The notes beneath the pieces are model-generated. The model searched no databases and was not told where the DNA came from. It was given only the letters and a program-made list of their open reading frames with translations. From contig JASJAZ010000006.1 of NCBI GenBank assembly GCA_030066785.1, forward strand, positions 3,504-67,503: 64,000 bases of DNA, in the 5' to 3' direction. Below are positions 1 through 64,000 of the stretch, in pieces; within the stretch, counting starts at the first letter, position 1; the number at the start of each line of letters is the position of its first letter. Source of the DNA: Desulfobacterales bacterium (GTDB lineage: Bacteria > Desulfobacterota > Desulfobacteria > Desulfobacterales > JASJAZ01). A program made the translations under genes and the position numbers.

Positions 1-574
1 AGGCCTGTTGGTCAATTTCCAAGGCACCATAGAAACTGATAACGGTATCAAAACCCCTTTTGGCAAATGATAAGGAACTTTGGCCGTGGCGTGTCTGACA
101 AACATAAATGCATTTGCCGCACAGGATGCAACGGTTGGGGTAATACGTCAAATGCGGGTGTGTTTCATCAATGGCAGGTTCTCTTAAATAGGTTTCCGTT
201 GGCTTGTTTTTCAGGGGAACTTTTAAAAATTTGGCAAGATCCTGAAGAGCGCACTGCTTGTTGGCCGGACAATTTTTACAATCGATATCGTGCACCGATA
301 ACAACAATTGCAACGCCGTGCGCTGCAGTTGGCGCACTGCCGACGTATCCGTACTAACCACCAAACCATCGGCAACCGTGATCGTGCAAGCCGCCACCGG
401 ATCGGGTTGACCTTCGATTTCCACAAAACAGAGGCGGCACGAAGCGGGTGGTTCGGTCATTGCCTTCAAATAACACAAGTTGGGTATAAATATCCCTTTT
501 TCTAAACAGGCTTGCAGCAACGACATCCCTGATTGCGCTTCAATTGACTGGCCGTTGACCGTGATGGTAGGCAT
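1..574 (-). CDS. NuoG/HndD-like 2Fe-2S plus 4Fe-4S subunit, N-terminal part; the gene runs off the left edge of the window
   Basis: Hand translation of the minus strand from ATG at 574 gives MPTITVNGQSIEAQSGMSLLQACLEKGIFIPNLCYLKAMTEPPASCRLCFVEIEG...HPHLTYYPNRCILCGKCIYVCQ with no stop down to position 1. This is the plant-type ferredoxin plus His/Cys cluster pattern of NADH dehydrogenase 75-kDa, Fe-hydrogenase and formate dehydrogenase N-termini. The ATG lies 2 nt after the upstream NuoF-like stop. It is absent from the ORF track because it is open-ended. Confidence 0.75.
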   Translation of the reverse strand, partial: MPTITVNGQSIEAQSGMSLLQACLEKGIFIPNLCYLKAMTEPPASCRLCFVEIEGQPDPVAACTITVADGLVVSTDTSAVRQLQRTALQLLLSVHDIDCKNCPANKQCALQDLAKFLKVPLKNKPTETYLREPAIDETHPHLTYYPNRCILCGKCIYVCQTRHGQSSLSFAKRGFDTVISFYGALEIDQQA

Positions 575-576
575 GC

Positions 577-2529
577 TCAGGCATCCTCAGCATTTTCAGG
601 TTGGGCCGGTCGCTCAATCGCCGGCACCAAATGTGGCGGGGATACTTTACGAACCGCGTCGTATTCGGGGGGACAGGCCACGACACATTCGCCGCATTTA
701 ACGCATAGTTGCTGATCAATGCCTTTTTTACGGGTACTGGTGGTAAAAACCGCGTTGGTGGGACAGCAGCCCACACAGGCATCGCATCCCCGGGCGCACT
801 TGTCCAAATCGATATAATAGGCAATTAAGGGGCGGCACACCAGTCCCGGGCAGCGACCTTCTTTGAGGTGCGCATCGTAATCTTCTTTAAAATACCGAAT
901 CGAGGTGAGTATCGGATTCGGCGCCGTTTTCCCCAATCCACACAGCGAGCCCTTTTTTATATCCAGGCTTAAATCCTGTAATCGCTGCAAATCATCATCC
1001 TGTCCTTCGCCCTTGGTGATGCGTTCAAGAATATCCAACAAATGGCGGGTACCGATGCGGCAAAATGTACATTTGCCGCAAGATTCATTTTGGGTAAAAT
1101 CTAAAAAATAGCGCGACACATCCGCCACGCAAGTATCTTCATCCATGACCACCATACCACCGGAACCCATCATGGCGCCGGCTTGGGTTAGAGAATCAAA
1201 ATCAATCGGGGTATCCAAAAACGCTGCCGGCAGGCACCCCCCCGAGGGTCCCCCGATCTGTACGGCCTTAAATGCTTTCTGATTGGGTATGCCCCCGCAA
1301 ATATCAAAAATGAGCTCGCGCAGCGTCACCCCCATGGGAATTTCCACCAAGCCGGCATGGACCACATCGCCAACCACCGAAAATATGGCGGTTCCTGGAC
1401 TTTCTTCCGTGCCGATGCTCCGAAACCAGGAGTAACCTTTCTCAATGATTGGCGGCACGCAGGCCAGCGTTTTCACATTATTGATCACGGTGGGTTGGCC
1501 CTTGAGGCCGTTGACCACCGGATAGGGTGGCCGGTGTTGCGGCATCCCCCGATAGCCTTCGATGGAGCGAATCATTCCGGTTTCTTCACCACAAACAAAA
1601 GCGCCGGAACCCTGAAATAGTTTTATTCTAAAGTTAAAGTCGGTTTCAAAAATATGGCGGCCCAGAATCCCCATGGTTTCCGCCTGAGCGATGGCGCGTG
1701 TCATTATTTTAACAGCCAGAGGATATTCGGCCCGCACATAGATTATTCCCTGATGTGCGCCCACCGCCCGTGCACATATGGCCATGCCTTCCAAAACTTG
1801 GTGGGGATTGCTTTCTATAATGGTTCGATCCATGTATGCACCCGGATCGCCTTCATCGGCATTACAAATGACGACTTTTTCGAGGCTCTCCGCCTCACGA
1901 GCCAGCGCCCATTTGCGTCCCGTGGAAAATCCGGCACCACCCCGTCCCCGCAGGCCGGCATGCTGGATTGCAGCCACTATGTCTTCCGGAGCCATTTGCA
2001 GTGCTTGCGCCAATCCGCTATATCCCCCGCTGACTAAATAATCATCTATTTCCTCTGGATTGATGTGACCGCATTTTTCCATTACCACCCGCACTTCCTG
2101 GTTGAAACGGTCAAACTCGGTTACCGATGGAATCATTTCATTGGTTTCCATGGCACCGTAGATATGTTCGAAGCAGGGGTCACCTTCGATTAAAAACTGC
2201 CGCACCAGCATTTTGGCTTTGCCGGCCGTTACGTTATGGTAGAATATCGGTGCAAATCCTGAATCCGGGTGATCAATAATAACCACCGGTTCGGCGTAAC
2301 AATGCCCAATACATCCCACTGTATAAATTTGCGCTTCCACCCTCCGTTCCGCCAGTGCCTGTTCAAATGTCTGCTTGGTCTCAATGGCCCCGGCTGCGAT
2401 GCCGCAGGTGGCCATGCCGATGGTGATCTTGGGAACCGCGCCATCGGTATCTGCGGTTTTACGCTGGTCGGCTTGTTCCCGAATCCTTTGAAAAACCGCT
2501 TTTAATGCTTGGTGATTGGCTACCGTCAT
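577..2529 (-). CDS. NuoF/HydB-type NAD(P)H-binding flavoprotein subunit with an N-terminal thioredoxin-like 2Fe-2S domain and a C-terminal 2x[4Fe-4S] ferredoxin domain
   Basis: 650-aa ORF. Motifs GLRGRGGAGFSTGRKW (FMN/NADH site), ESCGKCTFCR (N3 cluster) and a C-terminal CxxCxxCxxxCP pair. It overlaps the upstream NuoE-like gene by 4 nt. Confidence 0.9.
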   Translation of the reverse strand: MTVANHQALKAVFQRIREQADQRKTADTDGAVPKITIGMATCGIAAGAIETKQTFEQALAERRVEAQIYTVGCIGHCYAEPVVIIDHPDSGFAPIFYHNVTAGKAKMLVRQFLIEGDPCFEHIYGAMETNEMIPSVTEFDRFNQEVRVVMEKCGHINPEEIDDYLVSGGYSGLAQALQMAPEDIVAAIQHAGLRGRGGAGFSTGRKWALAREAESLEKVVICNADEGDPGAYMDRTIIESNPHQVLEGMAICARAVGAHQGIIYVRAEYPLAVKIMTRAIAQAETMGILGRHIFETDFNFRIKLFQGSGAFVCGEETGMIRSIEGYRGMPQHRPPYPVVNGLKGQPTVINNVKTLACVPPIIEKGYSWFRSIGTEESPGTAIFSVVGDVVHAGLVEIPMGVTLRELIFDICGGIPNQKAFKAVQIGGPSGGCLPAAFLDTPIDFDSLTQAGAMMGSGGMVVMDEDTCVADVSRYFLDFTQNESCGKCTFCRIGTRHLLDILERITKGEGQDDDLQRLQDLSLDIKKGSLCGLGKTAPNPILTSIRYFKEDYDAHLKEGRCPGLVCRPLIAYYIDLDKCARGCDACVGCCPTNAVFTTSTRKKGIDQQLCVKCGECVVACPPEYDAVRKVSPPHLVPAIERPAQPENAEDA

Positions 2530-3047
2530 TTTTCGGACTTCTGTCTGGCCTCCATTTCCTTTTCCACTTGTATTCGTGTAAAAATACCTTCTACCTTGCT
2601 GGGCGCCATGTTGCCATGCACCGATTCACCTAACAAAGCCACCGGCGCAAGGGCACAACAACCCACACACGCAACCCGCTCAATACTGAACTCGCGATCA
2701 GGTGTGGTTTCGCCCTCTTTGATTTCCAGTTTGCGCTCAAAATTTTCAAGGATAATATCGGCCCCTTTCACGTGGCAGGCCGTTCCCAGGCAAACTTTAA
2801 CCGGATACTTACCCGGTGGATTAAACCGAAATTGATTGTAAAAGCTTGCCACACCGTAAACTTCCGCCGGTGCTAGATTAAAATGGGCTGCGACCAATGC
2901 AATTGATTGATAAGGGATATAGGCCAACCTTGCTTGAATGTATTGTAACACCGGAATCAGTCGGCTCCGATCCCGCTTTGATTCAGACAAATATTGCTGA
3001 ATATCGGCCAGGATCGCTTTTTCTTCAGACGTCAGCACATCGTTCAT
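2526..3047 (-). CDS. NuoE/HydC-type 2Fe-2S thioredoxin-like ferredoxin subunit
   Basis: The ORF contains VCLGTACHVKGA...VACVGCCALAP, the NuoE 2Fe-2S motif. I placed the start at MNDVLT (ATG 3047). The track start at 3092 is a TTG and is an alternative. Confidence 0.8.
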   Translation of the reverse strand: MNDVLTSEEKAILADIQQYLSESKRDRSRLIPVLQYIQARLAYIPYQSIALVAAHFNLAPAEVYGVASFYNQFRFNPPGKYPVKVCLGTACHVKGADIILENFERKLEIKEGETTPDREFSIERVACVGCCALAPVALLGESVHGNMAPSKVEGIFTRIQVEKEMEARQKSEK

Positions 3048-3140
3048 TGACAAAGCCTTTGGGAAAATACAGCATGATGTTTTCCAAACCAAATTACGGG
3101 TACGAGGTCTGATGGCATGGTTGCGATATCACAAGCAAAA

Positions 3141-3620
3141 TCAGATTTTTTCCAGCGCGCCGTATGCATCCTGAATTCGATCCCTCAGTAAAAAACAGAA
3201 TTGTTCCATTATCTTAAAACCCAAATCTTTATTCGATAATATTAAGCCGCGAATATCGGTACCCTTAATCACAATCAATTTGGTCGGTTTCTGACAGGGT
3301 GCCGATGACATCAAGATATGCGGTTCGCCCAGCAGAGTAGACCAACAACCCAAAACGCGCCCTTTTCCCAGGGTGGCAATGGTTACAGTCCCGCGGCGCG
3401 ATCCTAAATTGACCGATCTTTCCAGAAAAACTTGCCCTTCAGCAATAACGTATAAGTGCTCGCCGTAATCGCCTTGTTGAAAAACGTACTCACCGGCCTT
3501 AAGGCTTTTTATCTGGCAAAGTCCGCTGATCGCATCGATATCGTTTTGATCAAAATCCTTGCAAATTTCGCAGTTGATCAAGGCTTGCACAATTTCGCTT
3601 TGGCTCATGGTGTGCCTCAC
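3141..3620 (-). CDS. Stand-alone cyclic-nucleotide-binding (CAP effector-type) domain protein with no DNA-binding domain
   Basis: 159 aa. cNMP-binding fold signature (FQQGDYGEHLYVIAEGQV...LGKGRVLGCWSTLLGEP). It is too short to carry an HTH. Confidence 0.7.
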   Translation of the reverse strand: MRHTMSQSEIVQALINCEICKDFDQNDIDAISGLCQIKSLKAGEYVFQQGDYGEHLYVIAEGQVFLERSVNLGSRRGTVTIATLGKGRVLGCWSTLLGEPHILMSSAPCQKPTKLIVIKGTDIRGLILSNKDLGFKIMEQFCFLLRDRIQDAYGALEKI

Positions 3621-3826
3621 TGGTTAAAATTAAATGCCGCCAGAAGTAAAGGATATCGCTTCGGTATGGCCGAAGTCCATATGCCACCAATGCAATAGAT
3701 CCCGCCTCAAACTTGACTGAGGCATTTATATGGAAAACATACGGGGATGTCAATTTTTATGGGGCGTTTAAGCTGCCGCTGAAAGCCACGGTACGGTTTT
3801 CGTCAGGTATCATTCGGAAAAACTGA

Positions 3827-5104
3827 TTAGGGATTTATGTAATGCGGCAGCCACAGAACGATATCAGGGAAATAGGTAATCAAAAAAAGCAGGGCAATCA
3901 TGATTCCGAGCAACGGCAATATAAATTTTACTATCTGGGCCAGCTGAATACCTGCGATATTACAAGCAATGAACAAGCAGATTCCAAGAGGTGGCGTCAG
4001 CATGCCGATGGCCAAGGCAATGACCATAACAACCCCAAAATGGACCGGATTGATTCCGAACTGCTCTGCTACCGGCAAGAATACCGGTGTTAGAATAATT
4101 AAGGAAGCGGTGGTTTCCATAAATGTGCCAATAACCAGTAGGCAGGCCAGAATCAGGGCGTAAAGAACCACAGGTGAATTGGTTAGGTTGGTTAACCAGA
4201 CCGCTACATTTTGCGGAAGGCGTTCAGCGGTTAAAATCCAGCCAAAGATATTGGCTGTGGCGATCAGCAGCATGACCGTTGAAGTTGCCACCGCTGATTT
4301 TACAAGGACGTTGGGTAAAGCTTTAAGATTAAATTCACGATAAATACACAAGCTCACGCCAAGTCCGTACAAAACGGCCACTACCGCTGCCTCCGTCGGG
4401 GTGAAGATGCCCCCCAAAATGCCACCAATTACAATAACAGGCATCAAAAGCGCCCAAAATGCGCGGACAAAGGTTTGACCGATTACGCTAAAACCGAGAA
4501 AAGTATCACGCGCATAGCCCGACTGGCGTGCCAGCGCGTAGCTGGCCAACATCAGTCCAAGACCGATAATGATGCCGGGAATAATACCACCTAGGAAAAG
4601 TTTGCCAATGGAAACGCCGCCGATCACGCCAAAAATGATCATGGGGATTGATGGTGGAATAATAACACCGATACTGCCACCAGCTGCCTGGATGGCCGCA
4701 GCAAATCCCTTACGATACCCTTTTCTGATCATAGCTGGAATGGATACCGCACCCACGGCGGCCGTATCGGCGGCCGCCGCCCCGGAGATTCCAGCAAAAA
4801 ACATGGCGGCCACAACCGCTACCATCCCCAGGCCCCCATAAATGAAGCCGACCAGTGCGTGGGCAAAATCAAACAAGCGGCGCGAGATACCGCCGGATTC
4901 CATTATGGCCCCGGCTAACATAAAAAATGGAATGGCCATTAGAGGAAAAGAGTCGCATCCGGCAAAAAGGCGTTGGGGAATCAATTGTAAAGGCACATCG
5001 GCGCCCGCCAACAGGGCCGACAAAGAAGCAATCCCCAAGGCAAAGGCGATCGGCATACCAATCGCAAAACAAATCAATAAACTGATGAAAAGCCAGATGG
5101 TCAT
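3827..5104 (-). CDS. dctM: TRAP transporter large permease subunit
   Basis: 425-aa polytopic membrane protein typical of the DctM family. It overlaps dctQ by 4 nt (ATGA). Confidence 0.9.
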   Translation of the reverse strand: MTIWLFISLLICFAIGMPIAFALGIASLSALLAGADVPLQLIPQRLFAGCDSFPLMAIPFFMLAGAIMESGGISRRLFDFAHALVGFIYGGLGMVAVVAAMFFAGISGAAAADTAAVGAVSIPAMIRKGYRKGFAAAIQAAGGSIGVIIPPSIPMIIFGVIGGVSIGKLFLGGIIPGIIIGLGLMLASYALARQSGYARDTFLGFSVIGQTFVRAFWALLMPVIVIGGILGGIFTPTEAAVVAVLYGLGVSLCIYREFNLKALPNVLVKSAVATSTVMLLIATANIFGWILTAERLPQNVAVWLTNLTNSPVVLYALILACLLVIGTFMETTASLIILTPVFLPVAEQFGINPVHFGVVMVIALAIGMLTPPLGICLFIACNIAGIQLAQIVKFILPLLGIMIALLFLITYFPDIVLWLPHYINP

Positions 5105-5586
5105 GGAAAAATTTTCGTATCTTTAATTGAACGGAGGGTTTCCCAGGTAAGGCGCAGCGAATTGATCAACATGAGACAACCACCAACCGGCACGGCCAGA
5201 TAGGGCAGCACCATGGATATGTGCATCGCGGGGGTTTTTTGGAACTTCACAACGCCAAGAATTGTAAAACCTTGATAAATGATGACGACCAAGAAGATCT
5301 GAATGAGGGTGTTGGCCCCCATGGTTACGATGTGATAGATGCGGCTCGATACCCGGTTTTGCAAAAGATCGATTCCCAAGTGCTGCCGGTGTCGGAGGGC
5401 AACTGCGGCGCCGATAAACGTAATCCAAACAAGCAGGTAGCGGCCTATTTCTTCTGACCAATGCAACGGATCATTTAAAATGAATCGAAACCACACTTGG
5501 GCCGAAATAATGGCCACCATTGTGCCCATCAATAGGACCAACAGCCAGTTCAGGAAACGATCCAAACCGCGCAAGATTATTTTCAT
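5101..5586 (-). CDS. dctQ: TRAP transporter small permease subunit
   Basis: 161 aa with four predicted TM segments. It sits between the dctP and dctM homologues. Confidence 0.85.
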   Translation of the reverse strand: MKIILRGLDRFLNWLLVLLMGTMVAIISAQVWFRFILNDPLHWSEEIGRYLLVWITFIGAAVALRHRQHLGIDLLQNRVSSRIYHIVTMGANTLIQIFLVVIIYQGFTILGVVKFQKTPAMHISMVLPYLAVPVGGCLMLINSLRLTWETLRSIKDTKIFP

Positions 5587-5598
5587 GATACCATGAAC

Positions 5599-6639
5599 TT
5601 ATCGCACTGCTTGACGTACGCGCTCGATTAAAGCCTTACCGCTAGCCATATCGCCCCCGCCAACGGCTTTCATAACCCTGGGATCCGTATAAACCCGGCG
5701 CACCGCTTGGGTAAAACGATTTTTGTCGGGATGACTGATGACCATGCCTTCAGATTTGAGTTTGATCTCCAGATTCTGGTCCGCCTCGCGGGACAACCCG
5801 CGCTCATAATCGCGGGCCACAACCGCGGCGTTGACCAAAACCTTTTGCTGGGATGGTGGCAGTTTCTGCCATACCGTTTCACTGACTAGCAGCATGGCCG
5901 GTGAATAAAAGTGACCCGTAATGGCTAAATATTTCTGGACTTCAAACAGGCGCGACGAATAGATCACTGCCAATGGATTTTCCTGAGCATGCACGGCGCC
6001 TTGCTCCAGCGCCGTAAACAACTCCCCAAAGGCCATGGGCAAAGGCGCCGCTCCCAGGGACTGCATGGAAATGATAAAAAGATCATCCTCCATGACACGA
6101 ATTTTCAATCCCTGCATATCCTGGGGAGATCGAATCGGCCGGACCGAATTGGTAATATTGCGAAAACCGTTTTCAAACCAACCCAAAGAGCGAATCCCGA
6201 TTGCAAGAAATTTCTGGCTGATGTCATTTCCGATGGGGCCATCCAGCATTCGGTAGCAAGTCGCGCGGTCTTTAAAAAGAAACGGCAGGTTAAAAACTTT
6301 GACATCGGGTATGAAGTTTCCCAGGGGACCCGTGGATGTCAGACACATTTCCAGTGTGCCCAGTTGGAGACCTTCTACCATTTCACGCTCGGAGCCAAGT
6401 TGAGCGGCAGGAAATAACTGAATGTCGATAGCGCCGTTCGTTTTAGCTTCAACGATAGACTCGAAGTGTTTAATACCCTGATTGTAAATATGATCCGGCT
6501 GAGTGGCGGTGCCGACTTTTAAAACCGTCTGGGCCATACACCCCGTATCCGCCCAAAAAAAACTGCCCGCACACAACACTATGCCTGTCACCATCTTTAG
6601 CCATCGCTTCATTATGCGCCTCCTTATCAACTGGGTCAT
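5599..6639 (-). CDS. dctP: TRAP transporter periplasmic solute-binding subunit (DctP family)
   Basis: 346 aa with a signal peptide and DctP-family sequence (LKVGTATQPDHIYNQGIKHFE...). The true start may be the internal MKRWLKM. Confidence 0.85.
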   Translation of the reverse strand: MTQLIRRRIMKRWLKMVTGIVLCAGSFFWADTGCMAQTVLKVGTATQPDHIYNQGIKHFESIVEAKTNGAIDIQLFPAAQLGSEREMVEGLQLGTLEMCLTSTGPLGNFIPDVKVFNLPFLFKDRATCYRMLDGPIGNDISQKFLAIGIRSLGWFENGFRNITNSVRPIRSPQDMQGLKIRVMEDDLFIISMQSLGAAPLPMAFGELFTALEQGAVHAQENPLAVIYSSRLFEVQKYLAITGHFYSPAMLLVSETVWQKLPPSQQKVLVNAAVVARDYERGLSREADQNLEIKLKSEGMVISHPDKNRFTQAVRRVYTDPRVMKAVGGGDMASGKALIERVRQAVR

Positions 6640-6913
6640 TCTGAATGAGATGCTTGCTTTCGTTCTTATCTACTATCGCAATATTTCGCAACCATCTATC
6701 GCCAGAATATCTATATCGGTAAATCATTTGGTAATTTCAGTACTTCGGTGACGACATAGCTAGCGCCGTGCTGACAGATCTATTTTAGTGTTTGCATTTT
6801 AAGTGCGTTTGTATGAAATTAAATCGGTTTATGCTTACGATTCACACAGACCACACAATCGGGTTTGTCCATTAATGTTTTCATATTGTTGCAGCATTTG
6901 AAGGAATGGGGCA

Positions 6914-7891
6914 ATGAAAATCACTGTTGTCGGCGCCGGCGCCATGGGCAGCCTTTTTGGGGCAATGCTGTTTGAAGCCGGGTTAAATGTCTCCCTGTTC
7001 ACCACCAATGTCGCTCACACAGCCGCCATCCAAAATGACGGCCTCAAAATCGAAGTTAGTGGTAAAACTCGTACCGTCCCGGTTTCAGCCATCTCAGATC
7101 CAATCAACCTGGATCCCGTCGATCTGGTCATTGTATTGGTAAAATCGCCCCAAACCCAACCCGCAGCTAAGACGGCTAAAAAAATTCTAAAGCCCAATGG
7201 TGTTGCCTTAACGCTGCAAAATGGGCTTGGCAACGCCGATATTATTGCCGCCACGATTAGCCCCAATAAGGTTTTGGCGGGCTCCACCTCGCATGGCGCC
7301 ACCATGCTCGCCCCGGGCCGTATTCGTCATGCCGGCAAGGGCCCTTCCGTTATCGGTCCATGGGGCGCCTGCAAACTGCAATGTGCGCAGATGATTGCCG
7401 GGCATTTTGCGCAGGCAGGCATTGACATCACCGTATCGGATAAAATTGAAACGGTCTTATGGCAAAAACTTTTAATCAATATCGGTATCAATGCCATTAC
7501 CGCCTTAACCGGTATTAAAAATGGACAACTATTGGATCTGGCCGTCACACAGGAACTATCCCGACAAGCGGTGCTAGAAGGCATGCAAGTAGCACAAGCC
7601 CTCGGCATCGATGTCAGCAATGATGTTGTCGAAAACGTTGTCAAAATTGCCAAGGCCACTGCGAATAACCGCTCTTCCATGGGGCAAGATGTCGATCGGC
7701 ACCGTGAGACTGAAATTAATGCCATCAATGGCCTGATTGTACGCCAAGCACAAAAATTGGGATTGACCGTACCAATTAATCAAACTCTGACCACCTTGAT
7801 CCAAACACTGCAGACGCACTATCTTGAGCAGAAAGGAGCAGACGAATATGGGTCGCGCAAAAACGACGGTAAAGGATATCCGCCAGGCTAA
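6914..7891 (+). CDS. panE: 2-dehydropantoate 2-reductase (ketopantoate reductase)
   Basis: N-terminal Rossmann motif MKITVVGAGAMGSLFG, a C-terminal ApbA_C-like region and adjacency to panB. The 3' end overlaps panB by 44 nt in another frame. Confidence 0.8.
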   Translation: MKITVVGAGAMGSLFGAMLFEAGLNVSLFTTNVAHTAAIQNDGLKIEVSGKTRTVPVSAISDPINLDPVDLVIVLVKSPQTQPAAKTAKKILKPNGVALTLQNGLGNADIIAATISPNKVLAGSTSHGATMLAPGRIRHAGKGPSVIGPWGACKLQCAQMIAGHFAQAGIDITVSDKIETVLWQKLLINIGINAITALTGIKNGQLLDLAVTQELSRQAVLEGMQVAQALGIDVSNDVVENVVKIAKATANNRSSMGQDVDRHRETEINAINGLIVRQAQKLGLTVPINQTLTTLIQTLQTHYLEQKGADEYGSRKNDGKGYPPG

Positions 7892-8693
7892 AATCGCAGA
7901 GCGCAAACTGGCCATGTGCACCGCATATGACTATCCATTCGGTCTTCTGGCCGACGAAGCGGGAATGGATATGGTTTTAGTGGGAGACTCGCTGGGAATG
8001 GTCGTAATGGGCATGGAGAGCACTGTCGCAGTTACGATGGAGCATATGATTCATCATGTCCGCGCGGTGGTGCGGGGGTGCTATCATCCGCTGGTTATTG
8101 GCGACATGCCGTTTATGAGCTACAATATCAGTATCGCAGAAGCCATACACAATGCCGGCCGTTTTATGAAAGAAGGCGGTTGCGATGCTGTCAAACTGGA
8201 AGGCGGTGTTGATTTTGCCCCCACGGTGACGGCCATTGTTAAAGCCGGTATTCCGGTGCAGGGACACATTGGCCTAACCCCTCAAACGGCCAGTGCGTTG
8301 GGCGGTTTTAAATTGCAAGGACGGGATGCGGCGGCTGCCAAACAAATTGTTGAAGATGCATTGGCACTTGAAAAAGCAGGGGTTTTTTCAATGGTTCTGG
8401 AAGCCGTACCGGCGCCGTTGGGCCAAATCGTGACCAATGCCGTATCTGTTCCGGTGATTGGCATTGGCGCCGGAGCCGATGTCGATGGGCAGGTGTTGGT
8501 CACCCATGATATGGTTGGTTTATTCGATAAATTTGTACCGAAATTTGTTAAACAATATACCAATATCAGGGAAACGATCCTGACGGCATTGGGCGCATAC
8601 AAAAAAGATGTTCAGACCGGCACCTTTCCAGGACCGGAACAGTCATTTGAAATGCCGGAGGAAACTTTACAGCAACTCAAAAAAATGATTTAG
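7848..8693 (+). CDS. panB: 3-methyl-2-oxobutanoate hydroxymethyltransferase (ketopantoate hydroxymethyltransferase)
   Basis: Strong PanB-like sequence (MCTAYDYPFGLLADEAGMDMVLVGDSLGMVVMG...VKLEGG...GHIGLTPQ). The start is set at MGRAKT, preceded by AAAGGAG. Confidence 0.9.
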   Translation: MGRAKTTVKDIRQAKIAERKLAMCTAYDYPFGLLADEAGMDMVLVGDSLGMVVMGMESTVAVTMEHMIHHVRAVVRGCYHPLVIGDMPFMSYNISIAEAIHNAGRFMKEGGCDAVKLEGGVDFAPTVTAIVKAGIPVQGHIGLTPQTASALGGFKLQGRDAAAAKQIVEDALALEKAGVFSMVLEAVPAPLGQIVTNAVSVPVIGIGAGADVDGQVLVTHDMVGLFDKFVPKFVKQYTNIRETILTALGAYKKDVQTGTFPGPEQSFEMPEETLQQLKKMI

Positions 8694-8741
8694 AAATAGT
8701 CCGGCTTTTGGAGGTGCGTTACTAAAATACAAAAACCCGGC

Positions 8742-8771
8742 CCCTCAGGGAACCGGGTTTTCGTTACCATC
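8742..8771. terminator. Bidirectional intrinsic-terminator-like hairpin between convergent panB and metF
   Basis: AAAACCCGG...CCGGGTTTT. The stem AACCCGG/CCGGGTT is flanked by an A-run on one side and a T-run on the other. Confidence 0.55.
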
Positions 8772-8784
8772 AAATTTTATTCAT

Positions 8785-9741
8785 TTAATCGACTTCGGGT
8801 CTTGGCAGCACACCGGCTTGCTCAGCAATCTGTGGCACTTTGTGCTCCCATTCAATGGCCATTAGATGCACTCCGGCCACGCCTTGCATTTCTTTGAATT
8901 CTTCGATCTGTTCACAGGCGATTTTGATGCCTTCTTCCGCCACCTTGCCTTTGCCGGCGCCCTGCAGACGCTTGATAAGGTCTTCCGGTACATCCATTCC
9001 TGGGACCTTGCTTTGCATATATTTGGCCATACCAACACTCTTCATGGGCGTTACCCCTGCGAGAATGTATGCTTTTTCGGACAATCCCATATCGTTGGCC
9101 TGTTTAACCCAGGTTCTAAAACGTTCCATATTATAGATACATTGCGTCTGGATGAAATCCACACCCGCCTCAATCTTTTTGGCCAGCCGATGCACACGCC
9201 ATTCATAGGGCTCCGCAAAAGGATTGGCGGCTGCACCAATAAAAATCTTGGGCGGATCTTCAATCTCGGCGCCACCTAAAAATTGGCCCTCATCGCGCAT
9301 CCTTTTCACCATACCGATCAATTGCATGGAGTCGATATCAAATACCCCCTTGGCTTGAGGATGGTCACCAAATTGCTGGTGATCTCCGGAAAGACACAGC
9401 ATGTTGCGAATACCAAGCGCATAAGCGCCCAATATATCGGCCTGCATGGCCAGTCGATTGCGATCCCGGCATACCATTTGAAAATTCGGCTCCAGGCCCT
9501 CCTGCACCAAAATGAACGATGCGGCCCAGCTGGCCATTCGAACCACGGCGGTCTGATTGTCGGTAATATTGACGGCATCCACCATGCCTTTGAGATGCGA
9601 TGCTTTTTCGGTTACCTCTTTGACCGTGGTTCCGCGCGGGGGACCCAGTTCGCCTGTAAAGGCAAAATGGCCTGCACGCAATACTTTTTCTAAATTGCTA
9701 CCCGACTTATAGCCGTTCTGTTCTGTACTCATATCCGTCAC
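8785..9741 (-). CDS. metF: Methylenetetrahydrofolate reductase catalytic subunit (acetogen/SRB MetF type)
   Basis: 318-aa MTHFR TIM-barrel sequence (FAFTGELGPPRG...NITDNQTAVVRMAS...). It lies directly downstream of a MetV-type gene. Confidence 0.9.
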   Translation of the reverse strand: MTDMSTEQNGYKSGSNLEKVLRAGHFAFTGELGPPRGTTVKEVTEKASHLKGMVDAVNITDNQTAVVRMASWAASFILVQEGLEPNFQMVCRDRNRLAMQADILGAYALGIRNMLCLSGDHQQFGDHPQAKGVFDIDSMQLIGMVKRMRDEGQFLGGAEIEDPPKIFIGAAANPFAEPYEWRVHRLAKKIEAGVDFIQTQCIYNMERFRTWVKQANDMGLSEKAYILAGVTPMKSVGMAKYMQSKVPGMDVPEDLIKRLQGAGKGKVAEEGIKIACEQIEEFKEMQGVAGVHLMAIEWEHKVPQIAEQAGVLPRPEVD

Positions 9742-9808
9742 CTTCTTTAAAAATCAGTTATCATGGTTAAAAGCAGTTTGGGCAATCAACCATTTACACG
9801 GAAAAAAA

Positions 9809-10483
9809 TCATTCCTCTTCTTCCGGCTTTTTGTAGCCGGGTTGAATTAAGGTTCGCGGTACTTGATCACACCACGTACTGGGCGCCTTAATGCGTTTAA
9901 TGTTATCCAGGCGGTCCTGCGCCGACAGCCGTTCATGGATCAGGTACCAGGCACACGGTTGATCCTGGCTGATTTCGCATTTGCCCTGGTTGGTGCCACC
10001 ACAAGGTCCATTGTAAAGGCCTTTGGCACACATGGTTACCGGACAGATACCGCCGGTCCATCCCAACACGCAGCTCTGGCAGGATCGACAGCGTTCCTCA
10101 TACCAACCCACCGCCTGGTTGACGGCCAGTCCCGAGGTATCCACTGCCGGCAGAACCGGCGTTTCCGGGAATCGTTCCGCTAAAAACTGGATGCCGACAC
10201 CGCAGGCCATGGAAATGAGGGCATCGTAATCCTTTACCATATCATCCAGTTCGGCCAGATACTCGCGGTCACACTGGCGCTCCACGGTATAGGCCCCCAA
10301 TTCGATGGGATCATTATCAAGTTTGCGGGCCATGTCGATTTCGGCGTTTAAGACCGCCACTTCCTTCTCGCCGCCGGCCAGACAAACCGAGACGCAGGTA
10401 CCGCAGCCCACGTTTAGAACTTTCTTATAGCCTTTGAGCATATCTTTGATTTCTTCAAAAGGCTTGCGCTTAGCAACTATCAT
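9809..10483 (-). CDS. metV: Methylene-THF reductase small Cys-rich subunit (MTHFR_C / MetV type)
   Basis: 224 aa, Cys-rich (CGTCVSVC...CRSCQSCVLGWTGGICPVTMCAKGLYNGPCGG), matching the MetV zinc/Fe-S subunit pattern. It is adjacent to metF. Confidence 0.85.
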   Translation of the reverse strand: MIVAKRKPFEEIKDMLKGYKKVLNVGCGTCVSVCLAGGEKEVAVLNAEIDMARKLDNDPIELGAYTVERQCDREYLAELDDMVKDYDALISMACGVGIQFLAERFPETPVLPAVDTSGLAVNQAVGWYEERCRSCQSCVLGWTGGICPVTMCAKGLYNGPCGGTNQGKCEISQDQPCAWYLIHERLSAQDRLDNIKRIKAPSTWCDQVPRTLIQPGYKKPEEEE

Positions 10484-10542
10484 TTTTCCTCCTGTTACAC
10501 CGCTCAGCTACCAAATAGATTGTTGATTAACCATCAACTATG

Positions 10543-11865
10543 CTAGAAATTTGAACTTTCCGGATGAAAGACATCCACATCTTTGAGATCATCGCCCAGA
10601 TATTCGCGTTCATTCGGACCGAGGATGCCCATGGATAAACAAATTAAGGTCCAAAGGTGGACCGTGTTCCAGGCGTGATCACGCTGGTCGCTCAGGTCGT
10701 GGATCTGCGCGTGGCAATTATGGCATGGCGTAATGCAGTAACCGGCGCCTGTATTAAGGACCTGTTCGGCCTTAAGTTTACCGTATTCCCGACGTGCTTC
10801 CGGATAGCCTGATTGCAAGAAACCACCGCCGCCGCCGCAGCAGTAATTGTTTGATTTGTTCGGAGCCATATCGATGAAGTTCTCTTTACCGACCACCGCT
10901 TCAACCACGTAGCGCAGGTCATCCGCCACCGGATCGCCAAACGATTTACGCACCAGTTGGCAGGGGTCTTGAACGGTGAATTTAACCTTGCGGTCCTTAT
11001 TCCAGTCAGAGCTGACCTTGAGCTTGCCTTCTCGAATCCACTGGGCATAGTACTGAATGATGCTTTTGATTTCAAATTTGTAATCGAGGTTGAATTTTTG
11101 CTGTCCGAACCGGACAGCGAACAGTTCGTGCCCTCATTCAGTATTGAGCCAGACCTTGCAGCCCAGATCCTCCACCGCCTTTTGTTTAACCTCGACAATA
11201 TGCTTCCAGCTTTCCTCATCGGCCATGAACATGCAGTAGTTCTCGGCCGCCCAACCCTTGGTACCGTAAGTCCAGTCGGCGCCTACCGCGTGTAAAATTT
11301 TCCACAAAGGCACCATTTCATCCGGCTCGGTCACCGGTTCACGTGAATTCTGATTCAAGAAAAACTCAGCCCCTTTTTTGTTAACCGGCGCCTGCATATC
11401 TTTAAATTCCGGCTGGGCCTCCTGGTATTCCTCCAACACATCTTCGACCACAAACTGAAAATCTTCCTCGGTGGCGCCCATGGCACTGCAGGTATCGCTG
11501 CGCAGGGCCATATCACAAGAGCCCACAATGCCCTTGGGCCGTTCTTCCCGCGGCCAGCTTTGGCGGGCATAGAAAACCAGCTGGGGGATGTTGATCTTCA
11601 TGGGACACACATACACGCAGCGGGTACACATGCTGCACATCCACACCCAGGGGGTACTGGTGATCTCCTCATCCATCCCCAGGGCGGCCATGCGCAGAAA
11701 TTTGCGCGGGTCCATGCCCTCCAAACCAGTGGCCGGGCATCCCGAGGAACACGCGCCGCATGTCAGACAAAGATTCAGATTCCCGCCTTCGGGAAGCAAA
11801 TCCTTCACCTTGTCGATAAACATGCTTTTCTTTTTGCCTCCTAATTTAATTGCTTCATCTGCCAT
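10543..11865 (-). CDS. Fused HdrC/HdrB-like (HdrD/GlpC-type) Fe-S oxidoreductase; predicted selenoprotein with an in-frame TGA at 11134-11136
   Basis: Track ORFs 11134-11910 and 10543-10953 are in the same frame and joined by one TGA: ...KVWLNTE-U-GHELFAVRFGQQKF...VQDPCQLVRKSFGDPV. The N-terminus has 2x CxxCxxCxxxCP. The C-terminus has a CCG domain (NYCCGGGGG...PCHNCH). The U sits at the second Cys position of the first CCG-type motif (C-x31-E-U-G). The start is at MADEAIK (ATG 11865), preceded by TAAGGAG. Confidence 0.8.
11101..11117 (-). promoter_or_regulatory. Candidate SECIS hairpin for the HdrCB-like UGA
   Basis: mRNA CUGUCCG-GUU-CGGACAG, a perfect 7-bp stem that starts 16 nt after the UGA. 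Confidence 0.55.
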
Positions 11866-11878
11866 AATTGACTCCTTA

Positions 11879-12325
11879 TTAGGCTGCCGCCTTCTTTTTA
11901 TTGGTTGCATCTTTATTTTGATTCAACGGATTAGGACCGAGTTCTTTGATGTGCTCGGTCATTTCCTTGGCGTATTGGGCAAAGGTCGGGCCCTCGCCGG
12001 AAGACAGGTTGTACATGCGAACCCGGTCGCCTTCAATGCCGATCTCGTCCAACAACTCCCGAACGTGATTGACTCTTTCCCGGCATCGCAAATTGCCCTC
12101 ATTATAATGACACGCGCCTTCCAAACAACCAACGCAATAGGCACCATCGGCGCCCTTTTGAATGGCTCGTAAAAGATGAATCACATCGACCTTGCCGGTG
12201 CAAGGCACCCGAATTATTTTCACATTGGCCGGATAATCCAGTCGCATGGAACCTGCCAGGTCCGCAGCGGAGTAACCTCAATATTCACAACAAAATGCGA
12301 TGATGGTTGGTTCAAAATCTGACAT
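11879..12325 (-). CDS. mvhD: MvhD-type (methyl-viologen-reducing hydrogenase delta) 2Fe-2S protein; predicted selenoprotein with TGA at 12278-12280
   Basis: Hand translation upstream of track ORF 11879-12247 stays in frame: MSDFEPTIIAFCCEY-U-GYSAADLAGSMRLDYPANVKIIRVPCTGKVD... The paralogue at 15364-16113 reads [17 protein letters not shown] at this point, so U aligns with a Cys. The ATG at 12325 overlaps the hdrA stop by 1 nt (TAATG). Confidence 0.8.
12249..12263 (-). promoter_or_regulatory. Candidate SECIS hairpin for the mvhD (11879-12325) UGA
   Basis: mRNA GGACC-UGGCA-GGUUC, a 5-bp stem including one G.U pair, starting 14 nt after the UGA. This is the weakest of the five hairpins. Confidence 0.35.
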
Positions 12326-15300
12326 TACATACCTCCAGCAAGAAGGGCATCAATTTTACAAATCAGCTGTTCGTCTTCATAGAAGCTCAGCCCGATTACC
12401 TGCCGCGGACAAACCGCCGTACATACGCCGCATCCGTGACAAAGCGCCTCGTTAATTTCAATTTCTTTTTTTTCGGTATTAAACTCCGGTACGCCAAACG
12501 GGCAGGAGCGGACACACGTCAGGCATTTCACACAATGCTCCACATCCACTTTGGCAGTAATGGCCGAAAGTTTGATGGCATCCTGGGCCAAAAAGGTTGT
12601 GGCCCGTGATGCGGCGGCCTGGGCCTGGGCAATGGTCTCCGAGATGAGCTTGGGCCCATGGGCCGTTCCGCAAAGAAAAACCCCTTCGCTGGGCATATCC
12701 ACCGGACGCAATTTGACATGCGCTTCAATGAAAAAGCCTTCCGGGTTGCGGTTTAATTTCATGATATTGCTCATCTCTTGGGTATCAGTGGCGGTCATAC
12801 CGGCACTAAGCGCCAATAAATCGGCCCTGATTTCGACATCCTGCTGCAAAATATGATCCTTGACAGTCACCAGCATGCCGTCGGAAGCCGCTTTGACAGC
12901 CGGTGGCGTATCTTTGTCAAACCGAATGAAGATAACCCCTTGCTTACGGGCTTCCATGTAGTAGTCTTCCAGCAATCCATAGGTACGGATATCCCGGTAC
13001 AGCACAAACACTTGGGCATCCGGGTTCTGTTTCCTGATCAGCAGCGCATTTTTTACGGCATTCTGGCAGCAGATGCGCGAGCAGTTTTCATTTTCTTCGT
13101 TGCGGGAGCCAACGCATTGAATCATAACAACGCTGGTCAGTTCCGCAGCACCCTTATTTTCCAACATGTCACCCAATTCCACCTGGGTGACCACCCGTTC
13201 ATCTTCGCCATATAAAAACTCTTGAGGCTGATATTCGGTGGCACCCGTGGCCACCAAAAAAACACCATGCTCAATGCGATGGGCTGCTTTATCGGCGCCC
13301 ACTTCGATCTCCGTGGCAAAGCTGCCTTTAAACCCTTCGAAACCGGCAATGCGTGCATCGGTAAATACTTGAATGTTTTCATCGTCAGTTACATCAGATA
13401 CTAGCTTCGCTACGTAAGCCGGAATATCATCACCCTCAATAGTATGGTGCAGTTTGCGGGCAAACCCGCCCAACTCGGCATTTTTTTCAACCACAATGGC
13501 GTTAAAACCTTGCCGGCTGAGCCCCAAGGCCGCATTCATCCCGGCAACGCCCCCGCCGATGACCAGCGCCTGTTTGTTGATGGGCACAACCTTTTCGTTA
13601 AGCGTATGCAGGGTGGATGCCCGGGCAACCGCCATGCGCACCAAATCCTTGGCTTTTTGGGTTGCAATCTCTGGATTATTGGAATGAATCCATGAATTCT
13701 GATTGCGGATATTGGCCATTTCAAACAGATATTTGTTGAGGCCGCAGGCCTCCAGCGTCTCCATGAACATCGCTTCATGAGTTTTGGGGCTGCAAGACGC
13801 CACCACTACCCGGTTCAATTCAAGTTCCTTGATCTTTTCTTTAATCAGATCCTGTGTGTCCTGGCTGCAGGTAAACAGGTTCTCATCGGCATAGGCCACA
13901 TTCGGCAGATTTTCGGCGTATTTACGAACTTCGGGAACATCCACAATCCCGCCGATATTGATGCCACAATTGCAAACAAACACACCGATACGCGGATCTT
14001 CCTGGCTGACATCCCTTTGTTCAGGAAGTTCAATTTTGGCGATGTCGGTTCCCCGCGCCGCAGCCAACTCGGCCCCCGCAGCACACGCCGCTGCGCTGGC
14101 TTCGGTAACCGAACTGGGGATATCCTTGGGGCCCTGCAGCACACCGCAGGTGTAGATACCGGCACGTGAGGTCGTCACCGGTGCAAAAGAATTTGTCTGC
14201 ACAAAGTTGTAATGATTTAATTCAATGCCCAAGCGTTCGGCCAGCTCGGCCCCATCCGGCTGAATCTGAAGCCCGACGGACAAAACCACCATATTGAATA
14301 CTTCTTCCTGCATCGCACCGGTTTCATCTGCGAATTTGACAACCAAATCGCCGGTATCGGGAACTTCCGTGATGGTATGAATGCGGGCTTTCACAAAACG
14401 CACGCCGTCTTTATCTTTGGCCCGGTTATAGTACTTTTCATAATCCTTGCCAAAGGTACGCATGTCCATATTAAAAATGGCGCAGTCCAAATCTCCATGG
14501 GCATGCTCTTTGGCAATCATGGCTTCCTTGACCGCATACATACAGCACACTGAAGAGCAATAGCCATTGCCGGTGCGGTTGGCATCACGGGATCCCACGC
14601 ACTGCAGCCAAGCAATTTTCTGCGGTTCTTCGCGATCCAACGGCCGCATGAGATGTCCCAGATAAGGACCGGAAGCGCTTAGAATTCGCTCAAATTCTTC
14701 ACTGGTCACCACATTGGGATATTTACCGTAGCCCAAATAGTCGAGGCTGGAGGGGTCATAACCCCGACTGCCGGCTGACAGTATCACAGAGCCGACATTG
14801 AGCGAGCTTTCGCGCACCTTATCATCGTATTCGACCGCCTTGGCGATACACATATTTTCACAAAGTCCGCAGCCGATACAGGTTTCCGTATCGATGGCAA
14901 ACGCAAGGGGTACCGCTTGGGCATATTCGATAAAGGTGGCCCGGCGGTCATCCAGCTTTAAATTGTATTGATTTACAGCGGTTACAGGGCAATGCAGCGC
15001 ACATTCACCGCATCCCGTGCATTTGACGGGATCAATGTATCGCGGACGGTTGCTCAAGGTAACATCAAAATTTCCGGGACTACCTTCCACACTTTTGATG
15101 TCGCTGCAAGTAATCAGTTCTATGTTAGGGTGCCGGCCGACCTCGACCAGTTTAGGTGAGATCACTCACATGGCACAATCATTGGTCGGGAACGTTTTGT
15201 CCAGTCGGGACATCATCCCGCCAATGGTCGGCGACTTATCAACTAAATATACTTTGTAATCCGAATTGGCCAAGTCCAGCGAAGCTTGCATGCCGGCGAT

Positions 15301-15354
15301 ACCGGCACCTACGACCATCACTGAACCGCTTTTCTTGGTACTTTCAGCTCCCAT
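12325..15354 (-). CDS. hdrA: Long (about 1009 aa) tandem-type HdrA-like flavoprotein/Fe-S subunit; predicted selenoprotein with TGA at 15166-15168
   Basis: Track ORFs 15166-15354 and 12325-15165 are in frame across one TGA: ...[30 protein letters not shown]. There are two GxGxxG FAD motifs ([22 protein letters not shown]), several ferredoxin CxxCxxCxxxCP motifs and CVGSRD...[19 protein letters not shown] precedes ATG 15354. Confidence 0.85.
15133..15150 (-). promoter_or_regulatory. Candidate SECIS hairpin for the hdrA (12325-15354) UGA
   Basis: mRNA CUGGUC-GAGGUC-GGCCGG, a 6-bp stem with two G.U pairs and GGU in the loop, starting 15 nt after the UGA. The element is identical in the paralogue. 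Confidence 0.45.
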
Positions 15355-15363
15355 GTGATCTCC

Positions 15364-16113
15364 TTATAAAGCTGCAAAAACCGGTTTACAGGCTTCCATT
15401 CCTTTGAATTCAACCATATTGGTCTTTTCCATATCAGCCAGCAGATAAGAAATCTGCCTTAAATTCAATCCAACTTTTTGGCTGATGTCGCGCGGGGCGG
15501 CACAGCCCTCTTGAATGGCTTGATAAATTAGATTCTTTTGATATTCACGCTCTAATACTTGATCCAAAACCGTTTCAAAACTGTGTTGGTCCCATTGGCG
15601 GCCATACACATCGCCTTTGGTGGTAATTTCGACTTCCTTGCCCACCATCCAACGAATCGTTTCGCCCGAAACTGTCATTTCAGCGGCTTCCAATTGGAGG
15701 GCATTGGCTTGGCAGTCAAATTTACCCTGGTTTTGGATGGAATTGACGGTTGCATTGACAACCTCCACAAACCGTTGGGCTTCTGCTGATGATACCCACG
15801 CCAAGTGGAGCCGCTCTGCACCGATACCGGCAATATCCAGTAATTTTTGGGTTAGCCGGATTTTTTTATCAGCTTGGACATTACCTTCCAGGTAATGGCA
15901 GTCACCGAAATGTCACCCTGCTACCAGGGCGCCATCACAACCTTCTTTAAAGGCTTTGATAATAAATAGGGGATCGATGCGTCCGGAACACATGACGCGT
16001 ACGGTGCGCATGTTGGGTGGATACTGCAACCGGGAGACACCGGCCAGATCGGCACCGGCATAAGCGCACCAGTTGCACAAAAACGCCGCAATTTTTGGTT
16101 CAAACTCTGCCAT
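15364..16113 (-). CDS. mvhD: MvhD-type protein with a C-terminal extension of about 130 aa; predicted selenoprotein with TGA at 15913-15915
   Basis: Track ORFs 15913-16113 and 15364-15804 join in frame: ...[60 protein letters not shown]... The U replaces the Cys in the position corresponding to CVGCLEGACHY of the paralogue (the G-C-H-x-G-x-C-H-Y type motif). Confidence 0.85.
15879..15897 (-). promoter_or_regulatory. Candidate SECIS hairpin for the mvhD (15364-16113) UGA
   Basis: mRNA CAUUACC-UGGAA-GGUAAUG, a perfect 7-bp stem starting 15 nt after the UGA. Confidence 0.55.
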
Positions 16114-16180
16114 AATACTACCTTATCAATTTGATTTAATGGTAAATGACGTTAATCAGTCAAAACGTTCATCGATTACT

Positions 16181-19100
16181 TTAGGCAATGGCACACACAG
16201 ATGCCACAATCTGCTCATCTTTAAAATGCAGCATGTCGATGGCTTTTTTCGGGCAAGATGAGGCACACAACCCGCAACCCTTGCAGGAAGCAGGAATGTT
16301 CTTGGCCCGATAACCCTTGCCCTCGACTTCTTCAACTTCAATGGCACCAAATGGGCAGACGCTGGCACATAGTCCACAACCGATACAGGTTTCCGCATCG
16401 ACCTGGGAGACCAGCGGTGAAATTTGAATATTGGCTTTGGCCAGTACCGTGGCGGCTCGGCTGGAAGCCGCCAGCGCCTGGGCAATGCTTTCATCCAGTG
16501 ACTTGGGAAAATGCGCTAAGCCACAGACAAAAATACCATCGGATGCAAAGTCGACCGGTCGCAACTTCGCATGGGCTTCCATGAAGAAGTTTTCTTCGTT
16601 GACCGGCAGCTTGTACAGTTCGGCCAGTTGGCTGTTATCCGACGGCACGATGGCCGTTGCCAAATTCAAAAGATCCGCGCTGATGATGACCTCTTTTTGC
16701 AAAATCGGATCAAACACCTGAATTTCCAAACCATCACCAGCCTCTTTAACTACCGGCTTGCGGTCCAGCGTGTAGCGAATGAAAATCACACCTAGCTGTC
16801 GTGCTTGTTTGTACAGCACTTCCCGTTCCGCATAGGTGCGGATATCGCGATACAGCACAAAAACATCTTTATCAGGTGACTGTTTCTTAATTTGAATGGC
16901 TTGCAGCACTGATCCCGTACAGCAGATCCGTGAGCAATACGGTCGCTGGTCATCACGTGAGCCGACACACTGAATAAACACAACGCTCTGCGCATCCTTC
17001 AACTTAGCAGGATCATTTTCCAGGTCATGCCACTTAGTGACACAAGGGCTTTGGCCAAACAGATATTCATCCGGTTCATAGGCTTGTCCGCCGGTGGCAA
17101 TAATAGTTGCGCCATGTTTGACCGTGACCTCACCCTTGCCATTTTTTACCTGAGTTTCGAAATTGCCGACAAAGCCCGAAGCACCTACCACTTCACTGTC
17201 TAACAATACCTTAACATCGGTGTGTTTTTCGACTTGATCGACCAAGTCCGTTAAAAAGGGTGGCACGTCACGGCCGCTCCATGTCTGATGCACATCTTTC
17301 GCGGAACCGCCCAATTCAGATGATTTTTCCACGATCGTGGTGGGAAAACCCTGATCGGCCAAACTCAGCGCGGCCGTCATACCAGCCACGCCGCCACCAA
17401 CTACCAGAGCAGATTTATCGACATCCACCGACAAATCCGGAATCGGTTCCAGCAGCGATGCGCGGGAAACGGCCATACGCACCAGGTCTTTGGCTTTCTC
17501 CGTAGCATCGGCCTTGCTCTTGGAATGCACCCAGGTGCATTGGTTGCGGATATTGGCCATCTCAAATAGATAGGCATTGACCCCCGCGTTGCGGATGGTT
17601 TCCTGAAACAACGGTTCATGGGTACGTGGGGTGCAGGCTGCGACAACAACTCGATTAAGATTCTGTTCCTTAATCACTTCAACCATCTTTTCCTGGGTGT
17701 CCTGGCTGCATGAAAACAGGTTCTCTTCCACATAGGCGACATTCGGCAGGGTTCGCGCATATTCAGCAATGGCCGGAACGTCTGCAATACCGCCGATATT
17801 CACACCGCAATTACACACAAAGACGCCTACCCGGGCGTCCTGGTCGATTACTTCAAGCTCTTTGGGAAACACCTTATCTTTGACCATGGTGCCGCGGTGA
17901 TCCGACAAGGAAATACCGGCCCGACACGCCGCAGCACTGGCTTCCATGACCGCCTGGGGAATGTCTTTGCAGCCCTGCATCACACCCGCCACATAAATAC
18001 CCGGCCGGGAAGTATTAACCGGTGCAGTGTCATCGGTTTTGACGAAGTTATAATCGTTTAACTCGATATCAAGTGTTTGGGCCAAATCAATGGCTTGATC
18101 GGACGGCTCCATACCAACCGACAATACCACCATATCAAACTGCTCGATATTGCGTTGGCCTTCATCAGAGGCGTACTCTAAAGCCAAAGTTCCACTGTCA
18201 TCAGCTTGTGTAATGGAATGTACTTTGGAGCGAATAAATCGAACGCCTTCATCCTTGGCGCGATTGTAATATTTCTCAAACTCTTTGCCATGGGTTCGCA
18301 TGTCCATGAAAAATACCGTGGCTTCGAACTGTTCGCCAATATGCTCTTTGGCGATCAGGGCTTCCTTGATGGCATACATGCAGCAGACCGAGGAACAGTA
18401 TTCATTGTCACAGCGGTTCAAGTCCCGCGAACCCACACATTGCAACCACGCGATCTTGGTTGGTTCCTGTTCATCCGATGGTCGCAGCACATGACCACCA
18501 GTGGGGCCGCTGGCGGACAAGATGCGTTCAAACTCCATGCTGGTCATAACATTGGGCAGTTTGGCGTGCTGATAATTATCTAAAGATGATGGATCGAACG
18601 GTTTGTATCCCGCCGTGGCAATGACCGCACCCACGTTTAGATTCAGCGTTTCTTGCTTTTGATCAAAATCAATTGCATCGGTAGGACAATATTTTAAACA
18701 GGCCCCACATTTGCCTTTTTTCAAATAAATACATCTTTCGGGATCGATCACGTATTTCAGGGGCACCGCCTGGGCATAGGGAATATATGCCGCCTTGCGT
18801 TTGGAAATGGCTTCATTGAATTCATCGGCGGTTTTAGCAGGACATTTCTCCTCACAGGCCCCACAGGCAATACATTTTTCCATATCCACATAGCGGGCCG
18901 ATTTTTTGATGGATACCGTAAAGTTCCCTTCTTCGCCCTGAATATCGGTAACTTCAGAAAGGGTATGCAACTCGATGTTTAGGTGCCGGCCGACCTCGAC
19001 CAGTTTGGGTGAGATAATTCACATGGAACAGTCGTTGGTGGGAAAGGTCTTGTCAAGCTGGGCCATGGCACCACCGATGGCCGGCGATTTTTCCACCAGA

Positions 19101-19207
19101 TGGACATAATAGCCTGAATCGGCAAGATCGAGAGCAGCCTGCATGCCGGCGATGCCAGCACCGACCACCATAACCGATCCGCTTTGGGATGATTTTTTTG
19201 AACTCAT
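16181..19207 (-). CDS. hdrA: Second long (about 1008 aa) tandem-type HdrA-like subunit; predicted selenoprotein with TGA at 19019-19021
   Basis: Track ORFs 19019-19207 and 16181-18970 are in frame across one TGA when the intervening codons are read: ...[38 protein letters not shown]... The domain order matches the paralogue at 12325-15354. RBS CAGGAG precedes ATG 19207. Confidence 0.85.
18986..19003 (-). promoter_or_regulatory. Candidate SECIS hairpin for the hdrA (16181-19207) UGA
   Basis: Same CUGGUC-GAGGUC-GGCCGG element as in the paralogue, starting 15 nt after the UGA. Confidence 0.45.
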
Positions 19208-19334
19208 TCTAACTCCTGTAGTTCGGTTATAAATTTGGATAAAACAAAGCTATCAACGCAAGCGATGTCAGTAATTTCAGCCGCTGAAAATAGATGCCAT
19301 CAGCACAGGACCCCGAAAAAAGTCCGAAGGGCGA

Positions 19335-19363
19335 AATATCTCATAGAATGAGCCCTCCGTCAA
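19335..19363 (-). promoter_or_regulatory. Possible sigma-70-type promoter upstream of the hdr/mvh/met cluster
   Basis: Minus strand reads TTGACG, 17 nt, GATATT, about 125 nt upstream of the hdrA ATG at 19207. This is a pattern match only. Confidence 0.25.
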
Positions 19364-19594
19364 GGCATTAATGACCGGTATTGGTACCAAAAGGGTCCAG
19401 GATTTTAAAAAATTGTTTCCAAAAGAAAGGCATAAATGCAGAGCAGTCACTATTGAGGACTAAACGAGGTAACTTTTACCAATATGGAAAATATAAAAGC
19501 TTATTGAAAGGATGCTTGACCATTATAAGATATGTTTCAATGAGCCTTCTGAGGATGCTGGCAAGCGCTTATAAAATCGAATGAGCATTGGTGG

Positions 19595-20644
19595 TTAGGC
19601 CGCTTTTTCATCCGTCGCCGTCTCAGTCGTGCTGTTGTTGCCCCACTTGTACTTGGCGTATTTGAGATAGCCAAATACATTATTGAGACGGGGGTCAACC
19701 ACATCTTCAATCGGCATAACCGTGCCAGGCAGCAGCGGAATTAAGTAGTCTCCTAACGCCTTGGCGCCGCCGCCGGTGAGAATAATATTATCGATGTCCC
19801 AGTCATCAGACCATAGCCGTTCGATATCGTTGGCAATGAGCTCAGCCGAATGCGAAAAAACCTTTGTCTTGATATCGTCAAGTGCATATTCCTGCCCACG
19901 GATCTTAATGCGACCCGATTCAACCGCTTTATAAAGCCGATATAACTCCAAGTTGACTCCGGTTTCTTCACGCAGTTTTTGAGCAATGCCGCTGAAACTT
20001 TTCGAAATTCCGTTATCCATCGTGGCGCTTCCCCGATCAACAAAACGCATCTGATCCATAATCGTGCAGTCCACTGTCCGAAAACCGATATCAACAACCC
20101 CAACTTTCTGTTTCGTCAAATCTTTATTGGCAATTTTCCCGTTATCATCCATGAGGATATTGAAGACGCTTCCCAGGGGTTGGGGCATCATGCGCACCTT
20201 ATTAATGTTTATCCGGCGGGTCACCTGACTGCCATCGGCTTTATGAAAGGTAATTTCGTGTTGACCCATTAGTATCTTGGTGAAGTTCGTGTAAAATTTC
20301 TTTAGATAGCCAACCGGCAGGCCCGATACAACATTGAGAGGAATATATTTTTCAGGAAAACTGCCAGCGATGGTAAGGGCCAGGACCTTGACGAATTTGG
20401 ATATTAGTTTTTCCTGATTCAAGGTATACTGTTGAATATTGGATTGTAACTCCGCAAAATCACCAACAAAATAAGATTTATCGTCAATGGTAACATGCAG
20501 GTTATCTTTAATTGAATCCTTGGCAATTTTTGTGCGGAATTTGATATCGGTAGCCTCCCCGAGCAGCGACTTAAAAACGATTGCCTCTTTGCCGTCAGTG
20601 GCTTTGGTAAAACCAAACCCAACATCAATGCCTAAAACTTCCAT
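19595..20644 (-). CDS. ParM/Alp-family actin-like ATPase (ALP_N-type N-terminus); orphan with no ParR-like partner visible
   Basis: 349 aa. The N-terminal phosphate-1 motif VLGIDVGFGFTKA, a second motif VGVVDIGFRTVD and a distal ILTGGGA match the actin/Hsp70 fold as in plasmid-segregation actins. A strong GGAGG RBS is present. Confidence 0.7.
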   Translation of the reverse strand: MEVLGIDVGFGFTKATDGKEAIVFKSLLGEATDIKFRTKIAKDSIKDNLHVTIDDKSYFVGDFAELQSNIQQYTLNQEKLISKFVKVLALTIAGSFPEKYIPLNVVSGLPVGYLKKFYTNFTKILMGQHEITFHKADGSQVTRRININKVRMMPQPLGSVFNILMDDNGKIANKDLTKQKVGVVDIGFRTVDCTIMDQMRFVDRGSATMDNGISKSFSGIAQKLREETGVNLELYRLYKAVESGRIKIRGQEYALDDIKTKVFSHSAELIANDIERLWSDDWDIDNIILTGGGAKALGDYLIPLLPGTVMPIEDVVDPRLNNVFGYLKYAKYKWGNNSTTETATDEKAA

Positions 20645-21046
20645 TTAGTGCCTCCATCTCCCGGTTTGCCCGCAAACACGTATAGCGGCTCAATAAATGC
20701 CTCGCAAATTGAGTGCGCAGGTTATGGCGCATTTACTTATTCGGAGTCAGTTTGATAGTGGCACAGAACAAATATTTTGCCACTATCAGCTATACTTAGC
20801 TGTGCGCGCCGATATAGATTCAACCAATCTAAATCATTAACATTTCTTTTATTAATCGTGCAATTACCCCCAATTTACAACTATCCTAAAAATAGATTTC
20901 TGTCAAACTGTCAATATTCTGGCACTTTTTTTATGCAACTATAGGGTTTAGTTTAATTTAAGCATACCTTTCTGTTAATACCTTTTGACCAGGCACTTTA
21001 AATATTATACGACTTATTACCACTTCAGATTTGAAAGGATCCCACC

Positions 21047-22288
21047 ATGAATCCGAAATCCTCCAATGAAGACACTGAGCTGAAAACCGAAGAGCGGCTG
21101 CTATTGGTGGATGACAATCCCGCCAACCTGCAAGTTTTGATGGAAACCCTGCAGGGCCAAAACTATAAGCTGTTGGCGGCTAAAAATGGCGAGATGGCGT
21201 TGGCCATTGCCCGCAAAGCGCAACCGGAACTCATTTTGCTGGATATCATGATGCCGGGTATCGACGGTTATGAGGTCTGCCGGCGATTGAAATCAGATCC
21301 GCACACCTCGGAAATTGCCATCATTTTTCTTTCCGCCATGGATGCCACCCAGGATAAAGTTAAGGGCTTTAAATTAGGCGCCGTGGACTATATTACCAAG
21401 CCGTTTCAGCCGGAAGAGGTGATTGCCCGGGTTGAAACCCATCTGACCATTCATCGATTGCAGCAAAGCCTCGAGCTGCGCAATCAGGAGCTGCAAGAAC
21501 TGAACGCCAATCTTGAGCGAAAGGTTGAAGAAAAAAGTAAAGAATTGCTGAATACGCGCGATGCCGTGATCTTTGGTCTGGCCAAATTAACTGAAACCCG
21601 CGATGATGACACCGGGTTGCATCTTGAAAGAATCTGTAAATTTGTTGAGATACTGGCCCGCAAAATCGCCAAAAATCATCCAGAGATCGACGAAAGATGG
21701 ATTCGAACCGTCACTTCCACAGCGGCACTGCATGATATTGGTAAAGTGGGCATTCCGGATGCTGTGCTGAATAAGCCAGGCCCGTTAACCTCTGAAGAAC
21801 GGGAAATCATACAGATGCACCCAACCATCGGGGGCGATACACTGCTTGAAATTAGAGACCAGTGGGGCAACAGCCCATTTCTGGCCCGGGCCATAGAAAT
21901 TTCCATGGCCCATCATGAAAAGTGGGACGGCAACGGCTACCCTTTCGGAATTAAAGGCGATGCCATCGCCCTTTCAGCCAGGATTCTGGCAGTTGCGGAT
22001 GTCTATGATGCCCTGACCTGCAAACGAATCTATAAGGACGGCATGCCGCATGCGAAGGTCAAAAAAATAATCGCCGAAGGCTCAGGTAAGGATTTTGATC
22101 CGGAGATCGTTGAAGCGTTTATGGCCACTGAAAAGGAGATTGAAAAGGTGGCCCAGGAATTGCGCACCTTAGACGAAAATAAGACTGTCGGAATCGCTAC
22201 GATTAATCGGCAGAAAGCGATGGCTGCGTGGCGACAACAAATATGTGAATTTGTCGAGTTAACCGATCAAAAGCAGCCAAAAAAATAA
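21047..22288 (+). CDS. Response regulator with REC domain, coiled-coil linker and HD-GYP domain (putative c-di-GMP phosphodiesterase)
   Basis: REC motifs (LLVDDNPANL...ILLDIMMPGIDG...KPF). HD-GYP motifs (LHDIGKVGIP...HHEKWDGNGYP). Confidence 0.9.
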   Translation: MNPKSSNEDTELKTEERLLLVDDNPANLQVLMETLQGQNYKLLAAKNGEMALAIARKAQPELILLDIMMPGIDGYEVCRRLKSDPHTSEIAIIFLSAMDATQDKVKGFKLGAVDYITKPFQPEEVIARVETHLTIHRLQQSLELRNQELQELNANLERKVEEKSKELLNTRDAVIFGLAKLTETRDDDTGLHLERICKFVEILARKIAKNHPEIDERWIRTVTSTAALHDIGKVGIPDAVLNKPGPLTSEEREIIQMHPTIGGDTLLEIRDQWGNSPFLARAIEISMAHHEKWDGNGYPFGIKGDAIALSARILAVADVYDALTCKRIYKDGMPHAKVKKIIAEGSGKDFDPEIVEAFMATEKEIEKVAQELRTLDENKTVGIATINRQKAMAAWRQQICEFVELTDQKQPKK

Positions 22289-22313
22289 CCACAGCGGCAA
22301 CCTGTTCTCTGTC

Positions 22314-22730
22314 TCATTCACCAATTATTTTTACCAGCACCCGTTTTTGACGCCGGCCATCGAATTCCCCGTAAAAAATCTGTTCCCAGGTACCAAAGTC
22401 CAGTTTTCCATCCGTAATCGCAACAACCACTTCACGTCCCATGATTTGGCGTTTCATATGGGCATCAGCATTATCCTCGCCCACATTATGCCGGTATTGC
22501 GAAACAGGTTCGTGCGGTGCAAGCTTTTCCAGCCAGATATCATAATCGTGATGCAAACCAGATTCATCGTCGTTGATGAATACGGATGCGGTGATGTGCA
22601 TTGCGTTAATAAGTATGAGGCCTTCCTTTATCCCACTTTCACGCAAGCATGCCTCCACATCTGGCGTAATGTTGATAAGCGCCCTGCGAGTTGGCACCTC
22701 AAACCACAGCTCCTTACGATAGCTTTTCAT
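22314..22730 (-). CDS. YjbQ/UPF0047 family protein (secondary thiamine-phosphate synthase-like)
   Basis: Family-typical sequence (ITPDVEACL...[23 protein letters not shown]...NADAHMK). The start is set at MKSYRK (ATG 22730) behind AAAGG. Confidence 0.8.
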
Positions 22731-23129
22731 AATGCGACCTTTCAAATTTTAGGACCACCGGTTTAATTAGATCGAAAAATATCGCCGATTCGCAAACAAT
22801 AATCAATCACCATAGCATTGTTTGATTCAACTTCTATCAAAAGGATCAATAATTTGAAAACACTTCTTGATTTTCTTCTATCGTGCCTTATAACTTCTAT
22901 TTAAAATTATCATCCTCATTTAAATTTTAATTGTCATTTGCCCTGTCTTTCCAAGCTCGCATAAACAAACCCATCCTTTCCTAGCCAATTATACAAGCGG
23001 GTTTGTTGGCAATTACGAGTAGAATGGACTTTAAATATGCATGTAGAATCGTGGCAGACAGGACTTCACGAATTTGAAGATGTGTCAAATTTAACAACTT
23101 AACGGCAGTAACCTAAAAGGAGGTAGCCC

Positions 23130-23930
23130 ATGAAGAAAGCACGCGTGATCGTCATTTTAATCCTGGCATTGTCTGTATTTATTTCCTGTGCCCCAAGCTC
23201 TCTCAACCAAATCCAGACTAAAAATGAATTGGTGGTTGGCACCGCCGGCAATATGCCGCCTTTGAATATGACCACCAAAGACGGCGAAATCATCGGGTTT
23301 GAAATGGATTTGGCGCGTCGGATGGCTGATAGCATGGGGGTGGAACTCAGGTTTGAAAAAATGGCATTCGCTGAATTATTGCCCGCATTGGAAAAGGGAA
23401 CGGTTGACATGGTTATTTCCGGAATGACCATTACGCCCAATCGCAATGTCAAGGTCGCTTTTGTCGGTCCCTATTTCATATCTGGCAAGGCGTTTTTAAC
23501 TAAAATCGAAACCATCGCTGCCGCTAAAGATCCAGCATCGGTCAATAGCCCGAACACATCCTATGCCGCGCTGAAAGGATCGACCAGTCAGGCATTTGTC
23601 GAAAGTGTGCTGCCGCTGTCCCGGTTAGTTACCACCCAAGATTATGATGAGGCGGTGGATTTGGTGCTCAACGGCGAAGTGGAGGCCATGGTGGCTGATT
23701 ACCCTATCTGCATCGTGTCGCTCTTTCGGTATCCTGATCAAGGCTTGCTTTCGCTAATCACGCCTTTCACATACGAACCTTTGGGCATTGCTGTTCCGGG
23801 AGGAGATGCCCATCTAATTAACTGGGTTGAAAACTTTCTGAGCATTATGAAAGGTAGCGGTCAATTGGATGAGCTTAAAGAGCGCTGGTTTTTCGATGGC
23901 GCTTGGTTAAATCGATTGCCTCAAAGATAA
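23130..23930 (+). CDS. Periplasmic polar amino-acid ABC-type substrate-binding protein (SBP_bac_3); no cognate permease or ATPase nearby
   Basis: 266 aa with a signal/lipoprotein-like N-terminus and typical family-3 SBP sequence (LVVGTAGNMPPLNM...GFEMDLARRMA...DMVISGMTITPNR). RBS AAAGGAGG. Confidence 0.85.
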   Translation: MKKARVIVILILALSVFISCAPSSLNQIQTKNELVVGTAGNMPPLNMTTKDGEIIGFEMDLARRMADSMGVELRFEKMAFAELLPALEKGTVDMVISGMTITPNRNVKVAFVGPYFISGKAFLTKIETIAAAKDPASVNSPNTSYAALKGSTSQAFVESVLPLSRLVTTQDYDEAVDLVLNGEVEAMVADYPICIVSLFRYPDQGLLSLITPFTYEPLGIAVPGGDAHLINWVENFLSIMKGSGQLDELKERWFFDGAWLNRLPQR

Positions 23931-23953
23931 TAATCCCTTTATAGAATCAAGGC

Positions 23954-23986
23954 CGGTCATCCCCCTTTTCTACCGGGGGATGACCG
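23954..23986 (+). terminator. Hairpin terminator candidate after the SBP gene
   Basis: CGGTCATCCCCC-TTTTCTAC-GGGGGATGACCG, a perfect 12-bp GC-rich stem 24 nt after the stop. No clean T-run follows it. Confidence 0.5.
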
Positions 23987-24281
23987 CCGGTTATACCCCG
24001 TATTTATCTTCTAAAGCTAGTTGTGCAATGCATTTCACATTTGCCCAAATAATGATAGCGGGCATCGCTGTCAATTTTAAGGCAAAATTCTCTGTTTAAT
24101 ACCCAATCACCAAAATGTTGCCACCCATCATTCCGATGGCTGATAAAAATTGATATTTTCTATTTCCGACCCGTAGACATCAAATCGATTTACCGGTATT
24201 ATCATGAAACTTTAAACTAAAATTAGTGAATGTAATGCATTGCGCACCGATATAATTGGCCCACCGAACCGTTTATAACCA

Positions 24282-27200
24282 ATGAAAACCCTTCGCGATA
24301 CTATCCGTCAAATTGAGTCAGATCTTGCGGAAACACTATTATTAGACCGCTATAAAATCGCCCGTGAACTTAAAACGATCAATAAAGCTTCCATGAAGGC
24401 GGCCAGCAAAGCCGACAAGGTCAACCGGCTGCATAAAAGGGTACGTGCATCCATTCGCTCAAAAAAACGGCGCCAGGCCAAACAACCCCGGCCACAGTAT
24501 ATTTCAAATTTACCGATTACGGCAAAAAAAGATGCTATCATCCGAGCTATCCGCGAACATTCGGTGGTGATTATCTCCGGTGCCACCGGATCGGGCAAAA
24601 CCACCCAGATACCGAAATTCTGCCTGGCAGCCGGGTGTGGTATTGCCGGTAAAATCGGATGCACCCAGCCGCGCCGCATTGCAGCGATGACGGTTGCGCA
24701 GCGCATTACCGAAGAGTTAGATGAAACCATCGGCAAATCCATCGGTTATAAAATTCGCTTCAATGATCGCACCCACCGTGATGGCTATATTAAACTTATG
24801 ACCGATGGCATTTTACTGGCGGAAACCCAAAATGATCCGTTGCTATCTGAATATGATACTATAATTGTCGACGAGGCCCATGAAAGAAGTCTTAACATCG
24901 ATTTTGTCTTGGGTATTCTAAAGACGCTGCTGGTCAAACGGCAAGATGATCTAAAAATAATCATCACATCCGCAACCATTGATACGGCCAAGTTTTCCGC
25001 TGCATTTGCTAACGCGCCGGTTATTGAGGTGTCCGGCCGGATGTTTCCGGTAAAAACATATTACCGCCCCCTTGAAGCAAATGGCAATGATGAGTCGACC
25101 CATGTCGAGTCCGCTGCCCAGGCCGTTGACTGGATTATGCGTAAAAAATGGCCTGGCGACATCCTGATTTTTATGCCCACGGAACAAGACATCCGCGAAA
25201 CTTGTGAGTTGCTGGCTGGCAGGCCATACAGCGGCATCGATATTATGCCCCTGTATGCACGGCTGCCTGCGGCAGAGCAGTCACGAATCTTTCGCCGCTC
25301 ATCAAAACGCAAAATCATTGTGGCCACCAACGTAGCGGAGACCTCTATCACCATTCCCGGCATTAAATATGTCGTTGATTCTGGATTGGCCCGTATTTCG
25401 CAATATTCTCCTCGAAGCCGCACTACCGCGTTACCGGTAGCGCCAATTTCACGCAGCAGTGCCGATCAGCGTCAGGGAAGATGTGGCCGCACCGAACACG
25501 GTATCTGCCTACGTCTTTATTCAGAGGAAGATTATAGTAATCGCCCGCTGTATACGACGCCTGAAATTCTGCGGGCCAATTTGGCAGACGTTATTTTGCG
25601 AATGACGGCCCTAAATCTGGGAAACATTGCTGAGTTTCCATTTATAGATCCCCCGACCGATAAGCGTATCAGGGATGGGTGCAATTTACTTCAGGAGTTG
25701 GGGGCCATTGCCAAGCAACCTGCGCTGAAAATACAAAATAGCGAATCGCGGTTTCGGCTGACCCCCAGGGGCCGCCTTATGGCCAAGCTTCCCATAGATC
25801 CGCGACTTTCCCGAATATTAATTGAAGCTCACCAAGAACGATGTCTTGACGAAGGCCTGGTCATTATCGCCGCATTGAGCATTCAAGACCCTCGCGAACG
25901 CCCACCCGAAAAGGAAAAAGACGCCGATCAGGCGCATGCTGCGTTTGTTGATTCCACATCAGATTTTCTGTCCCTACTAAACATTTGGCACCGGTATCAA
26001 AAAACCCGCCAAAAAGTCACATCAACCAACCAGCTAAAAAAATTTTGCCGTCGCCATTTTTTGTCTTTCAAGCGCATGCGTGAATGGCACGATATCCACC
26101 GCCAGCTTGTAACGATTGCGCAAGAGTCGGGATCGTTTGAAACATCTTTTAAGAAAAAAGTTGGTAAAGTTGCATCGAATGAATTTTCGCAAAAATATAC
26201 GGCAATTCATAAATCGCTTGTAAGCGGGTTTTTATCCAACATCGCCCAAAAAAAATCGAAAAACTTATTTAAAGGCAGCCACGGCAAAGAGGTCATGATC
26301 TTTCCAGGCTCGGGGCTTTTTAATCGTGGCGGCGCCTGGATCGTAGCGGCTGAAATGGTGGAGACGTCACGGTTGTTTGCGCGCATTGCCGCCAATATTG
26401 ATCCCGGCTGGCTTGAACGTTTAGGCCAAGAGCAGTGCAAATATATCTACAGGGATCCGCATTGGGAGCGCAAAAGAAAAACGGTCGTGATCAGCGAACA
26501 GGTAAGCCTATATGGTTTGATCATCGTTGCCGATCGCAAAGTAACGTACGGCCGTATTAACCCTGAGGACGCCACCGACATCTTTATTCGCCAGGCCCTA
26601 GTCGACGAAGATATCAGCAAGCCGCTGCCCTTTATGGTGCATAACCGTGCCCTGATCAACGATATTGAGGATATGGAAAACCGGCTGCGTCGTCGGGACA
26701 TCCTGATATCCGCAGAAGATCTGGTTATGTTTTATAAAAAGCGCCTGAATAATATATCCAGCCTTGCGGCCTTGCATCAACTCATCAAGCAAAAGGGCAA
26801 TGATCAGTTTTTACGCATGCAATCCAAAGATCTCCTGCGGTATCTCCCGGATGCAAAAGAGTTGGCACACTTTCCTGATAATGTTGAGCTCGGAGGCAAT
26901 CGATTCGACTGTCGCTATCAATTTCAACCGCGCCAGGAAGATGACGGCCTGACCGTCCATATTCCACGCGAACGCGCCCTGCATCTGCCGGCTGAATCGC
27001 TCGACTGGATGGTACCTGGTATGTTGGCTGAAAAAATTACGTCCTTAATCAAAGGCTTGCCCAAAGAATACCGCAAGAAACTGGTACCGGTAAACGCGAC
27101 GATTGCGCTTACTTTAAAAGAAATGCCGCGGGGAGATGGTGCCTTAATTACCGCACTGGGAAAATTTATTTTCCAAAAATTCGGCATTAATATTCCGGGA

Positions 27201-28262
27201 TCGGCCTGGCCCGCAAATTTGTTGCCACCGCATTTAACAACCCGGATTGCCATTACCGATCATGACGGCAACATCATTCAAGCGGACCGAGATGTTGCCA
27301 TCCTCAGCGCAAAACCGGGTCAATCGTCCTATAACCGGCAATTGGAGGCCGCCAAATCGAAATGGGAACAAACCGGCATCACGCGATGGAATTTTAAAGA
27401 TCTGCCCGCTGCCGTTGAATTAAAAGCGGGCCGCACTGGGCGTTGGAAAGTTTATCCGGGTCTGCAAAAGGATACGGGTGCCACACCGCAAGTAAGCTTA
27501 CGGCTGTTTGAAGATCCACAAGAGGCGCTTAAAATACATAAGAAAGGCGTTGCTGAACTGTTGCGCATCCATTTGGCCAAGGAACTAAAGTACATCAAAA
27601 AGCAGTTGATTCTGCCTGAAAACTTATCCAGTTATGTCCGTTATCTTGGCGGCCATCAAAAAATCCAGGCCATCCTCTATGACGGCATCGTTCAAACCCA
27701 ATTTGAAAAAAATATTCGTTCCCGATCCGCATTTGAAACTTATACACAAAAGGTTCAATCTCACATTCGGTCAAAAGCCCGTAAAATATTGGATCAAACG
27801 ATTCCAGTCTTAAAAAGCTATGGCGAATGCTGCGCAGCGCTGGGACGCCTGGAAAGTATCAACCAAACCAACACTTCTTTTCTAAATCTTGTGACCCGAC
27901 TGCAGCAGGAACTTTCGCGCCTGGTACCTTCTCATTTCATGTTTCTTTATTCGGCGGAACGGCTAACGCACATCGTTCGCTATATTCAGGCTGTTGCCGT
28001 GCGGGCCGAACGCGCCACCATCGATATTGAAAAAGACCGGATGCGCGCTGATCATTTGGCACCCTACCAGCAAAAGCTAACCTCACTATTAAAGGATTTA
28101 ACACCGGCTTCATCGGAAGCAAAGAGAAAAGAAGTAGAAAACTTCTTCTGGTTGATTGAAGAGTTTAAGGTGTCGCTGTTTGCCCAGGAACTCAAAACGG
28201 CCGGCTCGATATCGGCCAAGCGACTGGATAATAAGTTGAAATCCATTGAGCGCATGGTATAA
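24282..28262 (+). CDS. hrpA: ATP-dependent RNA helicase HrpA (DEAH-box)
   Basis: 1326 aa with GATGSGKTTQ, DEAHERS, SATID, TNVAETSITIPG and QRQGRCGR motifs, plus the long HrpA-type C-terminal region. Confidence 0.95.
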   Translation: MKTLRDTIRQIESDLAETLLLDRYKIARELKTINKASMKAASKADKVNRLHKRVRASIRSKKRRQAKQPRPQYISNLPITAKKDAIIRAIREHSVVIISGATGSGKTTQIPKFCLAAGCGIAGKIGCTQPRRIAAMTVAQRITEELDETIGKSIGYKIRFNDRTHRDGYIKLMTDGILLAETQNDPLLSEYDTIIVDEAHERSLNIDFVLGILKTLLVKRQDDLKIIITSATIDTAKFSAAFANAPVIEVSGRMFPVKTYYRPLEANGNDESTHVESAAQAVDWIMRKKWPGDILIFMPTEQDIRETCELLAGRPYSGIDIMPLYARLPAAEQSRIFRRSSKRKIIVATNVAETSITIPGIKYVVDSGLARISQYSPRSRTTALPVAPISRSSADQRQGRCGRTEHGICLRLYSEEDYSNRPLYTTPEILRANLADVILRMTALNLGNIAEFPFIDPPTDKRIRDGCNLLQELGAIAKQPALKIQNSESRFRLTPRGRLMAKLPIDPRLSRILIEAHQERCLDEGLVIIAALSIQDPRERPPEKEKDADQAHAAFVDSTSDFLSLLNIWHRYQKTRQKVTSTNQLKKFCRRHFLSFKRMREWHDIHRQLVTIAQESGSFETSFKKKVGKVASNEFSQKYTAIHKSLVSGFLSNIAQKKSKNLFKGSHGKEVMIFPGSGLFNRGGAWIVAAEMVETSRLFARIAANIDPGWLERLGQEQCKYIYRDPHWERKRKTVVISEQVSLYGLIIVADRKVTYGRINPEDATDIFIRQALVDEDISKPLPFMVHNRALINDIEDMENRLRRRDILISAEDLVMFYKKRLNNISSLAALHQLIKQKGNDQFLRMQSKDLLRYLPDAKELAHFPDNVELGGNRFDCRYQFQPRQEDDGLTVHIPRERALHLPAESLDWMVPGMLAEKITSLIKGLPKEYRKKLVPVNATIALTLKEMPRGDGALITALGKFIFQKFGINIPGSAWPANLLPPHLTTRIAITDHDGNIIQADRDVAILSAKPGQSSYNRQLEAAKSKWEQTGITRWNFKDLPAAVELKAGRTGRWKVYPGLQKDTGATPQVSLRLFEDPQEALKIHKKGVAELLRIHLAKELKYIKKQLILPENLSSYVRYLGGHQKIQAILYDGIVQTQFEKNIRSRSAFETYTQKVQSHIRSKARKILDQTIPVLKSYGECCAALGRLESINQTNTSFLNLVTRLQQELSRLVPSHFMFLYSAERLTHIVRYIQAVAVRAERATIDIEKDRMRADHLAPYQQKLTSLLKDLTPASSEAKRKEVENFFWLIEEFKVSLFAQELKTAGSISAKRLDNKLKSIERMV

Positions 28263-28297
28263 GGTTTCTGATAACATTAAACGAGACTTTAGCAACG

Positions 28298-29173
28298 ATG
28301 CCCACAACTGACATTACCAAAATAAAAATCGGAAAGTACATGATCGGTCTTGTGGGGTTTAAAGATGCCCTGAAAGAAACAGCTGACACATATGCAGATC
28401 AACCGGATGATACCATTGCGCGACAGTTATTAGATCGGCTCAAAAAAAGAAACTATATTCCCCAACATGTCCAAAAAGAATATGGGCAAGCTTTTGTTAG
28501 AGAGTTTCGCAAATTTATGGGTCAGCCGTTTACCCAAGAGGCTTCCACTGAGTTGGAAATAAAAGTGCTGGGTGCCGGTTGTGCGGTGTGTGACGGTCTC
28601 GAAAATTTATTAATGCAAGTTTTGGCAGAAATGAATTTGGCGGCTGATCTGGAACACGTGCGCGATGTTGAAAAATTCGATCACTACAATGTCACGCAAA
28701 CACCGGCACTGGTGATCAATGGTAAAATAATCTTTGCAGGTAAAGCACCAAGCAAACATCAAATCAAAGCATGGCTGCAGAAGGCTGGCATTAAACAAAC
28801 ATCAGGAGGACAAATGGATAAACCGGTACTTATCAAAAACATCCCATTTTCAGAGTCGCAGAACCTATTGGATCTGGTAGAATATGAAGAGGGTCGCGTT
28901 GTTAGCCGAACATTTGCTCAAAATCCATCTGTCAGTTTAACCCTTTTTGCCTTTGATGCGGGTGAAGGCATCAGTGCCCATACCGCGCCTGGAGATGCTA
29001 TGGTGCAAGTTTTAGATGGCGAAGCGCTGGTAAATATTGATGGCACTGATATAACCGTCTGTGCAGGTCAGGTAGTAGTGATGCCGGCTGATGTTCCGCA
29101 TGCAGTTACGGCCGCTAAACGATTTAAAATGCTGCTAACCGTCGTTAAAAGGCCTTTGGGTATTCAATCGTAG
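28298..29173 (+). CDS. Three-part fusion: unknown N-terminal domain, thioredoxin-like CxxC domain (Thioredoxin_3 / MTH895 type) and cupin domain
   Basis: The middle region KVLGAGCAVCDGLENLL...TPALVINGKIIFAGK is the small redox-active disulfide protein pattern. The C-terminal 110 aa have a cupin_2-like pattern (GEGISAHTAPGDAMVQVLDGEA...VVVMPADVPHAV). Confidence 0.65.
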   Translation: MPTTDITKIKIGKYMIGLVGFKDALKETADTYADQPDDTIARQLLDRLKKRNYIPQHVQKEYGQAFVREFRKFMGQPFTQEASTELEIKVLGAGCAVCDGLENLLMQVLAEMNLAADLEHVRDVEKFDHYNVTQTPALVINGKIIFAGKAPSKHQIKAWLQKAGIKQTSGGQMDKPVLIKNIPFSESQNLLDLVEYEEGRVVSRTFAQNPSVSLTLFAFDAGEGISAHTAPGDAMVQVLDGEALVNIDGTDITVCAGQVVVMPADVPHAVTAAKRFKMLLTVVKRPLGIQS

Positions 29174-29229
29174 CCAAAAAGAATGACATGCATCGGCCGC
29201 TAAAACGACTATAATTGTATGTCACCATC

Positions 29230-29260
29230 ATTTGGCCATAAATGATAAAACAGGCCAAAT
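29230..29260. terminator. Hairpin between convergent genes (thioredoxin-cupin fusion and GT2)
   Basis: ATTTGGCC, 15 nt, GGCCAAAT; perfect 8-bp arms. Confidence 0.35.
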
Positions 29261-29279
29261 CAATCGGCGTGGTAAGAAA

Positions 29280-30140
29280 TCAGTAGTGGCCATCATGTGA
29301 ATCAGTGGCGTAGCGCCGCGCCAAGTCCTCAAAGTAATCGGCTTCCTCAAATTTGTCTCTTTTGCGGCAACCATTGGCATATATCCGGCATTTTTCCACG
29401 AGGACGGCAACTGCCGCCTGTTTCTGATTATCAGACAAATGCCCACTTTCCATTAACTTGACGATGCTTTGAATGCGATATTGATCCAAACCGGCCATGC
29501 GCGAAAGCTGGTCGGCATGTCCGCCACGCTTGATAATCAGCGGCGTATCGATCAATCCCACTGGATAGTGGCAACTGATACGCAGCCACATGTCGTAGTC
29601 TTCACAGGCCGGCAAAGCTTCATCAAAAAAACCAACGCGCTCAAAAAGAGCTCGCCGCAGCATTACGGCCGATGGACTGACCAGGCATAAGTGCAAAGAG
29701 GGCTTGAATATGTCTCCTGCGGGCTTCTTGTGACGCTTTTTGGGATTAACATGCTGGCCCTTTCGAATCCAGATTTCCTCGGTCTGACATATCTGTAAAG
29801 TGGGGTTTTGCTTGAAAAATTCAACCTGAACCGCCAATTTTTCCGGCATCCATTCATCGTCGGAATCCAGAAAGGCAATCAACCTGCCTCGCGCCGCATG
29901 AATACCCCGGTTACGGGCCGCGCTAACGCCACGGTTTGCTTGCGGTAGCACCTGAATCGTATCGCCATATTGGGTTAATAGCGCATTGCTATTATCGGTG
30001 GAGCCATCGTCGACAATAATGAGTTCAAAATCCTGAAATGACTGGGCCAACACGGAATCGATGGCTGAACTCAACGTCCAGGCCCGATTAAAAGTGGGGA
30101 TAATTACCGAAACGGTCGGCACCTTCATCTCACTCGGCAT
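29280..30140 (-). CDS. Family 2 glycosyltransferase
   Basis: VSVIIPTFNRAWTLSSAIDSVLAQSFQDFELIIVDDGSTDNS plus a DSDD motif. Confidence 0.85.
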   Translation of the reverse strand: MPSEMKVPTVSVIIPTFNRAWTLSSAIDSVLAQSFQDFELIIVDDGSTDNSNALLTQYGDTIQVLPQANRGVSAARNRGIHAARGRLIAFLDSDDEWMPEKLAVQVEFFKQNPTLQICQTEEIWIRKGQHVNPKKRHKKPAGDIFKPSLHLCLVSPSAVMLRRALFERVGFFDEALPACEDYDMWLRISCHYPVGLIDTPLIIKRGGHADQLSRMAGLDQYRIQSIVKLMESGHLSDNQKQAAVAVLVEKCRIYANGCRKRDKFEEADYFEDLARRYATDSHDGHY

Positions 30141-30682
30141 ATTACCATAGACCCATCGCCATATTATTTACAGAATAATCGTGTCGTTTCTTCGCACTAA
30201 ACAGCCATCTTGATTTATCATAAATTAATCGCGGAACCTAACGGCCTACAACCTTTTAATATTAAACAAATTTCTGCTATATCATTCTTAAAGCAAGATG
30301 GTCTTGATTTCAGATGCATACCGCCAGCAAAACATTTGATAGCAGGCATTTCATCACGATCGGATTTTTATTGACACGGTCCTCTGGGTGCGGTACCGCA
30401 ATAGGGTCACATCTAGTCTATCATTTGACATCAATCAACGAAATTCTTACGGGTAATAACTTTTTAAATAACGATTACCTTAATCGCTCATGATTAAAGC
30501 CAAAAATCTTAACTATGTGGCAACGCAGATTTGGCAACATTGTTCTTTGCTGAATTTGATTACCATTTGGTATAAATATCACTATTTTTCAAACGGTTGA
30601 TTGGGGGGTAAAGTACCAGAAAAGGACTGGGCCAATCACCCATTATCAAACCTAACCCATGCAAACACAAAAGGAGGCAGGA

Positions 30683-31663
30683 ATGAAAAAAGCGTTATTT
30701 ATCGGTATTACAGTTTTTCTCGGTCTGGCGTTATGCCTGAGCTTTGCACCAGCACCGGCGCAGGCCGAAACCAAATTTGTTACCATTGGAACCGGTGGTG
30801 TAACGGGCGTTTACTACCCCACTGGCGGTGCGATCTGCCGTTTGGTCAATAAGGGGCGCAAACAGCATGGTATCCGCTGTTCCGTTGAAAGCACCGGCGG
30901 ATCGGTCTACAACCTCAACACCATTGCTGCGGGAGAGTTGGATATGGGTGTTGCCCAATCGGACTGGCAGTATCATGCCTACAATGGCACCAGCAAATTT
31001 AAAGACAAAGGCGCCAACAAATGCCTGCGTGCTGTGTTCTCGGTTCACCCCGAGCCTTTTACGGTAGTAGCCCGGAAAGATTCTCGAATCAAAAAATTTA
31101 AAGATCTTAAAGGCAAACGTGTCAACATCGGCAACCCAGGTTCCGGTCAACGCGGCACCATGGAAGTGGTCATGAAAGCCATGGGTTGGACCAAAGCCGA
31201 TTTTAAACTGGCTTCCGAGTTGAAGTCCGCCGAACAATCCAAAGCGTTGTGCGACAATAAAGTCGATGCCATGGTATTTACTGTGGGACATCCCAGCGGA
31301 TCTATCAAAGAAGCGGCTACATCTTGTGACTCAGTAATTGTTGAAGTTGCCGGACCAACGATCGATAAACTGGTCAAAGATAATGATTATTATCGTACAG
31401 CCACGATTCCCGGCGGAATGTACCGCGGAACCGACATGGATGTAAAAACCTTTGGTGTCGGCGCTACGTTTGTCACCTCATGCAAAGTCGATGAAGATAT
31501 CATTTACAACGTTGTTAAGTCTGTCTTCGAAAATTTCGATCAGTTTCAAAAGCTCCATCCCGCATTTAAAAATCTGAAAAAGGAAGAAATGATCAAAGAC
31601 GGGTTGTCGGCGCCATTGCACAAAGGTGCGATCAAATATTACAAAGAAGCAGGCTTGATGTAA
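30683..31663 (+). CDS. TAXI-family TRAP transporter solute receptor
   Basis: Signal peptide, then [25 protein letters not shown] and C-terminal [14 protein letters not shown], both TAXI hallmarks. The start is at MKKALF after AAAGGAGG. Confidence 0.9.
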
Positions 31664-31676
31664 GCCTGGGCGATTT

Positions 31677-31710
31677 GCAACCGTGCGCGGATGTTACCGT
31701 GCACGGTTGC
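31677..31710 (+). promoter_or_regulatory. Strong intercistronic hairpin between the TAXI receptor and permease genes
   Basis: GCAACCGTGC...GCACGGTTGC, a perfect 10-bp stem extendable to about 14 bp, with a 6-nt loop and no U-run. Confidence 0.5.
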
Positions 31711-31834
31711 CCACTTCTATGCTTCAGCTTCAACACGTTATCGAACTACCTATAGATTTTAAATCGCCTTTCCCGTCAAGACCGCCGCAAGCCACTAGAG
31801 AACTGTCACCCTTTTCATAAAAGGAATCAGCGCA

Positions 31835-34414
31835 ATGACTGAAACAGCAAGTCGCAAAGCATCTCAGCAAGAGCTTGAGGAGATGGTTGCCGAAACTGAA
31901 ACAGGGGCTCGCAATCCAACCGGCGCGATTTCCAAAAATATTCTATTTTACGTGCCGCTCATCTGGACCTTATTTCAGCTCTGGTATGCATCGCCGTTGC
32001 CTTTCATTTTCAATTTTGCGGTCTTCAACTCCACCGAGGCACGCGCCATTCATCTCGCTTTTGCTATTTTTCTATCCTACACCGCTTATCCGACATTTAA
32101 GTCTTCGCCCCGCAACCACATTCCGATTCAGGATTGGATTGTAGCATTGGTGGGAGCATTTTGTGCGGCCTATCTGTTTATTTTCTATGCCGAATTATCA
32201 GAGCGCCCCGGCGATCCAACCCAATTGGATTTGGTTGTTGCTGTTATCGGCCTGATTCTGCTGCTGGAAGCCACCCGCCGCGCACTGGGTCCGCCCCTGA
32301 TGGTAGTGGCCACTGTTTTTATCATTTATACCTTTTTTGGCTCCTATATGCCGTCGGTCATTGCACACAAGGGCGCCAGCCTGTCCAAAGGCATGTCCCA
32401 TTATTGGTTGTCGACCGAGGGTGTATTTGGCGTGGCGTTAGGCGTTTCCACCGGCATGGTGTTTATGTTCGTCTTATTCGGAGCGCTGCTTGAATCAGCC
32501 GGCGCCGGCAATTATTTTATTCGTTCCGCGTTTGCCGGTCTGGGCCACCTTCGAGGTGGGCCGGCCAAAGCGGCGGTGGTCTCCTCGGGACTGACCGGCC
32601 TGGTGTCCGGGTCTTCGATAGCCAATGTGGTCACTACCGGAACATTTACGATTCCACTGATGAAAAAAGTAGGATTCAAGGCGGAAAAGGCCGGAGCAGT
32701 CGAGGTTGCCTGTTCCACCAACGGACAACTGATGCCACCGGTGATGGGTGCCGCAGCTTTTTTGATGGTGGAATATGTCGGTATTTCTTATATCGAGGTC
32801 ATCAAACACGCTTTCTTGCCGGCCATCATTTCCTATGTGGCCCTGGTGTACATCGTCCATCTGGAAGCCTGTAAAATGGGCCTGCGAGGCATGGAAAAAC
32901 CGGTGACCAAAACCATGACCCAAAAATTGCTCGCATTTGTGATGACGTTTCTATTCATGATCATCATGGGCGGCATCACGTATTACGGAATTGGTTGGAT
33001 CAAAACCGTGGCCGGAGAAGCAACTATTTATATTGTTTCGATCCTGCTGTTAGCAGCCTATCTTGTGCTGCTCGCATTTGCCTGCAAGGTGCCCGAGTTG
33101 GATAGCAGCCATGAAATCAAAGAATTGCCAGCATTGGGACCGACCGCCCAGGCCGGTTACTTTTTCTTGCTGCCCATTGTGGTACTGATGTGGTGTTTAG
33201 TGGTGGAAAGGTTGTCACCGTCGCTTTCGGCTTTCTGGGCCACAGTGCTGCTGATGTTCATCTTGGTAACCCAGCGCCCCTTGAAAGGTCTATTTCGGAA
33301 AGCCAAAGGCGATGAATTCACCTTCAAACGCGGTTTTAAGGATCTGATTGACGGTTACGTCGCCGGAGCCCGCAATATGATCGGCATCGGCGTAGCCACC
33401 TCGGCTGCCGGTATCGTGGTTGGCACTGTAACACTGACCGGCATCGGACTGGTCATGACCGAGTTTGTGGAGTTTATCTCCGGCGGCAATCTGATGTTGA
33501 TTCTGCTGTTTACTGCGATCATCAGCCTTATCTTAGGTATGGGGCTACCGACCACTGCCAACTATATCGTGGTCTCAACCTTGATGGCACCAGTCATTGT
33601 CAGCCTGGGGGCCAAGGCCGGTCTGATCGTACCGCTTATCGCTGTGCATCTGTTTGTCTTTTACTTCGGAATCCTGGCTGATGATACTCCTCCTGTGGGA
33701 TTGGCCGCCTTTGCTGCCGCCGGCATATCCGGCGGGGATCCAATCCGCACCGGTATCCAAGGTTTTGCCTATGATATCCGTACCGCGATATTGCCGTTTA
33801 TTTTTATCTTCAACAACGAACTGCTGATAATCGGAGTCGCCAACTGGTTGCATTTGCTTATTGTTATTGCATCGGCGGTTGTCGCCATGATGATTTTTGG
33901 TGCCGCCACCCAGGGATTCTGGTTGACCAAAAATCGCATCTGGGAAACGGTGGTGTTGTTACTGGTGGCATTTACGTTGCTGCGCCCTGGTTTCTGGTGG
34001 GATATGGTTTTTCCGCCCCTCAAACAGGAAGCGCCCAATAAAATCGAGCAGATGGTTGAAGGCATGGAAGCCGGCTCTCAACTTATTGTCGAAGTACAAG
34101 GGGAGGACTTAAATGGTAATCCCTATACCAAGACGGTCATGTTGAAAGTTGGCAATGAAAGCACCGGCAACGAGCGATTGGCCGGTATCGGACTTGAAAC
34201 TCGCAGCGACGAGGGCAAAATCATCATCGACAACGTGGTTTTTGCCAGTGCGGCGGAAAAAGCCGGCATCGATTTTGACCAGGAGATATTGAACGTCCAG
34301 GTACCTAATAAGCGGTTGCCAAAACAGCTGATGTTCATACCAGCCCTGGTGCTGGCAGGCCTGATCTGGTTCGTACAGCGTGGCCGTAGAACCAAAATGG
34401 AAGCGGCAGCCTGA
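31835..34414 (+). CDS. TAXI-type TRAP transporter fused (DctQ-DctM) permease with a C-terminal soluble extension (DUF3394-like)
   Basis: 859-aa polytopic protein. The C-terminal ~130 aa form a non-membrane segment plus one final TM (EVQGEDLNGNPYTKTVMLKVG...). Confidence 0.9.
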   Translation: MTETASRKASQQELEEMVAETETGARNPTGAISKNILFYVPLIWTLFQLWYASPLPFIFNFAVFNSTEARAIHLAFAIFLSYTAYPTFKSSPRNHIPIQDWIVALVGAFCAAYLFIFYAELSERPGDPTQLDLVVAVIGLILLLEATRRALGPPLMVVATVFIIYTFFGSYMPSVIAHKGASLSKGMSHYWLSTEGVFGVALGVSTGMVFMFVLFGALLESAGAGNYFIRSAFAGLGHLRGGPAKAAVVSSGLTGLVSGSSIANVVTTGTFTIPLMKKVGFKAEKAGAVEVACSTNGQLMPPVMGAAAFLMVEYVGISYIEVIKHAFLPAIISYVALVYIVHLEACKMGLRGMEKPVTKTMTQKLLAFVMTFLFMIIMGGITYYGIGWIKTVAGEATIYIVSILLLAAYLVLLAFACKVPELDSSHEIKELPALGPTAQAGYFFLLPIVVLMWCLVVERLSPSLSAFWATVLLMFILVTQRPLKGLFRKAKGDEFTFKRGFKDLIDGYVAGARNMIGIGVATSAAGIVVGTVTLTGIGLVMTEFVEFISGGNLMLILLFTAIISLILGMGLPTTANYIVVSTLMAPVIVSLGAKAGLIVPLIAVHLFVFYFGILADDTPPVGLAAFAAAGISGGDPIRTGIQGFAYDIRTAILPFIFIFNNELLIIGVANWLHLLIVIASAVVAMMIFGAATQGFWLTKNRIWETVVLLLVAFTLLRPGFWWDMVFPPLKQEAPNKIEQMVEGMEAGSQLIVEVQGEDLNGNPYTKTVMLKVGNESTGNERLAGIGLETRSDEGKIIIDNVVFASAAEKAGIDFDQEILNVQVPNKRLPKQLMFIPALVLAGLIWFVQRGRRTKMEAAA

Positions 34415-34537
34415 CGGTTTAACGCAAGTTCTGCAAATCTTTCTGAATAACCTTCGATTTCGGAGATTTGCTCATCGCAATGTGGTCGCGCAAACCTTTT
34501 CGTATATGGATATTCACCTCTTTTGTGGGAGCAGGTC

Positions 34538-34972
34538 ATGTTTAAAAAAATTCTTGTACCGGTCGACATCGACTATCCTGAAATGGCCGCCGCTGTCTAT
34601 CAAAAAGCAGCGGCCTTTGCCAAAATGAGCGGCGCCGAAATGCGGCTTATCAGCGTCATGCCCGGCTTTGGAACACCATTGGTGGCTTCTTTCATACCAG
34701 AACAAGTCCGCAAAGAGGCTGCCGATCAGTTTAAAGCATCTTTGGATGATTTCATCAAAACGCATTGCAGCGAAACGGTATCCTGCACTGTTAGGATTGG
34801 GAAAAACTGGGAGGAAATCATCAAAGTTGCCGAAAAATGGGGAGCGGACCTCATCGTGGTCTACCACAACCATCGCCACGATATTAACGAGGCTTTTAGC
34901 CGCAGCTGTTCCCAACGAGTCGCTGAGAACGCTAAATGTTCCGTGCTGCGGCTACGAAACCTTCAAATATAA
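34538..34972 (+). CDS. Universal stress protein (UspA family)
   Basis: MFKKILVPVDIDYPE... and C-terminal ...SCSQRVAENAKCSVLRLR. The start is set at ATG 34538. Confidence 0.8.
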   Translation: MFKKILVPVDIDYPEMAAAVYQKAAAFAKMSGAEMRLISVMPGFGTPLVASFIPEQVRKEAADQFKASLDDFIKTHCSETVSCTVRIGKNWEEIIKVAEKWGADLIVVYHNHRHDINEAFSRSCSQRVAENAKCSVLRLRNLQI

Positions 34973-34980
34973 ACCCGTTT

Positions 34981-34997
34981 CGATTCGGTTCGAATCG
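34981..34997 (+). promoter_or_regulatory. Short hairpin just upstream of the RBS of the second TAXI receptor gene
   Basis: CGATTCG-GTT-CGAATCG, a perfect 7-bp stem. GGAGG follows at 35001 and the ATG at 35011. Confidence 0.4.
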
Positions 34998-35010
34998 CGC
35001 GGAGGAAAAC

Positions 35011-36006
35011 ATGATGACCACATTACACCGCATAAATAATGGTTACAGACGGTTCTTCATGCAGGCTTCCGTTCTTTGTATTTTTTTAATGATCGGATTA
35101 TTACCGCTTAAGGCCCACGCGTTAGAAATTCTCGTGGGTACCGGTGAAATCGGCACCTTTTCGAACTTTACCGGCCGTTTGATTTGCCGAATGGTGAATA
35201 AAAGCGCAGAGGATATTACCTGCAAAACTGTCCCGGCACCCGACGACGTGCATAACCTTACCAACCTCCGAGGTGGTTCTTTAGACAGCGCTTTAATTGA
35301 TTCACGCATGTTATATGATGCCATTAACAAAACCGGTTACTTCGAGTTTTTGGATATCAGTTATGATAATTTGCGAGCTTTGATTCCATTGTATGAAGTC
35401 CCCTTTACCCTCGTTGTTCGCCGTGATGCCAACATATCGTCAATGGAGGAATTGAAGGGCAAACGGATTAATTTTGGTGCGCCGCGCTCACTGCAGCACC
35501 TGGCCACCGATACGATTATAACGGCTAAAAACTGGACCAAAGGTAATTTTAGCCTCGCGGCCGAACTTTCCGCCTCGCAGTCACAGGATACAATGGCGTT
35601 CTGTCACGGCACAACCCAGGCAATGATTCATATCGGGGTTCACCCTGATGCGACGTTGCAGCAATTATTCAAGTTGTGCGAGGCGGATTTAGTAAATATG
35701 GATGATACTGACATTCAAAAATTGGTAGCTGATCGACCTGAATTTTTAAAAATAACGATCGCAGCAAACACCTATCCGTCAAATCCCGAAGGTATTACGA
35801 CCTTTGGAACCAGTGTGGCGTTAATTGCATCAGACAATCTTGACGAAGAAACTGCCTACAAAATTATCAGCGCCATTGATCGTTATCAAAAAAACCTAAA
35901 GAGTGCGCATCCGGCCCTGGCATCATTTACAATGGACGCTGCCGGCAAAAACGACCTCGGCTTAACGCCTCATCCGGGTGTGATGAAATATCTATCCGAA
36001 AATTGA
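35011..36006 (+). CDS. Second TAXI-family TRAP solute receptor paralogue
   Basis: Signal peptide, then ILVGTGEIGTFSNFTGRLICRMVN and C-terminal PHPGVMKYLSEN, parallel to the receptor at 30683-31663. The start is at MMTTLH behind GGAGG. Confidence 0.8.
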   Translation: MMTTLHRINNGYRRFFMQASVLCIFLMIGLLPLKAHALEILVGTGEIGTFSNFTGRLICRMVNKSAEDITCKTVPAPDDVHNLTNLRGGSLDSALIDSRMLYDAINKTGYFEFLDISYDNLRALIPLYEVPFTLVVRRDANISSMEELKGKRINFGAPRSLQHLATDTIITAKNWTKGNFSLAAELSASQSQDTMAFCHGTTQAMIHIGVHPDATLQQLFKLCEADLVNMDDTDIQKLVADRPEFLKITIAANTYPSNPEGITTFGTSVALIASDNLDEETAYKIISAIDRYQKNLKSAHPALASFTMDAAGKNDLGLTPHPGVMKYLSEN

Positions 36007-36197
36007 TAGGAACCTTTTTTGAAATTCAATTAATCGGGTATATGTAAACCGATGTTTAAAAATTATTTTACGTCTTTTATTGTGCGAATATTGTAAATCT
36101 TTTGATCGGAATTACCGTTACTGTATGTAATGCGGTCGTTTCGAGAGTGCCTCGTAAGGTTTGTCCACCTTCATTAACTTATAATCAGGAACAAACA

Positions 36198-36419
36198 ATG
36201 GGTGATAAGCAAAAAATCATTTTGGATCTTGAAAAGGTTAATACATTAAACGCCGAAGGCTGCGCCGCCTGTGGGCGTAAATTTACCTTGGGCGAAATAG
36301 CGGTATTGGCTTGTGGCGCCTGGGAAGGTCCGCCGAAATATATCCACGAAAACGAGGCCGTGTTTGATAAAAACACGTCCGGGTACGTGGAGCGCAAATG
36401 CTTCGAGGCCAGTCGATAA
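36198..36419 (+). CDS. Small hypothetical Cys-containing protein (73 aa)
   Basis: ORF only. MGDKQKIILDLEKVNTLNAEGCAACGRKF...; weak RBS; no family recognised. Confidence 0.35.
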   Translation: MGDKQKIILDLEKVNTLNAEGCAACGRKFTLGEIAVLACGAWEGPPKYIHENEAVFDKNTSGYVERKCFEASR

Positions 36420-36520
36420 GGGCATTCATCTCCTTGCTACCGAAAACAAACCCCTGCTTTATTTCCTCAATCTAGAAACCAGTCGCGATACCCGTTTAAC
36501 CCGCTTGAATCTCGGTGTGT

Positions 36521-37546
36521 TCAAGGCACCTGATGCTGCCATATGCCGGCAACTTTGGCTCCACAGTGTTGACAACAACCTTTAGACACCGCCAAATTCT
36601 TTATCTGAAATCCCCAGCGGTCGATAATTGTTTTTCCACATTCATGACAAAAGGTACATTCACCTTCATCACCGGGAACATTGCCGGTATACACGTAGCG
36701 TAATCCGGCTTTAATGCCGATATTTCTAGCTTTTTGTAGGGTTGATACGGGCGTCGGCCCTCGATCCGTCAGTTTATAAGTAGGATGAAAACGGCTGATG
36801 TGCCAGGGGGTGTCAGGACCCAGTGAGTCGGCTAAAAAGCGAGCTAAATTTTCAAGTTCTTGTACATTGTCATTGAGCCCGGGAACGATCAAAGTGGTTA
36901 CCTCCACAAAAACGCCTTTGGCTTTCATATGCTTAAGAGTGTTTTTGACGTGTTTGAGCTTGGCGCCGCAAAGCTTCCGGTAGTAGTCTTCCGTAAACGC
37001 CTTTAAATCAACATTGGCCGCATGCAGATACGGACTGATCATATCCAAGGCCTCGGCACTCATATAACCGTTGGTCACAAATATGTTTAACAGATTTTGG
37101 GCATGGGCCAGCTTAGCCGTATCGTAGGCAAACTCAAAGAATACGGTCGGCTCGGTGTAGGTGTAAGCAATGCTGTGACAATGGCCGTTAACGGCTGCTG
37201 CCACCACCGCTTCCGGCGCAACCAAATCGCCCATAATGGTTCCCGGGCGATCAAGCGGCATTTGGGCGATATCGGCATTCTGACAGAACCGGCACTTGAA
37301 ATTACATCCCACTGTTGCGATGGAATACGACAAAGAGCCCGGTAAAACGTGAAAAAGCGGCTTTTTTTCGATGGGGTCGATATGACTGGCAATCACCCGG
37401 CCATAAACCAGCGTGTTTAATACACCGCTGCTATTTTCCCGGACACCGCATTTGCCCCGGCGCCCCGCCTTCATAACACAACGGTGATTGCAAAGATGGC
37501 ATTTAACTTTATTGGATTCCAGATTCTCGAATAGATAGGCCTGCAT
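36521..37546 (-). CDS. AmmeMemoRadiSam-system-type radical SAM enzyme (AmrS-like, PflA-related) with a C-terminal Cys4 ribbon
   Basis: The N-terminal CHLCNHRC...GKCGVR, the radical SAM cluster motif CNFKCRFCQN and the overall sequence resemble the AmrS family. The tail is CTFCHECG...CCQHCG. Confidence 0.75.
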   Translation of the reverse strand: MQAYLFENLESNKVKCHLCNHRCVMKAGRRGKCGVRENSSGVLNTLVYGRVIASHIDPIEKKPLFHVLPGSLSYSIATVGCNFKCRFCQNADIAQMPLDRPGTIMGDLVAPEAVVAAAVNGHCHSIAYTYTEPTVFFEFAYDTAKLAHAQNLLNIFVTNGYMSAEALDMISPYLHAANVDLKAFTEDYYRKLCGAKLKHVKNTLKHMKAKGVFVEVTTLIVPGLNDNVQELENLARFLADSLGPDTPWHISRFHPTYKLTDRGPTPVSTLQKARNIGIKAGLRYVYTGNVPGDEGECTFCHECGKTIIDRWGFQIKNLAVSKGCCQHCGAKVAGIWQHQVP

Positions 37547-37569
37547 GACTTGCTCTCCATGGCGAGCAT

Positions 37570-38352
37570 TTAGAGGGCAGGTGCCCCGCCGGTATGTTTG
37601 GCCTGATAGCGCATACTCAGCGGACGGGTGCGAAAGCGCGGAACCAGCGTGACGACCGTCCCAGCAAAGGCGCCGAAAGGGAAGCGTTGCAAGACACTAG
37701 CGGCTTCAACACTTTGAGCAATTTTACCGGTAGAAGACGGCAGCTGGCAAATGGTTCGCCATGTAATCGGGACTTCGCCCAGGACGGAGCGCACCAAATT
37801 TTTGAGCTCCCAAACACTGAAAAATCGCGCGTGATTGTAAATAATCTGGCTGAAGATGCCTTTGACCCGTCGTTGAATCCCTTTGAAAGCATAACGGTTC
37901 AGCACACCGATAAATATGCGGTCTTTGGAAACCCGGCAAGCTTCTTCAATGGCCTTTTGAGGATCATCAACAAATTCAAGCGTGGTCATAAAACAGGCAT
38001 GATTAAAGGAATTATCTTCAAAAGGAAGATCCTCGGCAAATCCGCGATAGTATTCCACCCGATTACCGGAGTTTTGGAAGGCAATATCCAGCATATACGG
38101 TGAGGGATCAAGTCCTGTGACCTGCAGTCCCATATTTAATAACGAGCAAATACTTTGCCCTGTTCCGCAGCCAATGTCCAATACAGACTCTCCCGGAACA
38201 GGTCTGAGCATATCCTGCATTAACTGGCATTCCAGTTCAGCAGTATATTTATTTTGTGGCTTTTGAAACCATTTGTCATAAGCCAATGCGTCTTGAAAAC
38301 TAAATACGTAGCCCATGTCGGATAATCTAAGAAAAAACGCTGCCCGAGTCAA
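37570..38352 (-). CDS. Class I SAM-dependent methyltransferase
   Basis: Motif I VLDIGCGTG and a Methyltransf_11-like core. The track start is a TTG; ATG at 38316 (MGYVFSF) is an alternative. Confidence 0.75.
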   Translation of the reverse strand: MTRAAFFLRLSDMGYVFSFQDALAYDKWFQKPQNKYTAELECQLMQDMLRPVPGESVLDIGCGTGQSICSLLNMGLQVTGLDPSPYMLDIAFQNSGNRVEYYRGFAEDLPFEDNSFNHACFMTTLEFVDDPQKAIEEACRVSKDRIFIGVLNRYAFKGIQRRVKGIFSQIIYNHARFFSVWELKNLVRSVLGEVPITWRTICQLPSSTGKIAQSVEAASVLQRFPFGAFAGTVVTLVPRFRTRPLSMRYQAKHTGGAPAL

Positions 38353-38442
38353 TGATTGGCAGACTCAGGTGGCTGTCAAGATATGCTTAAAACTGAACAC
38401 CGATGGATAAGCACAAGCTGTTGTAACGATTTGAACCGGCGA

Positions 38443-39822
38443 TCAATCAGGCTTACCATCTGTTTGTTCCGAAGATTTCTCTGGTGGCCACACTTGGTTG
38501 AAAGCCGATTTTGGGAAAAAGCAATAAGGGCAATTCTGCGGTGGCTCATCTTCATAATGCGTATAGCCACAGATTCGGCACCGCCAGGCTTTTTGGTCCG
38601 TGCGCTTCCAATCATCTTCCGATTCAATGGGCATATTCTTTAACAGCGGTAGTTCTTCCAACGGCGGCATCACGGGTCGGTAGCCATTCAGCGCATAACC
38701 GGAAACAATGATCCGCTGGATCTCACTGGTACCCTCGTAGATTCGAAAAAGCCGCATGTCCCGCAGTAATTTTTCGATGGGAAAAAACTCAGTATAACCA
38801 TATCCGGCAAAAATCTGAAGGGCCTCGTTCACAACCTCCTGAGCCGCTTCCGTTGCGTAAAACTTGGTGATGGATGCATTGATGGTGGGATCAATTCCCT
38901 GATCGGCTTCCCAGGCAGATTTCCAGGTCAACAGTCGTGATGTTTCAACCTTTTGATACATCTCCGCGATTTTAAATTGAATTGCTTGAAAATTTGCTAT
39001 TTTACTGCCAAACGCGCGACGTTTTTTGGCATAGTCGATGGCGTACTCCATGGCTGAACGGGCAGCGCCGGTGGCAAAGGCACCGATAATGGGACGTGTA
39101 CGTGCAAACGTCTGCATCGCCAGTACAAAACCCTTGCCAGGGGGTGCCAGCACATTTTCAGGCGGGACACGCACATTGTCAAAATGAATCCCCACCGTGT
39201 TGGAACAGCGTTGTCCCATTTTGGGGATGGGGCGACCGGCGGTTACCCCGGGCCAGTTCCTTTCAACCAAAAAGGCGCAGATGCCCTCGTGGGCTTTATC
39301 CGGATCGGCTGTCGCAAAAACGGATATATAGTCGGCCACACCTCCGTTGGTGATCCAGAATTTAGTGCCGTTTAAAATGTAGTCGCCATCTTTTTGTTCA
39401 GCATGGCACCGTATGCCGGAAACATCCGACCCCATTAGCGGCTCCGAGGTAGCAAAACAGATTAGTTTGAAATTGTTAGCAATGTCAGAAAAATATTTCT
39501 TTTTTAAATCGGCATTGCCCGTTAGGTGCAGCGGTTCCATTCCCAATGAGTTGTCGAAAATCGAAGTAGCCAATCCCGGACACGCAGCCGCTATTTCTTC
39601 GGTCATAATGGCAGACTCAAGCAACCCGTATCCTTTGCCTCCGAATTCCTTGGGGATATCGGAATTCATGAGCCCGGCATCAAATGCCTTGCGAAGGACA
39701 AACACAGGAATTTCATCTTTGGCATCGTAATGCCAAGCCACCGGCAAAACCTCTTTGAGCGCGAAATCTCGTGTTTTCTGCTGCAATGCCATCTGCTCCG
39801 GAGTTAGTGTGAAATCTAGCAT
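38443..39822 (-). CDS. Acyl-CoA dehydrogenase fused to a C-terminal rubredoxin/rubrerythrin-type CxxC...CxxC domain
   Basis: The ACAD core spans about 380 aa (FATSEPLMGSD..., WITNGG..., IYEGTSEIQR). The tail is WRCRICGYTHYEDEPPQNCPYCFFP. Confidence 0.85.
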   Translation of the reverse strand: MLDFTLTPEQMALQQKTRDFALKEVLPVAWHYDAKDEIPVFVLRKAFDAGLMNSDIPKEFGGKGYGLLESAIMTEEIAAACPGLATSIFDNSLGMEPLHLTGNADLKKKYFSDIANNFKLICFATSEPLMGSDVSGIRCHAEQKDGDYILNGTKFWITNGGVADYISVFATADPDKAHEGICAFLVERNWPGVTAGRPIPKMGQRCSNTVGIHFDNVRVPPENVLAPPGKGFVLAMQTFARTRPIIGAFATGAARSAMEYAIDYAKKRRAFGSKIANFQAIQFKIAEMYQKVETSRLLTWKSAWEADQGIDPTINASITKFYATEAAQEVVNEALQIFAGYGYTEFFPIEKLLRDMRLFRIYEGTSEIQRIIVSGYALNGYRPVMPPLEELPLLKNMPIESEDDWKRTDQKAWRCRICGYTHYEDEPPQNCPYCFFPKSAFNQVWPPEKSSEQTDGKPD

Positions 39823-39893
39823 CGTAAAGCTCCTTATGAGACATTAGTGTATCAAATCATTTCCGTATGAATCCAAAGATAGCATGTGAGGAC

Positions 39894-40124
39894 TCAAGCA
39901 ATAAACCGTTTTATAGCCAAATAAATAAGGGGAAATAATATCGCGATAATAATGATGAGTCCTGGAATTGATAAATACGGCCGATACCAGGGCGCACCCT
40001 GTTGTTTGGCTTTCTTAACCTCCGTCAAATACCAGTTGCCGATGAGAAGTGCAGCGCCGATCACGCAAATTATTTTTAACAGCGGCAATATTGAGGATAG
40101 AGATTGTGGCATGGAAAACTGCAA
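39894..40124 (-). CDS. Small two-TM membrane protein, hypothetical
   Basis: 76-aa ORF with two hydrophobic segments. No family recognised. Confidence 0.35.
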   Translation of the reverse strand: MQFSMPQSLSSILPLLKIICVIGAALLIGNWYLTEVKKAKQQGAPWYRPYLSIPGLIIIIAILFPLIYLAIKRFIA

Positions 40125-40238
40125 AAGTTCTTATTAGATCTTGTCGTCGTTGCGTCCGATGAATATGTAAGCGGACAGTTGGGTTCCTCCAGATGCCGTC
40201 AGTTGCGAATTATTGGCGGCAGATGATGTGCCTGTTTA

Positions 40239-40694
40239 TCATTCCGCCAAAAGGGTCCGCAGAACATCTTCTTTGCCCACCACACCAACCAGATTGCCAG
40301 CCTGATCCACAACCGGTATCGTGTGAAAACCGTTATCCACCATCAAAGCCGCCACCGCTTCAAGGCTCGTATCCGGCTTTACCGTAACAGGCTCGGATGA
40401 CATGGCCTGCTTGACCGTGTAGGCTGCAATTTTTTGGACCTCTTTTTCAAGCTGTTTGGCAGATGTCAAAGGGATATACCCATCCAAAAGGGTGAACAGG
40501 GTCGGAACCGGCAGGCGTTTTTGCTGGGCAATCAGGTCGCTCTGGCAAAGGATACCCACCAATTTTCCCTGATCATCCAGAACCGGCAGACCATTTATGT
40601 GGTTATCAAGCAGAATGCGAGCGGCCTCGGTGATGGCGGTTTGGGGTGTGACAGAAATCACATCGGTTGTCATAATATCCTGGACTTGAACCAT
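40239..40694 (-). CDS. CBS-domain pair protein
   Basis: Two CBS repeats (IMTTDVISV...INGLPVLDDQGKLVGI; AMSSEPVTV...FHTIPVVDQAGNLVGVV). The start is at MVQVQD after TAGGAG. Confidence 0.8.
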   Translation of the reverse strand: MVQVQDIMTTDVISVTPQTAITEAARILLDNHINGLPVLDDQGKLVGILCQSDLIAQQKRLPVPTLFTLLDGYIPLTSAKQLEKEVQKIAAYTVKQAMSSEPVTVKPDTSLEAVAALMVDNGFHTIPVVDQAGNLVGVVGKEDVLRTLLAE

Positions 40695-41034
40695 TGTTGC
40701 TCCTAAAGAAAAATTATGCACCAAATTTGGCCTTGGCAGACGGGTCTTTTAATTACATGGCATGCTAAGAAACCACTGGTCGCTTCGGGAAGCATTGGAT
40801 TAAGAAATTCCTCCGAGGTAACACGTTAGAAAACACCGACAGTGTTTTTTGACTATAGTGAAATGCAGGCGAAATTGTCAAGCTGCACCCCTCATGGCTT
40901 ACAAAATATCAGGCCTTCTGCGTTCAGCTGCGATCAACAAATATTGACATTGGATAACTGATTTTGTGCTTAGCTGATGTAGCGCCTGTGCCGCAGGCCC
41001 GGAGCTGAATAAATTTGATAGCCACATGCCGTTT

Positions 41035-42306
41035 TCATCTGACAAGTGTTAGAAGGTCCGAATCAAAATTCAGAGTGGCAAAATAGTCTTGCGCCGTCTC
41101 CTCACGCCGAATCAACTCTACCGTTCCATCGCTTCTAAGCAGAAGCTCTTTGGGACGCAATTTCCCATTATAGTTAAATCCCATGGAATGTCCGTGGGCG
41201 CCGGTGTCATGAATCAATAGGATGTCGCCATCTTTGATGACCGGCAATTCCCGCTGGATGGCAAATTTATCATTGTTTTCACAAAGCGAACCAACAACGT
41301 CAACGATTTCGTGATTCCCCTTACCGTTCTTTCCCGGTACCGTGATGTGATGATAAGCGCCATACATGCCTGGGCGCATTAACGCCGTCATACAGGCATC
41401 TACGCCGATATATTTACGGTAAATATCTTTGCGGTTAATGGCCTTGACCACCAATACACCGTGGGGTCCGGTGATATATCGGCCGCTCTCCAAAAACAAT
41501 TTGGGTGCTTTGCCGTGCTTTCTTTCAAAGGCTTTAAAAAGAGCGGTAATTTCAGAGGCCATTGTGCTTAAATCAAGAGGCTTTTGATCCGGATGGTAGG
41601 CAATACCGAAGCCGCCTCCGATATTGATAAAGTCAAAATCGATTTGCTGAGTTGCCGATATCGATTCAATCAAATCCAAAAGCATTCGCACAGTCTCGAT
41701 AAAATAGGTATAATTTAATTCATTGGACGCCAGCATGGTGTGCAACCCAAATCTTAGCGCACCTATTTGCCGGGCTTGCCGGTAGGCCTCAACCACCTGT
41801 TCGTGGCTGAGGCCGTATTTGGATTCGACCGGATTGCCAATAATCGCGTTACCGGTGCGCCGTGGCCCCGGGTTATAACGAAAACAGATTAACTCAGGCA
41901 TTTTCGGAACTTTTGGTATTAAACTAATATCATCCAGATTGAGGATACAACCACCATCGGCAGCGGCAGCATTGAATTCCGTCAAACTGGTGTTATTGGA
42001 AGTAAACATGATGTCTTTACCACGGGCACCAATCTGCCGGCTGAGCAGCAACTCGGTAATGGAACTGCAATCAAAACCGAAACCCAAAGTTTGCATTATT
42101 TGAAGGATACGGGGGTTCGGTAAAGCCTTCACCGCGAAATATTCACGGTAGCCTTTAATGCCGGCAAAGGCCGCATTTAACTTGCGACCGGTTTCCAAAA
42201 TACCTTTTTCATCGTAAATGTGGAAGGGGGTACCATAGTGGCTCACAATCTCATCTAAAATGGTGTTTAAGCGTTGATTAAAATCTGTAGACATCGGCAT
42301 TGTCAT
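41035..42306 (-). CDS. Alanine-racemase-fold (type III) PLP-dependent decarboxylase, diaminopimelate/lysine/ornithine decarboxylase family
   Basis: 423 aa. YFAVKALPNP (PLP-Lys region), GGGFGI, ESGRYITG and C-terminal CENNDKF match the Orn/DAP/Arg decarboxylase family 2. Substrate is not assignable by eye. Confidence 0.75.
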   Translation of the reverse strand: MTMPMSTDFNQRLNTILDEIVSHYGTPFHIYDEKGILETGRKLNAAFAGIKGYREYFAVKALPNPRILQIMQTLGFGFDCSSITELLLSRQIGARGKDIMFTSNNTSLTEFNAAAADGGCILNLDDISLIPKVPKMPELICFRYNPGPRRTGNAIIGNPVESKYGLSHEQVVEAYRQARQIGALRFGLHTMLASNELNYTYFIETVRMLLDLIESISATQQIDFDFINIGGGFGIAYHPDQKPLDLSTMASEITALFKAFERKHGKAPKLFLESGRYITGPHGVLVVKAINRKDIYRKYIGVDACMTALMRPGMYGAYHHITVPGKNGKGNHEIVDVVGSLCENNDKFAIQRELPVIKDGDILLIHDTGAHGHSMGFNYNGKLRPKELLLRSDGTVELIRREETAQDYFATLNFDSDLLTLVR

Positions 42307-42431
42307 TGACTCCTTAAATGATAAATATCATCAAAAAGCCTTGGCAATCATCAGTTGGAAAAACAGCCAAGATCTCTTAAAAAAGATTAAAAAGATTCAA
42401 TATTGAAAGTCATTTCTGGTCACAGAGGCGG

Positions 42432-42911
42432 TTATCGGCGGCGTTCGCTGATATCTTCATCAACCAAGGGTATGCGAGCCGTTTCTTTAACAGTTGTCAA
42501 CGCAATTGACGTACGCGTGGTACCAACATTTGGAATCGAGCTGATTCTGTCACGCACCAGGCGCCCGAGTTCATCGGTGTTTGCCACCCGCATTTTAACC
42601 AAATAGCCATCTTCACCACTGATATAATGCACCTCTTGCACTTCAGGTATGGCCGCTAAAATAGCGCCAACATCCAATTGCAATTCCGTTTTGGTCGTAA
42701 AAACGTGCACAAACGCCACAAGACTGCGATCAAAACGGGCAGGATTCAACCGCACCTCGTACCCGTCTATAATGCCTTGTTTTTCCATTTTGCGAATACG
42801 CTCCAGGACCGCTGATGGGGCGAGTCCCACTTGACGGGCGACTTCGACATTGGGTATTCGGGCCTTTTTCTGAAGAATTCTTAAAATTTTATAACTTATT
42901 TCGTCAATCAT
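42432..42911 (-). CDS. lrp: Lrp/AsnC family transcriptional regulator
   Basis: N-terminal HTH (DEISYKILRILQKKARIPNVEVARQVGLAPSAVLERIRKMEKQGII) and a C-terminal RAM domain. Confidence 0.9.
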   Translation of the reverse strand: MIDEISYKILRILQKKARIPNVEVARQVGLAPSAVLERIRKMEKQGIIDGYEVRLNPARFDRSLVAFVHVFTTKTELQLDVGAILAAIPEVQEVHYISGEDGYLVKMRVANTDELGRLVRDRISSIPNVGTTRTSIALTTVKETARIPLVDEDISERRR

Positions 42912-43200
42912 TCTTATTTACCCCTTTTTTACTATCATTTATTCATTATAAATAATTTAGTCAAGAATAATATTCATTATAACTTTACATTTAGAACCGA
43001 CTCTTGATTCCGACCGCAAATGCAGGTGGATAATAAATCGTTCGAACGTCATCCAGCAGGACCAATTCGCGCGGCATTGGTTGTTGACCTTTGGAATGAA
43101 TCTCGTTAGATTTTAATAGGTTTGTACACCTTCCTGCAGCGCTTTGTGACTGCAGCCAGAATACCAAGTGCACTTAATCAAATTCTGCGAGGTTTTAACA

Positions 43201-44529
43201 ATGAAGGCACCGCAAATCAGAAAACCCCTGCCCGGTACCAAGGCCAACAATTTAATTCAGCTGGACAAAACCTACGTGTCACCGTCTTATACCCGTGTTT
43301 ATCCATTGGTCGTTAAAAAAGCAAAAGGGCTGTGGATATATGATGTCGATGACAACCTCTTTCTTGATTTTACGGCTGGTATTGCCGTCAATGCTACTGG
43401 TCACTGTCACCCCAAGATTGTAGCGGCAATTAAAAAACAGGCGGATCGCTTGCTGCATATGTCGGGTACCGATTTTTATTACACGCCTCAAATAGCATTG
43501 GCACAAAAACTGGCTTCTTTGGTTCCCGGCGATACAGTTCATAAAGTCTATTTCGGTAACTCCGGGGCTGAAGCAGTGGAAGCCGCCTTTAAACTGGCCC
43601 GGTGGCACACGCAGCGGGAGTTAAATATCGCTTTCTACGGTGCATTTCACGGCCGCACCATGGGAGCGCTGTCTTTAACAGCCAGCAAAACCATTCAAAA
43701 AAAACATTACAATCCCTTTGTGCCAGGCATCACACATATTCCTTACGCCTATTGTTACCGTTGTGCCTATAATATGTGCTATCCGGAATGCGATATTTAC
43801 TGTGCCCGCTGGGTTGAAGATACCCTTTTTCGAACGACGATGCCGCCGGAGGAGGTTGCCGCCATATTTGTGGAACCGATTCAAGGTGAAGGTGGTTATG
43901 TCGTTCCGCCGCCTGAATTTCACAAAAAACTTTATCAAATCGCTCAAAAATATGGCATTTTGTATGTTGCCGATGAAGTGCAATCCGGGATGGGGCGCAC
44001 CGGCCGAATGTTTGCCATGGAGCACTTTGGGGTTCAACCGGAAATAATGGCCCTGGCCAAAGGCATTGCTTCAGGACTTCCCCTGGGTGCCATGGTCGCC
44101 CGGGCCGATATTATGAACTGGGAGGCAGGGTCCCATGCATCAACCTTTGGTGGTAACCCGATTTCTTGCGAAGCCGCATTGGCAACAATTGCGATGTTGG
44201 AAGATGAATTAATGATCAATGCGGAAGAGCAAGGCAACCGTTTGAAATCTGGGTTGCACCGGCTACAGAATGACTTAGAATGCATGGGAGATGTGCGCGG
44301 TAAAGGTTTGATGGTCGCCGTTGAGTTGGTTAAAGACCGCGACACCAAAACACCGGATGTGAAATTGCGCAACCGTATCATTCACAAAGCATTTCATAAA
44401 GGCCTGCTTTTACTGGGATGTGGCGAAAACAGTATTCGTTTTAGTCCGGCACTTACCGTTACTGCGAGCGAGATTGATTTGTGTCTAACCATTTTTGAGG
44501 AAGTCGTTCGGGAAGCAATAACTAATTAA
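43201..44529 (+). CDS. Class-III PLP aminotransferase (GabT / lysine-6-aminotransferase-like)
   Basis: Typical class-III pattern (DFTAGIAVNATGHCHP..., GNSGAEAVEAA..., ADEVQSGMGRTG..., LAKGIASGLP, TFGGNP). The start is at MKAPQI after GAGG. Confidence 0.85.
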   Translation: MKAPQIRKPLPGTKANNLIQLDKTYVSPSYTRVYPLVVKKAKGLWIYDVDDNLFLDFTAGIAVNATGHCHPKIVAAIKKQADRLLHMSGTDFYYTPQIALAQKLASLVPGDTVHKVYFGNSGAEAVEAAFKLARWHTQRELNIAFYGAFHGRTMGALSLTASKTIQKKHYNPFVPGITHIPYAYCYRCAYNMCYPECDIYCARWVEDTLFRTTMPPEEVAAIFVEPIQGEGGYVVPPPEFHKKLYQIAQKYGILYVADEVQSGMGRTGRMFAMEHFGVQPEIMALAKGIASGLPLGAMVARADIMNWEAGSHASTFGGNPISCEAALATIAMLEDELMINAEEQGNRLKSGLHRLQNDLECMGDVRGKGLMVAVELVKDRDTKTPDVKLRNRIIHKAFHKGLLLLGCGENSIRFSPALTVTASEIDLCLTIFEEVVREAITN

Positions 44530-44551
44530 TTTTTAATAAAGAACAAAATTA

Positions 44552-46081
44552 ATGGACACGGCATTACAAGCATTTGATCTTACCAAAAAATTGGAAGGGG
44601 CCAATACGGGCAGCTGGTTGTCGTGCAATGGCGACATTCTTGTGTCGGTCTCACCGATTGATGGTAGAACCATCGGTCGTATTCGCACGGCAACGGCTAA
44701 TGATTACGAAAAAGTTGCGAAGCAGGCCGTCAAAGCTTTTAAGGTTTGGCGCATGATACCGGCACCTCAACGTGGAGATATCGTGCGTCAAATCGGTGAT
44801 GCCTTGCGTCATAACAAACAAAACCTTGGGCGTTTAGTCAGCTTAAACGTGGGTAAAATCTTATCTGAAGGTGAAGGTGAAGTACAGGAAATGATTGATA
44901 TTGCCGATTTCGCTGTGGGACAATCACGAATGCTATATGGTTTGTCTATGCATAGCGAAAGACCGCGTCACCGGATGTATGAGCAGTGGCATCCCCTGGG
45001 ACCGGTGGGTGTTATCACGGCATTTAACTTTCCGGTGGCGGTGTGGTCATGGAATGCCATGATTGCATTAATTGCAGGCAATACGGTTATTTGGAAACCT
45101 TCCCACAAGGCAGCTTTATGCGCACTAGCCGTTACCAAAATTGCTTCCGAAGTGTTGGACCGCAACAATTTACCCCAAGGCATTTTGAACTTGGTGATCG
45201 GAAATCGCAAGCAGGTGGGAAATCCCTTGGTCAATGATTCGCGCGTACCGCTGATTTCGGCCACCGGCAGTGTCAACATGGGAAAGGCCATCAATCAAGC
45301 TGTTGCCGCCCGGCTGGGCAAAACGATTTTAGAGCTTGGTGGCAACAATGCCATTATTGTAACCCCCCACGCCGATTTGACATTAGCAATCCGCTCCATC
45401 GTGTTTGGCGCCGTTGGCACGGCGGGTCAACGCTGCACCACTACGCGTCGGATAATCGCTCACAAGGCCATTTATGCCGATCTGCAACAAGCCTTGATTA
45501 AAGCCTATCAACAGGTACCCATTGGCAATCCACTGGAAGACGGTATTTTAATGGGCCCCTTAATCGACACCGAGGCCGTGGACAATATGATGGCGGCTCT
45601 GGCTGAGATTGGTTCCCAGGGCGGCAAAATTCTATATGGCGGCGAAAAGCTTTCAGGCGGTATTTTCGAAACCGGCACTTATGTTCAGCCTTGCATCTGT
45701 GAGGTCCCACCGGATTGTGCCATTGTGCGCGAGGAAACCTTTGCACCTATCTTATATCTGATACCCTATGAAGAGCTGGACGAGGCCATTGCGATCCATA
45801 ACGGGGTACCCCAGGGATTATCCTCGGCCATTTTCAGCAACAACCTCAAGGAGGTGGAAACCTTCTTGAGCCATTTGGGAAGTGATTGCGGTATTGCCAA
45901 TGTCAATGTGGGCACTTCGGGTGCAGAAATCGGTGGTGCTTTTGGCGGCGAGAAGGATACCGGTGGTGGACGTGAAGCAGGGTCGGATTCGTGGAAAGCA
46001 TACATGCGGCGCCAGACCAACACCATCAACTGGTCAGACGAAATGCCGCTGGCACAGGGTGTTCGCTTTGAATTTGATTAA
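44552..46081 (+). CDS. ALDH7-type aldehyde dehydrogenase (piperideine-6-carboxylate / aminoadipate-semialdehyde dehydrogenase-like)
   Basis: 509 aa. EGEGEVQEMIDIADFAVGQSRMLYG, VITAFNFPVAVWSWN, ELGGNNA and GTAGQRCTT resemble the ALDH7 (antiquitin) subgroup. Confidence 0.75.
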   Translation: MDTALQAFDLTKKLEGANTGSWLSCNGDILVSVSPIDGRTIGRIRTATANDYEKVAKQAVKAFKVWRMIPAPQRGDIVRQIGDALRHNKQNLGRLVSLNVGKILSEGEGEVQEMIDIADFAVGQSRMLYGLSMHSERPRHRMYEQWHPLGPVGVITAFNFPVAVWSWNAMIALIAGNTVIWKPSHKAALCALAVTKIASEVLDRNNLPQGILNLVIGNRKQVGNPLVNDSRVPLISATGSVNMGKAINQAVAARLGKTILELGGNNAIIVTPHADLTLAIRSIVFGAVGTAGQRCTTTRRIIAHKAIYADLQQALIKAYQQVPIGNPLEDGILMGPLIDTEAVDNMMAALAEIGSQGGKILYGGEKLSGGIFETGTYVQPCICEVPPDCAIVREETFAPILYLIPYEELDEAIAIHNGVPQGLSSAIFSNNLKEVETFLSHLGSDCGIANVNVGTSGAEIGGAFGGEKDTGGGREAGSDSWKAYMRRQTNTINWSDEMPLAQGVRFEFD

Positions 46082-46155
46082 TAACTGCTTCGCGATTAAT
46101 GTAATCTCAATCGTTTGCTTACAACCCACTTTATACTCATAGAAGGGAGAGAATA

Positions 46156-46626
46156 ATGGTTAAAAAGATTTTGGTGGCTTTGGATGATTCTGAAAATGCA
46201 ATGCGGGCAGTGGAATACGTTGCCGACCATTTTACCACCGATCACCGGATTACATTGATTAGTGTGTTGCAAGATGTTGCCACCCTTTGCAAATTGGAAA
46301 GCCCGGAGTTAACTCCCCATTTTATTTCTCAACAGACCAGTTTCTGCGCCTTGGAAGATGAAAAACGCAAGCTGGTTGAAAACGCACAACAAAAAGCCAA
46401 AGCCCTTCTGATTGAAAAGGGATTTGATCAAAACAATATCACCATTAAAATAGAATCCAAAAAACGCAGCGTTGCCAAAGATATCGCAAACGAAGCGGCT
46501 GACGGTTATGATGTTATTGTTATCGGTCGCCGGGGACTGACCGGCTTGAAGGAATTTTTCATGGGAAGCGTTTCCCATAAAATTTTAAATCTCGCCAAAG
46601 ACGTTTCCGTACTGATTGTCAACTAA
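46156..46626 (+). CDS. Universal stress protein (UspA family)
   Basis: MVKKILVALDDSENAMRAVEYV... and ...VIGRRGLTGLKEFFMGSVSHKILNLAKDVSVLIV. Confidence 0.85.
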   Translation: MVKKILVALDDSENAMRAVEYVADHFTTDHRITLISVLQDVATLCKLESPELTPHFISQQTSFCALEDEKRKLVENAQQKAKALLIEKGFDQNNITIKIESKKRSVAKDIANEAADGYDVIVIGRRGLTGLKEFFMGSVSHKILNLAKDVSVLIVN

Positions 46627-46632
46627 ACAAAA

Positions 46633-46659
46633 CGGCCACTTTTAAAACAAAAGTGGCCG
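46633..46659. terminator. Intrinsic terminator between convergent usp and mlaC-like genes
   Basis: CGGCCACTTTT-AAAAC-AAAAGTGGCCG, a perfect 11-bp stem, followed by CTGCTTTT. Confidence 0.65.
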
Positions 46660-46708
46660 CTGCTTTTAATAGTGCCGCGGGAGATTTTTATCCGCCCGCT
46701 AAAGCATC

Positions 46709-47344
46709 TTAAACTTTATCGTCGGTATCAGCACCCTGCTTCTGCTTCTCAATCTTGGTTTTTAGACGCGCGATTAACTGATCGGGCGTTTCCTTGTTCA
46801 GCAGTTCATTAAATTGCGTTCGGTAGTTTTTAACCATGCTAACACCTTCAATGACAACATCATAAACCCGCCATTGGTCTTTTTTCAAAACCATCCTGAA
46901 ATCCACCGGAACATCCAGGTCCTGCCTTAAGATTCGGGTATTTACCTGAGCCTTATTTTCAGAAACGAGATTCTCGCCGACAACGTTAATCTTTACATCT
47001 TTGTATTCACTTTTCAGCTGAGACAAATATGTATTTTTTAAAACCTCGATGAAAGAATCCGTAAATTCCTTGCGTTGATCTCGGCTAAATTTTTTCCAGT
47101 TGCGCGCCAGGGTACGTTTCGAAATCTCAATATAATCAAACATCGGTTTAATAACCTTCCAGATTTCCTCCTGGAGCTTTTCCGAGTTGCCCTCTCCTTG
47201 CAGATTGGGATCATTCATTATTTTAATCGCCTGGTCCATGGCCTTTCGGATCACATCGCCGGGTTTATCGGCTGCTGCGGAAACCGATACACAAATAAAC
47301 AATACTAAAAGAAAAGGAACCATCAATCGAACTAATGCTTTCAT
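46709..47344 (-). CDS. MlaC/Ttg2D-family periplasmic lipid-binding protein
   Basis: Signal peptide and Tol-tolerance family pattern (FDYIEISKRTLARNWKKFSRDQRKEFTDSFIEVLKNTY...). No mlaDEF genes are nearby. Confidence 0.7.
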   Translation of the reverse strand: MKALVRLMVPFLLVLFICVSVSAAADKPGDVIRKAMDQAIKIMNDPNLQGEGNSEKLQEEIWKVIKPMFDYIEISKRTLARNWKKFSRDQRKEFTDSFIEVLKNTYLSQLKSEYKDVKINVVGENLVSENKAQVNTRILRQDLDVPVDFRMVLKKDQWRVYDVVIEGVSMVKNYRTQFNELLNKETPDQLIARLKTKIEKQKQGADTDDKV

Positions 47345-47536
47345 TCTTAGCCTCCTCCATACATTCGACTTCGTTAATTACATTACAATCGGCTCAACAA
47401 CCATCAATTGCACTTGAAAATAAATTGGTACTATACATTAAATGACATATTAATAAAGCATATTATCAACATGATAATAACATCTAACAAATTTACAATA
47501 TTAACCAATAATTAACCACCCCTTGCAACGAATTCA

Positions 47537-48598
47537 TTAAAGAACATCCGCATGCTCATATGATGTATGGCCGAATGTTTCCATTACCAGCTTCTCAACT
47601 TCCAATTTGCGATGGCAGGCCACCATATGACAGGGTATAACTTCCTCCAGCACAGGCTCTTTTTCACGGCAAATATCCATAACAAAGGGACAGCGCGTAT
47701 GAAATCGACAGGCCTTGGGGGGATTTAGCGGACTGGGCACGTCGCCGGTTAAAACAATTCGCCGGGCTTTGGAAGCCGTGTCGGGAACGGGTATCCCTGA
47801 AAGCAGCGCATGGGTGTAAGGATGCAACGGATTTCTAAACAGGCTAGCGGTCGGCGCAACCTCGACTATTTTGCCAAGATACATCACCGCCAGCCGTTGA
47901 CTGATATACTTCACAACCAGTAGATGATGGGTAATAAAAAGGAAAGTCAGGCTCAATTTTTGTTGCAGTTCCATCAGCAGGTTTAAAATTTGGGCTTGCA
48001 CCGATACGTCCAGTGCCGATGTCGGCTCATCCAAAACGATAAAATCCGGATGGGTTGCAATGGCACGCGCCACGGCAATTCGCTGGCGTTGTCCGCCTGA
48101 AAATTCATGGGGGTAACGCAAATAATGGTCTTTGGTAAGCCCCACCAGGCTTAAAAGCATCAGAACGCGCGCCTCCAAATCCCGAGCACTGATGCTATTT
48201 TGGGTTTTAAGTGGTTCGGCGATGATATTTTTGATGAGCATGCGTGGATTTAAGGAAGTGGTTGGATCCTGAAACACCATTTGAAATTTAGCGCGGATAC
48301 CCTTTCGTTTCAAAGCGCCCTCATGAAGCTGGGCAATATCGGTTTTAAATTCATCCTGCTGGTTTGCCGAAGCATAATAATAAATTTTTCCTTCCGTGGG
48401 CCTGTGAAGGCGCACCAGGGCTTTACCTGTTGTTGTTTTGCCACAGCCGGACTCACCAACCAGTCCCAGGCACTCGCCGCGTTGGATGTTCAAATCAATA
48501 CCATCCAATGCCTTGACGGAGGCAATCTTGCGTTGCAGCACACCCCCGGTCACAGGGTAGTGCTTTTTGAGATCGGTTATCTCTAAAATTTTGGACAT
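47537..48598 (-). CDS. Oligopeptide/dipeptide-type ABC transporter ATP-binding protein (OppF/DppF-like)
   Basis: Walker [10 protein letters not shown], signature FSGGQRQR, Walker [13 protein letters not shown] and a C-terminal oligo_HPY Cys motif. Confidence 0.9.
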
Positions 48599-48622
48599 AT
48601 TTTATAAAAGGGCCTCTAATCC

Positions 48623-49789
48623 TTAGTCCCTGGACAAATTCGTCCAAAGGTAGCAAGCCACAAAATGATGATTGCCAATCTCCACAAGCATCGGAAAACT
48701 TTTCCGGCAAATCTCCTTGCAATGTGGACAACGGGGATGAAATCGACACCCCCGGGGCGGCGCAACAAGGTTGGGGACACTGCCTTCGATACTTTGCAAC
48801 GGGCCTTTCTGAGAGAGCCGCGGAACTGAATGCAGTAACGCCTGCGTGTAAGGATGCTTGGGGTTACCAAACAAATCCTTGACATTGGCAACTTCACACA
48901 GTTGACCGGCATACATAACCCCGACGCGATCGCAGGTTTCAGCCACCACACCCAGATCATGGGTAATCAGTAGAACCGAAGAAATCTCTTTCTGCCTTAA
49001 CTCACGCAGCAATTCCAGAATCTGAGCCTGAATCGTGACATCAAGATTTGAGGTGGCTTCATCGGCAATCAACAGCACCGGATGGCAAGCCAACGCAATG
49101 GCAATAACGATGCGTTGCTTCATGCCACCGGACAAATTATGCGGATAGCTTTTGACAATCTCTTCCGCATTGGAAATGCCAAGCTTAGCGATAATGTCAA
49201 CAGAGCGCCGCAGCGCTTCCCGTTTAAGTAAGCGATCCCAGTATTTAAAAACCGGAACGCGACTCAGAAACTTTAATAGCCACGCACCTGTGTTTTTCGC
49301 AGCCAACCGATACAGAGGCTGCAAAAGTTTCTTAACCGGTAAAAAAATTTGGCAATCGGGTGAATAGAGCGTGTCGCTGATTTGGCGACACATTTCTTGT
49401 TTGCGATGGAACAGAAAACTTTCCGATACCTGATCACCGATGCTCATTATGGGGTTGAGGGCCGCATTGGGCTCTTGAAAAATCATTGAAATACTGTCAC
49501 CGCGCAACGCCTGCATATACTTTTCATTTTGCGACAGCAATTCGATACCCTCGGTGTCTTGCTGGGCATTCTGGAAAAACCAGACCTCGCCATCCTCCAC
49601 TTTGCCCGGGGCCTGAATGATTCGTAGCAGAGACCGCACCGTTACACTCTTGCCACAGCCGGATTCGCCCACCAAACCGAAGGTGGTTCCATGCTCGATC
49701 GTCAGGTTGACCTTATCAAGGGCCCTGACCACCCCTTCGTAGGTGTAGAAGTTGGTTATAAGATCAATTGTTTGAACTAATTTGGTCAT
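48623..49789 (-). CDS. Oligopeptide/dipeptide-type ABC transporter ATP-binding protein (OppD/DppD-like) with an insertion of about 60 aa before the signature motif
   Basis: [17 protein letters not shown] and [12 protein letters not shown]. There is an extra segment between the Q-loop and the signature (..[42 protein letters not shown]..). Confidence 0.85.
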
Positions 49790-49865
49790 GGTTGTTAAAA
49801 TGTTATCTTGATGTAAAGCTCTACATCAGGTGTCTCTAATACTGAGAGCTAATCTGCTAAATTGT

Positions 49866-50777
49866 TTAGCGTCTGCGCAGCTTGGGATCAAAGGCATCCC
49901 GCAGGGCATCGCCAATCAGATTCCAAGCCAACACGAACAGGATAATACACGCACCCGGTATGACGATGGTGTACCAGAACCTCAGTGGATCATCGACCGG
50001 CCCCACAATATAGTTTCGGGCCAAGGCTACCATTTGCCCCCAGTCTGCATAGCCTTTGGGTGCGCCCAGGCCGACAAAACTTAAAAAAGCAGCGGTAATG
50101 ACCATGGAGCCCATGTCCATGGAGGCCATGATCAGTACCGGATATATCGCATTGGGCAAAATGTGCCGGGTGATAATGATAAAATCAGAAACACCCATTA
50201 GTTTGGCTGCATGCACAAAATCCTGGTCACGCAGCGTCAAGATTTCCGACCGGATCACGCGTACATACCACCGCCATTGAACCAAAGCTAGCGCAATCAT
50301 TATTTTATCCAACCCGCGCCCAAAGGCCACCACAATGGCCATGGCCAATACCAGCGTGGGAATGGCCCACATAATATCAATCAGGCGCATCAGAATTTCA
50401 TCCAATAAACCACCATAGTATCCTGCAATAGCACCCAAGCTGATGCCCACAATGCCAGCAATCAGGACGACAAAAAGTCCGATCTTGAAGGCTGTACGTG
50501 TTCCCCACACGGCACCATAGAAAATATCGTACTGGCCGGAGGTTGTTCCGAAAATATTTTGTTCGCTGGGTGGTTTGGGGGTCGGCGAATAGCCCTTATG
50601 GGGCATCATATAGGGATTGAACTGATTTTTAGGCGGCGCAATGACCGGCGCCAGCATAGCCACTGCCATAAAACAAAAAAGTAGCATGAAACCGATAATG
50701 GCAGAGGGATTACGAAAAATCCGATGCAGCGTAAATTTAAATTCGCGCCAGCGTGGATGAAATTTGTTCGTTGCCAT
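49866..50777 (-). CDS. ABC peptide transporter permease (OppC/DppC-like)
   Basis: 303 aa, BPD_transp_1-type membrane protein within the opp-like operon. Confidence 0.85.
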   Translation of the reverse strand: MATNKFHPRWREFKFTLHRIFRNPSAIIGFMLLFCFMAVAMLAPVIAPPKNQFNPYMMPHKGYSPTPKPPSEQNIFGTTSGQYDIFYGAVWGTRTAFKIGLFVVLIAGIVGISLGAIAGYYGGLLDEILMRLIDIMWAIPTLVLAMAIVVAFGRGLDKIMIALALVQWRWYVRVIRSEILTLRDQDFVHAAKLMGVSDFIIITRHILPNAIYPVLIMASMDMGSMVITAAFLSFVGLGAPKGYADWGQMVALARNYIVGPVDDPLRFWYTIVIPGACIILFVLAWNLIGDALRDAFDPKLRRR

Positions 50778-50798
50778 CGTTTAACTGATATATGCAGT

Positions 50799-51830
50799 TT
50801 AGTTTAATCGAATTCGCGGATCGATGACGGCGTACATAATATCTAAAATTAAATTGGTGATCACAAAAACGACCCCCATAAACAAACAGATGCACATCAA
50901 TACCGGCATATCCAGCTGAGTGGCCGATTCAGCCAGCCACCATCCAATTCCGTGACGGTTATAGACCACTTCAACCGAAACACTGCCCTCCATGGACAAA
51001 GCCACCAGCTGACCGGCAACCGTCACCACCGGCAACAACGCGTTGCGGCGCGCATGTTTGAAGTTAACCGTTTTATTGTCCGCACCCTTGGCGCGCGCTG
51101 TTAACACGTAATCTTTTGATAATTCCTCGATGATGCCGGAACGCATGACCCGCATATTAAGTGCCACCACCACAATTACATAGGTGATAATCGGTAAAAC
51201 CAGATGGTGCAGGCCATCCAGCGCAATATCCAGACGACCATTTAAAATCCCATCGATGGTATACATACCCGTATAGGGTGTAAATTTATCGGGATTGTCG
51301 ATGATAAACAGGGTAAGTTCATCACTGAGCACCCCCGGCGAAAAAGCTTGAAAATAGCCGTAAAATACCATGAGCAGAATAAGAGCAAATAGAAAGGTGG
51401 GTAGCGACCAGCCGATGATGGCAAAGATACGGGTAGAGTGATCCACCCAGGTGTCGCGATGGATACCAGATACCGATCCCAGCCATATGCCAAAAAAAAT
51501 GACGATCGGTGCGGCAAACAGGTTCATTTCCAGCGTAACCGGAAAATAGCGCCAAAACGCCTCGCCTACCGGACGGGCGGCAACGAGCGACCAACCGAGA
51601 TTACCCTTAGCGACCTCTTTGATCCAACGAAAATACTGGTGGTAGAAAGGGTCATCGAGACCAAATTGTTTTATTATTTTGGGGATATCTTTGGCCTGTT
51701 GGGGGGTGGTGACATAGGCGGCTGCGCGGCGTTCCGGACTGAACGTCATCAAAATACCGAAAATCAGAACCGACACGCCGAAAAGAACGAAGATTAAAAA
51801 AAAGAATCTGCGAATGATAAAGGGCAGCAT
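50799..51830 (-). CDS. ABC peptide transporter permease (OppB/DppB-like)
   Basis: 343 aa. MLPFIIRRFFFLIFVLFGVSVLIF is a typical OppB N-terminus. Confidence 0.85.
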   Translation of the reverse strand: MLPFIIRRFFFLIFVLFGVSVLIFGILMTFSPERRAAAYVTTPQQAKDIPKIIKQFGLDDPFYHQYFRWIKEVAKGNLGWSLVAARPVGEAFWRYFPVTLEMNLFAAPIVIFFGIWLGSVSGIHRDTWVDHSTRIFAIIGWSLPTFLFALILLMVFYGYFQAFSPGVLSDELTLFIIDNPDKFTPYTGMYTIDGILNGRLDIALDGLHHLVLPIITYVIVVVALNMRVMRSGIIEELSKDYVLTARAKGADNKTVNFKHARRNALLPVVTVAGQLVALSMEGSVSVEVVYNRHGIGWWLAESATQLDMPVLMCICLFMGVVFVITNLILDIMYAVIDPRIRLN

Positions 51831-51912
51831 AGGGTGCGGATGGCGTATGCCGTATATTTGGATACGCTGGGAAGCTGCAGCTTCCCAGCGCCGGTTTCAG
51901 TTGTAAGTCTGG

Positions 51913-53772
51913 CTATTGCTTGTGGATATCCATCAGCATTTCGTTGGCATCGGTTAGCATGGCATTGGGAACAAATCCGTGCACCCAATCCCGATAGGCA
52001 CGCACCACAATTTGCTGGTAAATCGTGTTGCCGATGGCTTCCGCGTACCACAAATCTTGTAAGCGATGATATACTTTTTCACGCTCCTTGGGATCCACGT
52101 TGGCAATACCGGCTTCACAGAGTTTGTCCACTTCATCATTCTGATACGCCATATAACGACCATAAACGCCCCGCGAATGCATGAACGTATACATAAAATT
52201 ATGCGGGTCCGGATAATCGGCACCCCAACCGATGATAAATATGGGAAACATGAAATTGCGGTATTGAACCAAATAGTCTTTCCATTCGACATTACGGACC
52301 TCGATCTGAAATTTGGGATTTAGCGACATAATGTTCTCAGCCATCATGTGGGCTGCGGCTTCGCGCATTTCATTACCGGTATTGTGGGTAATGATCATTT
52401 TGAAACCCTTTTCCCAAGCCTGGCCACCCCAGGCCTTTTGCATGTAATCCCTGGCTTTATTCACATCAAATTCATAAACCGGCACGTCCTTATGATAAGG
52501 CAGCCCCTTAACATTGGGGCTGGTGGGCATAATGACCAGATTGTTAAATACATCTTGGGCATAGGTTTTGCGATCAAAAGCATGCAGAAATGCTTTGCGC
52601 ACATTGATGTCACTGAAAAAATCCGGAGGAATACCTTTCCCATCCAGTTTCCCACTGCCGATATTGGGATTTCCGGTGGGATTCACTTTTTGGCAGAAAA
52701 AGGCCGCGCTCACAGACAGCAAGGGCACCTCATAAAACTTGAGCCCTTTGATAGCTTTGACTTCCGGAACATAGGGATTATCAACGCGCACACGATCAGC
52801 ATCGCCATTTTGAAGCATCAGTTTGCGGGTACTCCATTCTTTCACGTATTTCACAATGGCGCGCTTCAATTTGGGTTGCGGGCCCCAATATCCATCAAAG
52901 CGCTCAAATACAAATTCTTTGTTTGGTTCCCAGGATTTCATCTTGTAAGCATTGGTGCCATTGGCAATTTTTAGCAGAGGCTCATGGCCGGGAGCGGGAT
53001 TATTGAATTTAGACGCATTTTTAATGTTGCCATCCCAACAGCCGTTGGCAATACACCATTGCTTGCTTAAAATTACGGATGAAGAATAGGCCAGAATACC
53101 CATAAAGGGCGGATACGGTTTGGGCAGATGAAATATTACCTGGTCGCCTTTGGCTTCCACGCACTTATCGATCTTTTCATAAATTCCTGGAATTATTTTA
53201 CCCTCTTTGTCACGGGTCGATCCTTCGCCTGTCAAAGCCTCAAGCAGCATCCACATGGGACCACCATCCGGATCAGCGATCATATTACGCTTAAACGTAT
53301 AAACCACATCTTCAGGGGTGAGGCTTTGACCTTCGTGGAATTTGATGCCCTTGCGAATGGTAAACTTGTAGGTTCGGCCGTCCTCCGAAATACCGCCATT
53401 TTCAAGCGTCGGCACTTCCATGGCCACCAAAGGCTTATATTTATCGGTATGCGATCCGTCAAAAAAGATAAGTGGTTCGTAAATATTCCACAAACGTTGC
53501 GATGACGTCACATCGTAAGCGACACAAGGGTCCAATGTCCTCAGGTTGCCATAATTTGCGAGAATAAATGTATCGGGGTTTTTAATCTCAGGCTTTGCTA
53601 ATTGCTGTGTCAGCTCATCAATCTTCTTCTTCAACTCCTCATTTTCTTGAGTTAAGTTAGCAATTTTTTCATTAAGATCAGCAATCTCTTGGGAGGTATC
53701 GGATGGTTTTTCGGCACAAGCAAATAAAATAAAAGAACATAAAAAAACCAGAAGAAATGATAATCGTTTCAT
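51913..53772 (-). CDS. Family-5 ABC substrate-binding lipoprotein (OppA/DppA-like) with an N-terminal coiled-coil linker
   Basis: 619 aa. Lipobox-like ILFAC, then a heptad-like stretch SQEIADLNEKIANLTQENEELKKKIDELTQQLAK, then an SBP_bac_5 core. Confidence 0.85.
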   Translation of the reverse strand: MKRLSFLLVFLCSFILFACAEKPSDTSQEIADLNEKIANLTQENEELKKKIDELTQQLAKPEIKNPDTFILANYGNLRTLDPCVAYDVTSSQRLWNIYEPLIFFDGSHTDKYKPLVAMEVPTLENGGISEDGRTYKFTIRKGIKFHEGQSLTPEDVVYTFKRNMIADPDGGPMWMLLEALTGEGSTRDKEGKIIPGIYEKIDKCVEAKGDQVIFHLPKPYPPFMGILAYSSSVILSKQWCIANGCWDGNIKNASKFNNPAPGHEPLLKIANGTNAYKMKSWEPNKEFVFERFDGYWGPQPKLKRAIVKYVKEWSTRKLMLQNGDADRVRVDNPYVPEVKAIKGLKFYEVPLLSVSAAFFCQKVNPTGNPNIGSGKLDGKGIPPDFFSDINVRKAFLHAFDRKTYAQDVFNNLVIMPTSPNVKGLPYHKDVPVYEFDVNKARDYMQKAWGGQAWEKGFKMIITHNTGNEMREAAAHMMAENIMSLNPKFQIEVRNVEWKDYLVQYRNFMFPIFIIGWGADYPDPHNFMYTFMHSRGVYGRYMAYQNDEVDKLCEAGIANVDPKEREKVYHRLQDLWYAEAIGNTIYQQIVVRAYRDWVHGFVPNAMLTDANEMLMDIHKQ

Positions 53773-53972
53773 ATAACCTCCTTTTGTTAGGGAATAATAA
53801 TAAAGCTGCCCATTAAATGAGCCTTTCCCGATGTAAAAATTCTTCTTCTAAATTTTATTCCATTTTAGACACAGATTAGAGCTAATAAGGCAGATGCGAT
53901 ATCATAAAACGAATTCATGTTGGGTGGCTTGATAAGGTATGAAACAATTGATTACAAAATATTCTTAGGTAT

Positions 53973-54371
53973 TCATAAAGTTTTTAAAAACTCTATAAGA
54001 TGACTAATCTTGATTTCAGATAACTTTGCAAATGACGGCATGGTTCCCACCGGTGTTTTGATTTGTTTGCGGATGTTATCTTCAGTGACCGGCAATCCGC
54101 TGACGGGCAGTTTGTCTCTTGTAAAAAGCCTCTGCAGACCGGGGCCGACCTTTCTTTCCGTTGATTCGGTGTGGTGACACATGGCACAATTGATGCTGAA
54201 CAACGATGCACCTTCTTCAATTGAATCCCCACGTGCGCTGGGGATAAAAATGATAGAGGCCGTTGCCCACATAAAACCGACCAAAAGAATCAGCGATATT
54301 GAAAAATGAGAAAATTTTTGTATGCGCTTGATGCTGTGGGAGAGTCTTTTTGGGTTTTCCGGGTTGATCAT
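53973..54371 (-). CDS. Membrane-anchored monohaem c-type cytochrome
   Basis: One TM segment, then CAMCHH (CxxCH) with a distal Met (GTMPSF). The start is at MINPEN after AAAGGA. Confidence 0.7.
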   Translation of the reverse strand: MINPENPKRLSHSIKRIQKFSHFSISLILLVGFMWATASIIFIPSARGDSIEEGASLFSINCAMCHHTESTERKVGPGLQRLFTRDKLPVSGLPVTEDNIRKQIKTPVGTMPSFAKLSEIKISHLIEFLKTL

Positions 54372-54671
54372 GCGAAATCCTTTTTTATATATTGTAAAAG
54401 ACACATCACACATCCGGTACAGATTGAATCAGAAGGGCACAGTGCGCCAATAATGCTCCTATTGATTACCTAATTGCACAGCTGTATGTCAATTTCATTT
54501 TGCTAAATAAGTTTAAATTAGCCTCGCAAATAAGGAGCGTCGTAAAAAATAAAACAATAATAAACCGGCCGTTCCTGATGATGCCAATTACCTGACTTAA
54601 AGGTCCAGCTTCAAAAAGAAAATCATTATTCTAATTTTTGATGCCAACACAACGAAGGGAAAATACAAAAC

Positions 54672-55481
54672 ATGCTGCCGCTGATCGAACGCTCTTTTCT
54701 GCAAATCACCCATTGGCTGTATGCGCGATTACCCCAGCCGGCATCAGACTTAAAGCGTTTACGCGAGTGCCGTATTATTTCTCACCGTGGCGAGCATGAC
54801 AATCAGCGCATTATGGAAAACACTCTGCCTGCGTTTGATCGCATATTAGCTTGCGGGGCTTGGGGAATTGAATTTGACGTGCGCTGGACCAAAGATCTAC
54901 ACCCGGTCATTTTTCATGACAGCGATCTTAAGCGGTTATTCAATGCAAATGCCAAAATCTGTGATCTGCAGCTGGCCGATTTAAAACATGATTTTCCAGC
55001 TATTCCAACCCTTGAAGCGGTGGTAGAACGATATGGAAATAAACTGCATTTAATGGTGGAAATTAAAAAAGAACGATTCCCGGATCCAGAGCGACAAAAT
55101 CAAATTTTGGCAAATACTTTTAAACCACTGCAGCCTTCGATCGATTTTCATTGCATGTCCCTGTATCCCGAAATTTTCACGATATTTAAGGATTTGCCGC
55201 CCGAGGCTTTTTTGCCGATTGCCCGGGCAAACGTGCACCGGTTCAGTGACCTGGCCTTGGCCAATCATTACGGCGGCGTCACGGGACACTTCCTATTGTT
55301 GAGTAACCGCATCTTGGCAATACACCACCAAAACGGCTCAAAAGTAGGCACAGGCTTTATCGAATCAATCAACTGTTTATTTCGGGAGTTAAATCGAAGC
55401 GTCGATTGGATTTTCAGTAATCGCGCGGTTTTCATTCAATCTATTTGCGATCGTTTCAAAGATCCTCAAAACACGACTTAG
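54672..55481 (+). CDS. Glycerophosphodiester phosphodiesterase family protein
   Basis: ISHRGEHDNQRIMENTLPAF...GIEFDVRWTKDLHPVIFHD is the GDPD catalytic pattern. Confidence 0.75.
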   Translation: MLPLIERSFLQITHWLYARLPQPASDLKRLRECRIISHRGEHDNQRIMENTLPAFDRILACGAWGIEFDVRWTKDLHPVIFHDSDLKRLFNANAKICDLQLADLKHDFPAIPTLEAVVERYGNKLHLMVEIKKERFPDPERQNQILANTFKPLQPSIDFHCMSLYPEIFTIFKDLPPEAFLPIARANVHRFSDLALANHYGGVTGHFLLLSNRILAIHHQNGSKVGTGFIESINCLFRELNRSVDWIFSNRAVFIQSICDRFKDPQNTT

Positions 55482-55499
55482 GTGTATGTTTTTCTACGG

Positions 55500-56837
55500 C
55501 TAAGTATCTGCCAAAAAAACAGCTTCCTGCTTCCCCTTTTCTTCATCCACAAATTTTAAAAAAACAGCACCCAAGAAAAACAATATTAGCAGAGAACCGA
55601 TTCCCCAGCGTGAAGCCATTTGTCCGACTTCAGTTATCTGCTCCGGCGTAGGTGCTTCTGGCATTAGAGCATTGCGGACAACCAAACCAACCAAGCCCAT
55701 CAACGCCGGTCCTATGATGGTGGCAAATTTTCCCAGCATGTTATAAAAACCATAAAATTCGGCCGCCTGCGCCTTGGGAATTAAACGGGCATAGTATGAT
55801 CGACTTAACGCCTGAATACCCCCCTGCACCAGGCCGATCATAATGGCTAAGATGTAAAACTCCTGCCGACTGGAAATCATAATTCCCCAAATAGTTATTA
55901 GCATGTAAATCCCAATGGCCAAAAATATCGATCTGCGCACACCCCAAGCTTGGCCAAGCTTGCCAAAAATCAATGCCGCGGGAAATCCGACAAACTGAAC
56001 CAGTAAAAGCGCCAGAATCAGATCATTGGAATGAAATCCCAAGGAGAGGCCGTAATCTACCGCCATGCGGATAATGGTATCGACGCCGTCAATATATAGC
56101 CAATATGCTAAAAGAAAAAGAAACACCATTTTTAAATGGCGAAGTTTTTTAAATGTTTTGGATAATTGCTTAAATCCATTAGTCAGGACCAAGCCGGTCT
56201 CACGTTGTCTGGATGCAGTTTTAACTTCAGGTACCCAGAATACGGTGAAAAGCGAAAAACCACCCCACCATAGAGCCACGGATAGAAAGGCATACCGCAC
56301 GGCAACACCGGCATCTGGGAAACCAAACCAATGGGGCTTTAGTGTCATTAGCACATTTATCAAAAACAACAGGCCGCCACCGAGATAGCCCAACGCAAAA
56401 CCGAAGCTCGAAGTAAAATCGATCTCTTTTTCATCCGCCACTGACGGCAACAACGCGTCATAAAATACATTAGCTCCGGAAAACCCGATGATGCCCATAA
56501 TATAGACAAAAATCGCCCATTGCCAGGCACCTTTCTGAACCAGAAACAACGCCGCTGTGGCTAAAACACCCAAGTAAGCAAATACGATTAAAAATTTTTT
56601 ACGTGCCGATCCGCGATCTGCAATGGCACCCAGCAGTGGTGCCATGACCGCCACAAGGATACTGGCGATTGAATTACCGAAACCCAGTTGTGCGGTACTA
56701 ACGTTTATATCGGTGCCATAGCTCCAATATTGTTTGAAAAATATCGGAAAAAACCCGGCCATAACGGTGGTTGCAAATGCGGAATTCGCCCAGTCATATA
56801 ACGCCCACCCCCAAACAGCTTTGCGATTACCTGACAT
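55500..56837 (-). CDS. MFS transporter (UMF1 / Atg22-like family)
   Basis: 445 aa with about 12 TM segments. The N-terminus WGWALYDWANSAFATTVMAGFFPIFF is typical of this family. Confidence 0.8.
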   Translation of the reverse strand: MSGNRKAVWGWALYDWANSAFATTVMAGFFPIFFKQYWSYGTDINVSTAQLGFGNSIASILVAVMAPLLGAIADRGSARKKFLIVFAYLGVLATAALFLVQKGAWQWAIFVYIMGIIGFSGANVFYDALLPSVADEKEIDFTSSFGFALGYLGGGLLFLINVLMTLKPHWFGFPDAGVAVRYAFLSVALWWGGFSLFTVFWVPEVKTASRQRETGLVLTNGFKQLSKTFKKLRHLKMVFLFLLAYWLYIDGVDTIIRMAVDYGLSLGFHSNDLILALLLVQFVGFPAALIFGKLGQAWGVRRSIFLAIGIYMLITIWGIMISSRQEFYILAIMIGLVQGGIQALSRSYYARLIPKAQAAEFYGFYNMLGKFATIIGPALMGLVGLVVRNALMPEAPTPEQITEVGQMASRWGIGSLLILFFLGAVFLKFVDEEKGKQEAVFLADT

Positions 56838-57067
56838 GATGAACTTCCTATCTGGCTAACAGTGTTAAAAAAGTGGCATCACCTATCCTTTTACACCCCT
56901 AAAGCAAGAGTTTGTTCTTGTAGAAAGCAACGATCGGCGCTATCAAATAGCTTACCTACGTCGGTTAACTAATTGTGATCGAAGACATGCACATCCTATT
57001 ATTTGAAGCATTGTCATCATATTTGCTTCTTTAACTATAATGAACCGCGCAATACTGGTGCTCAGCA

Positions 57068-58048
57068 ATGAGTCGAAGTTTTTGCATGCTAAGTTTCACT
57101 ATTTTCTTAGCTGTCAGCAATATAATAACAAATCCAACATGGGCAGGCCAATTCATGAATATGCCACCATCAACCATCGAACGTCTGCAGGCCCATCTCA
57201 AGGTGCTGACTCATGATATTGGCGAGCGCAGTGTTCGCATACCCAAAAATTTGCAAAAAACAGCGCGATACATCGAAAACCATCATCGCAACTTAGGTAT
57301 TCCGGTTAAAATAGAGCCTTACAAATACCATGGTATAACGGTCGAAAATATTGTGGCTGAATTTAATTTGGGCAAGAACCCAAGCTATCACTATATTATC
57401 GGTGCCCATTATGACTCAGTTGCGGGCACAGTCGGGGCGGACGACAATGCCAGCGCAATTGCTGTTCAGCTTGAGGTCGCCCACCGACTGCATTTTCTGT
57501 TAGACAAGGAAAATTTGAATATCCATATCAAATTCGTATCTTTTGCCTTGGAAGAACCACCGGCATTTGGAACCCGTTTTATGGGCAGCCGTGTGTATGC
57601 CAAAGCGGCTAAGAAGGCCAGCGAAAAAATAGATGGCATGATTTGCCTGGAAATGGTGGGATATGCCTGCCATGAGGCCGGATGCCAGGGTTATCCCTTT
57701 CCGTTGATGTTGTTCGACTATCCAGATACAGGTAATTTCATCGGGATCATCGGTAACTTTGGTTCCAGAAAATTCATGCGGAAGGTGTTGACAGCTTTTT
57801 CGCAAAACAGCCGTTTGCCGGTAGTTAATCTAACCGTGCCGTTCAACGGCTGGATTATGCCATCGGTAAGACTCAGCGATCACGCACCTTTTTGGGATAA
57901 CGGTTTCAAGGCTGTCATGATTACCGACTCAGCCTTTTATCGCAATCCGCATTATCATCTGGCGTCTGATACAATGGATAAACTCGATTTTCAATTTATG
58001 GCTGAAGTGGTGGAGAGTTTGCTAATTTTCTGCCGTACACACCAATGA
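57068..58048 (+). CDS. M28-family metallopeptidase
   Basis: GAHYDSVAGTVGADDNASAIAV, FALEEPP and SDHAPFW metal-ligand motifs, with a signal peptide. Confidence 0.8.
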   Translation: MSRSFCMLSFTIFLAVSNIITNPTWAGQFMNMPPSTIERLQAHLKVLTHDIGERSVRIPKNLQKTARYIENHHRNLGIPVKIEPYKYHGITVENIVAEFNLGKNPSYHYIIGAHYDSVAGTVGADDNASAIAVQLEVAHRLHFLLDKENLNIHIKFVSFALEEPPAFGTRFMGSRVYAKAAKKASEKIDGMICLEMVGYACHEAGCQGYPFPLMLFDYPDTGNFIGIIGNFGSRKFMRKVLTAFSQNSRLPVVNLTVPFNGWIMPSVRLSDHAPFWDNGFKAVMITDSAFYRNPHYHLASDTMDKLDFQFMAEVVESLLIFCRTHQ

Positions 58049-58096
58049 ATTAAAATGCTGGGTCATTGATCTGTTTTCAAATCATCACGCACGCAT

Positions 58097-58549
58097 TTAG
58101 CGCTGATAGCGGCCCATCATCTCAGCTTTTGCCAGGATACGGCCTTCCATTGCATCCAGAAGTTGCTGTTTACTAGCACCTGCGTCTAAATCAAGCATGG
58201 CATCCAACGCATACAATTTAAAGTAATAGCGGTGAATGCCGCCAGGCGGACAAGGTCCGCCGTAGCCAATGCGCTGAAAATCATTGGTGCCTTGTCGACC
58301 ACCTTGATCCGGTTGTTGGACTGGTATGACCCCTTCGGGAAGGCTATGCGTGCTTGGCGGAATGTTGAAATAAACCCAGTGAACCCACGTTCCCATGGGG
58401 GCATCCGGATCATCGCAGATAAGAGCAAAGCTTTGCACACCATCGGGAACAGCCTGCCATTGCAGATCCGGTGAAATATCATCCGCATCGCAGGTGTACC
58501 TGCTGGGAATCATGCCTTCATGCTTAAATGCCTGACTTGATAGTTCCAT
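58097..58549 (-). CDS. YbhB/YbcL (PEBP / Raf-kinase-inhibitor-like) family protein
   Basis: CDDPDAP...WVHW...GYGGPCPPGGIHRYYFKLYALD. Confidence 0.9.
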   Translation of the reverse strand: MELSSQAFKHEGMIPSRYTCDADDISPDLQWQAVPDGVQSFALICDDPDAPMGTWVHWVYFNIPPSTHSLPEGVIPVQQPDQGGRQGTNDFQRIGYGGPCPPGGIHRYYFKLYALDAMLDLDAGASKQQLLDAMEGRILAKAEMMGRYQR

Positions 58550-58711
58550 GCGAAAGCCTTTCTGAATATGGGGGTTTTATAATAGGTACTGCTCACACAA
58601 GCGTTTCAAAATTTCAAAAAGAATCCTGGTTAGAAAGCGATAATTGGAAGTCGGAAAACATTAATTATGTTCGATTATCGGTGTTTATTCAGGAGCTTAA
58701 ATCTTGTGCGA

Positions 58712-59812
58712 TCAGGCGGCAGCTTTCTCCTCTGGTTTGGTATCCCCGGCATTTTCGGCCTTGCGACGATGACTTGACCATGCCTTGAAAACGGCTTCGA
58801 TGAGAGTGGCCAATGGAATGGCAAAAAACAATCCCCATATGCCCCATATGCCACCAAAAATCAAAACAGCGGTTATAATCACAACGGGGTGCAAGTTAAC
58901 GACCTCGGAAAGCAGTAGTGGTGCCAATAAGTTACCGTCTAAAAGCTGGATGACAGAATAGGCAATGACCGCATAGGCTAAATCCGGCCCCCAACCCCAT
59001 TGAAAATACGCAATGATCGCCACAGGGAAAAACATTACAGTCACCCCTATATAGGGAACGATCACGGACAGACCCACAAAAAAGGCCAGCAACATCGTAA
59101 AATTTAAATCAATGAAGACAAATGTGATATAACTGGCCGTCCAAATGATTAATATTTCCCAAGCTTTACCGCGTATATAATTGCCAATTTGGCGGTTGGC
59201 GTCATTCCAGACCTCCATGACGAGGCTTCGATTTTCAGGCAAGAAGTCGGCAAACCAATCAAGGATGAGCTCTTTATCTTTCAAAAAGAAAAACACCATG
59301 AAAGGCACCAGAATAAGGTACACCAGCACTGAAATAAAGCCACGCACCGATGCCAATGATAATGATAGAAAACTCTGACCGAACCTGGTCAGCTCGTTGC
59401 CAATAAAATTCAATATTTGAGCGATTTGCCCTTCGGAGATAAAACCAGGATATCGCGCTGGTAAGCCCGTCAATTGTTGCTGGCCTAAGGCAATCATTGC
59501 CGGCAATTCCTGCAGTAGTTGGGCAATCTGTTTGGATATTTTGGGAAGCAAAAAGGTGATCAAAAATAAACCGCACGCAATGAAAATGATAAAGACAACG
59601 AGTACTGATACTATTCGAGGGATCTTAATTTGCTGCATCCTCAACACCATGCCGTCCAGCAAATAGGCAATGACAATACTGGCAATGACCGGGGTAAGAA
59701 TATGTCCCAGCAGCATGACGAGAATAAAGCCCAACAGGAGCAGAAAAATGAGGACAACGACCTGTGGATCAGAAAAGTGACGATCAATCCAATTACGAAA
59801 AAGCTGTATCAT
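58712..59812 (-). CDS. AI-2E family transporter (PerM/UPF0118)
   Basis: 366 aa, polytopic, with family-typical regions (NYIRGKAWEILIIW..., PYIGVTVMFFPVAI...). Confidence 0.8.
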   Translation of the reverse strand: MIQLFRNWIDRHFSDPQVVVLIFLLLLGFILVMLLGHILTPVIASIVIAYLLDGMVLRMQQIKIPRIVSVLVVFIIFIACGLFLITFLLPKISKQIAQLLQELPAMIALGQQQLTGLPARYPGFISEGQIAQILNFIGNELTRFGQSFLSLSLASVRGFISVLVYLILVPFMVFFFLKDKELILDWFADFLPENRSLVMEVWNDANRQIGNYIRGKAWEILIIWTASYITFVFIDLNFTMLLAFFVGLSVIVPYIGVTVMFFPVAIIAYFQWGWGPDLAYAVIAYSVIQLLDGNLLAPLLLSEVVNLHPVVIITAVLIFGGIWGIWGLFFAIPLATLIEAVFKAWSSHRRKAENAGDTKPEEKAAA

Positions 59813-60324
59813 ACCTTTACTGGCTGCCGTTAATAAACCGTCTAAGAAGGTATCAATAAATCATATTTCAGATATTCACGGGAAACACAACTAAGCAACA
59901 ATTTACAGTTTAAAAGAAGTTATTTCAAGGGACTTTAACATCTAGCGAACTAGCAATAACATGTCTGTAACAGACATGAAAGAGTATTACACGATATTCC
60001 AAGCTGACGCTTTGCATAATAAATCATCTTCTTCAGCTGTTCGTGCTTAAAAATTAGAATTAAATTGAATTCTAAATCCAGGGGTTTTATGGTTGCAAAA
60101 GGCGTGAATTTGCTTCAATTGGATGAAATGCTTTGTTGTTGGTTTATTTAAAAAATAAAAAACCCACAAGGTCTCGATGCTGACCAAATGCCGCATCGTT
60201 TTCTTCGGGTTATGCAAGTGCCATCCACTTACAACATTTGAAAGGATCGTTAAGCTGGACCGTGTTTTGGAAAATATCGACAGAGAAGTTGCATTGTTTA
60301 GCTGAAAAACAAAAAGGAGGAATT

Positions 60325-60753
60325 ATGAAAGATACTCTCAAGCCAGGTTTAAGATTTGATTTTAAATATACCGTTCCCGAAAATAAAACGGTTCCGCACC
60401 TTTTCCCAGATATGGCTGAGCTGCAAATCATGCCACATGTATTTGCGACCGGCTATATGGTGGGATTATTTGAGCTGGCCTGCATAAAAGCAGTTAATCC
60501 GCACATTGACTGGCCAAATGAACAAACAGTAGGGATACACGTCGATTTTAACCATTCTGCAGCGACGCCCCCCGGGTTTACTGTGACGGTAAAAGGCAAA
60601 CTAGAAAAAATAGAAGGACGCAAACTCACCTTTTCAATCCAAGCCGATGATGGCGTAGATACGATATCTGAAGGTAGGCATGAACGATTTATAATAAATG
60701 CTAGTAAATTTAATGCAGCCGTCACTGAGAAGGCACAACAAGCAAGCAGATGA
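60325..60753 (+). CDS. Hotdog-fold thioesterase (FlK-like / thioesterase superfamily)
   Basis: MKDTLKPGLRFDFKYTVPENKTVPHLFP...VFATGYMVGLFELACIKAV...GRHERFII. RBS AAAAGGAGG precedes ATG 60325. Confidence 0.7.
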   Translation: MKDTLKPGLRFDFKYTVPENKTVPHLFPDMAELQIMPHVFATGYMVGLFELACIKAVNPHIDWPNEQTVGIHVDFNHSAATPPGFTVTVKGKLEKIEGRKLTFSIQADDGVDTISEGRHERFIINASKFNAAVTEKAQQASR

Positions 60754-61038
60754 TATGGTTGCGAATTGATTTTTGATAAGATGCCTTTAACTCTATGAGA
60801 AAATTGGAATAAAATGTTTGAAAATTGAGTTCGCCTATGTTTAAATTAGCATAGTTTCCTGTCATTATTGTTCTCAATTTGTACTGATAACTTTTCGACA
60901 AACTTGCCCGTCGATCTTAACATAGAATTAGTTTGGTATACTTATGAAAAATTGGTTTAAATTGAAACGAGGATTTTAAATGCGTTTCATATAGAACGTG
61001 CCCAAAACAAGTCAATCAACATGCTAAGGAGGATTTAA

Positions 61039-61335
61039 ATGGCGGTTAAAATTTTAATTAAACGTAAAGTTCCCGAAGATAAAGCCCGGGAAATGATTCC
61101 TCTATTTAGGCAGATGCGGAGCATGGCAACCAATCAAAGCGGTTATATTTCCGGCGAAACCTTGCGAAACCTCGAATATCCCGAAATATTCATGGTTATT
61201 AGTACCTGGCAGTCATCACAGGACTGGGAAAATTGGCTAATAAGTAAAGACCGACAAGAAATTCAAGCAAAAATTGATGCCCTTTTGGGAGGATCAACCG
61301 AATACGAGATTTATCATTACGGATTCTCGGAATAA
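61039..61335 (+). CDS. Antibiotic-biosynthesis-monooxygenase (ABM) domain protein
   Basis: 98 aa with ABM-like features (SGYISGETLRN...MVISTWQSSQDWENW). RBS AAGGAGG. Confidence 0.65.
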   Translation: MAVKILIKRKVPEDKAREMIPLFRQMRSMATNQSGYISGETLRNLEYPEIFMVISTWQSSQDWENWLISKDRQEIQAKIDALLGGSTEYEIYHYGFSE

Positions 61336-61945
61336 GCCTCTGATCACATAGAAGCTCTCTTTAATGTGACTGTGATATCGCGCATATCAGTCTGTTGCAT
61401 CAAATCTTGCCGTGATTATTTTTCGAGGCAAAAACACTACATAGTACCCAAATTGATAATTTACCACCCCCACTTGGAATTGCCTGCATTCTAAACCTAT
61501 GCTGATGACAAAACGGCGGGTTTCATTTTGGCAGCCAAACTTGATCACAAAACCCTATCGAAAAAGCCGCCCCAATAGCCAATAGCATTTAAAGCTACGG
61601 GTGCCGGTACGGTTCTTTTATTTCCCTTCCAAATATTCTTACCATTTTTTACCCTAGCAAACCGCCTGCGTAGATACCATCCCTTTAATTTGTTCATATA
61701 AATACTTTAGGTCACCAATTTGAAAAAATTCAAAGAATCATTAGAAATTATGGTACCTGAACCATATATTCAATTTTAGTAAAATAAACAAAAAGTTAGT
61801 AAACATAATCACTAAAAATGATCAATTTTTATATAAAAATTTAAGTTATGCCGTAAATGTTCCGATAGTATCCATACGGAAGATAACTTTTTGTATTTTT
61901 TATAAATTTTTAGCGGGTACAATCAATTAATGAGGAAATAGCCAA

Positions 61946-62791
61946 ATGGAAAAATTTCAGATACCACAGCCGAATATGAAAGCGCCAAAAAGAAATAAAC
62001 ATTGGATTGTTTTATTTTTTAAGAACCAAAGCCGTTCGATATCGGTTAAAAGCTTTATGTGGATGACGATATCATCATTTGCCGCGGTTTTCACATCGGT
62101 AGCCGTCGCTTTGTGCCTTTTTTTGCTATATCAAAAAGCAATTAGTGACAATAAAACCATCCACAATGAGCTAGCTCGACTGCTGCAGCAGCGTAACGAG
62201 TTACAAAAAGAAAATGATCATTTAATGGTTAGCCTAGTATTGGCAGAATCAAAATCAAATAATAAAATGGTGATTCCCGCCGATAAAAAGAAAACACCCA
62301 CCCTAAAATCACCTGTGATTTTAAAGGCAAGTTGGGACACAACCTCAACGGCACCATCAGAACATATTCAAAAGATAAATGCTGCTAAAAAAGTTCCCAA
62401 AGTGGCGGTAGAAAACTTTAAAATACTAAGCGACCCGTTAGGCAATGGATTGCGTGTAAATTATAAACTTAAAAAAATTGATCCCAACTCGCGAACGGTA
62501 ACCGGACGCACTTATGTCATGTTGAAAATAGAAACTGGGTCTCAATTCAAATGGTTAATTCTTCCATCAGCCAATTCCATTACAAAAAAATCAAACAAGC
62601 CACTGAAAGGACAATTCTTTTCCATAGCTCGCTTTAAAATTGTTAAACTCAACCACGAATTGAATATTGACTATCATTATATTAAAGAGGCCAAAATATT
62701 TGTGCATTCTAAGTCAGGTGAACCGTTATTGGAAAAAACGATTCCATTTTCAACCAATGTCGCATTAACTGACCAAAAAAGCTTATCCTAA
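61946..62791 (+). CDS. Hypothetical single-pass membrane protein with a short coiled coil; no recognised family
   Basis: 281-aa AT-rich ORF with one TM (MWMTISSFAAVFTSVAVALCLFLLY) followed by NELARLLQQRNELQKENDHL. Supported by the ORF and plausible topology only. Confidence 0.45.
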   Translation: MEKFQIPQPNMKAPKRNKHWIVLFFKNQSRSISVKSFMWMTISSFAAVFTSVAVALCLFLLYQKAISDNKTIHNELARLLQQRNELQKENDHLMVSLVLAESKSNNKMVIPADKKKTPTLKSPVILKASWDTTSTAPSEHIQKINAAKKVPKVAVENFKILSDPLGNGLRVNYKLKKIDPNSRTVTGRTYVMLKIETGSQFKWLILPSANSITKKSNKPLKGQFFSIARFKIVKLNHELNIDYHYIKEAKIFVHSKSGEPLLEKTIPFSTNVALTDQKSLS

Positions 62792-63074
62792 TAGACAATT
62801 TATCTCCAGTAAAAGCGTCCGAAAATACCTCTGCTCAATTTTTAGATTCGTTTTCAACACCTACCAAGCACTAATTATAAGGAAACTTCAATCAATCAGT
62901 TTTGGTGAAGTTTAGCGCTTAAAAAGTATCTTATCAGATTTGAAATGCTCCGAACAATACATGCTGGGCAACTCTTAAAAGAAGCGAAATAGCGCATGTA
63001 GCTCGCAGTTCTCAAGAGGTAGGGTAGTGAATGCCAACAAGAAAGAGGCGTGGTGCTATTATGACCGGTTACAA

Positions 63075-63857
63075 TTAGGCTTGGCTCATTTGACGTTTAT
63101 ACAGAAAATAGTATTCGGAAACCTTGCGAATATATATTTTGGTGGCTCTAAACGGCGGCACCCCTTTATACTGTCGAACCTTGCGGAGACCGGCATTGTA
63201 AGCGGCCAAAGCCAGATTGATATCACCCTCGTAACGGTTCAATAATTTTTTAATGTATTTTACACCCCCATTTATATTGTCTTCGGGGTTAAAGATATCC
63301 TTTACGCCCAATGCTCTGGCGGTTCGTGGCATCAACTGCATCAATCCCTTAGCCCCTTTTTTTGAAACGGCACGAGGGTTATAACCTGATTCAGCCATGA
63401 TGATTGCTTTTACAAGAGCAGGATCTACTTGATACCTTTCAGCTGCTCTTACAATAATAGGCCCTGCCAGGCGCTCTGTTTTTCTACAGTATACGCGGGG
63501 AAGCCGCTGACGAATCGGCAAATAACGCTTCGCGGATGCAAGTCCTTTATATGTCTTCCAAAAAAATCTATCATTCTTTGAATTATCACTATCGGTTTGC
63601 CGGGTGGCAAGCTTTTGTTGCATAAACGACATGCGGGCGTTCAACTTCAGTCTTTCTATATCAGATTTCGGATCTTGTTTTTCAAGCTCATTAGCAACTG
63701 CGGTTTTATCCATACAAGGTTCTAATTTATTAGCTTGCGACATCACTTGCGGCGAATTATTGCCAGCATACAAAAAATAGCTGTTCAATAAAAAAAGCCA
63801 AAGCAGCGCCCAAAGCGACAGTCTAAATATACCAATTCGAAAAGTGACAGTTTGCAT
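63075..63857 (-). CDS. Lytic transglycosylase (SLT domain) with N-terminal anchor/signal
   Basis: IIMAESGYNPRAVSKKGAKGLMQLMPRTA...AYNAG is the family-1 SLT catalytic Glu and motifs. Confidence 0.85.
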   Translation of the reverse strand: MQTVTFRIGIFRLSLWALLWLFLLNSYFLYAGNNSPQVMSQANKLEPCMDKTAVANELEKQDPKSDIERLKLNARMSFMQQKLATRQTDSDNSKNDRFFWKTYKGLASAKRYLPIRQRLPRVYCRKTERLAGPIIVRAAERYQVDPALVKAIIMAESGYNPRAVSKKGAKGLMQLMPRTARALGVKDIFNPEDNINGGVKYIKKLLNRYEGDINLALAAYNAGLRKVRQYKGVPPFRATKIYIRKVSEYYFLYKRQMSQA

Positions 63858-64000
63858 AATGATAATCGGATGGTTTTAGGTACGCCCAAGTGAAAAAGGT
63901 TTGTTCAAGTTGAATGTCGAACATATTTAATCGCAAAAGCCATACCAAAAAACATAGTGCTCAAATTTATGAATTGGTTAGGAGACTTAGCTAAAAGCAA

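Follow-up and report, generated by a model that had tools for sequence, protein, structure and literature searches.

The closest described relatives of the gene cluster reported here are the MetFV-HdrABC-MvhD system that Mock et al. (2014) described in Moorella thermoacetica and, in Sporomusa ovata, the HdrCBA-MvhD-MetVF system associated with the membrane (PMC9430772), in both of which the genes share one transcriptional direction and a single HdrA-MvhD module is found with separate HdrB and HdrC. For M. thermoacetica, one selenocysteine (Sec)-containing HdrA and one Sec-containing FrhD were listed by Zhang et al. (2006, PMC1794560), who also described operons with four selenoprotein genes. 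[quoted passage not shown] In Methanococcus maripaludis, Sec197 of HdrA has been observed in a cryo-EM structure (9sfi, PMC13518236). Within the Desulfobacterales, the order of our organism, the part of the genome description of Desulfobacterium autotrophicum HRM2 available to us (PMC2702500) names the Hdr selenoproteins HdrA1/2, HdrL1/3, HdrD4 and MvhD1/2/3/5; compared by description, the Sec families are the same as here, each hdrA/hdrL is followed by mvhD and there is a soluble HdrD-type (HdrCB-homologous) selenoprotein, as here, and that part of the description mentions neither a link between Hdr and metVF nor a duplicated arrangement.

Here, we report on a stretch of 64,000 nucleotides (the window) from an uncultured member of the Desulfobacterales (contig JASJAZ010000006.1), the minus strand of which very probably carries, from ~19.3 to 8.7 kb, a single operon that combines a MetVF-type methylene-tetrahydrofolate reductase with parts of the Hdr electron-bifurcation machinery and in which five UGA codons specify Sec. 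Seven genes, all in the same direction and with intergenic gaps of -1 to 76 nt, follow in the order hdrA1-mvhD1-hdrA2-mvhD2-GlpC/HdrD-like-metV-metF, and their products match the Pfam families Pyr_redox_2 and Fer4 (HdrA-like), FlpD (twice), Fer4_8 and CCG, DUF5981 (MetV), and MTHFR (MetF). The Hdr parts comprise a pair of double-HdrA flavoproteins, a pair of MvhD [2Fe-2S] connectors and a soluble CCG protein of HdrD/DsrK-like type. The order is kept in at least eight species plus the locus L087. The metV gene (9809-10483; 224 aa) encodes an MTHFR C-terminal-type small subunit and ends at a genuine TGA stop, and metF (8785-9732; PF02219; 315 aa if translated from the ATG at 9732) is followed, 20 nt past its stop, by a strong terminator-like hairpin of 16 pairs with a T-rich tail (8729-8764), which is likely to mark the end of the operon. 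At the other end, a promoter-like site (TTGACG-17-GATATT with a TG upstream; 19335-19363) lies ~130 nt ahead of the hdrA1 start; it comes from a consensus scan in which such sites were no more numerous than the shuffled expectation, and we weakly infer it to be the promoter.

The resemblance to the MetFV-HdrABC-MvhD complex that had been proposed from the letters alone (the sequence-only reading) held up. The present locus differs from the Moorella and Sporomusa systems in having two HdrA-MvhD modules, a single fused HdrD/DsrK-like protein instead of separate HdrB and HdrC, five Sec codons, and a Desulfobacterales host in which the pathway is probably oxidative. It can be likened at the family level to the S. 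fumaroxidans and D. psychrophila operons, but those end in the hydrogenase subunits frhG/frhA, whereas this one ends in metV-metF and has its HdrA-MvhD pair duplicated. The sequence-only reading was right to regard the families involved as known, HdrA, MvhD/FrhD and GlpC-type proteins being classic deltaproteobacterial selenoproteins, but it overstated the novelty of their density and arrangement: the same five-TGA cluster occurs in at least eight other species, in an Olavius-associated assembly among other MAGs. The novelty is therefore low, and the duplicated HdrA-MvhD module beside MetVF is a modest variant of MetFV-HdrABC-MvhD; because all five Sec sites fall in well-known selenoprotein families, the result is mainly an annotation fix.

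The TGAs had been placed on the minus strand at 19019-19021, 15913-15915, 15166-15168, 12278-12280 and 11134-11136, and all five were confirmed, as was the continuity of the frames across them, which yields five merged proteins: HdrA1 (1008 aa, U63), MvhD1 (249 aa, U67), HdrA2 (1009 aa, U63), MvhD2 (148 aa, U16), and the GlpC/HdrD-like protein, the Sec of which is U259 counted from the first ATG and U244 if the count begins at 11865, the start with the better support. As had been predicted, gene callers split all five genes at the TGA in each of six MAG assemblies; these assemblies are independent and contain identical TGAs, which therefore are not sequencing errors. All five TGAs are conserved in orthologues of other species, those of HdrA and MvhD in orthologues at 53-92% identity, with TGC/TGT in their place in more distant homologues. 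When the Cys columns were checked by alignment, every TGA stood opposite an invariant Cys or a solved Sec of homologues. Together with the selected hairpins described below, TGA conservation and these Cys/Sec columns bear out the proposed recoding, and on such comparative evidence the decoding of the five UGAs as Sec is strongly supported.

Both hdrA1 (16181-19207) and hdrA2 (12325-15354) encode, in continuous frames recognized by Pfam (Pyr_redox_2/Fer4 in hdrA1), fused "double" HdrA proteins that are 52% identical to each other, and the hdrA1 TGA, in a C-x-x-U motif, is kept in orthologues at 54-78% identity. In the alignment, U63 lies opposite X(Sec)197 of 9sfi_A and Cys197 of 5odc_A, so that it coincides exactly with Sec197 of the M. 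maripaludis protein within a common D-C-x-M-U motif. Residues 11-378 of the fused protein correspond to 145-511 of archaeal HdrA, residues 452-617 to 2-167, and residues 828-1006 to 470-651, and the C197 motif is absent from the second half; the fused HdrA here thus has the same complementary halves as the fused HdrA proteins, including the MetFV-associated one of Moorella, described by Chadwick et al. (PMC9012536). In contrast to M. maripaludis HdrA, the HdrA here is double by fusion and has no separate protomer as its partner. Sec63, as the equivalent of Cys/Sec197, would act where the flavin meets the N-terminal-type domain's [4Fe-4S] cluster; this domain would be supplied within one polypeptide, by its second half (aa ~452-590), and each HdrA may thus serve as a pseudo-heterodimer on its own.

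The two MvhD paralogues differ in where their Sec is placed. MvhD1 (15364-16113), a FlpD/MvhD domain with a C-terminal extension of ~120 aa, has Cys at position 16 and Sec at 67, and U67 is opposite the second Sec (X) of VhuD (9sfi_K); MvhD2 (11879-12325), also of the FlpD/MvhD family, has Sec at 16 and Cys at 67, and U16 is opposite the first Sec (X) of the same chain. The TGAs are conserved at 11 (mvhD1) and 14 (mvhD2) distinct orthologous sites, and the mvhD2 start overlaps the hdrA2 stop (TAATG). Whereas M. maripaludis VhuD holds both Sec residues in one protein, the two paralogues here would divide them, one Sec each at a different position; bacterial use of just one of these positions has been on record since 2007 (PMC1976440).

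The fifth selenoprotein gene (10543-11865; 440 aa from the ATG at 11865, with the RBS AAGGAG) encodes a GlpC/HdrD-type Fe-S oxidoreductase, in which a 2x[4Fe-4S] HdrC-like domain is joined to one CCG domain; its best scores are to HmcF/TmcB/DsrK, yet below the curated cut-offs. HdrB has two CCG domains, whereas one is recognized in the protein here. The label "hdrCB" of the sequence-only reading has to be corrected accordingly: the single fused gene, with its HdrC-like ferredoxin domain and one recognized CCG domain, is of the HdrD/DsrK type rather than HdrC plus HdrB. The TGA is present in 80 of 80 related species loci (72-91% amino acid identity), and the U259 column is Cys in all 120 full-length homologues.

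In Bacteria, the SECIS element is a stem-loop immediately 3' of the UGA within the coding sequence (PMC9312934). As had been claimed, a hairpin with G/U in its loop follows each of the five TGAs, starting 15 nt past the UGA (14 nt in mvhD2): CUGGUCG-AGGU-CGGCCGG in hdrA1 (18986-19003) and the same 18 nt in hdrA2 (15133-15150), CAUUACCU-GGA-AGGUAAUG in mvhD1 (15879-15897), GGACCU-GGC-AGGUUC in mvhD2 (12249-12263), and GCUGUCCG-GUU-CGGACAGC in the GlpC-type gene (11100-11118). The stems are 6-8 bp long, the apical loops (AGGU, GGA, AGGU, GGC and GUU in hdrA1, mvhD1, hdrA2, mvhD2 and GlpC) start 20-23 nt after the UGA, and a G stands within their first two positions. Like SECIS elements of the Escherichia coli fdhF type, these are in-frame stem-loops directly 3' of the UGA; unlike that type and the bSECISearch model, they have short stems, loops of 3-4 nt and no bulged U that we could identify. 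Archaeal SECIS elements, by contrast, are located in the 3'-UTR. The loop distance and the position of the G presumably fit the bSECISearch consensus (Zhang & Gladyshev 2005). By criteria chosen after seeing the data, and with the codons in the long ORFs of the window as background, a comparable hairpin follows 0.9-1.3% of codons, giving a chance of ~1e-10 for five of five (~3e-8 with the two HdrA paralogues counted once). Across species, the hairpin is found at 105 of 116 distinct TGA sites and at none of 90 Cys or other-codon sites. In the GlpC set (71 distinct sequences), pair 26-30 is GC in 55 and UA in 16 and pair 21-35 occurs as five pair types, neither ever being unpaired, and the covariation score was reached by none of 500 shuffles; mvhD1 shows one compensatory change, U-A to A-U at the loop-closing pair, in L063. 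The HdrA hairpin nucleotides are identical in 19 of 19 distinct Sec-type sites and missing at 17 Cys-type ones, and the mvhD2 hairpin codons are invariant in 14 sequences, with variation at flanking synonymous sites; being invariant, these two hairpins offer frozen synonymous sites, not covariation, and in the HdrA and MvhD sets the freezing falls exactly over the hairpin codons. As judged from these alignments, the comparison demonstrates nucleotide-level selection on the hairpins. An Rfam scan for SECIS matched no family, and when the full 62 nt are folded, the stability of the MFE structure is unremarkable at four of the five sites, the GlpC site alone reaching z = -3.2. As in standard bacterial Sec decoding, each hairpin would recruit SelB and Sec-tRNA(Sec) to the ribosome.

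No selA, selB, selD or tRNA-Sec gene was found in the window or in 60 related loci, nor selC in the window, so the Sec machinery is assumed from relatives: descriptions of Desulfobacteraceae isolates report selA/B/D with Sec-containing HdrA and MvhD (PMC2702500, PMC5109826), and for D. autotrophicum additionally selC, tRNA-Sec and Sec-containing HdrD4 (PMC2702500). Although this lack of visible machinery and the splitting of every gene at its TGA would suit ordinary nonsense codons that leave five pseudogenes or truncated products only, such a reading has virtually no chance of being right and is effectively refuted by the comparative data, given 53-92% protein identity downstream of each TGA across many species with no further stops, the TGA in every GlpC locus, the invariant Cys/Sec columns and the selected hairpins. 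That the UGAs are read as another residue, through genome-wide reassignment to Trp or Gly or through Cys insertion, is very improbable. In its favor, the residue is here read from sequence, and under selenium scarcity Cys can be placed by the Sec machinery. On the other hand, TGA terminates 15 of the 45 genes in the window, including metV of the same operon, so that UGA has not been reassigned globally, the residues in the aligned columns are Cys or Sec and never Trp or Gly, experiment has shown Sec at the equivalent positions of M. maripaludis HdrA and VhuD, and the hairpins match a SelB-type signal.

A more serious alternative, which we consider possible though unlikely, accepts Sec and denies that the seven genes make one MetFV-Hdr complex: hdrA1-mvhD1 and/or the HdrD-like protein, for example, might serve other redox partners beside a smaller MetVF-HdrA2-MvhD2 enzyme. 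Single-module hdrA(_N-x-_C)-mvhD-glpC-metV-metF clusters in sister lineages (L009, L013, L016 and L028) speak for it, as do L040, L042 and L063, where a pair like HdrA1/MvhD1 adjoins GlpC without MetVF. Moreover, in 14 of the 33 species with sufficient flanking DNA the Sec-containing orthologue of the HdrD-like gene stands alone, with varied neighbors, so its membership in a MetVF complex is not assured. Against this, the genes run closely packed in a common direction, one stop overlaps the next start and there is a single terminator, the seven-gene order is conserved as noted above, and GlpC(U) and MetF are found linked in 16 of the 33 species in at least four gene orders, which argues for a functional tie.

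If the seven genes do form one complex, we propose that it would couple the methyl-THF/methylene-THF pair (about -200 mV) to one high-potential and one low-potential partner. The high-potential acceptor, reached through the HdrD-like subunit, in which Sec near the CCG cluster would serve thiol/disulfide-type chemistry, may be a disulfide such as that of DsrC, or a quinone, and the low-potential carrier at HdrA may be NAD+ or ferredoxin. Substrates, reaction direction and physical complex are all put forward here as proposals; the HdrCBA-MvhD-MetVF system of S. ovata is bidirectional and quinone-linked (PMC9430772). Were this coupling true, a complete-oxidizing sulfate reducer could run the Wood-Ljungdahl pathway oxidatively.

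Translation of the minus strand through each of the five reported TGAs gave an uninterrupted frame in all five cases, as held by the sequence-only reading, which took the ten ORF fragments of this operon for five continuous proteins. In the direction of transcription these are HdrA1 (16181-19207, minus; 1008 aa, in-frame stop at residue 63), MvhD1 (15364-16113, minus; 249 aa, stop at residue 67), HdrA2 (12325-15354, minus; 1009 aa, stop at residue 63), MvhD2 (11879-12325, minus; 148 aa, stop at residue 16), and a GlpC-type protein (10543-11910, minus; stop at residue 259, counted from the first ATG), for which the ATG at 11865, with its AAGGAG ribosome-binding site, is the likelier start. Pfam identifies Pyr_redox_2/FAD and Fer4 domains in the two large proteins, FlpD (MvhD; PF02662) in the two small ones (E = 1e-48 and 1e-49), and a 4Fe-4S dicluster domain with one CCG domain in the fifth. 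The final two genes of the operon, adjacent and co-directional, encode DUF5981 (MetV; PF12225) and MTHFR (MetF; PF02219). The genes are spaced by -1 to 76 nt, hdrA2 and mvhD2 overlapping in the sequence TAATG, and a 16-bp terminator-like hairpin lies 3' of metF. Directly upstream of the operon and co-oriented with it is a gene for an actin-like protein (19595-20644, minus; ALP_N and MreB-like_C, ParM-type), which is kept in four of the related loci fetched from other assemblies and species (L001-L004). At 6914-8693, there is a 68-nt overlap between the mechanically called panE and panB ORFs; in L001 (12593-13571), panE is called in two pieces (165 and 170 aa), probably because of an assembly frameshift in that metagenome-assembled genome (MAG), and it is intact in the other assemblies.

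Three explanations of the TGAs that do without selenocysteine (Sec) can be set aside. Reassignment of the code is excluded because TGA is the stop codon of 15 of the 45 annotated genes in the window, including metV of this same operon. Sequencing error is excluded by the agreement of six independently assembled NCBI MAGs, which carry the locus with all five TGAs at 99-100% protein identity and in each of which gene callers split all five genes at the TGA; GCA_029979995.1 and GCA_013332975.1 are among the MAGs with this contig. The third explanation, that these are pseudogenes, is excluded by conservation. When the GlpC-type protein was scanned against one genome per species, more than 580 relatives were found; in the best 80 of these, TGA is the codon opposite residue 259 and the coding frame runs on beyond it in 80 of 80 cases, at 72-91% amino-acid identity. 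These best 80 all belong to the Desulfobacterales or related taxa, and include the cultivated Desulfosarcina variabilis (L026), Desulfospira joergensenii, Desulfotignum, and Desulfobacula. The TGAs of HdrA and MvhD, too, are retained in orthologues at 53-92% identity (L010, L011, L012, L038, L039, L045, L072, L040, L042, L063, and L087), and homologues further removed carry TGC or TGT there, the most distant ones having Ser codons at MvhD position 16. An in-frame UGA with coding sequence conserved on both sides, as expected of a bacterial selenoprotein gene, is thus present.

The sequence-only reading had also placed the TGAs in conserved Cys columns, and the alignments agree at each of them. 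HdrA residue 63 falls opposite Cys197 of Methanothermococcus HdrA (PDB chain 5odc_A) and opposite the non-standard residue X197 in the motif D-C-A-M-X of a second archaeal HdrA chain (9sfi_A); Sec197 has been described in HdrA in a 2026 paper on the Hdr-Vhu-Fwd complex of M. maripaludis (PMC13518236). The window HdrA proteins have the D-C-x-x-U motif, with Sec at the Cys197 position, of the Sec-containing HdrA subfamily. In the VhuD chain 9sfi_K, the two X residues line up with residue 16 of MvhD2 and residue 67 of MvhD1, so that both MvhD proteins combine a FlpD domain and the conserved Cys set of the MvhD/VhuD/FrhD family with Sec at a VhuD position. The two MvhDs align with each other without gaps, each having Cys where the other has TGA, and this complementary U16/U67 pattern is conserved in the orthologues. 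At residue 259 of the GlpC-type protein (N-T-E-U-G-H), 120 of 120 full-length homologues (64-71% identity) have Cys.

A hairpin follows each of the five TGAs at 14-15 nt, close to the 14-16 nt first proposed, with a stem of 6-8 bp, a loop of 3-4 nt, and a G in the first two positions of the loop. The criteria were fixed after inspection of the data; they are satisfied after only 0.9-1.3% of the codons in long ORFs of the window, and among all fetched loci the hairpin occurs at 105 of 116 distinct TGA sites versus none of 90 homologous sites encoding Cys or another amino acid. Among the 71 distinct sequences of the GlpC hairpin, 55 have G-C and 16 have U-A at pair 26-30, and five pair types occur at pair 21-35, neither ever being unpaired; the covariation score of the hairpin exceeds those of all 500 shuffles and all slid controls. 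This is true compensatory change, and several of the changes combine an amino-acid change in one arm with a synonymous change in the other. The HdrA hairpin (CUGGUCG-AGGU-CGGCCGG) has the same nucleotides in all of 19 distinct sequences, with proteins that share only 54-82% identity, and equally conserved residues beside it use 2-4 synonymous codons. The synonymous sites of the MvhD2 hairpin are frozen in the same way, and the MvhD1 hairpin shows one compensatory change, from U-A to A-U, in L063. A stem-loop with a G in its loop is thus under selection just 3' of the UGA, as in known bacterial selenoprotein genes. Folding of the whole 62-nt segments against shuffled sequences singled out only the GlpC site (z = -3.2), and at hdrA1 the minimum-free-energy calculation chose a different fold over the SECIS-like hairpin; the whole-fold test was replaced by the position-specific hairpin test and the comparative analysis. 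An Rfam scan of 8-20 kb (E <= 10) returned no SECIS family and only one chance snoRNA-like match, a null result that is uninformative because Rfam appears to have no model covering these short bacterial hairpins.

No selA, selB, selD, or tRNA-Sec gene was found in the window, in which essentially all other ORFs were compared with Pfam and ARAGORN was run, or in 60 related loci searched with ARAGORN. We infer that the machinery is present elsewhere in the genome, because the pairs of UGA and SECIS are conserved and isolates of the same family possess it. In D. autotrophicum HRM2 there are selABCD, tRNA-Sec, and 31 selenoproteins including HdrA, HdrL, HdrD4, and MvhD (PMC2702500), and in D. multivorans selA/B/D occur together with HdrA and MvhD that contain Sec (PMC5109826). 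Read-through ORFs with hairpins were also sought in the rest of the window, and no further convincing selenoprotein gene was found. Together, the conserved TGAs, the Cys/Sec columns, the hairpins, and the use of TGA as a stop elsewhere support, at the level of sequence, the reading of these five codons as selenocysteine; the earlier observation itself is confirmed.

HdrA matches 9sfi_A (E = 5e-186) in three stretches that span all HdrA domains, namely the TrxR-like FAD domain, the inserted and C-terminal ferredoxin domains, and the N-terminal [4Fe-4S] domain, in a rearranged order and fused into one chain. The first half corresponds to archaeal HdrA 145-511, with the FAD domain, the inserted ferredoxin domain, and the C-x-x-U motif, and lacks the N-terminal cluster domain; the second half begins with that [4Fe-4S] domain (HdrA 2-167), ends with the C-terminal ferredoxin domain (470-651), and lacks the Cys197 motif. 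Chadwick et al. described the same complementary fusion pattern in large HdrA proteins, including that of the Moorella MetFV-HdrABC-MvhD cluster, and read it as a heterodimer within a single chain, Cys197 from one half completing the other half's cluster (PMC9012536). The 2026 M. maripaludis structure suggests instead a Cys-Sec197 selenylsulfide relay between flavin and cluster (PMC13518236). By analogy, Sec63 would stand at a key electron-transfer junction under either model. The best 120 database relatives of HdrA1 are all stored as N-terminally truncated proteins. About 9 kb downstream of the operon in L011 there is a third Sec-type HdrA start (from 20908; 68% identical over aa 5-151), again with the TGA and with the same hairpin. 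MvhD1 has a C-terminal extension of about 120 aa (15364-15735, minus) that is absent from MvhD2 and archaeal MvhD and is conserved at full length in L010, L011, L012, L038, L039, L045, L072, and L087; a domain search of it gave no more than a winged-helix hint below the threshold (HTH_24, E = 0.023).

The fifth protein is HdrD-like, with an HdrC-type dicluster domain (Fer4_8, aa 45-106) and one complete CCG motif (aa 312-403), in which C317, C357/358, and C396/399 are invariant. It thus has the two [4Fe-4S] motifs and the CX(n)CCX(n)CXXC domain of the GlpC/HdrD-DsrK-HmcF-TmcB group; its best matches, HmcF, TmcB, and DsrK, are all sub-threshold. It scores 110-163 bits against equivalog models with cut-offs of 400-750; it is a relative and not a member of the DsrK, HmcF, and TmcB complexes. 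The comparison with the published GlpC selenoproteins (S. fumaroxidans, D. vulgaris) was made at the level of the family. Among the 33 species in which the Sec-containing gene, GlpC(U), is flanked by at least 9 kb on either side, metF is nearby in 16, and no partner gene is nearby in 14. In three examples of such orphans, the adjoining genes are unrelated, and no shared partner was found among the orphans' neighbours (helicase, ParAB, FdhA, TetR/acyl-CoA dehydrogenase, and AOR-ADH), which include an HrpA-type helicase and an AOR-ADH fusion. A lone GlpC(U) was noted in many species, at L014, L019, L023, L030, L032, L034-L036, L041, L043, L047-L049, L051, L052, L054, L057, L058, L060, L062, and other loci. 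Beside GlpC(U) in L023, on an uncultured Desulfosarcina chromosome, two adjacent ORFs (11454-14219, minus) of 376 aa (Fer2_4/Fer4/Molybdop_Fe4S4) and 540 aa (Molybdopterin/Molydop_binding) appear to be two parts of a single formate-dehydrogenase alpha subunit, interrupted by a Sec codon.

The full order hdrA-mvhD-hdrA-mvhD-glpC-metV-metF, or signs of the doubled module, was found in eight species-level loci, and further in L087/L088 (GCA_903231505.1; a protein of this cluster has a source name starting with "Olaviu..."), where all five TGAs and hairpins are present. Sister lineages (L009, L013, L016, and L028) have a single module with three Sec, in which the HdrA beside mvhD2-glpC-metVF (5153-9590 in L009) is split by an insert of about 1.3 kb into an N-terminal piece with the TGA (aa 1-171) and the remainder (aa ~154-1009), matching the "hdrA_N-unknown-hdrA_C" form of Zhang et al. 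2006 (PMC1794560). Desulfosarcina has metV-metF-hdrA(Cys)-mvhD-glpC(U), and in L059, L061, L073, and L081 glpC(U) is followed by a Cys-type hdrA-mvhD-metV-metF. HdrA, FrhD/MvhD, and GlpC-type Fe-S oxidoreductases were already recognized as bacterial selenoprotein families in that 2006 paper, which also described hdrA-hdrA fusions beside the splits (PMC1794560), and a 2007 study of the Olavius symbionts reported many HdrA, FrhD, and GlpC selenoproteins in the delta symbionts, with only one of the two archaeal Sec positions used in bacterial FrhD (PMC1976440). Compared with the MetFV-HdrABC-MvhD complex, the window cluster has MetF with an adjacent MetV (PF02219 and PF12225) and, twice over, HdrA and MvhD; in place of a separate HdrB (with two CCG) and HdrC, it has a fusion protein in which an HdrC-like domain is joined to a single recognized CCG. 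Fused hdrCB has been reported in some sulfate reducers and in clusters of marine Chloroflexi (PMC5736913). The literature searched, with partial coverage, contained no description of the duplicated five-Sec MetVF-linked arrangement, which is an absence of evidence. The locus adds one more member to selenoprotein families already known, and its architecture departs modestly from that of a known enzyme system.

Several other features of the window should be mentioned. NuoF-like (650 aa) and NuoE-like (188 aa) genes lie at 577-3092 (minus), and in L001-L004 the gene that follows this pair, past the window start, has NuoG/Fer2_4-type Fe-S domains; they may represent an NAD(H)-linked hydrogenase or formate dehydrogenase module feeding or draining the Hdr system. 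One protein combines Thioredoxin_3 and cupin domains (28298-29173, plus), and no in-frame TGA was seen in it. The G+C content of 60001-64000 is 0.37-0.39 versus 0.42-0.52 in the rest of the window, and a 281-aa ORF there (61946-62791) matches no Pfam family; this segment may be of foreign origin or rich in intergenic sequence.

On the model of the Moorella and Sporomusa systems (PMC5861303, PMC9430772), the operon product is predicted to be a bidirectional methylene-THF reductase, in which the electrons, at roughly -200 mV, would be divided: some would go to a high-potential acceptor at the HdrD-like subunit, the others to NAD+ or ferredoxin at HdrA. Such a split would be useful to a sulfate reducer running the Wood-Ljungdahl pathway oxidatively. 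Read jointly, the two fused HdrA pseudo-heterodimers, each paired with a separate MvhD whose Sec occupies a different one of the two VhuD positions, might form an asymmetric two-flavin, two-arm bifurcating complex, the duplication not being redundancy: one arm would serve MetVF, and the second the disulfide (or quinone-linked) site of the HdrD-like protein with its Sec, with selenium at every inter-module junction needed for methyl-THF oxidation near equilibrium in complete-oxidising sulfate reducers. We regard this joint reading as speculative and rather improbable. If true, it would be a selenium-dependent answer to a long-standing problem of the oxidative Wood-Ljungdahl pathway, the fate of the -200 mV electrons of methyl-THF. 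Knowledge of Sec decoding, and of the families that use Sec, is unchanged. The main value of the finding lies in correcting the annotation, by which ten fragments here, and the same fragments in many public Desulfobacterales MAGs, become five selenoproteins, and in pointing to a very conserved HdrD-like protein that has Sec in all 80 species that make up the best 80 of its more than 580 relatives.

Follow-up and report, generated by a model that had tools for sequence, protein, structure and literature searches.

A predicted selenocysteine at the T/GECGH position of an HdrD-like iron-sulfur subunit encoded next to metV and metF in a Desulfobacterales bacterium

In sulfate reducers, DsrK, HmcF and TmcB are the HdrD-like subunits of membrane complexes, and each of these subunits harbors one CCG motif (PMC10861901). 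They also carry a Cys residue in a T/GECGH sequence, which has been described as a leftover of the missing CCG motif that is probably essential for catalysis, while cluster binding was raised as an alternative role of this residue in DsrK and TmcB (PMC10861901). The N-terminal domain of EtfD contains a linear [3Fe-4S] cluster, bound by four Cys residues, and a His in the same loop ligates the noncubane cluster (PMC13083937). The MetFV-HdrABC-MvhD assembly of Moorella is an established complex (PMC5861303).

A selenoprotein family of iron-sulfur oxidoreductases has been on record since 2006, when Zhang et al. included "Fe-S oxidoreductase (GlpC)" among their 25 bacterial selenoprotein families (PMC1794560); it was found again in Olavius symbionts. 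A review from 2026 lists an "Fe-S oxidoreductase-like" selenoprotein with the selenocysteine (Sec) motif UGH (PMC13188914), and the genome of Desulfobacterium autotrophicum HRM2 harbors a Sec-containing hdrD4 (PMC2702500).

Here, we describe a gene of this kind in a 64-kb stretch of DNA from a Desulfobacterales bacterium, which is referred to as the window. The reading frame that extends from the ATG at 11865 to the TAG at 10543 is interrupted once, by a TGA at codon 244 (Table 1). The explanation that we favor, and which we consider to be probable, is that the product is a soluble HdrD-type iron-sulfur subunit in which Sec is inserted at codon 244 under the direction of a SelB-type SECIS element, and that this subunit is part of a MetFV-HdrA-MvhD-type complex.

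Table 1. Positions of the HdrD-like gene, its elements and its neighbors in the window
Feature	Position	Strand	Basis
HdrD-like (HdrC+HdrB fusion) predicted selenoprotein CDS, 440 aa, complete	10543..11865	minus	frame, domains, full-length Cys homologues, Sec orthologues
Start ATG; stop TAG	11865..11863; 10545..10543	minus	HdrD-like selenoprotein gene
Shine-Dalgarno-like AAGGAG, 6 nt 5' of ATG	11872..11877	minus	read from sequence
UGA codon 244, predicted to be decoded as Sec, motif N-T-E-U-G-H	11134..11136	minus	Cys in homologues, TGA in gene copies
Putative bacterial SECIS-type element	11092..11127	minus	fold and covariation
HdrC-like ferredoxin domain, residues 30-92	11590..11778	minus	Pfam Fer4_8, Fer4_17; PDB HdrC chains
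Vestigial N-terminal CCG-like domain, ~residues 165-260	11086..11373	minus	no Pfam CCG match; register; superfamily table
Complete C-terminal CCG domain, residues 297-388	10702..10977	minus	Pfam PF02754, 1.1e-11; HdrB alignment
MvhD (FlpD domain), upstream neighbor, in-frame TGA 12280..12278 (FCCEY-U-GYS)	11879..12325	minus	
HdrA-like flavoprotein, in-frame TGA 15168..15166 (TNDCAM-U-VISPK)	12325..15354	minus	
MetV (PF12225), downstream neighbor	10483..9809	minus	
MetF (PF02219 MTHFR), downstream neighbor	9741..8785	minus	
HdrA-1, in-frame TGA	19021	minus	known Sec site
MvhD-like-1, in-frame TGA	15915	minus	known Sec site
HdrA-2 (the HdrA-like flavoprotein above), in-frame TGA	15168	minus	known Sec site
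MvhD-2 (the upstream neighbor above), in-frame TGA	12280	minus	known Sec site

A protein search in which the merged protein, with U replaced by C, was used as the query yielded 2331 matches. The best 120 of these are full-length proteins of ~435 aa with 64-71% identity to the query, and when all 120 were aligned, every sequence had Cys at the position of codon 244, within an invariant E-C-G-H. In a genome scan that included one genome per species, the 80 closest loci (73-91% identity) were all found in Desulfobacterales or related Thermodesulfobacteriota, including Desulfosarcina variabilis and Desulfospira joergensenii, and TGA is located at exactly codon 244 in 81/81 gene copies from these loci, which were taken from independent assemblies. 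The two sides of the TGA are conserved alike in the Sec loci, with 69-90% identity on the 3' side and 73-92% on the 5' side. These counts, together with the compensatory changes in the hairpin described below, are the reason for reading the UGA as Sec; the combined evidence is what one classically expects of a bacterial selenoprotein gene and predicts that codon 244 is decoded as selenocysteine. An earlier note on this DNA had merged the two open reading frames into one UGA-Sec gene and had pointed to the residue at this column in orthologues as a check; the single in-frame TGA, the Cys and TGA counts and the conserved hairpin all agree with that proposal.

If the TGA were instead a true stop, the locus would comprise two genes, i.e., one for a 243-aa HdrC-like protein and one for a shorter CCG protein, or else a pseudogene or a sequencing error. 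Gene callers do make this split, many fragments in the representative protein library end at profile position 242 or begin at 247, and no full-length Sec form was found among the protein matches to the merged query. However, in the open-reading-frame listing the first possible start 3' of the TGA is a GTG at 10953, 61 codons downstream (the earlier note, too, had seen no start before this position), and the 60 codons in between encode residues that are invariant in the family alignment, i.e., G245, H246, Y273, W276, W288, N289, F296, T297, D300, P301 and C302. Furthermore, the recurrence of the TGA in 80 independent assemblies (81 gene copies), Cys at that column in the homologues and the preservation of the SECIS element across the Sec loci all argue against termination. 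On these grounds, i.e., the missing start, the recurrence of the TGA, the Cys homologues and the SECIS, we discarded termination followed by reinitiation as well as a pseudogene or a sequencing error, and we consider a true stop at this position to be exceedingly improbable.

The putative SECIS consists of an 8-bp hairpin, GCUGUCCG-GUU-CGGACAGC (11118..11100, minus strand), which begins 15 nt 3' of the UGA, and a weaker lower helix in which 11127..11123 is paired with 11096..11092 on the same strand. The SECIS-like character of this structure had been recognized in the earlier note, but its length and distance were given as 7 bp and 16 nt because the closing G-C pair was omitted. A 73-nt stretch folds with a minimum free energy of -20 kcal/mol (z = -2.4), which is matched by 3/200 shuffles. 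A gapless alignment of 63 nt around the UGA was obtained for 73 distinct sequences, in all of which the first base of the GUU loop (nt 24-26 after the UGA) is G. Hairpin pair 29-33 is GC in 55 sequences and UA in 18, and pair 24-38 is AU in 57, GU in 13, GC in 2 and UA in 1; neither is ever unpaired. The covariation score is 0.142, compared to 0.082 for shuffles (0/500 shuffles reach 0.142) and at most 0.039 for slid registers of the hairpin, where it should be noted that the 73 sequences are phylogenetically related and that the U-A state may stem from few evolutionary events. The A-U to U-A swap in the window's own hairpin comes at the cost of a Leu-to-Gln change.

According to the bSECISearch criteria, a bacterial SECIS is a stem-loop soon after the UGA, with its apical loop ~16-37 nt downstream and a G at the start of the loop. 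The window hairpin agrees with this description in its position and its first loop base, and it displays the compensatory substitutions expected of a bacterial SECIS, in that pairs 29-33 and 24-38 never break among these related sequences. A search against Rfam over 10400..16600 at E ≤ 1 gave 0 matches. We regard the hairpin as a likely SelB-type SECIS, situated in the coding sequence, that would direct Sec recoding. A Cys form that retains the GHELYAFRVGLKK peptide (locus L084) was inspected for a fossil SECIS; its hairpin has decayed to 4/8 pairs, too few to point firmly to a direction of the Sec/Cys conversion.

In this minus-strand cluster, four further in-frame TGAs coincide with Sec sites known from HdrA and MvhD (Table 1). 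The genes selA, selB and selD were not found within the 64-kb window, and neither was a tRNA of any kind, hence no tRNA-Sec. Judged by its motif and gene context, the window gene belongs to the already catalogued GlpC-like selenoprotein family, i.e., the existence of the selenoprotein is not new. As in that family and in D. autotrophicum hdrD4, the in-frame UGA is located in a U-G-H motif (codon 244 in N-T-E-U-G-H), Cys homologues align with the UGA (120/120), the host is deltaproteobacterial and Sec-containing hdrA and frhD/mvhD genes lie in the same cluster (here HdrA, TGA 15168, and MvhD, TGA 12280). Whereas the operons described for the GlpC-like family end in hydrogenase genes, the last genes of the window operon are metV-metF. 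A Cys relative with 67% identity (P0006) is, however, located in an hdrA-mvhD-hdrD-frhB-[NiFe] hydrogenase operon, which ties the family of the window gene to the operon type described in 2006. From the 2006 family, the UGH entry of the review, hdrD4 and the P0006 operon type, it becomes apparent that this kind of selenoprotein is known. What the analysis adds is the placement of the Sec on the T/GECGH residue and the observation that many orthologues are apparently split in public protein sets.

The gene order in the window is HdrA(Sec)-MvhD(Sec)-HdrD(Sec)-MetV-MetF on the minus strand, where the ATG of MvhD overlaps the stop codon of HdrA. Among the 80 Sec loci, the same order is found in 14 others, and a further 17 have MetVF close by but arranged differently. 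MetF is absent within 6 kb on each side (or to the nearer contig end) in 49/80 Sec loci, one of which (L036, from Desulfospira joergensenii) places the gene between hrpA and parAB; the partnership with MetFV is thus not general to the family. The Cys forms are found in varied settings, of which one adjoins a gene for a DAO-family FAD-dependent oxidoreductase, EtfB, EtfA and a 162-aa ORF, and another combines a 162-aa ORF with the sulfur-relay genes YeeE and TusA. From this variation we conclude that the module is reused with different electron donors.

HdrA, MvhD, MetV and MetF are present both in the Moorella MetFV-HdrABC-MvhD complex and in the window operon, i.e., metF, metV, hdrA, mvhD and an hdrB/C-like gene are co-operonic here, as for a complex of that type. 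By analogy, the window protein is most likely the HdrBC-equivalent of a methylene-H4F reductase / methyl-H4F dehydrogenase complex, which in a complete-oxidizing sulfate reducer would probably run towards methyl-H4F oxidation.

At the protein level, Pfam identifies a ferredoxin dicluster domain and one CCG domain only (Table 1). The former contains two CxxCxxCxxxCP motifs of the cubane [4Fe-4S] type (C33/36/39/43 and C77/80/83/87), and the N-terminus matches HdrC chains in the PDB with E values of ~1e-14 to 1e-16. The C-terminus matches HdrB (E ~4e-6), where the motif C302-x39-C342C343-x37-C381xxC384 is aligned by HMMER with C153/C193/C194/C231/C234 of HdrB. Of the NCBIfam models, HmcF, TmcB and DsrK (NF045796) match best, with scores that are all far under the cut-offs (163/750, 157/735 and 108.7/400 bits, respectively), and the HdrB model TIGR03288 scores 14.7 compared to a cut-off of 345. 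The two complete CX31-39CCX35-36CXXC motifs of methanogen HdrD and HdrB were not found in the protein, which has one Pfam CCG domain. An AlphaFold2 (AF2) model of the Cys homologue P0001 (71% identical; pLDDT 83.6, pTM 0.85) was used for structural comparison. The best Foldseek match of this model is mycobacterial EtfD (9ojn, E = 1.7e-9), and the HdrB chains 8rvu_B and 5odc_B were covered over approximately their full lengths (302 and 311 alignment columns) with target-normalized TM-scores of 0.69 and 0.61, respectively. The N-terminal HdrC matches, the C-terminal HdrB matches and the Foldseek results identify the protein as a fusion of HdrC and HdrB, i.e., as HdrD-like. In these respects the description given in the earlier note holds, including the two ferredoxin-type 4Fe-4S motifs and a canonical second CCG domain (NYCCGGGGG, PCHNCH) in which all five Cys residues align with those of HdrB.

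A single noncubane [4Fe-4S] cluster is predicted for the C-terminal CCG domain, whereas two such sites are seen in methanogen HdrB; the N-terminal CCG domain, as judged from its sequence, is degenerate and would be unable to hold a second one. The HdrC-like and HdrB-like folds are common to the window protein, the MetFV-HdrABC-MvhD complex of Moorella thermoacetica and methanogen HdrABC (5ODC, 8RVU), but in the window protein they are fused in one chain and the predicted Sec replaces the Cys78-equivalent ligand. EtfD (PDB 9OJN) is the protein whose structure most resembles the whole soluble HdrD-like module, but, unlike the window protein, it is membrane-anchored, heme-containing and non-catalytic, has four Cys residues in its N-terminal CCG domain and lacks Sec.

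A parallel in terms of motifs is found in DsrK, HmcF and TmcB, which, like the window protein, combine two cubane motifs with one complete CCG motif and a T/G-E-C-G-H residue; in the window protein the Cys of the latter is replaced by Sec. In a superfamily alignment of the query and 38 distant full-length representatives, [T/G/S/P]-E-C-G-H is found at the Sec column in 31/38 of the latter, including one (P0199) that scores above the NCBIfam DsrK cut-off and has GECGH there. On the basis of these alignments, Sec244 is assigned to the strictly conserved T/GECGH Cys position of the one-cluster subunits DsrK, HmcF and TmcB. The window protein differs from these subunits not only in having Sec but also in an extra Cys, C211, which is family-specific and is replaced by Gly or Ala in the other superfamily members. 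Furthermore, its gene has no adjacent membrane cytochrome partner. The protein is not a DsrK as defined by a score of at least 400 bits against NF045796 and a dsrM neighbor; its neighbors are MvhD and MetV, and when the window and all loci were scanned in six frames, no other xECGH gene such as dsrK turned up.

The position of the Sec with respect to the HdrB ligands was determined from several comparisons. In an HdrB profile alignment the family sequence lnTECGH falls on TECNGC of HdrB (C78/C81; posterior ~0.4), which forms the CxxC end of the N-terminal CCG motif of HdrB. In a weak hhalign match (E = 0.21) of domain 1 to domain 2, ENYCM falls on NNYCC and TEC on TPC381. In the AF2 model of P0001, the topology around residue 244, which comes after strand 238-241 and at the start of helix 245-257, repeats that around C381, which is flanked by strand 376-379 and helix 382-395. 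A profile of domain 1 only (20 diverse sequences) gave no HdrB match in the PDB, only chance TECGH strings, and the register consequently relies on the longer HMMER alignment, hhalign and the model topology. The correspondence of Sec244 to HdrB Cys78, with which the CxxC end begins, is well supported by these alignments and the model, but not proven. In this register the N-terminal domain retains 2/5 HdrB ligand positions, i.e., C211 (codon 11235..11233), which corresponds to HdrB C41, and U244, which corresponds to C78. The "CC"-equivalent position is occupied by C211-M212, the Cys1 position is lost (QNSRE) and the last Cys is replaced by Glu in the Sec forms and by Ser in the Cys forms.

The earlier note had placed the Sec differently, i.e., as the second Cys of a CCG pair in which Glu replaces the first Cys (ENYC-x31-E-U-G) and QDPC contributes the distal Cys. 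In such a working CCG motif, with E-U for C-C, the Sec would ligate a second noncubane [4Fe-4S] cluster as in HdrB/HdrD, and this model has in its favor that HdrB-type enzymes use two clusters and that the spacing of C211-x31-E243-U244 suits the first half of CX31-39CC. The string is indeed present, but the HdrB alignment, hhalign and the secondary structure place U244 at the CxxC position. No CxxC is found 35-36 residues further on, as the motif demands; the next Cys, C302 of QDPC, lies 57 residues past U244 and is Cys1 of the second motif. Moreover, Pfam finds no CCG domain in the N-terminal stretch, and the survival of two of the five ligand positions also speaks against a complete cluster site. 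Because Glu is also found in the T-E-C-N-G-C sequence of HdrB, the residue before the Sec is ancestral rather than a replaced Cys. The reading "E-U-G instead of C-C-G" is thus misregistered, owing to a coincidental x31 spacing, and we hold it very unlikely that the Sec supports a second noncubane cluster in this manner.

With the Sec at the T/GECGH position, two roles may be considered. We tentatively suggest, as a possibility rather than a probability, that a large Desulfobacterales clade has, in a kind of natural experiment, swapped the one-cluster T/GECGH Cys for Sec, which would act as a redox-active nucleophile that replaces the missing second noncubane cluster. In the mechanism that goes with our favored explanation, electrons would enter via the cubane clusters and reach the single noncubane cluster, and the selenolate, which would face this cluster from across the cleft, would stand in for the missing one. 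It could attack a disulfide or trisulfide substrate, giving a transient selenosulfide, or be a reversible ligand of the special iron of the cluster, and the invariant, family-specific C211 may be its resolving partner. The predicted location agrees with the suggestion in the earlier note of a Sec at or near the disulfide-reducing site. Because Sec can also be a metal ligand, its presence is not in itself proof of a nucleophilic role, and Sec244 could, at the same T/GECGH position, mainly bind iron, i.e., either hold the single noncubane cluster "open" or bind a smaller, EtfD-like cluster. The same option was raised for the conserved Cys of DsrK/TmcB (PMC10861901), and EtfD, the best Foldseek match (9ojn), has a linear [3Fe-4S] cluster with four Cys ligands in the equivalent domain; the His in the same loop of EtfD that ligates the noncubane cluster may have a counterpart in H246, which is invariant in the window family and directly follows G245 in U-G-H. 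However, two Cys/Sec residues are left in this domain compared to four in EtfD, and we consider a role mainly as an iron ligand to be unlikely.

In public protein sets, the products of the window gene and of at least 80 orthologous loci apparently occur as split or truncated entries, and as a result an HdrBC-like subunit of the Wood-Ljungdahl MetF module is missing from metabolic reconstructions of Desulfobacterales. The word selenocysteine occurs 0 times in the 2024 DsrMKJOP paper in which the catalytic Cys was proposed (PMC10861901), which suggests that the link from the Sec to this Cys may not yet have been drawn. Placement of the Sec in the T/GECGH sequence would tie a long-catalogued, functionally uncharacterized selenoprotein family to the proposed catalytic thiol of DsrK/HmcF/TmcB, and it makes Sec244 a clear target for mutagenesis and spectroscopy. 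If the residue is indeed a redox-active nucleophile, this would bear on how DsrK-type enzymes work with one cluster, and it would mean that some acceptor undergoes real thiol/selenol-disulfide chemistry at the MetFV-HdrA-MvhD-HdrD complex of sulfate reducers.

A stretch of about 8 kb in the window holds five Sec codons, in the two HdrA genes, the two MvhD-type genes and the gene for the HdrD-like selenoprotein, an HdrC-HdrB fusion. The HdrA genes are arranged in tandem, as they also are at the homologous loci L002, L017, L069, L071 and L073. The TGA of HdrA-1 occupies the classical HdrA Sec site. MvhD-like-1 carries its Sec codon in the context VAG-U-HFGDCHY and is extended at its C-terminus by about 120 aa that are without counterpart in MvhD-2. 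The stop codon of HdrA-2 overlaps the ATG of MvhD-2 (ATGTAATG).

Some genomes harbor two Sec-form paralogues of the HdrD-like gene: L006 and L007 originate from the same MAG, and in L050 the two genes are in tandem.

Coordinates of genes in the window and at homologous loci (L numbers)
Feature	Location	Coordinates	Strand	Description
HdrA-1 (HdrA-like gene)	window	19207..16181	-	in-frame TGA 19021..19019
MvhD-like-1	window	16113..15364	-	in-frame TGA 15915..15913
HdrA-2	window	15354..12325	-	TGA 15168..15166, Sec codon in NDCAM-U-VISPK
MvhD-2	window	12325..11879	-	TGA 12280..12278, Sec codon in FCCEY-U-GYS
NuoF-like protein	window	577..2529	-	Complex1_51K and NADH_4Fe-4S domains
Tandem Sec-form paralogues	L050	4058..5380 and 6001..7311
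Conserved ORF, ~162 aa	L081	6475..6963		directly adjoins Cys-form homologue
Conserved ORF, ~162 aa	L082	6425..6910		directly adjoins Cys-form homologue
Conserved ORF, ~162 aa	L083	7410..7898		directly adjoins Cys-form homologue
YeeE-type sulfur transporter, TusA (x2) and Se/S-carrier protein genes	L083	8200..12450		after Cys-form homologue P0009

Among the homologues with Cys at the Sec column, P0006 (L084; region 6715..6800 of that locus) retains the Sec-clade peptide GHELYAFRVGLKK after its TGC, and the hairpin has decayed to four of eight pairs; the region may be left over from a change of Sec to Cys. The conserved ORF at three other Cys-form loci, which is found upstream of the homologue in two and downstream in one, has no Pfam match, and may encode an uncharacterized partner subunit. 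The genes that follow P0009 point tentatively to a connection with sulfur or selenium trafficking. In the window itself, the NuoF-like gene is found about 6 kb downstream of metF, past TRAP-transporter genes, and its product is a candidate NAD(H)-linked module.

Follow-up and report, generated by a model that had tools for sequence, protein, structure and literature searches.

The window (the whole stretch of DNA analysed here, 64,000 nucleotides) carries two paralogous long HdrA-like genes, g1 and g2, each with an in-frame UGA (Table 1). Their common reading is ...FPTNDC(A/S)M-UGA-(V/I)..., which puts the predicted selenocysteine (Sec) at residue 63 of each. Pfam domains in g1 are Pyr_redox_2, Fer4 and FAD-binding, and its residues 11-431 align with the solved HdrA chains 9sfi_A (E 1e-128) and 5odc_A (E 4e-118) without a break across the UGA. 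Sec63 pairs with a non-standard residue ("X") in 9sfi_A and with Cys197 in 5odc_A (position by arithmetic), and the homologous codon is TGC or TGT at 44 sites, which is the alignment of UGA with Cys expected of a bacterial SECIS. HdrA homology together with a UGA at the CxxU position beside the FAD-binding fold places both genes in the HdrA selenoprotein family (COG1148, CxxU).

Table 1. Features of the two HdrA genes (window coordinates).
Feature	Coordinates	Strand	Remarks
g1, long (fused) HdrA-like gene, predicted selenoprotein	12325..15354	-	1009 codons, one in-frame UGA predicted to be read through (Sec63)
g2, paralogous long HdrA-like gene, predicted selenoprotein	16181..19207	-	1008 codons, Sec63
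g1 in-frame UGA (Sec63)	15166..15168	-	motif FPTNDCAM-U-VISPK
g2 in-frame UGA (Sec63)	19019..19021	-	sequence and homologue alignment
25-nt block, first copy (g1)	15129..15153	- (gene)	exact match search, codon alignment
25-nt block, second copy (g2)	18982..19006	- (gene)	exact match search
g1 putative SECIS hairpin, CUGGUCG-AGGU-CGGCCGG	15133..15150	-	nt 19-36 (U of UGA = 1), 15-nt spacer
g2 putative SECIS hairpin, same as in g1	18986..19003	-	RNAfold

From their sequences, both genes are predicted to encode full-length selenoproteins of ~1009 aa. In the mechanical ORF list they measure 946 and 929 aa, and the nearest public entries cover 83-86% of the query; both sources appear to place the start after the UGA, and annotation as truncated ORFs starting past that codon would be wrong for both HdrA genes. 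Database proteins reach at best 82-84% identity to g1, which makes g1 and g2 new copies of the gene, from a relative that is as yet unsampled.

Three further in-frame UGAs lie in the same operon (in MvhD1, MvhD2 and a GlpC-like gene), followed by hairpins that start 14-15 nt downstream and have G-first loops. That a single operon has five in-frame UGAs, all at known Sec positions, implies a Sec-decoding trait, and we infer that selABCD is present in the genome. Searches for selA, selB, selD and tRNA-Sec found none in the 64-kb window, which is only part of the genome and yielded no tRNA at all; the ten largest other ORFs include no SelA, SelB or SelD and comprise NuoF-like, TRAP transporter, HrpA, acyl-CoA dehydrogenase, LysA-like, aminotransferase, aldehyde dehydrogenase and ABC-transporter binding proteins. 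The five UGAs would mark a selenium-dependent Desulfobacterales-type bacterium whose HdrA-MvhD-GlpC-MetF module uses five selenocysteines.

A preliminary description had reported a 25-nt identical block 3' of both UGAs; the block exists, but one base below the coordinates given there (15130-15154 and 18983-19007). On its forward strand the window has just two exact copies of GGTGCCGGCCGACCTCGACCAGTTT, and dinucleotide-preserving shuffles (n=100) gave no match to this sequence with up to 3 mismatches. The block spans codons +5 to +12 (K L V E V G R H), which are identical throughout, and one base of codon +13, while the third position differs between g1 and g2 in most degenerate codons among the 12 that precede the UGA, both as had been described. 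Over their whole length the genes share 53.0% of amino acids and 57.0% of nucleotides and use the same codon at 216 of 515 identical degenerate residues (42%), so the uniform synonymous conservation that would point to gene conversion is absent. The longest identical run is the block itself (25 nt), followed by one of 17 nt. Taken alone, the pair gives a probability of 1.4e-4 for eight of eight identical codons at the block, and permutation of the alignment produced a run of at least 25 nt anywhere in 154 of 5000 trials (0.03). By themselves these values are suggestive; the strong evidence lies in other genomes. By codon comparison, the constrained part is an 18-nt hairpin with a weaker preference for AAA just before it; that the block's last bases (the third of the His codon and the first of the next) agree is a matter of chance, as species use CAC and CAT in a ratio of about 50:50.

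Hairpin structure

The hairpin sequence on the mRNA is the 18-nt CUGGUCGAGGUCGGCCGG, which a spacer of 15 nt separates from the in-frame UGA; as a DNA pattern, the Sec site and element can be written ATGTGA-N12-AARCTGGTCGAGGTCGGCCGG. A hairpin had been proposed here as CUGGUC-GAGGUC-GGCCGG, with RNA folding as its check, and RNAfold returned it as a 7-bp stem (CUGGUCG/CGGCCGG) closed by the 4-nt loop AGGU, at -10.2 kcal/mol. In the 40-nt segment of g2 the minimum free energy (MFE) structure is the hairpin alone, with the same energy. Another fold of this hairpin class (class A), with GGCC (nt 31-34) in the loop after the manner of the other hairpin classes, was rejected, as just 3 bp are possible by inspection.

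The yardstick for a SECIS was the bSECISearch consensus as quoted in PMC13188914: an upper stem of 4-16 bp capped by a loop of 3-9 nt, one or more G among the first two nucleotides of that loop (usually with G or U next), 16-37 nt from the UGA to the apical loop, and an MFE no higher than -7.5 kcal/mol (PMC13188914). The HdrA hairpin falls within each range, with its 7-bp stem and 4-nt loop, a G at position 2 of AGGU that is followed by G (or a G at position 1 if the loop is the hexaloop GAGGUC), 22 nt to the loop in both genes (15-nt spacer plus 7-nt 5' arm), and its MFE of -10.2 kcal/mol. Shuffling gave z-scores of -0.7 to -1.1 for the folding energy of the HdrA hairpin, which is no outlier; nor is the SECIS of E. 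coli fdhF, a validated one (z = -1.33), so this test has little power. Among Rfam 15 models, none of SECIS type matched at gathering score in the whole window, and no relevant match was found around both sites at E up to 10.

Comparison across genomes

HdrA sites were collected from 80 genome loci and the window, giving 61 UGA-type and 44 Cys-type (TGC/TGT) sites. The exact 18-nt hairpin is present in 50 of the 61 UGA-type sites and in 0 of the 44 Cys-type sites, which is the UGA-dependent nucleotide conservation expected of a SECIS, with the caveat of five metagenomic TGC genes described below. Where the UGA-type site encodes KLVEVGRH, 50 of 51 have exactly CTG GTC GAG GTC GGC CGG (both sites of the window and, in other genomes, 48 of 49 sites at 42 loci). 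The preliminary description had proposed that synonymous change is suppressed after the UGA, and orthologues from relatives show this: across the 51 unique TGA KLVEVGRH sites, codons depart from the consensus at 1 of 306 positions in the hairpin vs 248 of 663 in flanks of invariant amino acids (Fisher p = 1.6e-47, indicative only, as the sequences are related). Third codon positions in the hairpin are 98-100% invariant, while these genes span GC3 values of 0.31 to 0.95 and are free to vary at flanking synonymous sites. Mean local folding of nt +12..+45 is -10.4 kcal/mol at TGA sites vs -5.1 at Cys sites (Mann-Whitney p = 6.6e-15).

The TGA sites that lack the exact block (n=11) each still have a hairpin. 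Ten, from other clades of UGA-type HdrA, have different hairpins with a GGUC-containing loop (types GGAUGUC-GGUC-GRCAUCC, GAGUGC-GGUCG-GCACUU and GAGGCC-GGUC-GGUCUC), and in the remaining one (L011_4190) the class-A hairpin differs by a single base.

The hairpin-free Cys-type sites include six that encode the same peptide with other codons and three that share a locus with a UGA-type copy (L009, L020, L022); two (L010_4121 and L035_4178) are one base away from the hairpin, the changes being GUC>GUG at codon +7 and GGC>GGG at codon +10. A metagenome scan of 241 million records with a TGY-plus-hairpin pattern found five HdrA genes with TGC (Cys) at the Sec position and an intact hairpin. Cys orthologues with the same block, which the preliminary description had named as evidence against a SECIS, thus exist literally in these five sequences, against 0 of 44 in genomes. 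Two of the five have GC3 of 0.86-0.89, where the hairpin codons arise by chance in ~1-2% of genes. Checked for tRNA-Sec and a Sec-MvhD, the five contigs showed only a tRNA-Leu and no MvhD or GlpC motifs. A remnant SECIS after conversion of Sec to Cys is a described phenomenon (PMC1794560, Figure 4), and the five genes may be such fossils or chance occurrences; they might instead recode a sense codon to Sec, natural recoding of the Cys codon UGU having been mentioned (PMC10778597). The likeness to fossil SECIS is seen in relatives (the five genes, L010_4121 and L035_4178), in contrast to g1 and g2, which have UGA. We do not regard the five cases as a refutation of the SECIS reading.

Interpretation

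We conclude, with a probability of about 0.93, that the block represents the bacterial SECIS in each of the two HdrA selenoprotein paralogues. The RNA-level constraint that had been suspected is borne out by the coupling to UGA, by Cys homologues without the hairpin and by the old duplication described below. In the proposed mechanism, the 18-nt mRNA segment would fold into the 7-bp hairpin and present a GGU(C) motif in its apical loop, which reads AGGU or, with the closing G-C pair open, GAGGUC. SelB would bind this hairpin, and with the UGA in the ribosomal A site the tethered complex would outcompete release factor 2, so that selenocysteine would enter at residue 63, the active-site Cys position (CxxU motif) beside the FAD-binding fold. 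Since these 18 nt have to encode L-V-E-V-G-R of a conserved HdrA motif as well, nearly all of their bases are under two constraints, and the synonymous positions would thus be frozen in g1, g2 and their orthologues alike.

The hairpin at the 51 UGA-type sites is frozen beyond what base-pairing and coding need. Four wobble-compatible synonymous changes are absent from all 51 sites, and a GAG>GAA change in the loop, which leaves stability unchanged (-10.2 kcal/mol), is yet seen in 0 of 51, as expected of a loop that is recognised by its sequence. This excess could reflect RNA-level selection for a role besides or instead of SelB recruitment, such as ribosome slowing, mRNA protection or selenium-dependent operon control, and in E. 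coli a SECIS-like hairpin also serves SelB in its autoregulation. Such a role is improbable as the explanation of the block, given that the element has every feature of the SECIS consensus, is strictly tied to UGA and carries the loop G that is the known SelB contact in the consensus model; the wobble variants cost 2.0-5.6 kcal/mol, and their absence is accounted for by a stability threshold on an already short stem. The extra hypothesis is unnecessary. Somewhat less improbable, though still unlikely, is the broader idea that Desulfobacterota SelB reads the stem sequence too, or that the SECIS hairpin has a second role, for example in selenium-dependent control of the hdrA-mvhD-glpC-metF operon.

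The preliminary description had offered recent partial gene conversion as an alternative to a SECIS: a short tract of ~25 nt would have been copied between the paralogues, and the identity would be an accident without RNA function. The genes lie ~3.8 kb apart on the same strand, the permutation p for the run in the pair is just 0.03, and the helix shows no covariation, the class-A helix being invariant and hence free of compensatory base changes. In a neighbour-joining (NJ) tree, however, g1 and g2 fall in separate clades, each with its own orthologues from other genomes (g2 with the upstream copies of L002, L004, L005, L055 and L061, and with L056), which makes the duplication an old one that predates those species. 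All those orthologues have the same hairpin despite diverged flanking synonymous sites, and it also occurs at loci where a single HdrA site, of UGA type, was found, whereas the Cys-type copies beside a UGA-type copy lack it. Nor can conversion account for 50 carriers across species where each gene's own codon usage predicts 0.19; the cross-species comparison thus goes most of the way to refuting it, and we consider it very improbable.

That the six codons are merely the preferred ones for a conserved peptide has next to no probability and is, for the UGA-type genes, already refuted by the codon-usage calculation: all six are GC-ending and common in GC-rich genomes, as in the two metagenomic Cys-type carriers of high GC3, but their per-gene probability is 3.0e-4 in g1 (GC3 0.56) and 8.1e-4 in g2 (GC3 0.53), the block is kept even at GC3 0.31, and the six Cys-type genes with the same peptide choose other codons.

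Comparison with known systems

The SECIS proposed here for HdrA shares with that of E. coli fdhF, the paradigm established by experiment, an in-ORF stem-loop right after the UGA with GGUC in the apical loop and, by analogy, would act by the same SelB tethering mechanism. The fdhF sequence, confirmed in 5419 of 5426 E. coli genomes, folds with the GGUC loop at nt 22-25. The minimal fdhF stem-loop lies 11 nt from the UGA and has a bulged U in its upper stem. The HdrA hairpin is shorter, with a 7-bp stem only and no long lower helix or bulged U, starts 15 nt after the UGA and has its GGUC at nt 27-30; there is no sequence similarity outside GGUC. It is therefore not an fdhF-type SECIS in the strict sense, and by this comparison would be an element that works like that of fdhF but belongs to another subtype.

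Archaeal Sec-HdrA (Methanococcales) has the same family membership and Sec position, and the solved HdrA 9sfi_A has its non-standard residue there. Archaeal SECIS lie in the 3' UTR and have a GAA_A bulge (PMC13188914), whereas the HdrA element here is inside the ORF and of bacterial type.

Sec-containing HdrA, FrhD/MvhD and GlpC with SECIS have been described in Deltaproteobacteria (PMC1794560, PMC1976440, PMC5109826), the earlier cases being those of Zhang et al. 2006 (PMC1794560), the Olavius symbionts (PMC1976440) and Desulfococcus multivorans hdrA dmul_C02770/80 (PMC5109826). We found no paper that reports near-absolute nucleotide invariance of the HdrA hairpin across ~50 species; this invariance follows from known principles. 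The hairpin may serve as a practical marker, as it separated UGA-type from Cys-type HdrA in the genomes compared here and is covered by no Rfam model. The Deltaproteobacteria/Desulfobacterota Sec-HdrA genes are of the same family and the same fused "hdrA-hdrA" long type as g1 and g2, have the same Sec position (CxxU) and the same clustering with Sec-containing FrhD/MvhD and GlpC, and likewise carry an in-ORF hairpin directly 3' of the UGA; its geometry here fits the bSECISearch consensus. There is no difference in kind between them and g1 and g2; the hairpin that would mark the UGA is an ordinary case of a known bacterial mechanism and leaves the current understanding of Sec decoding unchanged.

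Identity of the hdrA genes

The gene models of g1 and g2, two paralogous long hdrA genes, were built by reading through one in-frame TGA apiece, which is codon 63 in both and is read locally as (A/S)M-U-(V/I). Residues 11-431 of g1 align, unbroken across the UGA, to two HdrA subunits of known structure, 9sfi_A (E 1e-128) and 5odc_A (E 4e-118). The UGA lies opposite Cys in 5odc_A (residue 197, a number obtained by arithmetic), whereas 9sfi_A has a non-standard residue ('X') there; the expected flavoprotein and 4Fe-4S domains were found by Pfam. ORF finders place the hdrA starts 3' of the UGA, giving products of 946 aa (12325-15165) and 929 aa (16181-18970). The closest public proteins (P0001-P0013; 82-84% identity, Desulfobacterales labels) span just 83-86% of the 435-residue query, which is consistent with ORFs called from after the UGA, as here; if these entries are truncated likewise, the FAD-binding N-terminus is missing from their annotations.

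Two exact copies of the 25-mer GGTGCCGGCCGACCTCGACCAGTTT are present in the window, one in g1 (15129-15153) and one in g2 (18982-19006; both plus strand coordinates), against none, even allowing 3 mismatches, in 100 dinucleotide-preserving shuffles; the preliminary description had reported this block correctly as a pair but with both coordinates one base too high. Codon-aware alignment of the paralogues (998 codons) gave 53.0% amino acid and 57.0% nucleotide identity. Synonymous identity is not gene-wide, as overall the codon is shared at only 216 of the 515 degenerate residues that are identical, vs 8/8 in the block, which covers codons +5 to +12 and is the longest identical run (25 nt; runner-up 17 nt). 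Directly 5' of Cys-x-Met-UGA the third position differs in 7 of 10 identical residues, in agreement with the earlier remark that many third positions differ on that side. Eight identical codons at this site have a site-specific probability of 1.4e-4, and a run of at least 25 nt anywhere in the alignment arose in 154 of 5000 permutations; judged from this pair alone, an RNA-level constraint would be suggestive, not conclusive.

Comparison across genomes

Scanning a single genome for each species yielded 80 loci, which together with the window hold 105 sites matching FPTNDCxx-[U/C]-xxxPK (61 TGA, 44 TGC/TGT). All TGA loci with a lineage in the record title are 'Deltaproteobacteria' or Desulfobacterota, and the Cys sites come from these groups plus archaea, Dehalococcoidia and Firmicutes. 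The peptide KLVEVGRH is encoded at 51 TGA sites, 49 of them outside the window in 42 loci, and no two of the 51 are alike over 114 nt. Codons +6 to +11 read CTG GTC GAG GTC GGC CGG with third positions 98-100% invariant, whereas at flanking codons with an invariant amino acid the most frequent third base reaches only 0.51-0.86, and His +12 is split about 50:50 between CAC and CAT. The suppression of synonymous change proposed after the UGA was recovered across these sites: 1/306 hairpin codons vs 248/663 flanking codons deviate from consensus (Fisher p = 1.6e-47, only indicative since the sequences are related). All six codons are kept in 50 genes, vs 0.19 expected from each gene's own codon usage, across a GC3 range of 0.31 to 0.95 (probability 3.0e-4 for g1, 8.1e-4 for g2).

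The 18-nt hairpin formed by these codons is present at 50 of 61 TGA sites and absent from all 44 Cys sites in genome loci, including six that encode the same peptide with codons differing from the hairpin set. Two of these six, L010_4121 and L035_4178, are one base off the hairpin, with a stem pair broken (GUC>GUG and GGC>GGG), and are placed beside or amid UGA-type genes in the tree; their appearance is that of recent Sec-to-Cys conversions in which a predicted SECIS is decaying. In the three loci where TGA-type and Cys-type copies co-occur (L009, L020, L022), the hairpin is confined to the TGA-type copy.

Constraint on the hairpin may be stronger still, or additional. Four synonymous changes would preserve pairing as G-U wobbles (CUG>UUG, GUC>GUU at +7, GUC>GUU at +9 and GGC>GGU) but at a cost in stability, with energies from -8.2 to -4.6 kcal/mol; the 51 TGA KLVEVGRH sites show none of them, as a stability threshold would explain, the stem being short and already holding two G-U pairs. 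The loop change GAG>GAA leaves the energy at -10.2 kcal/mol and is likewise seen at 0 of 51, which a sequence-specific contact with the conserved consensus G of the loop would explain.

In the metagenome scan, with the pattern ATGTGY-N12-AARCTGGTCGAGGTCGGCCGG (TGY sites only), five HdrA genes (L081-L085) were found that keep the hairpin unaltered after a TGC (never TGT) at the Sec position. Cys orthologues with the same block had been named as evidence against a SECIS; they number none among the 44 genome sites and five in the metagenomes. Two of the five have a GC3 of 0.86-0.89, at which each gene has a chance probability of about 1-2%. In two, the reading frame ends about 20 codons 3' of the Cys codon, one of these two having a run of N there; tRNA-Sec is not present on these contigs, all of which are short. 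Remnant SECIS elements after Sec-to-Cys conversion are documented in other families (PMC1794560), and candidate explanations for the five are a fossil SECIS, chance in genes of high GC, or sense-codon recoding. They do not overturn the contrast between TGA and Cys sites in the genomes.

Recent gene conversion in this genome, which would also make the g1 and g2 blocks identical, is an unnecessary explanation. Neighbour joining on the 400 residues 3' of the Sec/Cys codon places g1 among the downstream copies from L001-L006, L055 and L061, and g2 with L056 and the upstream copies from L002, L004, L005, L055 and L061; each groups with its own orthologues, so the duplication is older than those species, and the hairpin was retained in both lineages though flanking synonymous sites diverged. 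Conversion can explain neither the hairpin at UGA-type sites that are the sole HdrA site found in their locus nor its absence from linked Cys-type copies.

Hairpin structure

Folding of 40 nt from the UGA gave the hairpin CUGGUCG-AGGU-CGGCCGG, spanning nt 19-36 with the U of the UGA numbered 1, at -10.2 kcal/mol, reproducing the stem-loop of the preliminary description with one closing pair more. Mean folding energy over nt +12 to +45 is -10.4 kcal/mol (SD=1.0) at the 61 TGA sites vs -5.1 kcal/mol (SD=2.9) at the 44 Cys sites (Mann-Whitney p = 6.6e-15). Ten of the 11 TGA sites without the exact block bear different hairpins at the same place, and the other (L011_4190) has the class-A hairpin of g1 and g2 with one base changed. 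The alternatives are GGAUGUC-GGUC-GRCAUCC in three KMLDVGRH genes (L011:7782, L030:4975, L036:7844), GAGUGC-GGUCG-GCACUU in six KLVECGRH genes of Desulfobulbales-type lineages (L043, L045, L069, L074, L076, L079) and GAGGCC-GGUC-GGUCUC in one KLVEAGRS gene (L072:4178). Their GGUC-containing loops lie at nt 31-34(35). Since L011, L030 and L036 hold class A and the KMLDVGRH hairpin in one locus, one SelB would have to accept loops 4-5 nt apart; as clades differ in hairpin sequence, the common feature is a stable hairpin with a GGU(C) loop 22-27 nt after the UGA.

The bacterial SECIS consensus comprises a 3-9-nt loop on a 4-16-bp stem, G within the first two loop positions, a UGA-to-loop distance of 16-37 nt and an MFE of -7.5 kcal/mol or lower (PMC13188914); the HdrA element falls within each of these limits, with a loop of 4 nt on a 7-bp stem, G as the second loop base, a distance of 22 nt and an MFE of -10.2 kcal/mol. 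The E. coli fdhF SECIS, used for calibration (sequence confirmed in 5419/5426 genomes), has a loop of GGUC, at nt 22-25, in its predicted fold. Its shuffle z-score is only -1.33 although it is validated, so the weak scores of the HdrA hairpins (-0.7 to -1.1) carry no weight against them. Rfam 15 holds no model matching these hairpins, and shuffle z-score and Rfam screens would both miss this class of element.

Predicted selenoprotein operon

Three further in-frame UGAs lie in the same minus-strand operon, each at a site that is Cys or Sec in other members of the family.

Predicted selenoprotein genes and hairpins of the operon (window coordinates)
Feature	Position	Strand	UGA	Details
g1	12325..15354	minus	15166-15168	1009 codons
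g2	16181..19207	minus	19019-19021	1008 codons
MvhD1 (MvhD/FlpD-like)	15364..16113	minus	15913-15915	VAG-U-HFGDCHY; between the two hdrA genes
MvhD1 hairpin	15879-15897	minus		CAUUACCU-GGA-AGGUAAUG; starts exactly 15 nt after UGA
MvhD2 (MvhD/FlpD)	11879..12325	minus	12278-12280	FCCEY-U-GYSAADLAG
MvhD2 hairpin	about 12244-12268	minus		GGACCU-GGC-AGGUUC; starts 14 nt after UGA
GlpC/HdrD-like Fe-S protein	about 10543..11910	minus	11134-11136	WLNTE-U-GHELF
GlpC-like hairpin	11100-11118	minus		GCUGUCCG-GUU-CGGACAGC; starts 15 nt after UGA

All three hairpins have G-first loops and start 14-15 nt after the UGA, and the three UGAs recur at the same positions in L002-L006, loci with HdrA homologues. 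The FlpD profile matches MvhD1 on either side of its UGA, which is conserved with its hairpin in L002-L006, L055 and L061. The MvhD2 ATG overlaps the g1 TAA stop, its UGA is at a different Cys position (MvhD1 has Cys there), and in a mechanical ORF list the gene begins only past the UGA. The GlpC-like protein has CCG motifs 3' of its UGA, in a part that contains CCGGGGG and PCHNC; its hairpin is strong (-21.2 kcal/mol and z = -3.1 for the 70 nt from this UGA). A compensatory exchange in L003-L006 turns one U-A pair of its stem into A-U.

The gene order (8785-19207, minus) is hdrA(Sec)-mvhD(Sec)-hdrA(Sec)-mvhD(Sec)-glpC-like(Sec)-DUF5981 (MTHFR C-terminal)-MTHFR, apparently placing five predicted Sec codons in one operon with methylenetetrahydrofolate reductase. 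The operon resembles a Wood-Ljungdahl pathway module of the MetFV-HdrA-MvhD type. Within the 64-kb window neither a tRNA-Sec gene nor sel genes, the latter sought among the ten largest other ORFs, were found. Directly upstream on the same strand is an actin-like protein gene of ParM/Alp type (19595-20644, minus; Pfam ALP_N and MreB-like_C), and a response-regulator-HD-domain gene is located at 21047-22288 (plus).

Comparison with known selenoproteins

The RNA-level (SECIS) interpretation put forward in the preliminary description holds, given the contrast between TGA and Cys sites, the consensus geometry and the old duplication. Papers from 2006-2007 describe Sec-containing HdrA (including fused hdrA-hdrA), FrhD/MvhD and GlpC as clustered in Deltaproteobacteria, every one of them with a bacterial SECIS (PMC1794560, PMC1976440), and all three are annotated in Desulfococcus multivorans too (PMC5109826). 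The HdrA hairpin is an ordinary, well-supported predicted bacterial SECIS in new gene copies; its value lies chiefly in getting the annotation right and in marking UGA-type HdrA cleanly.
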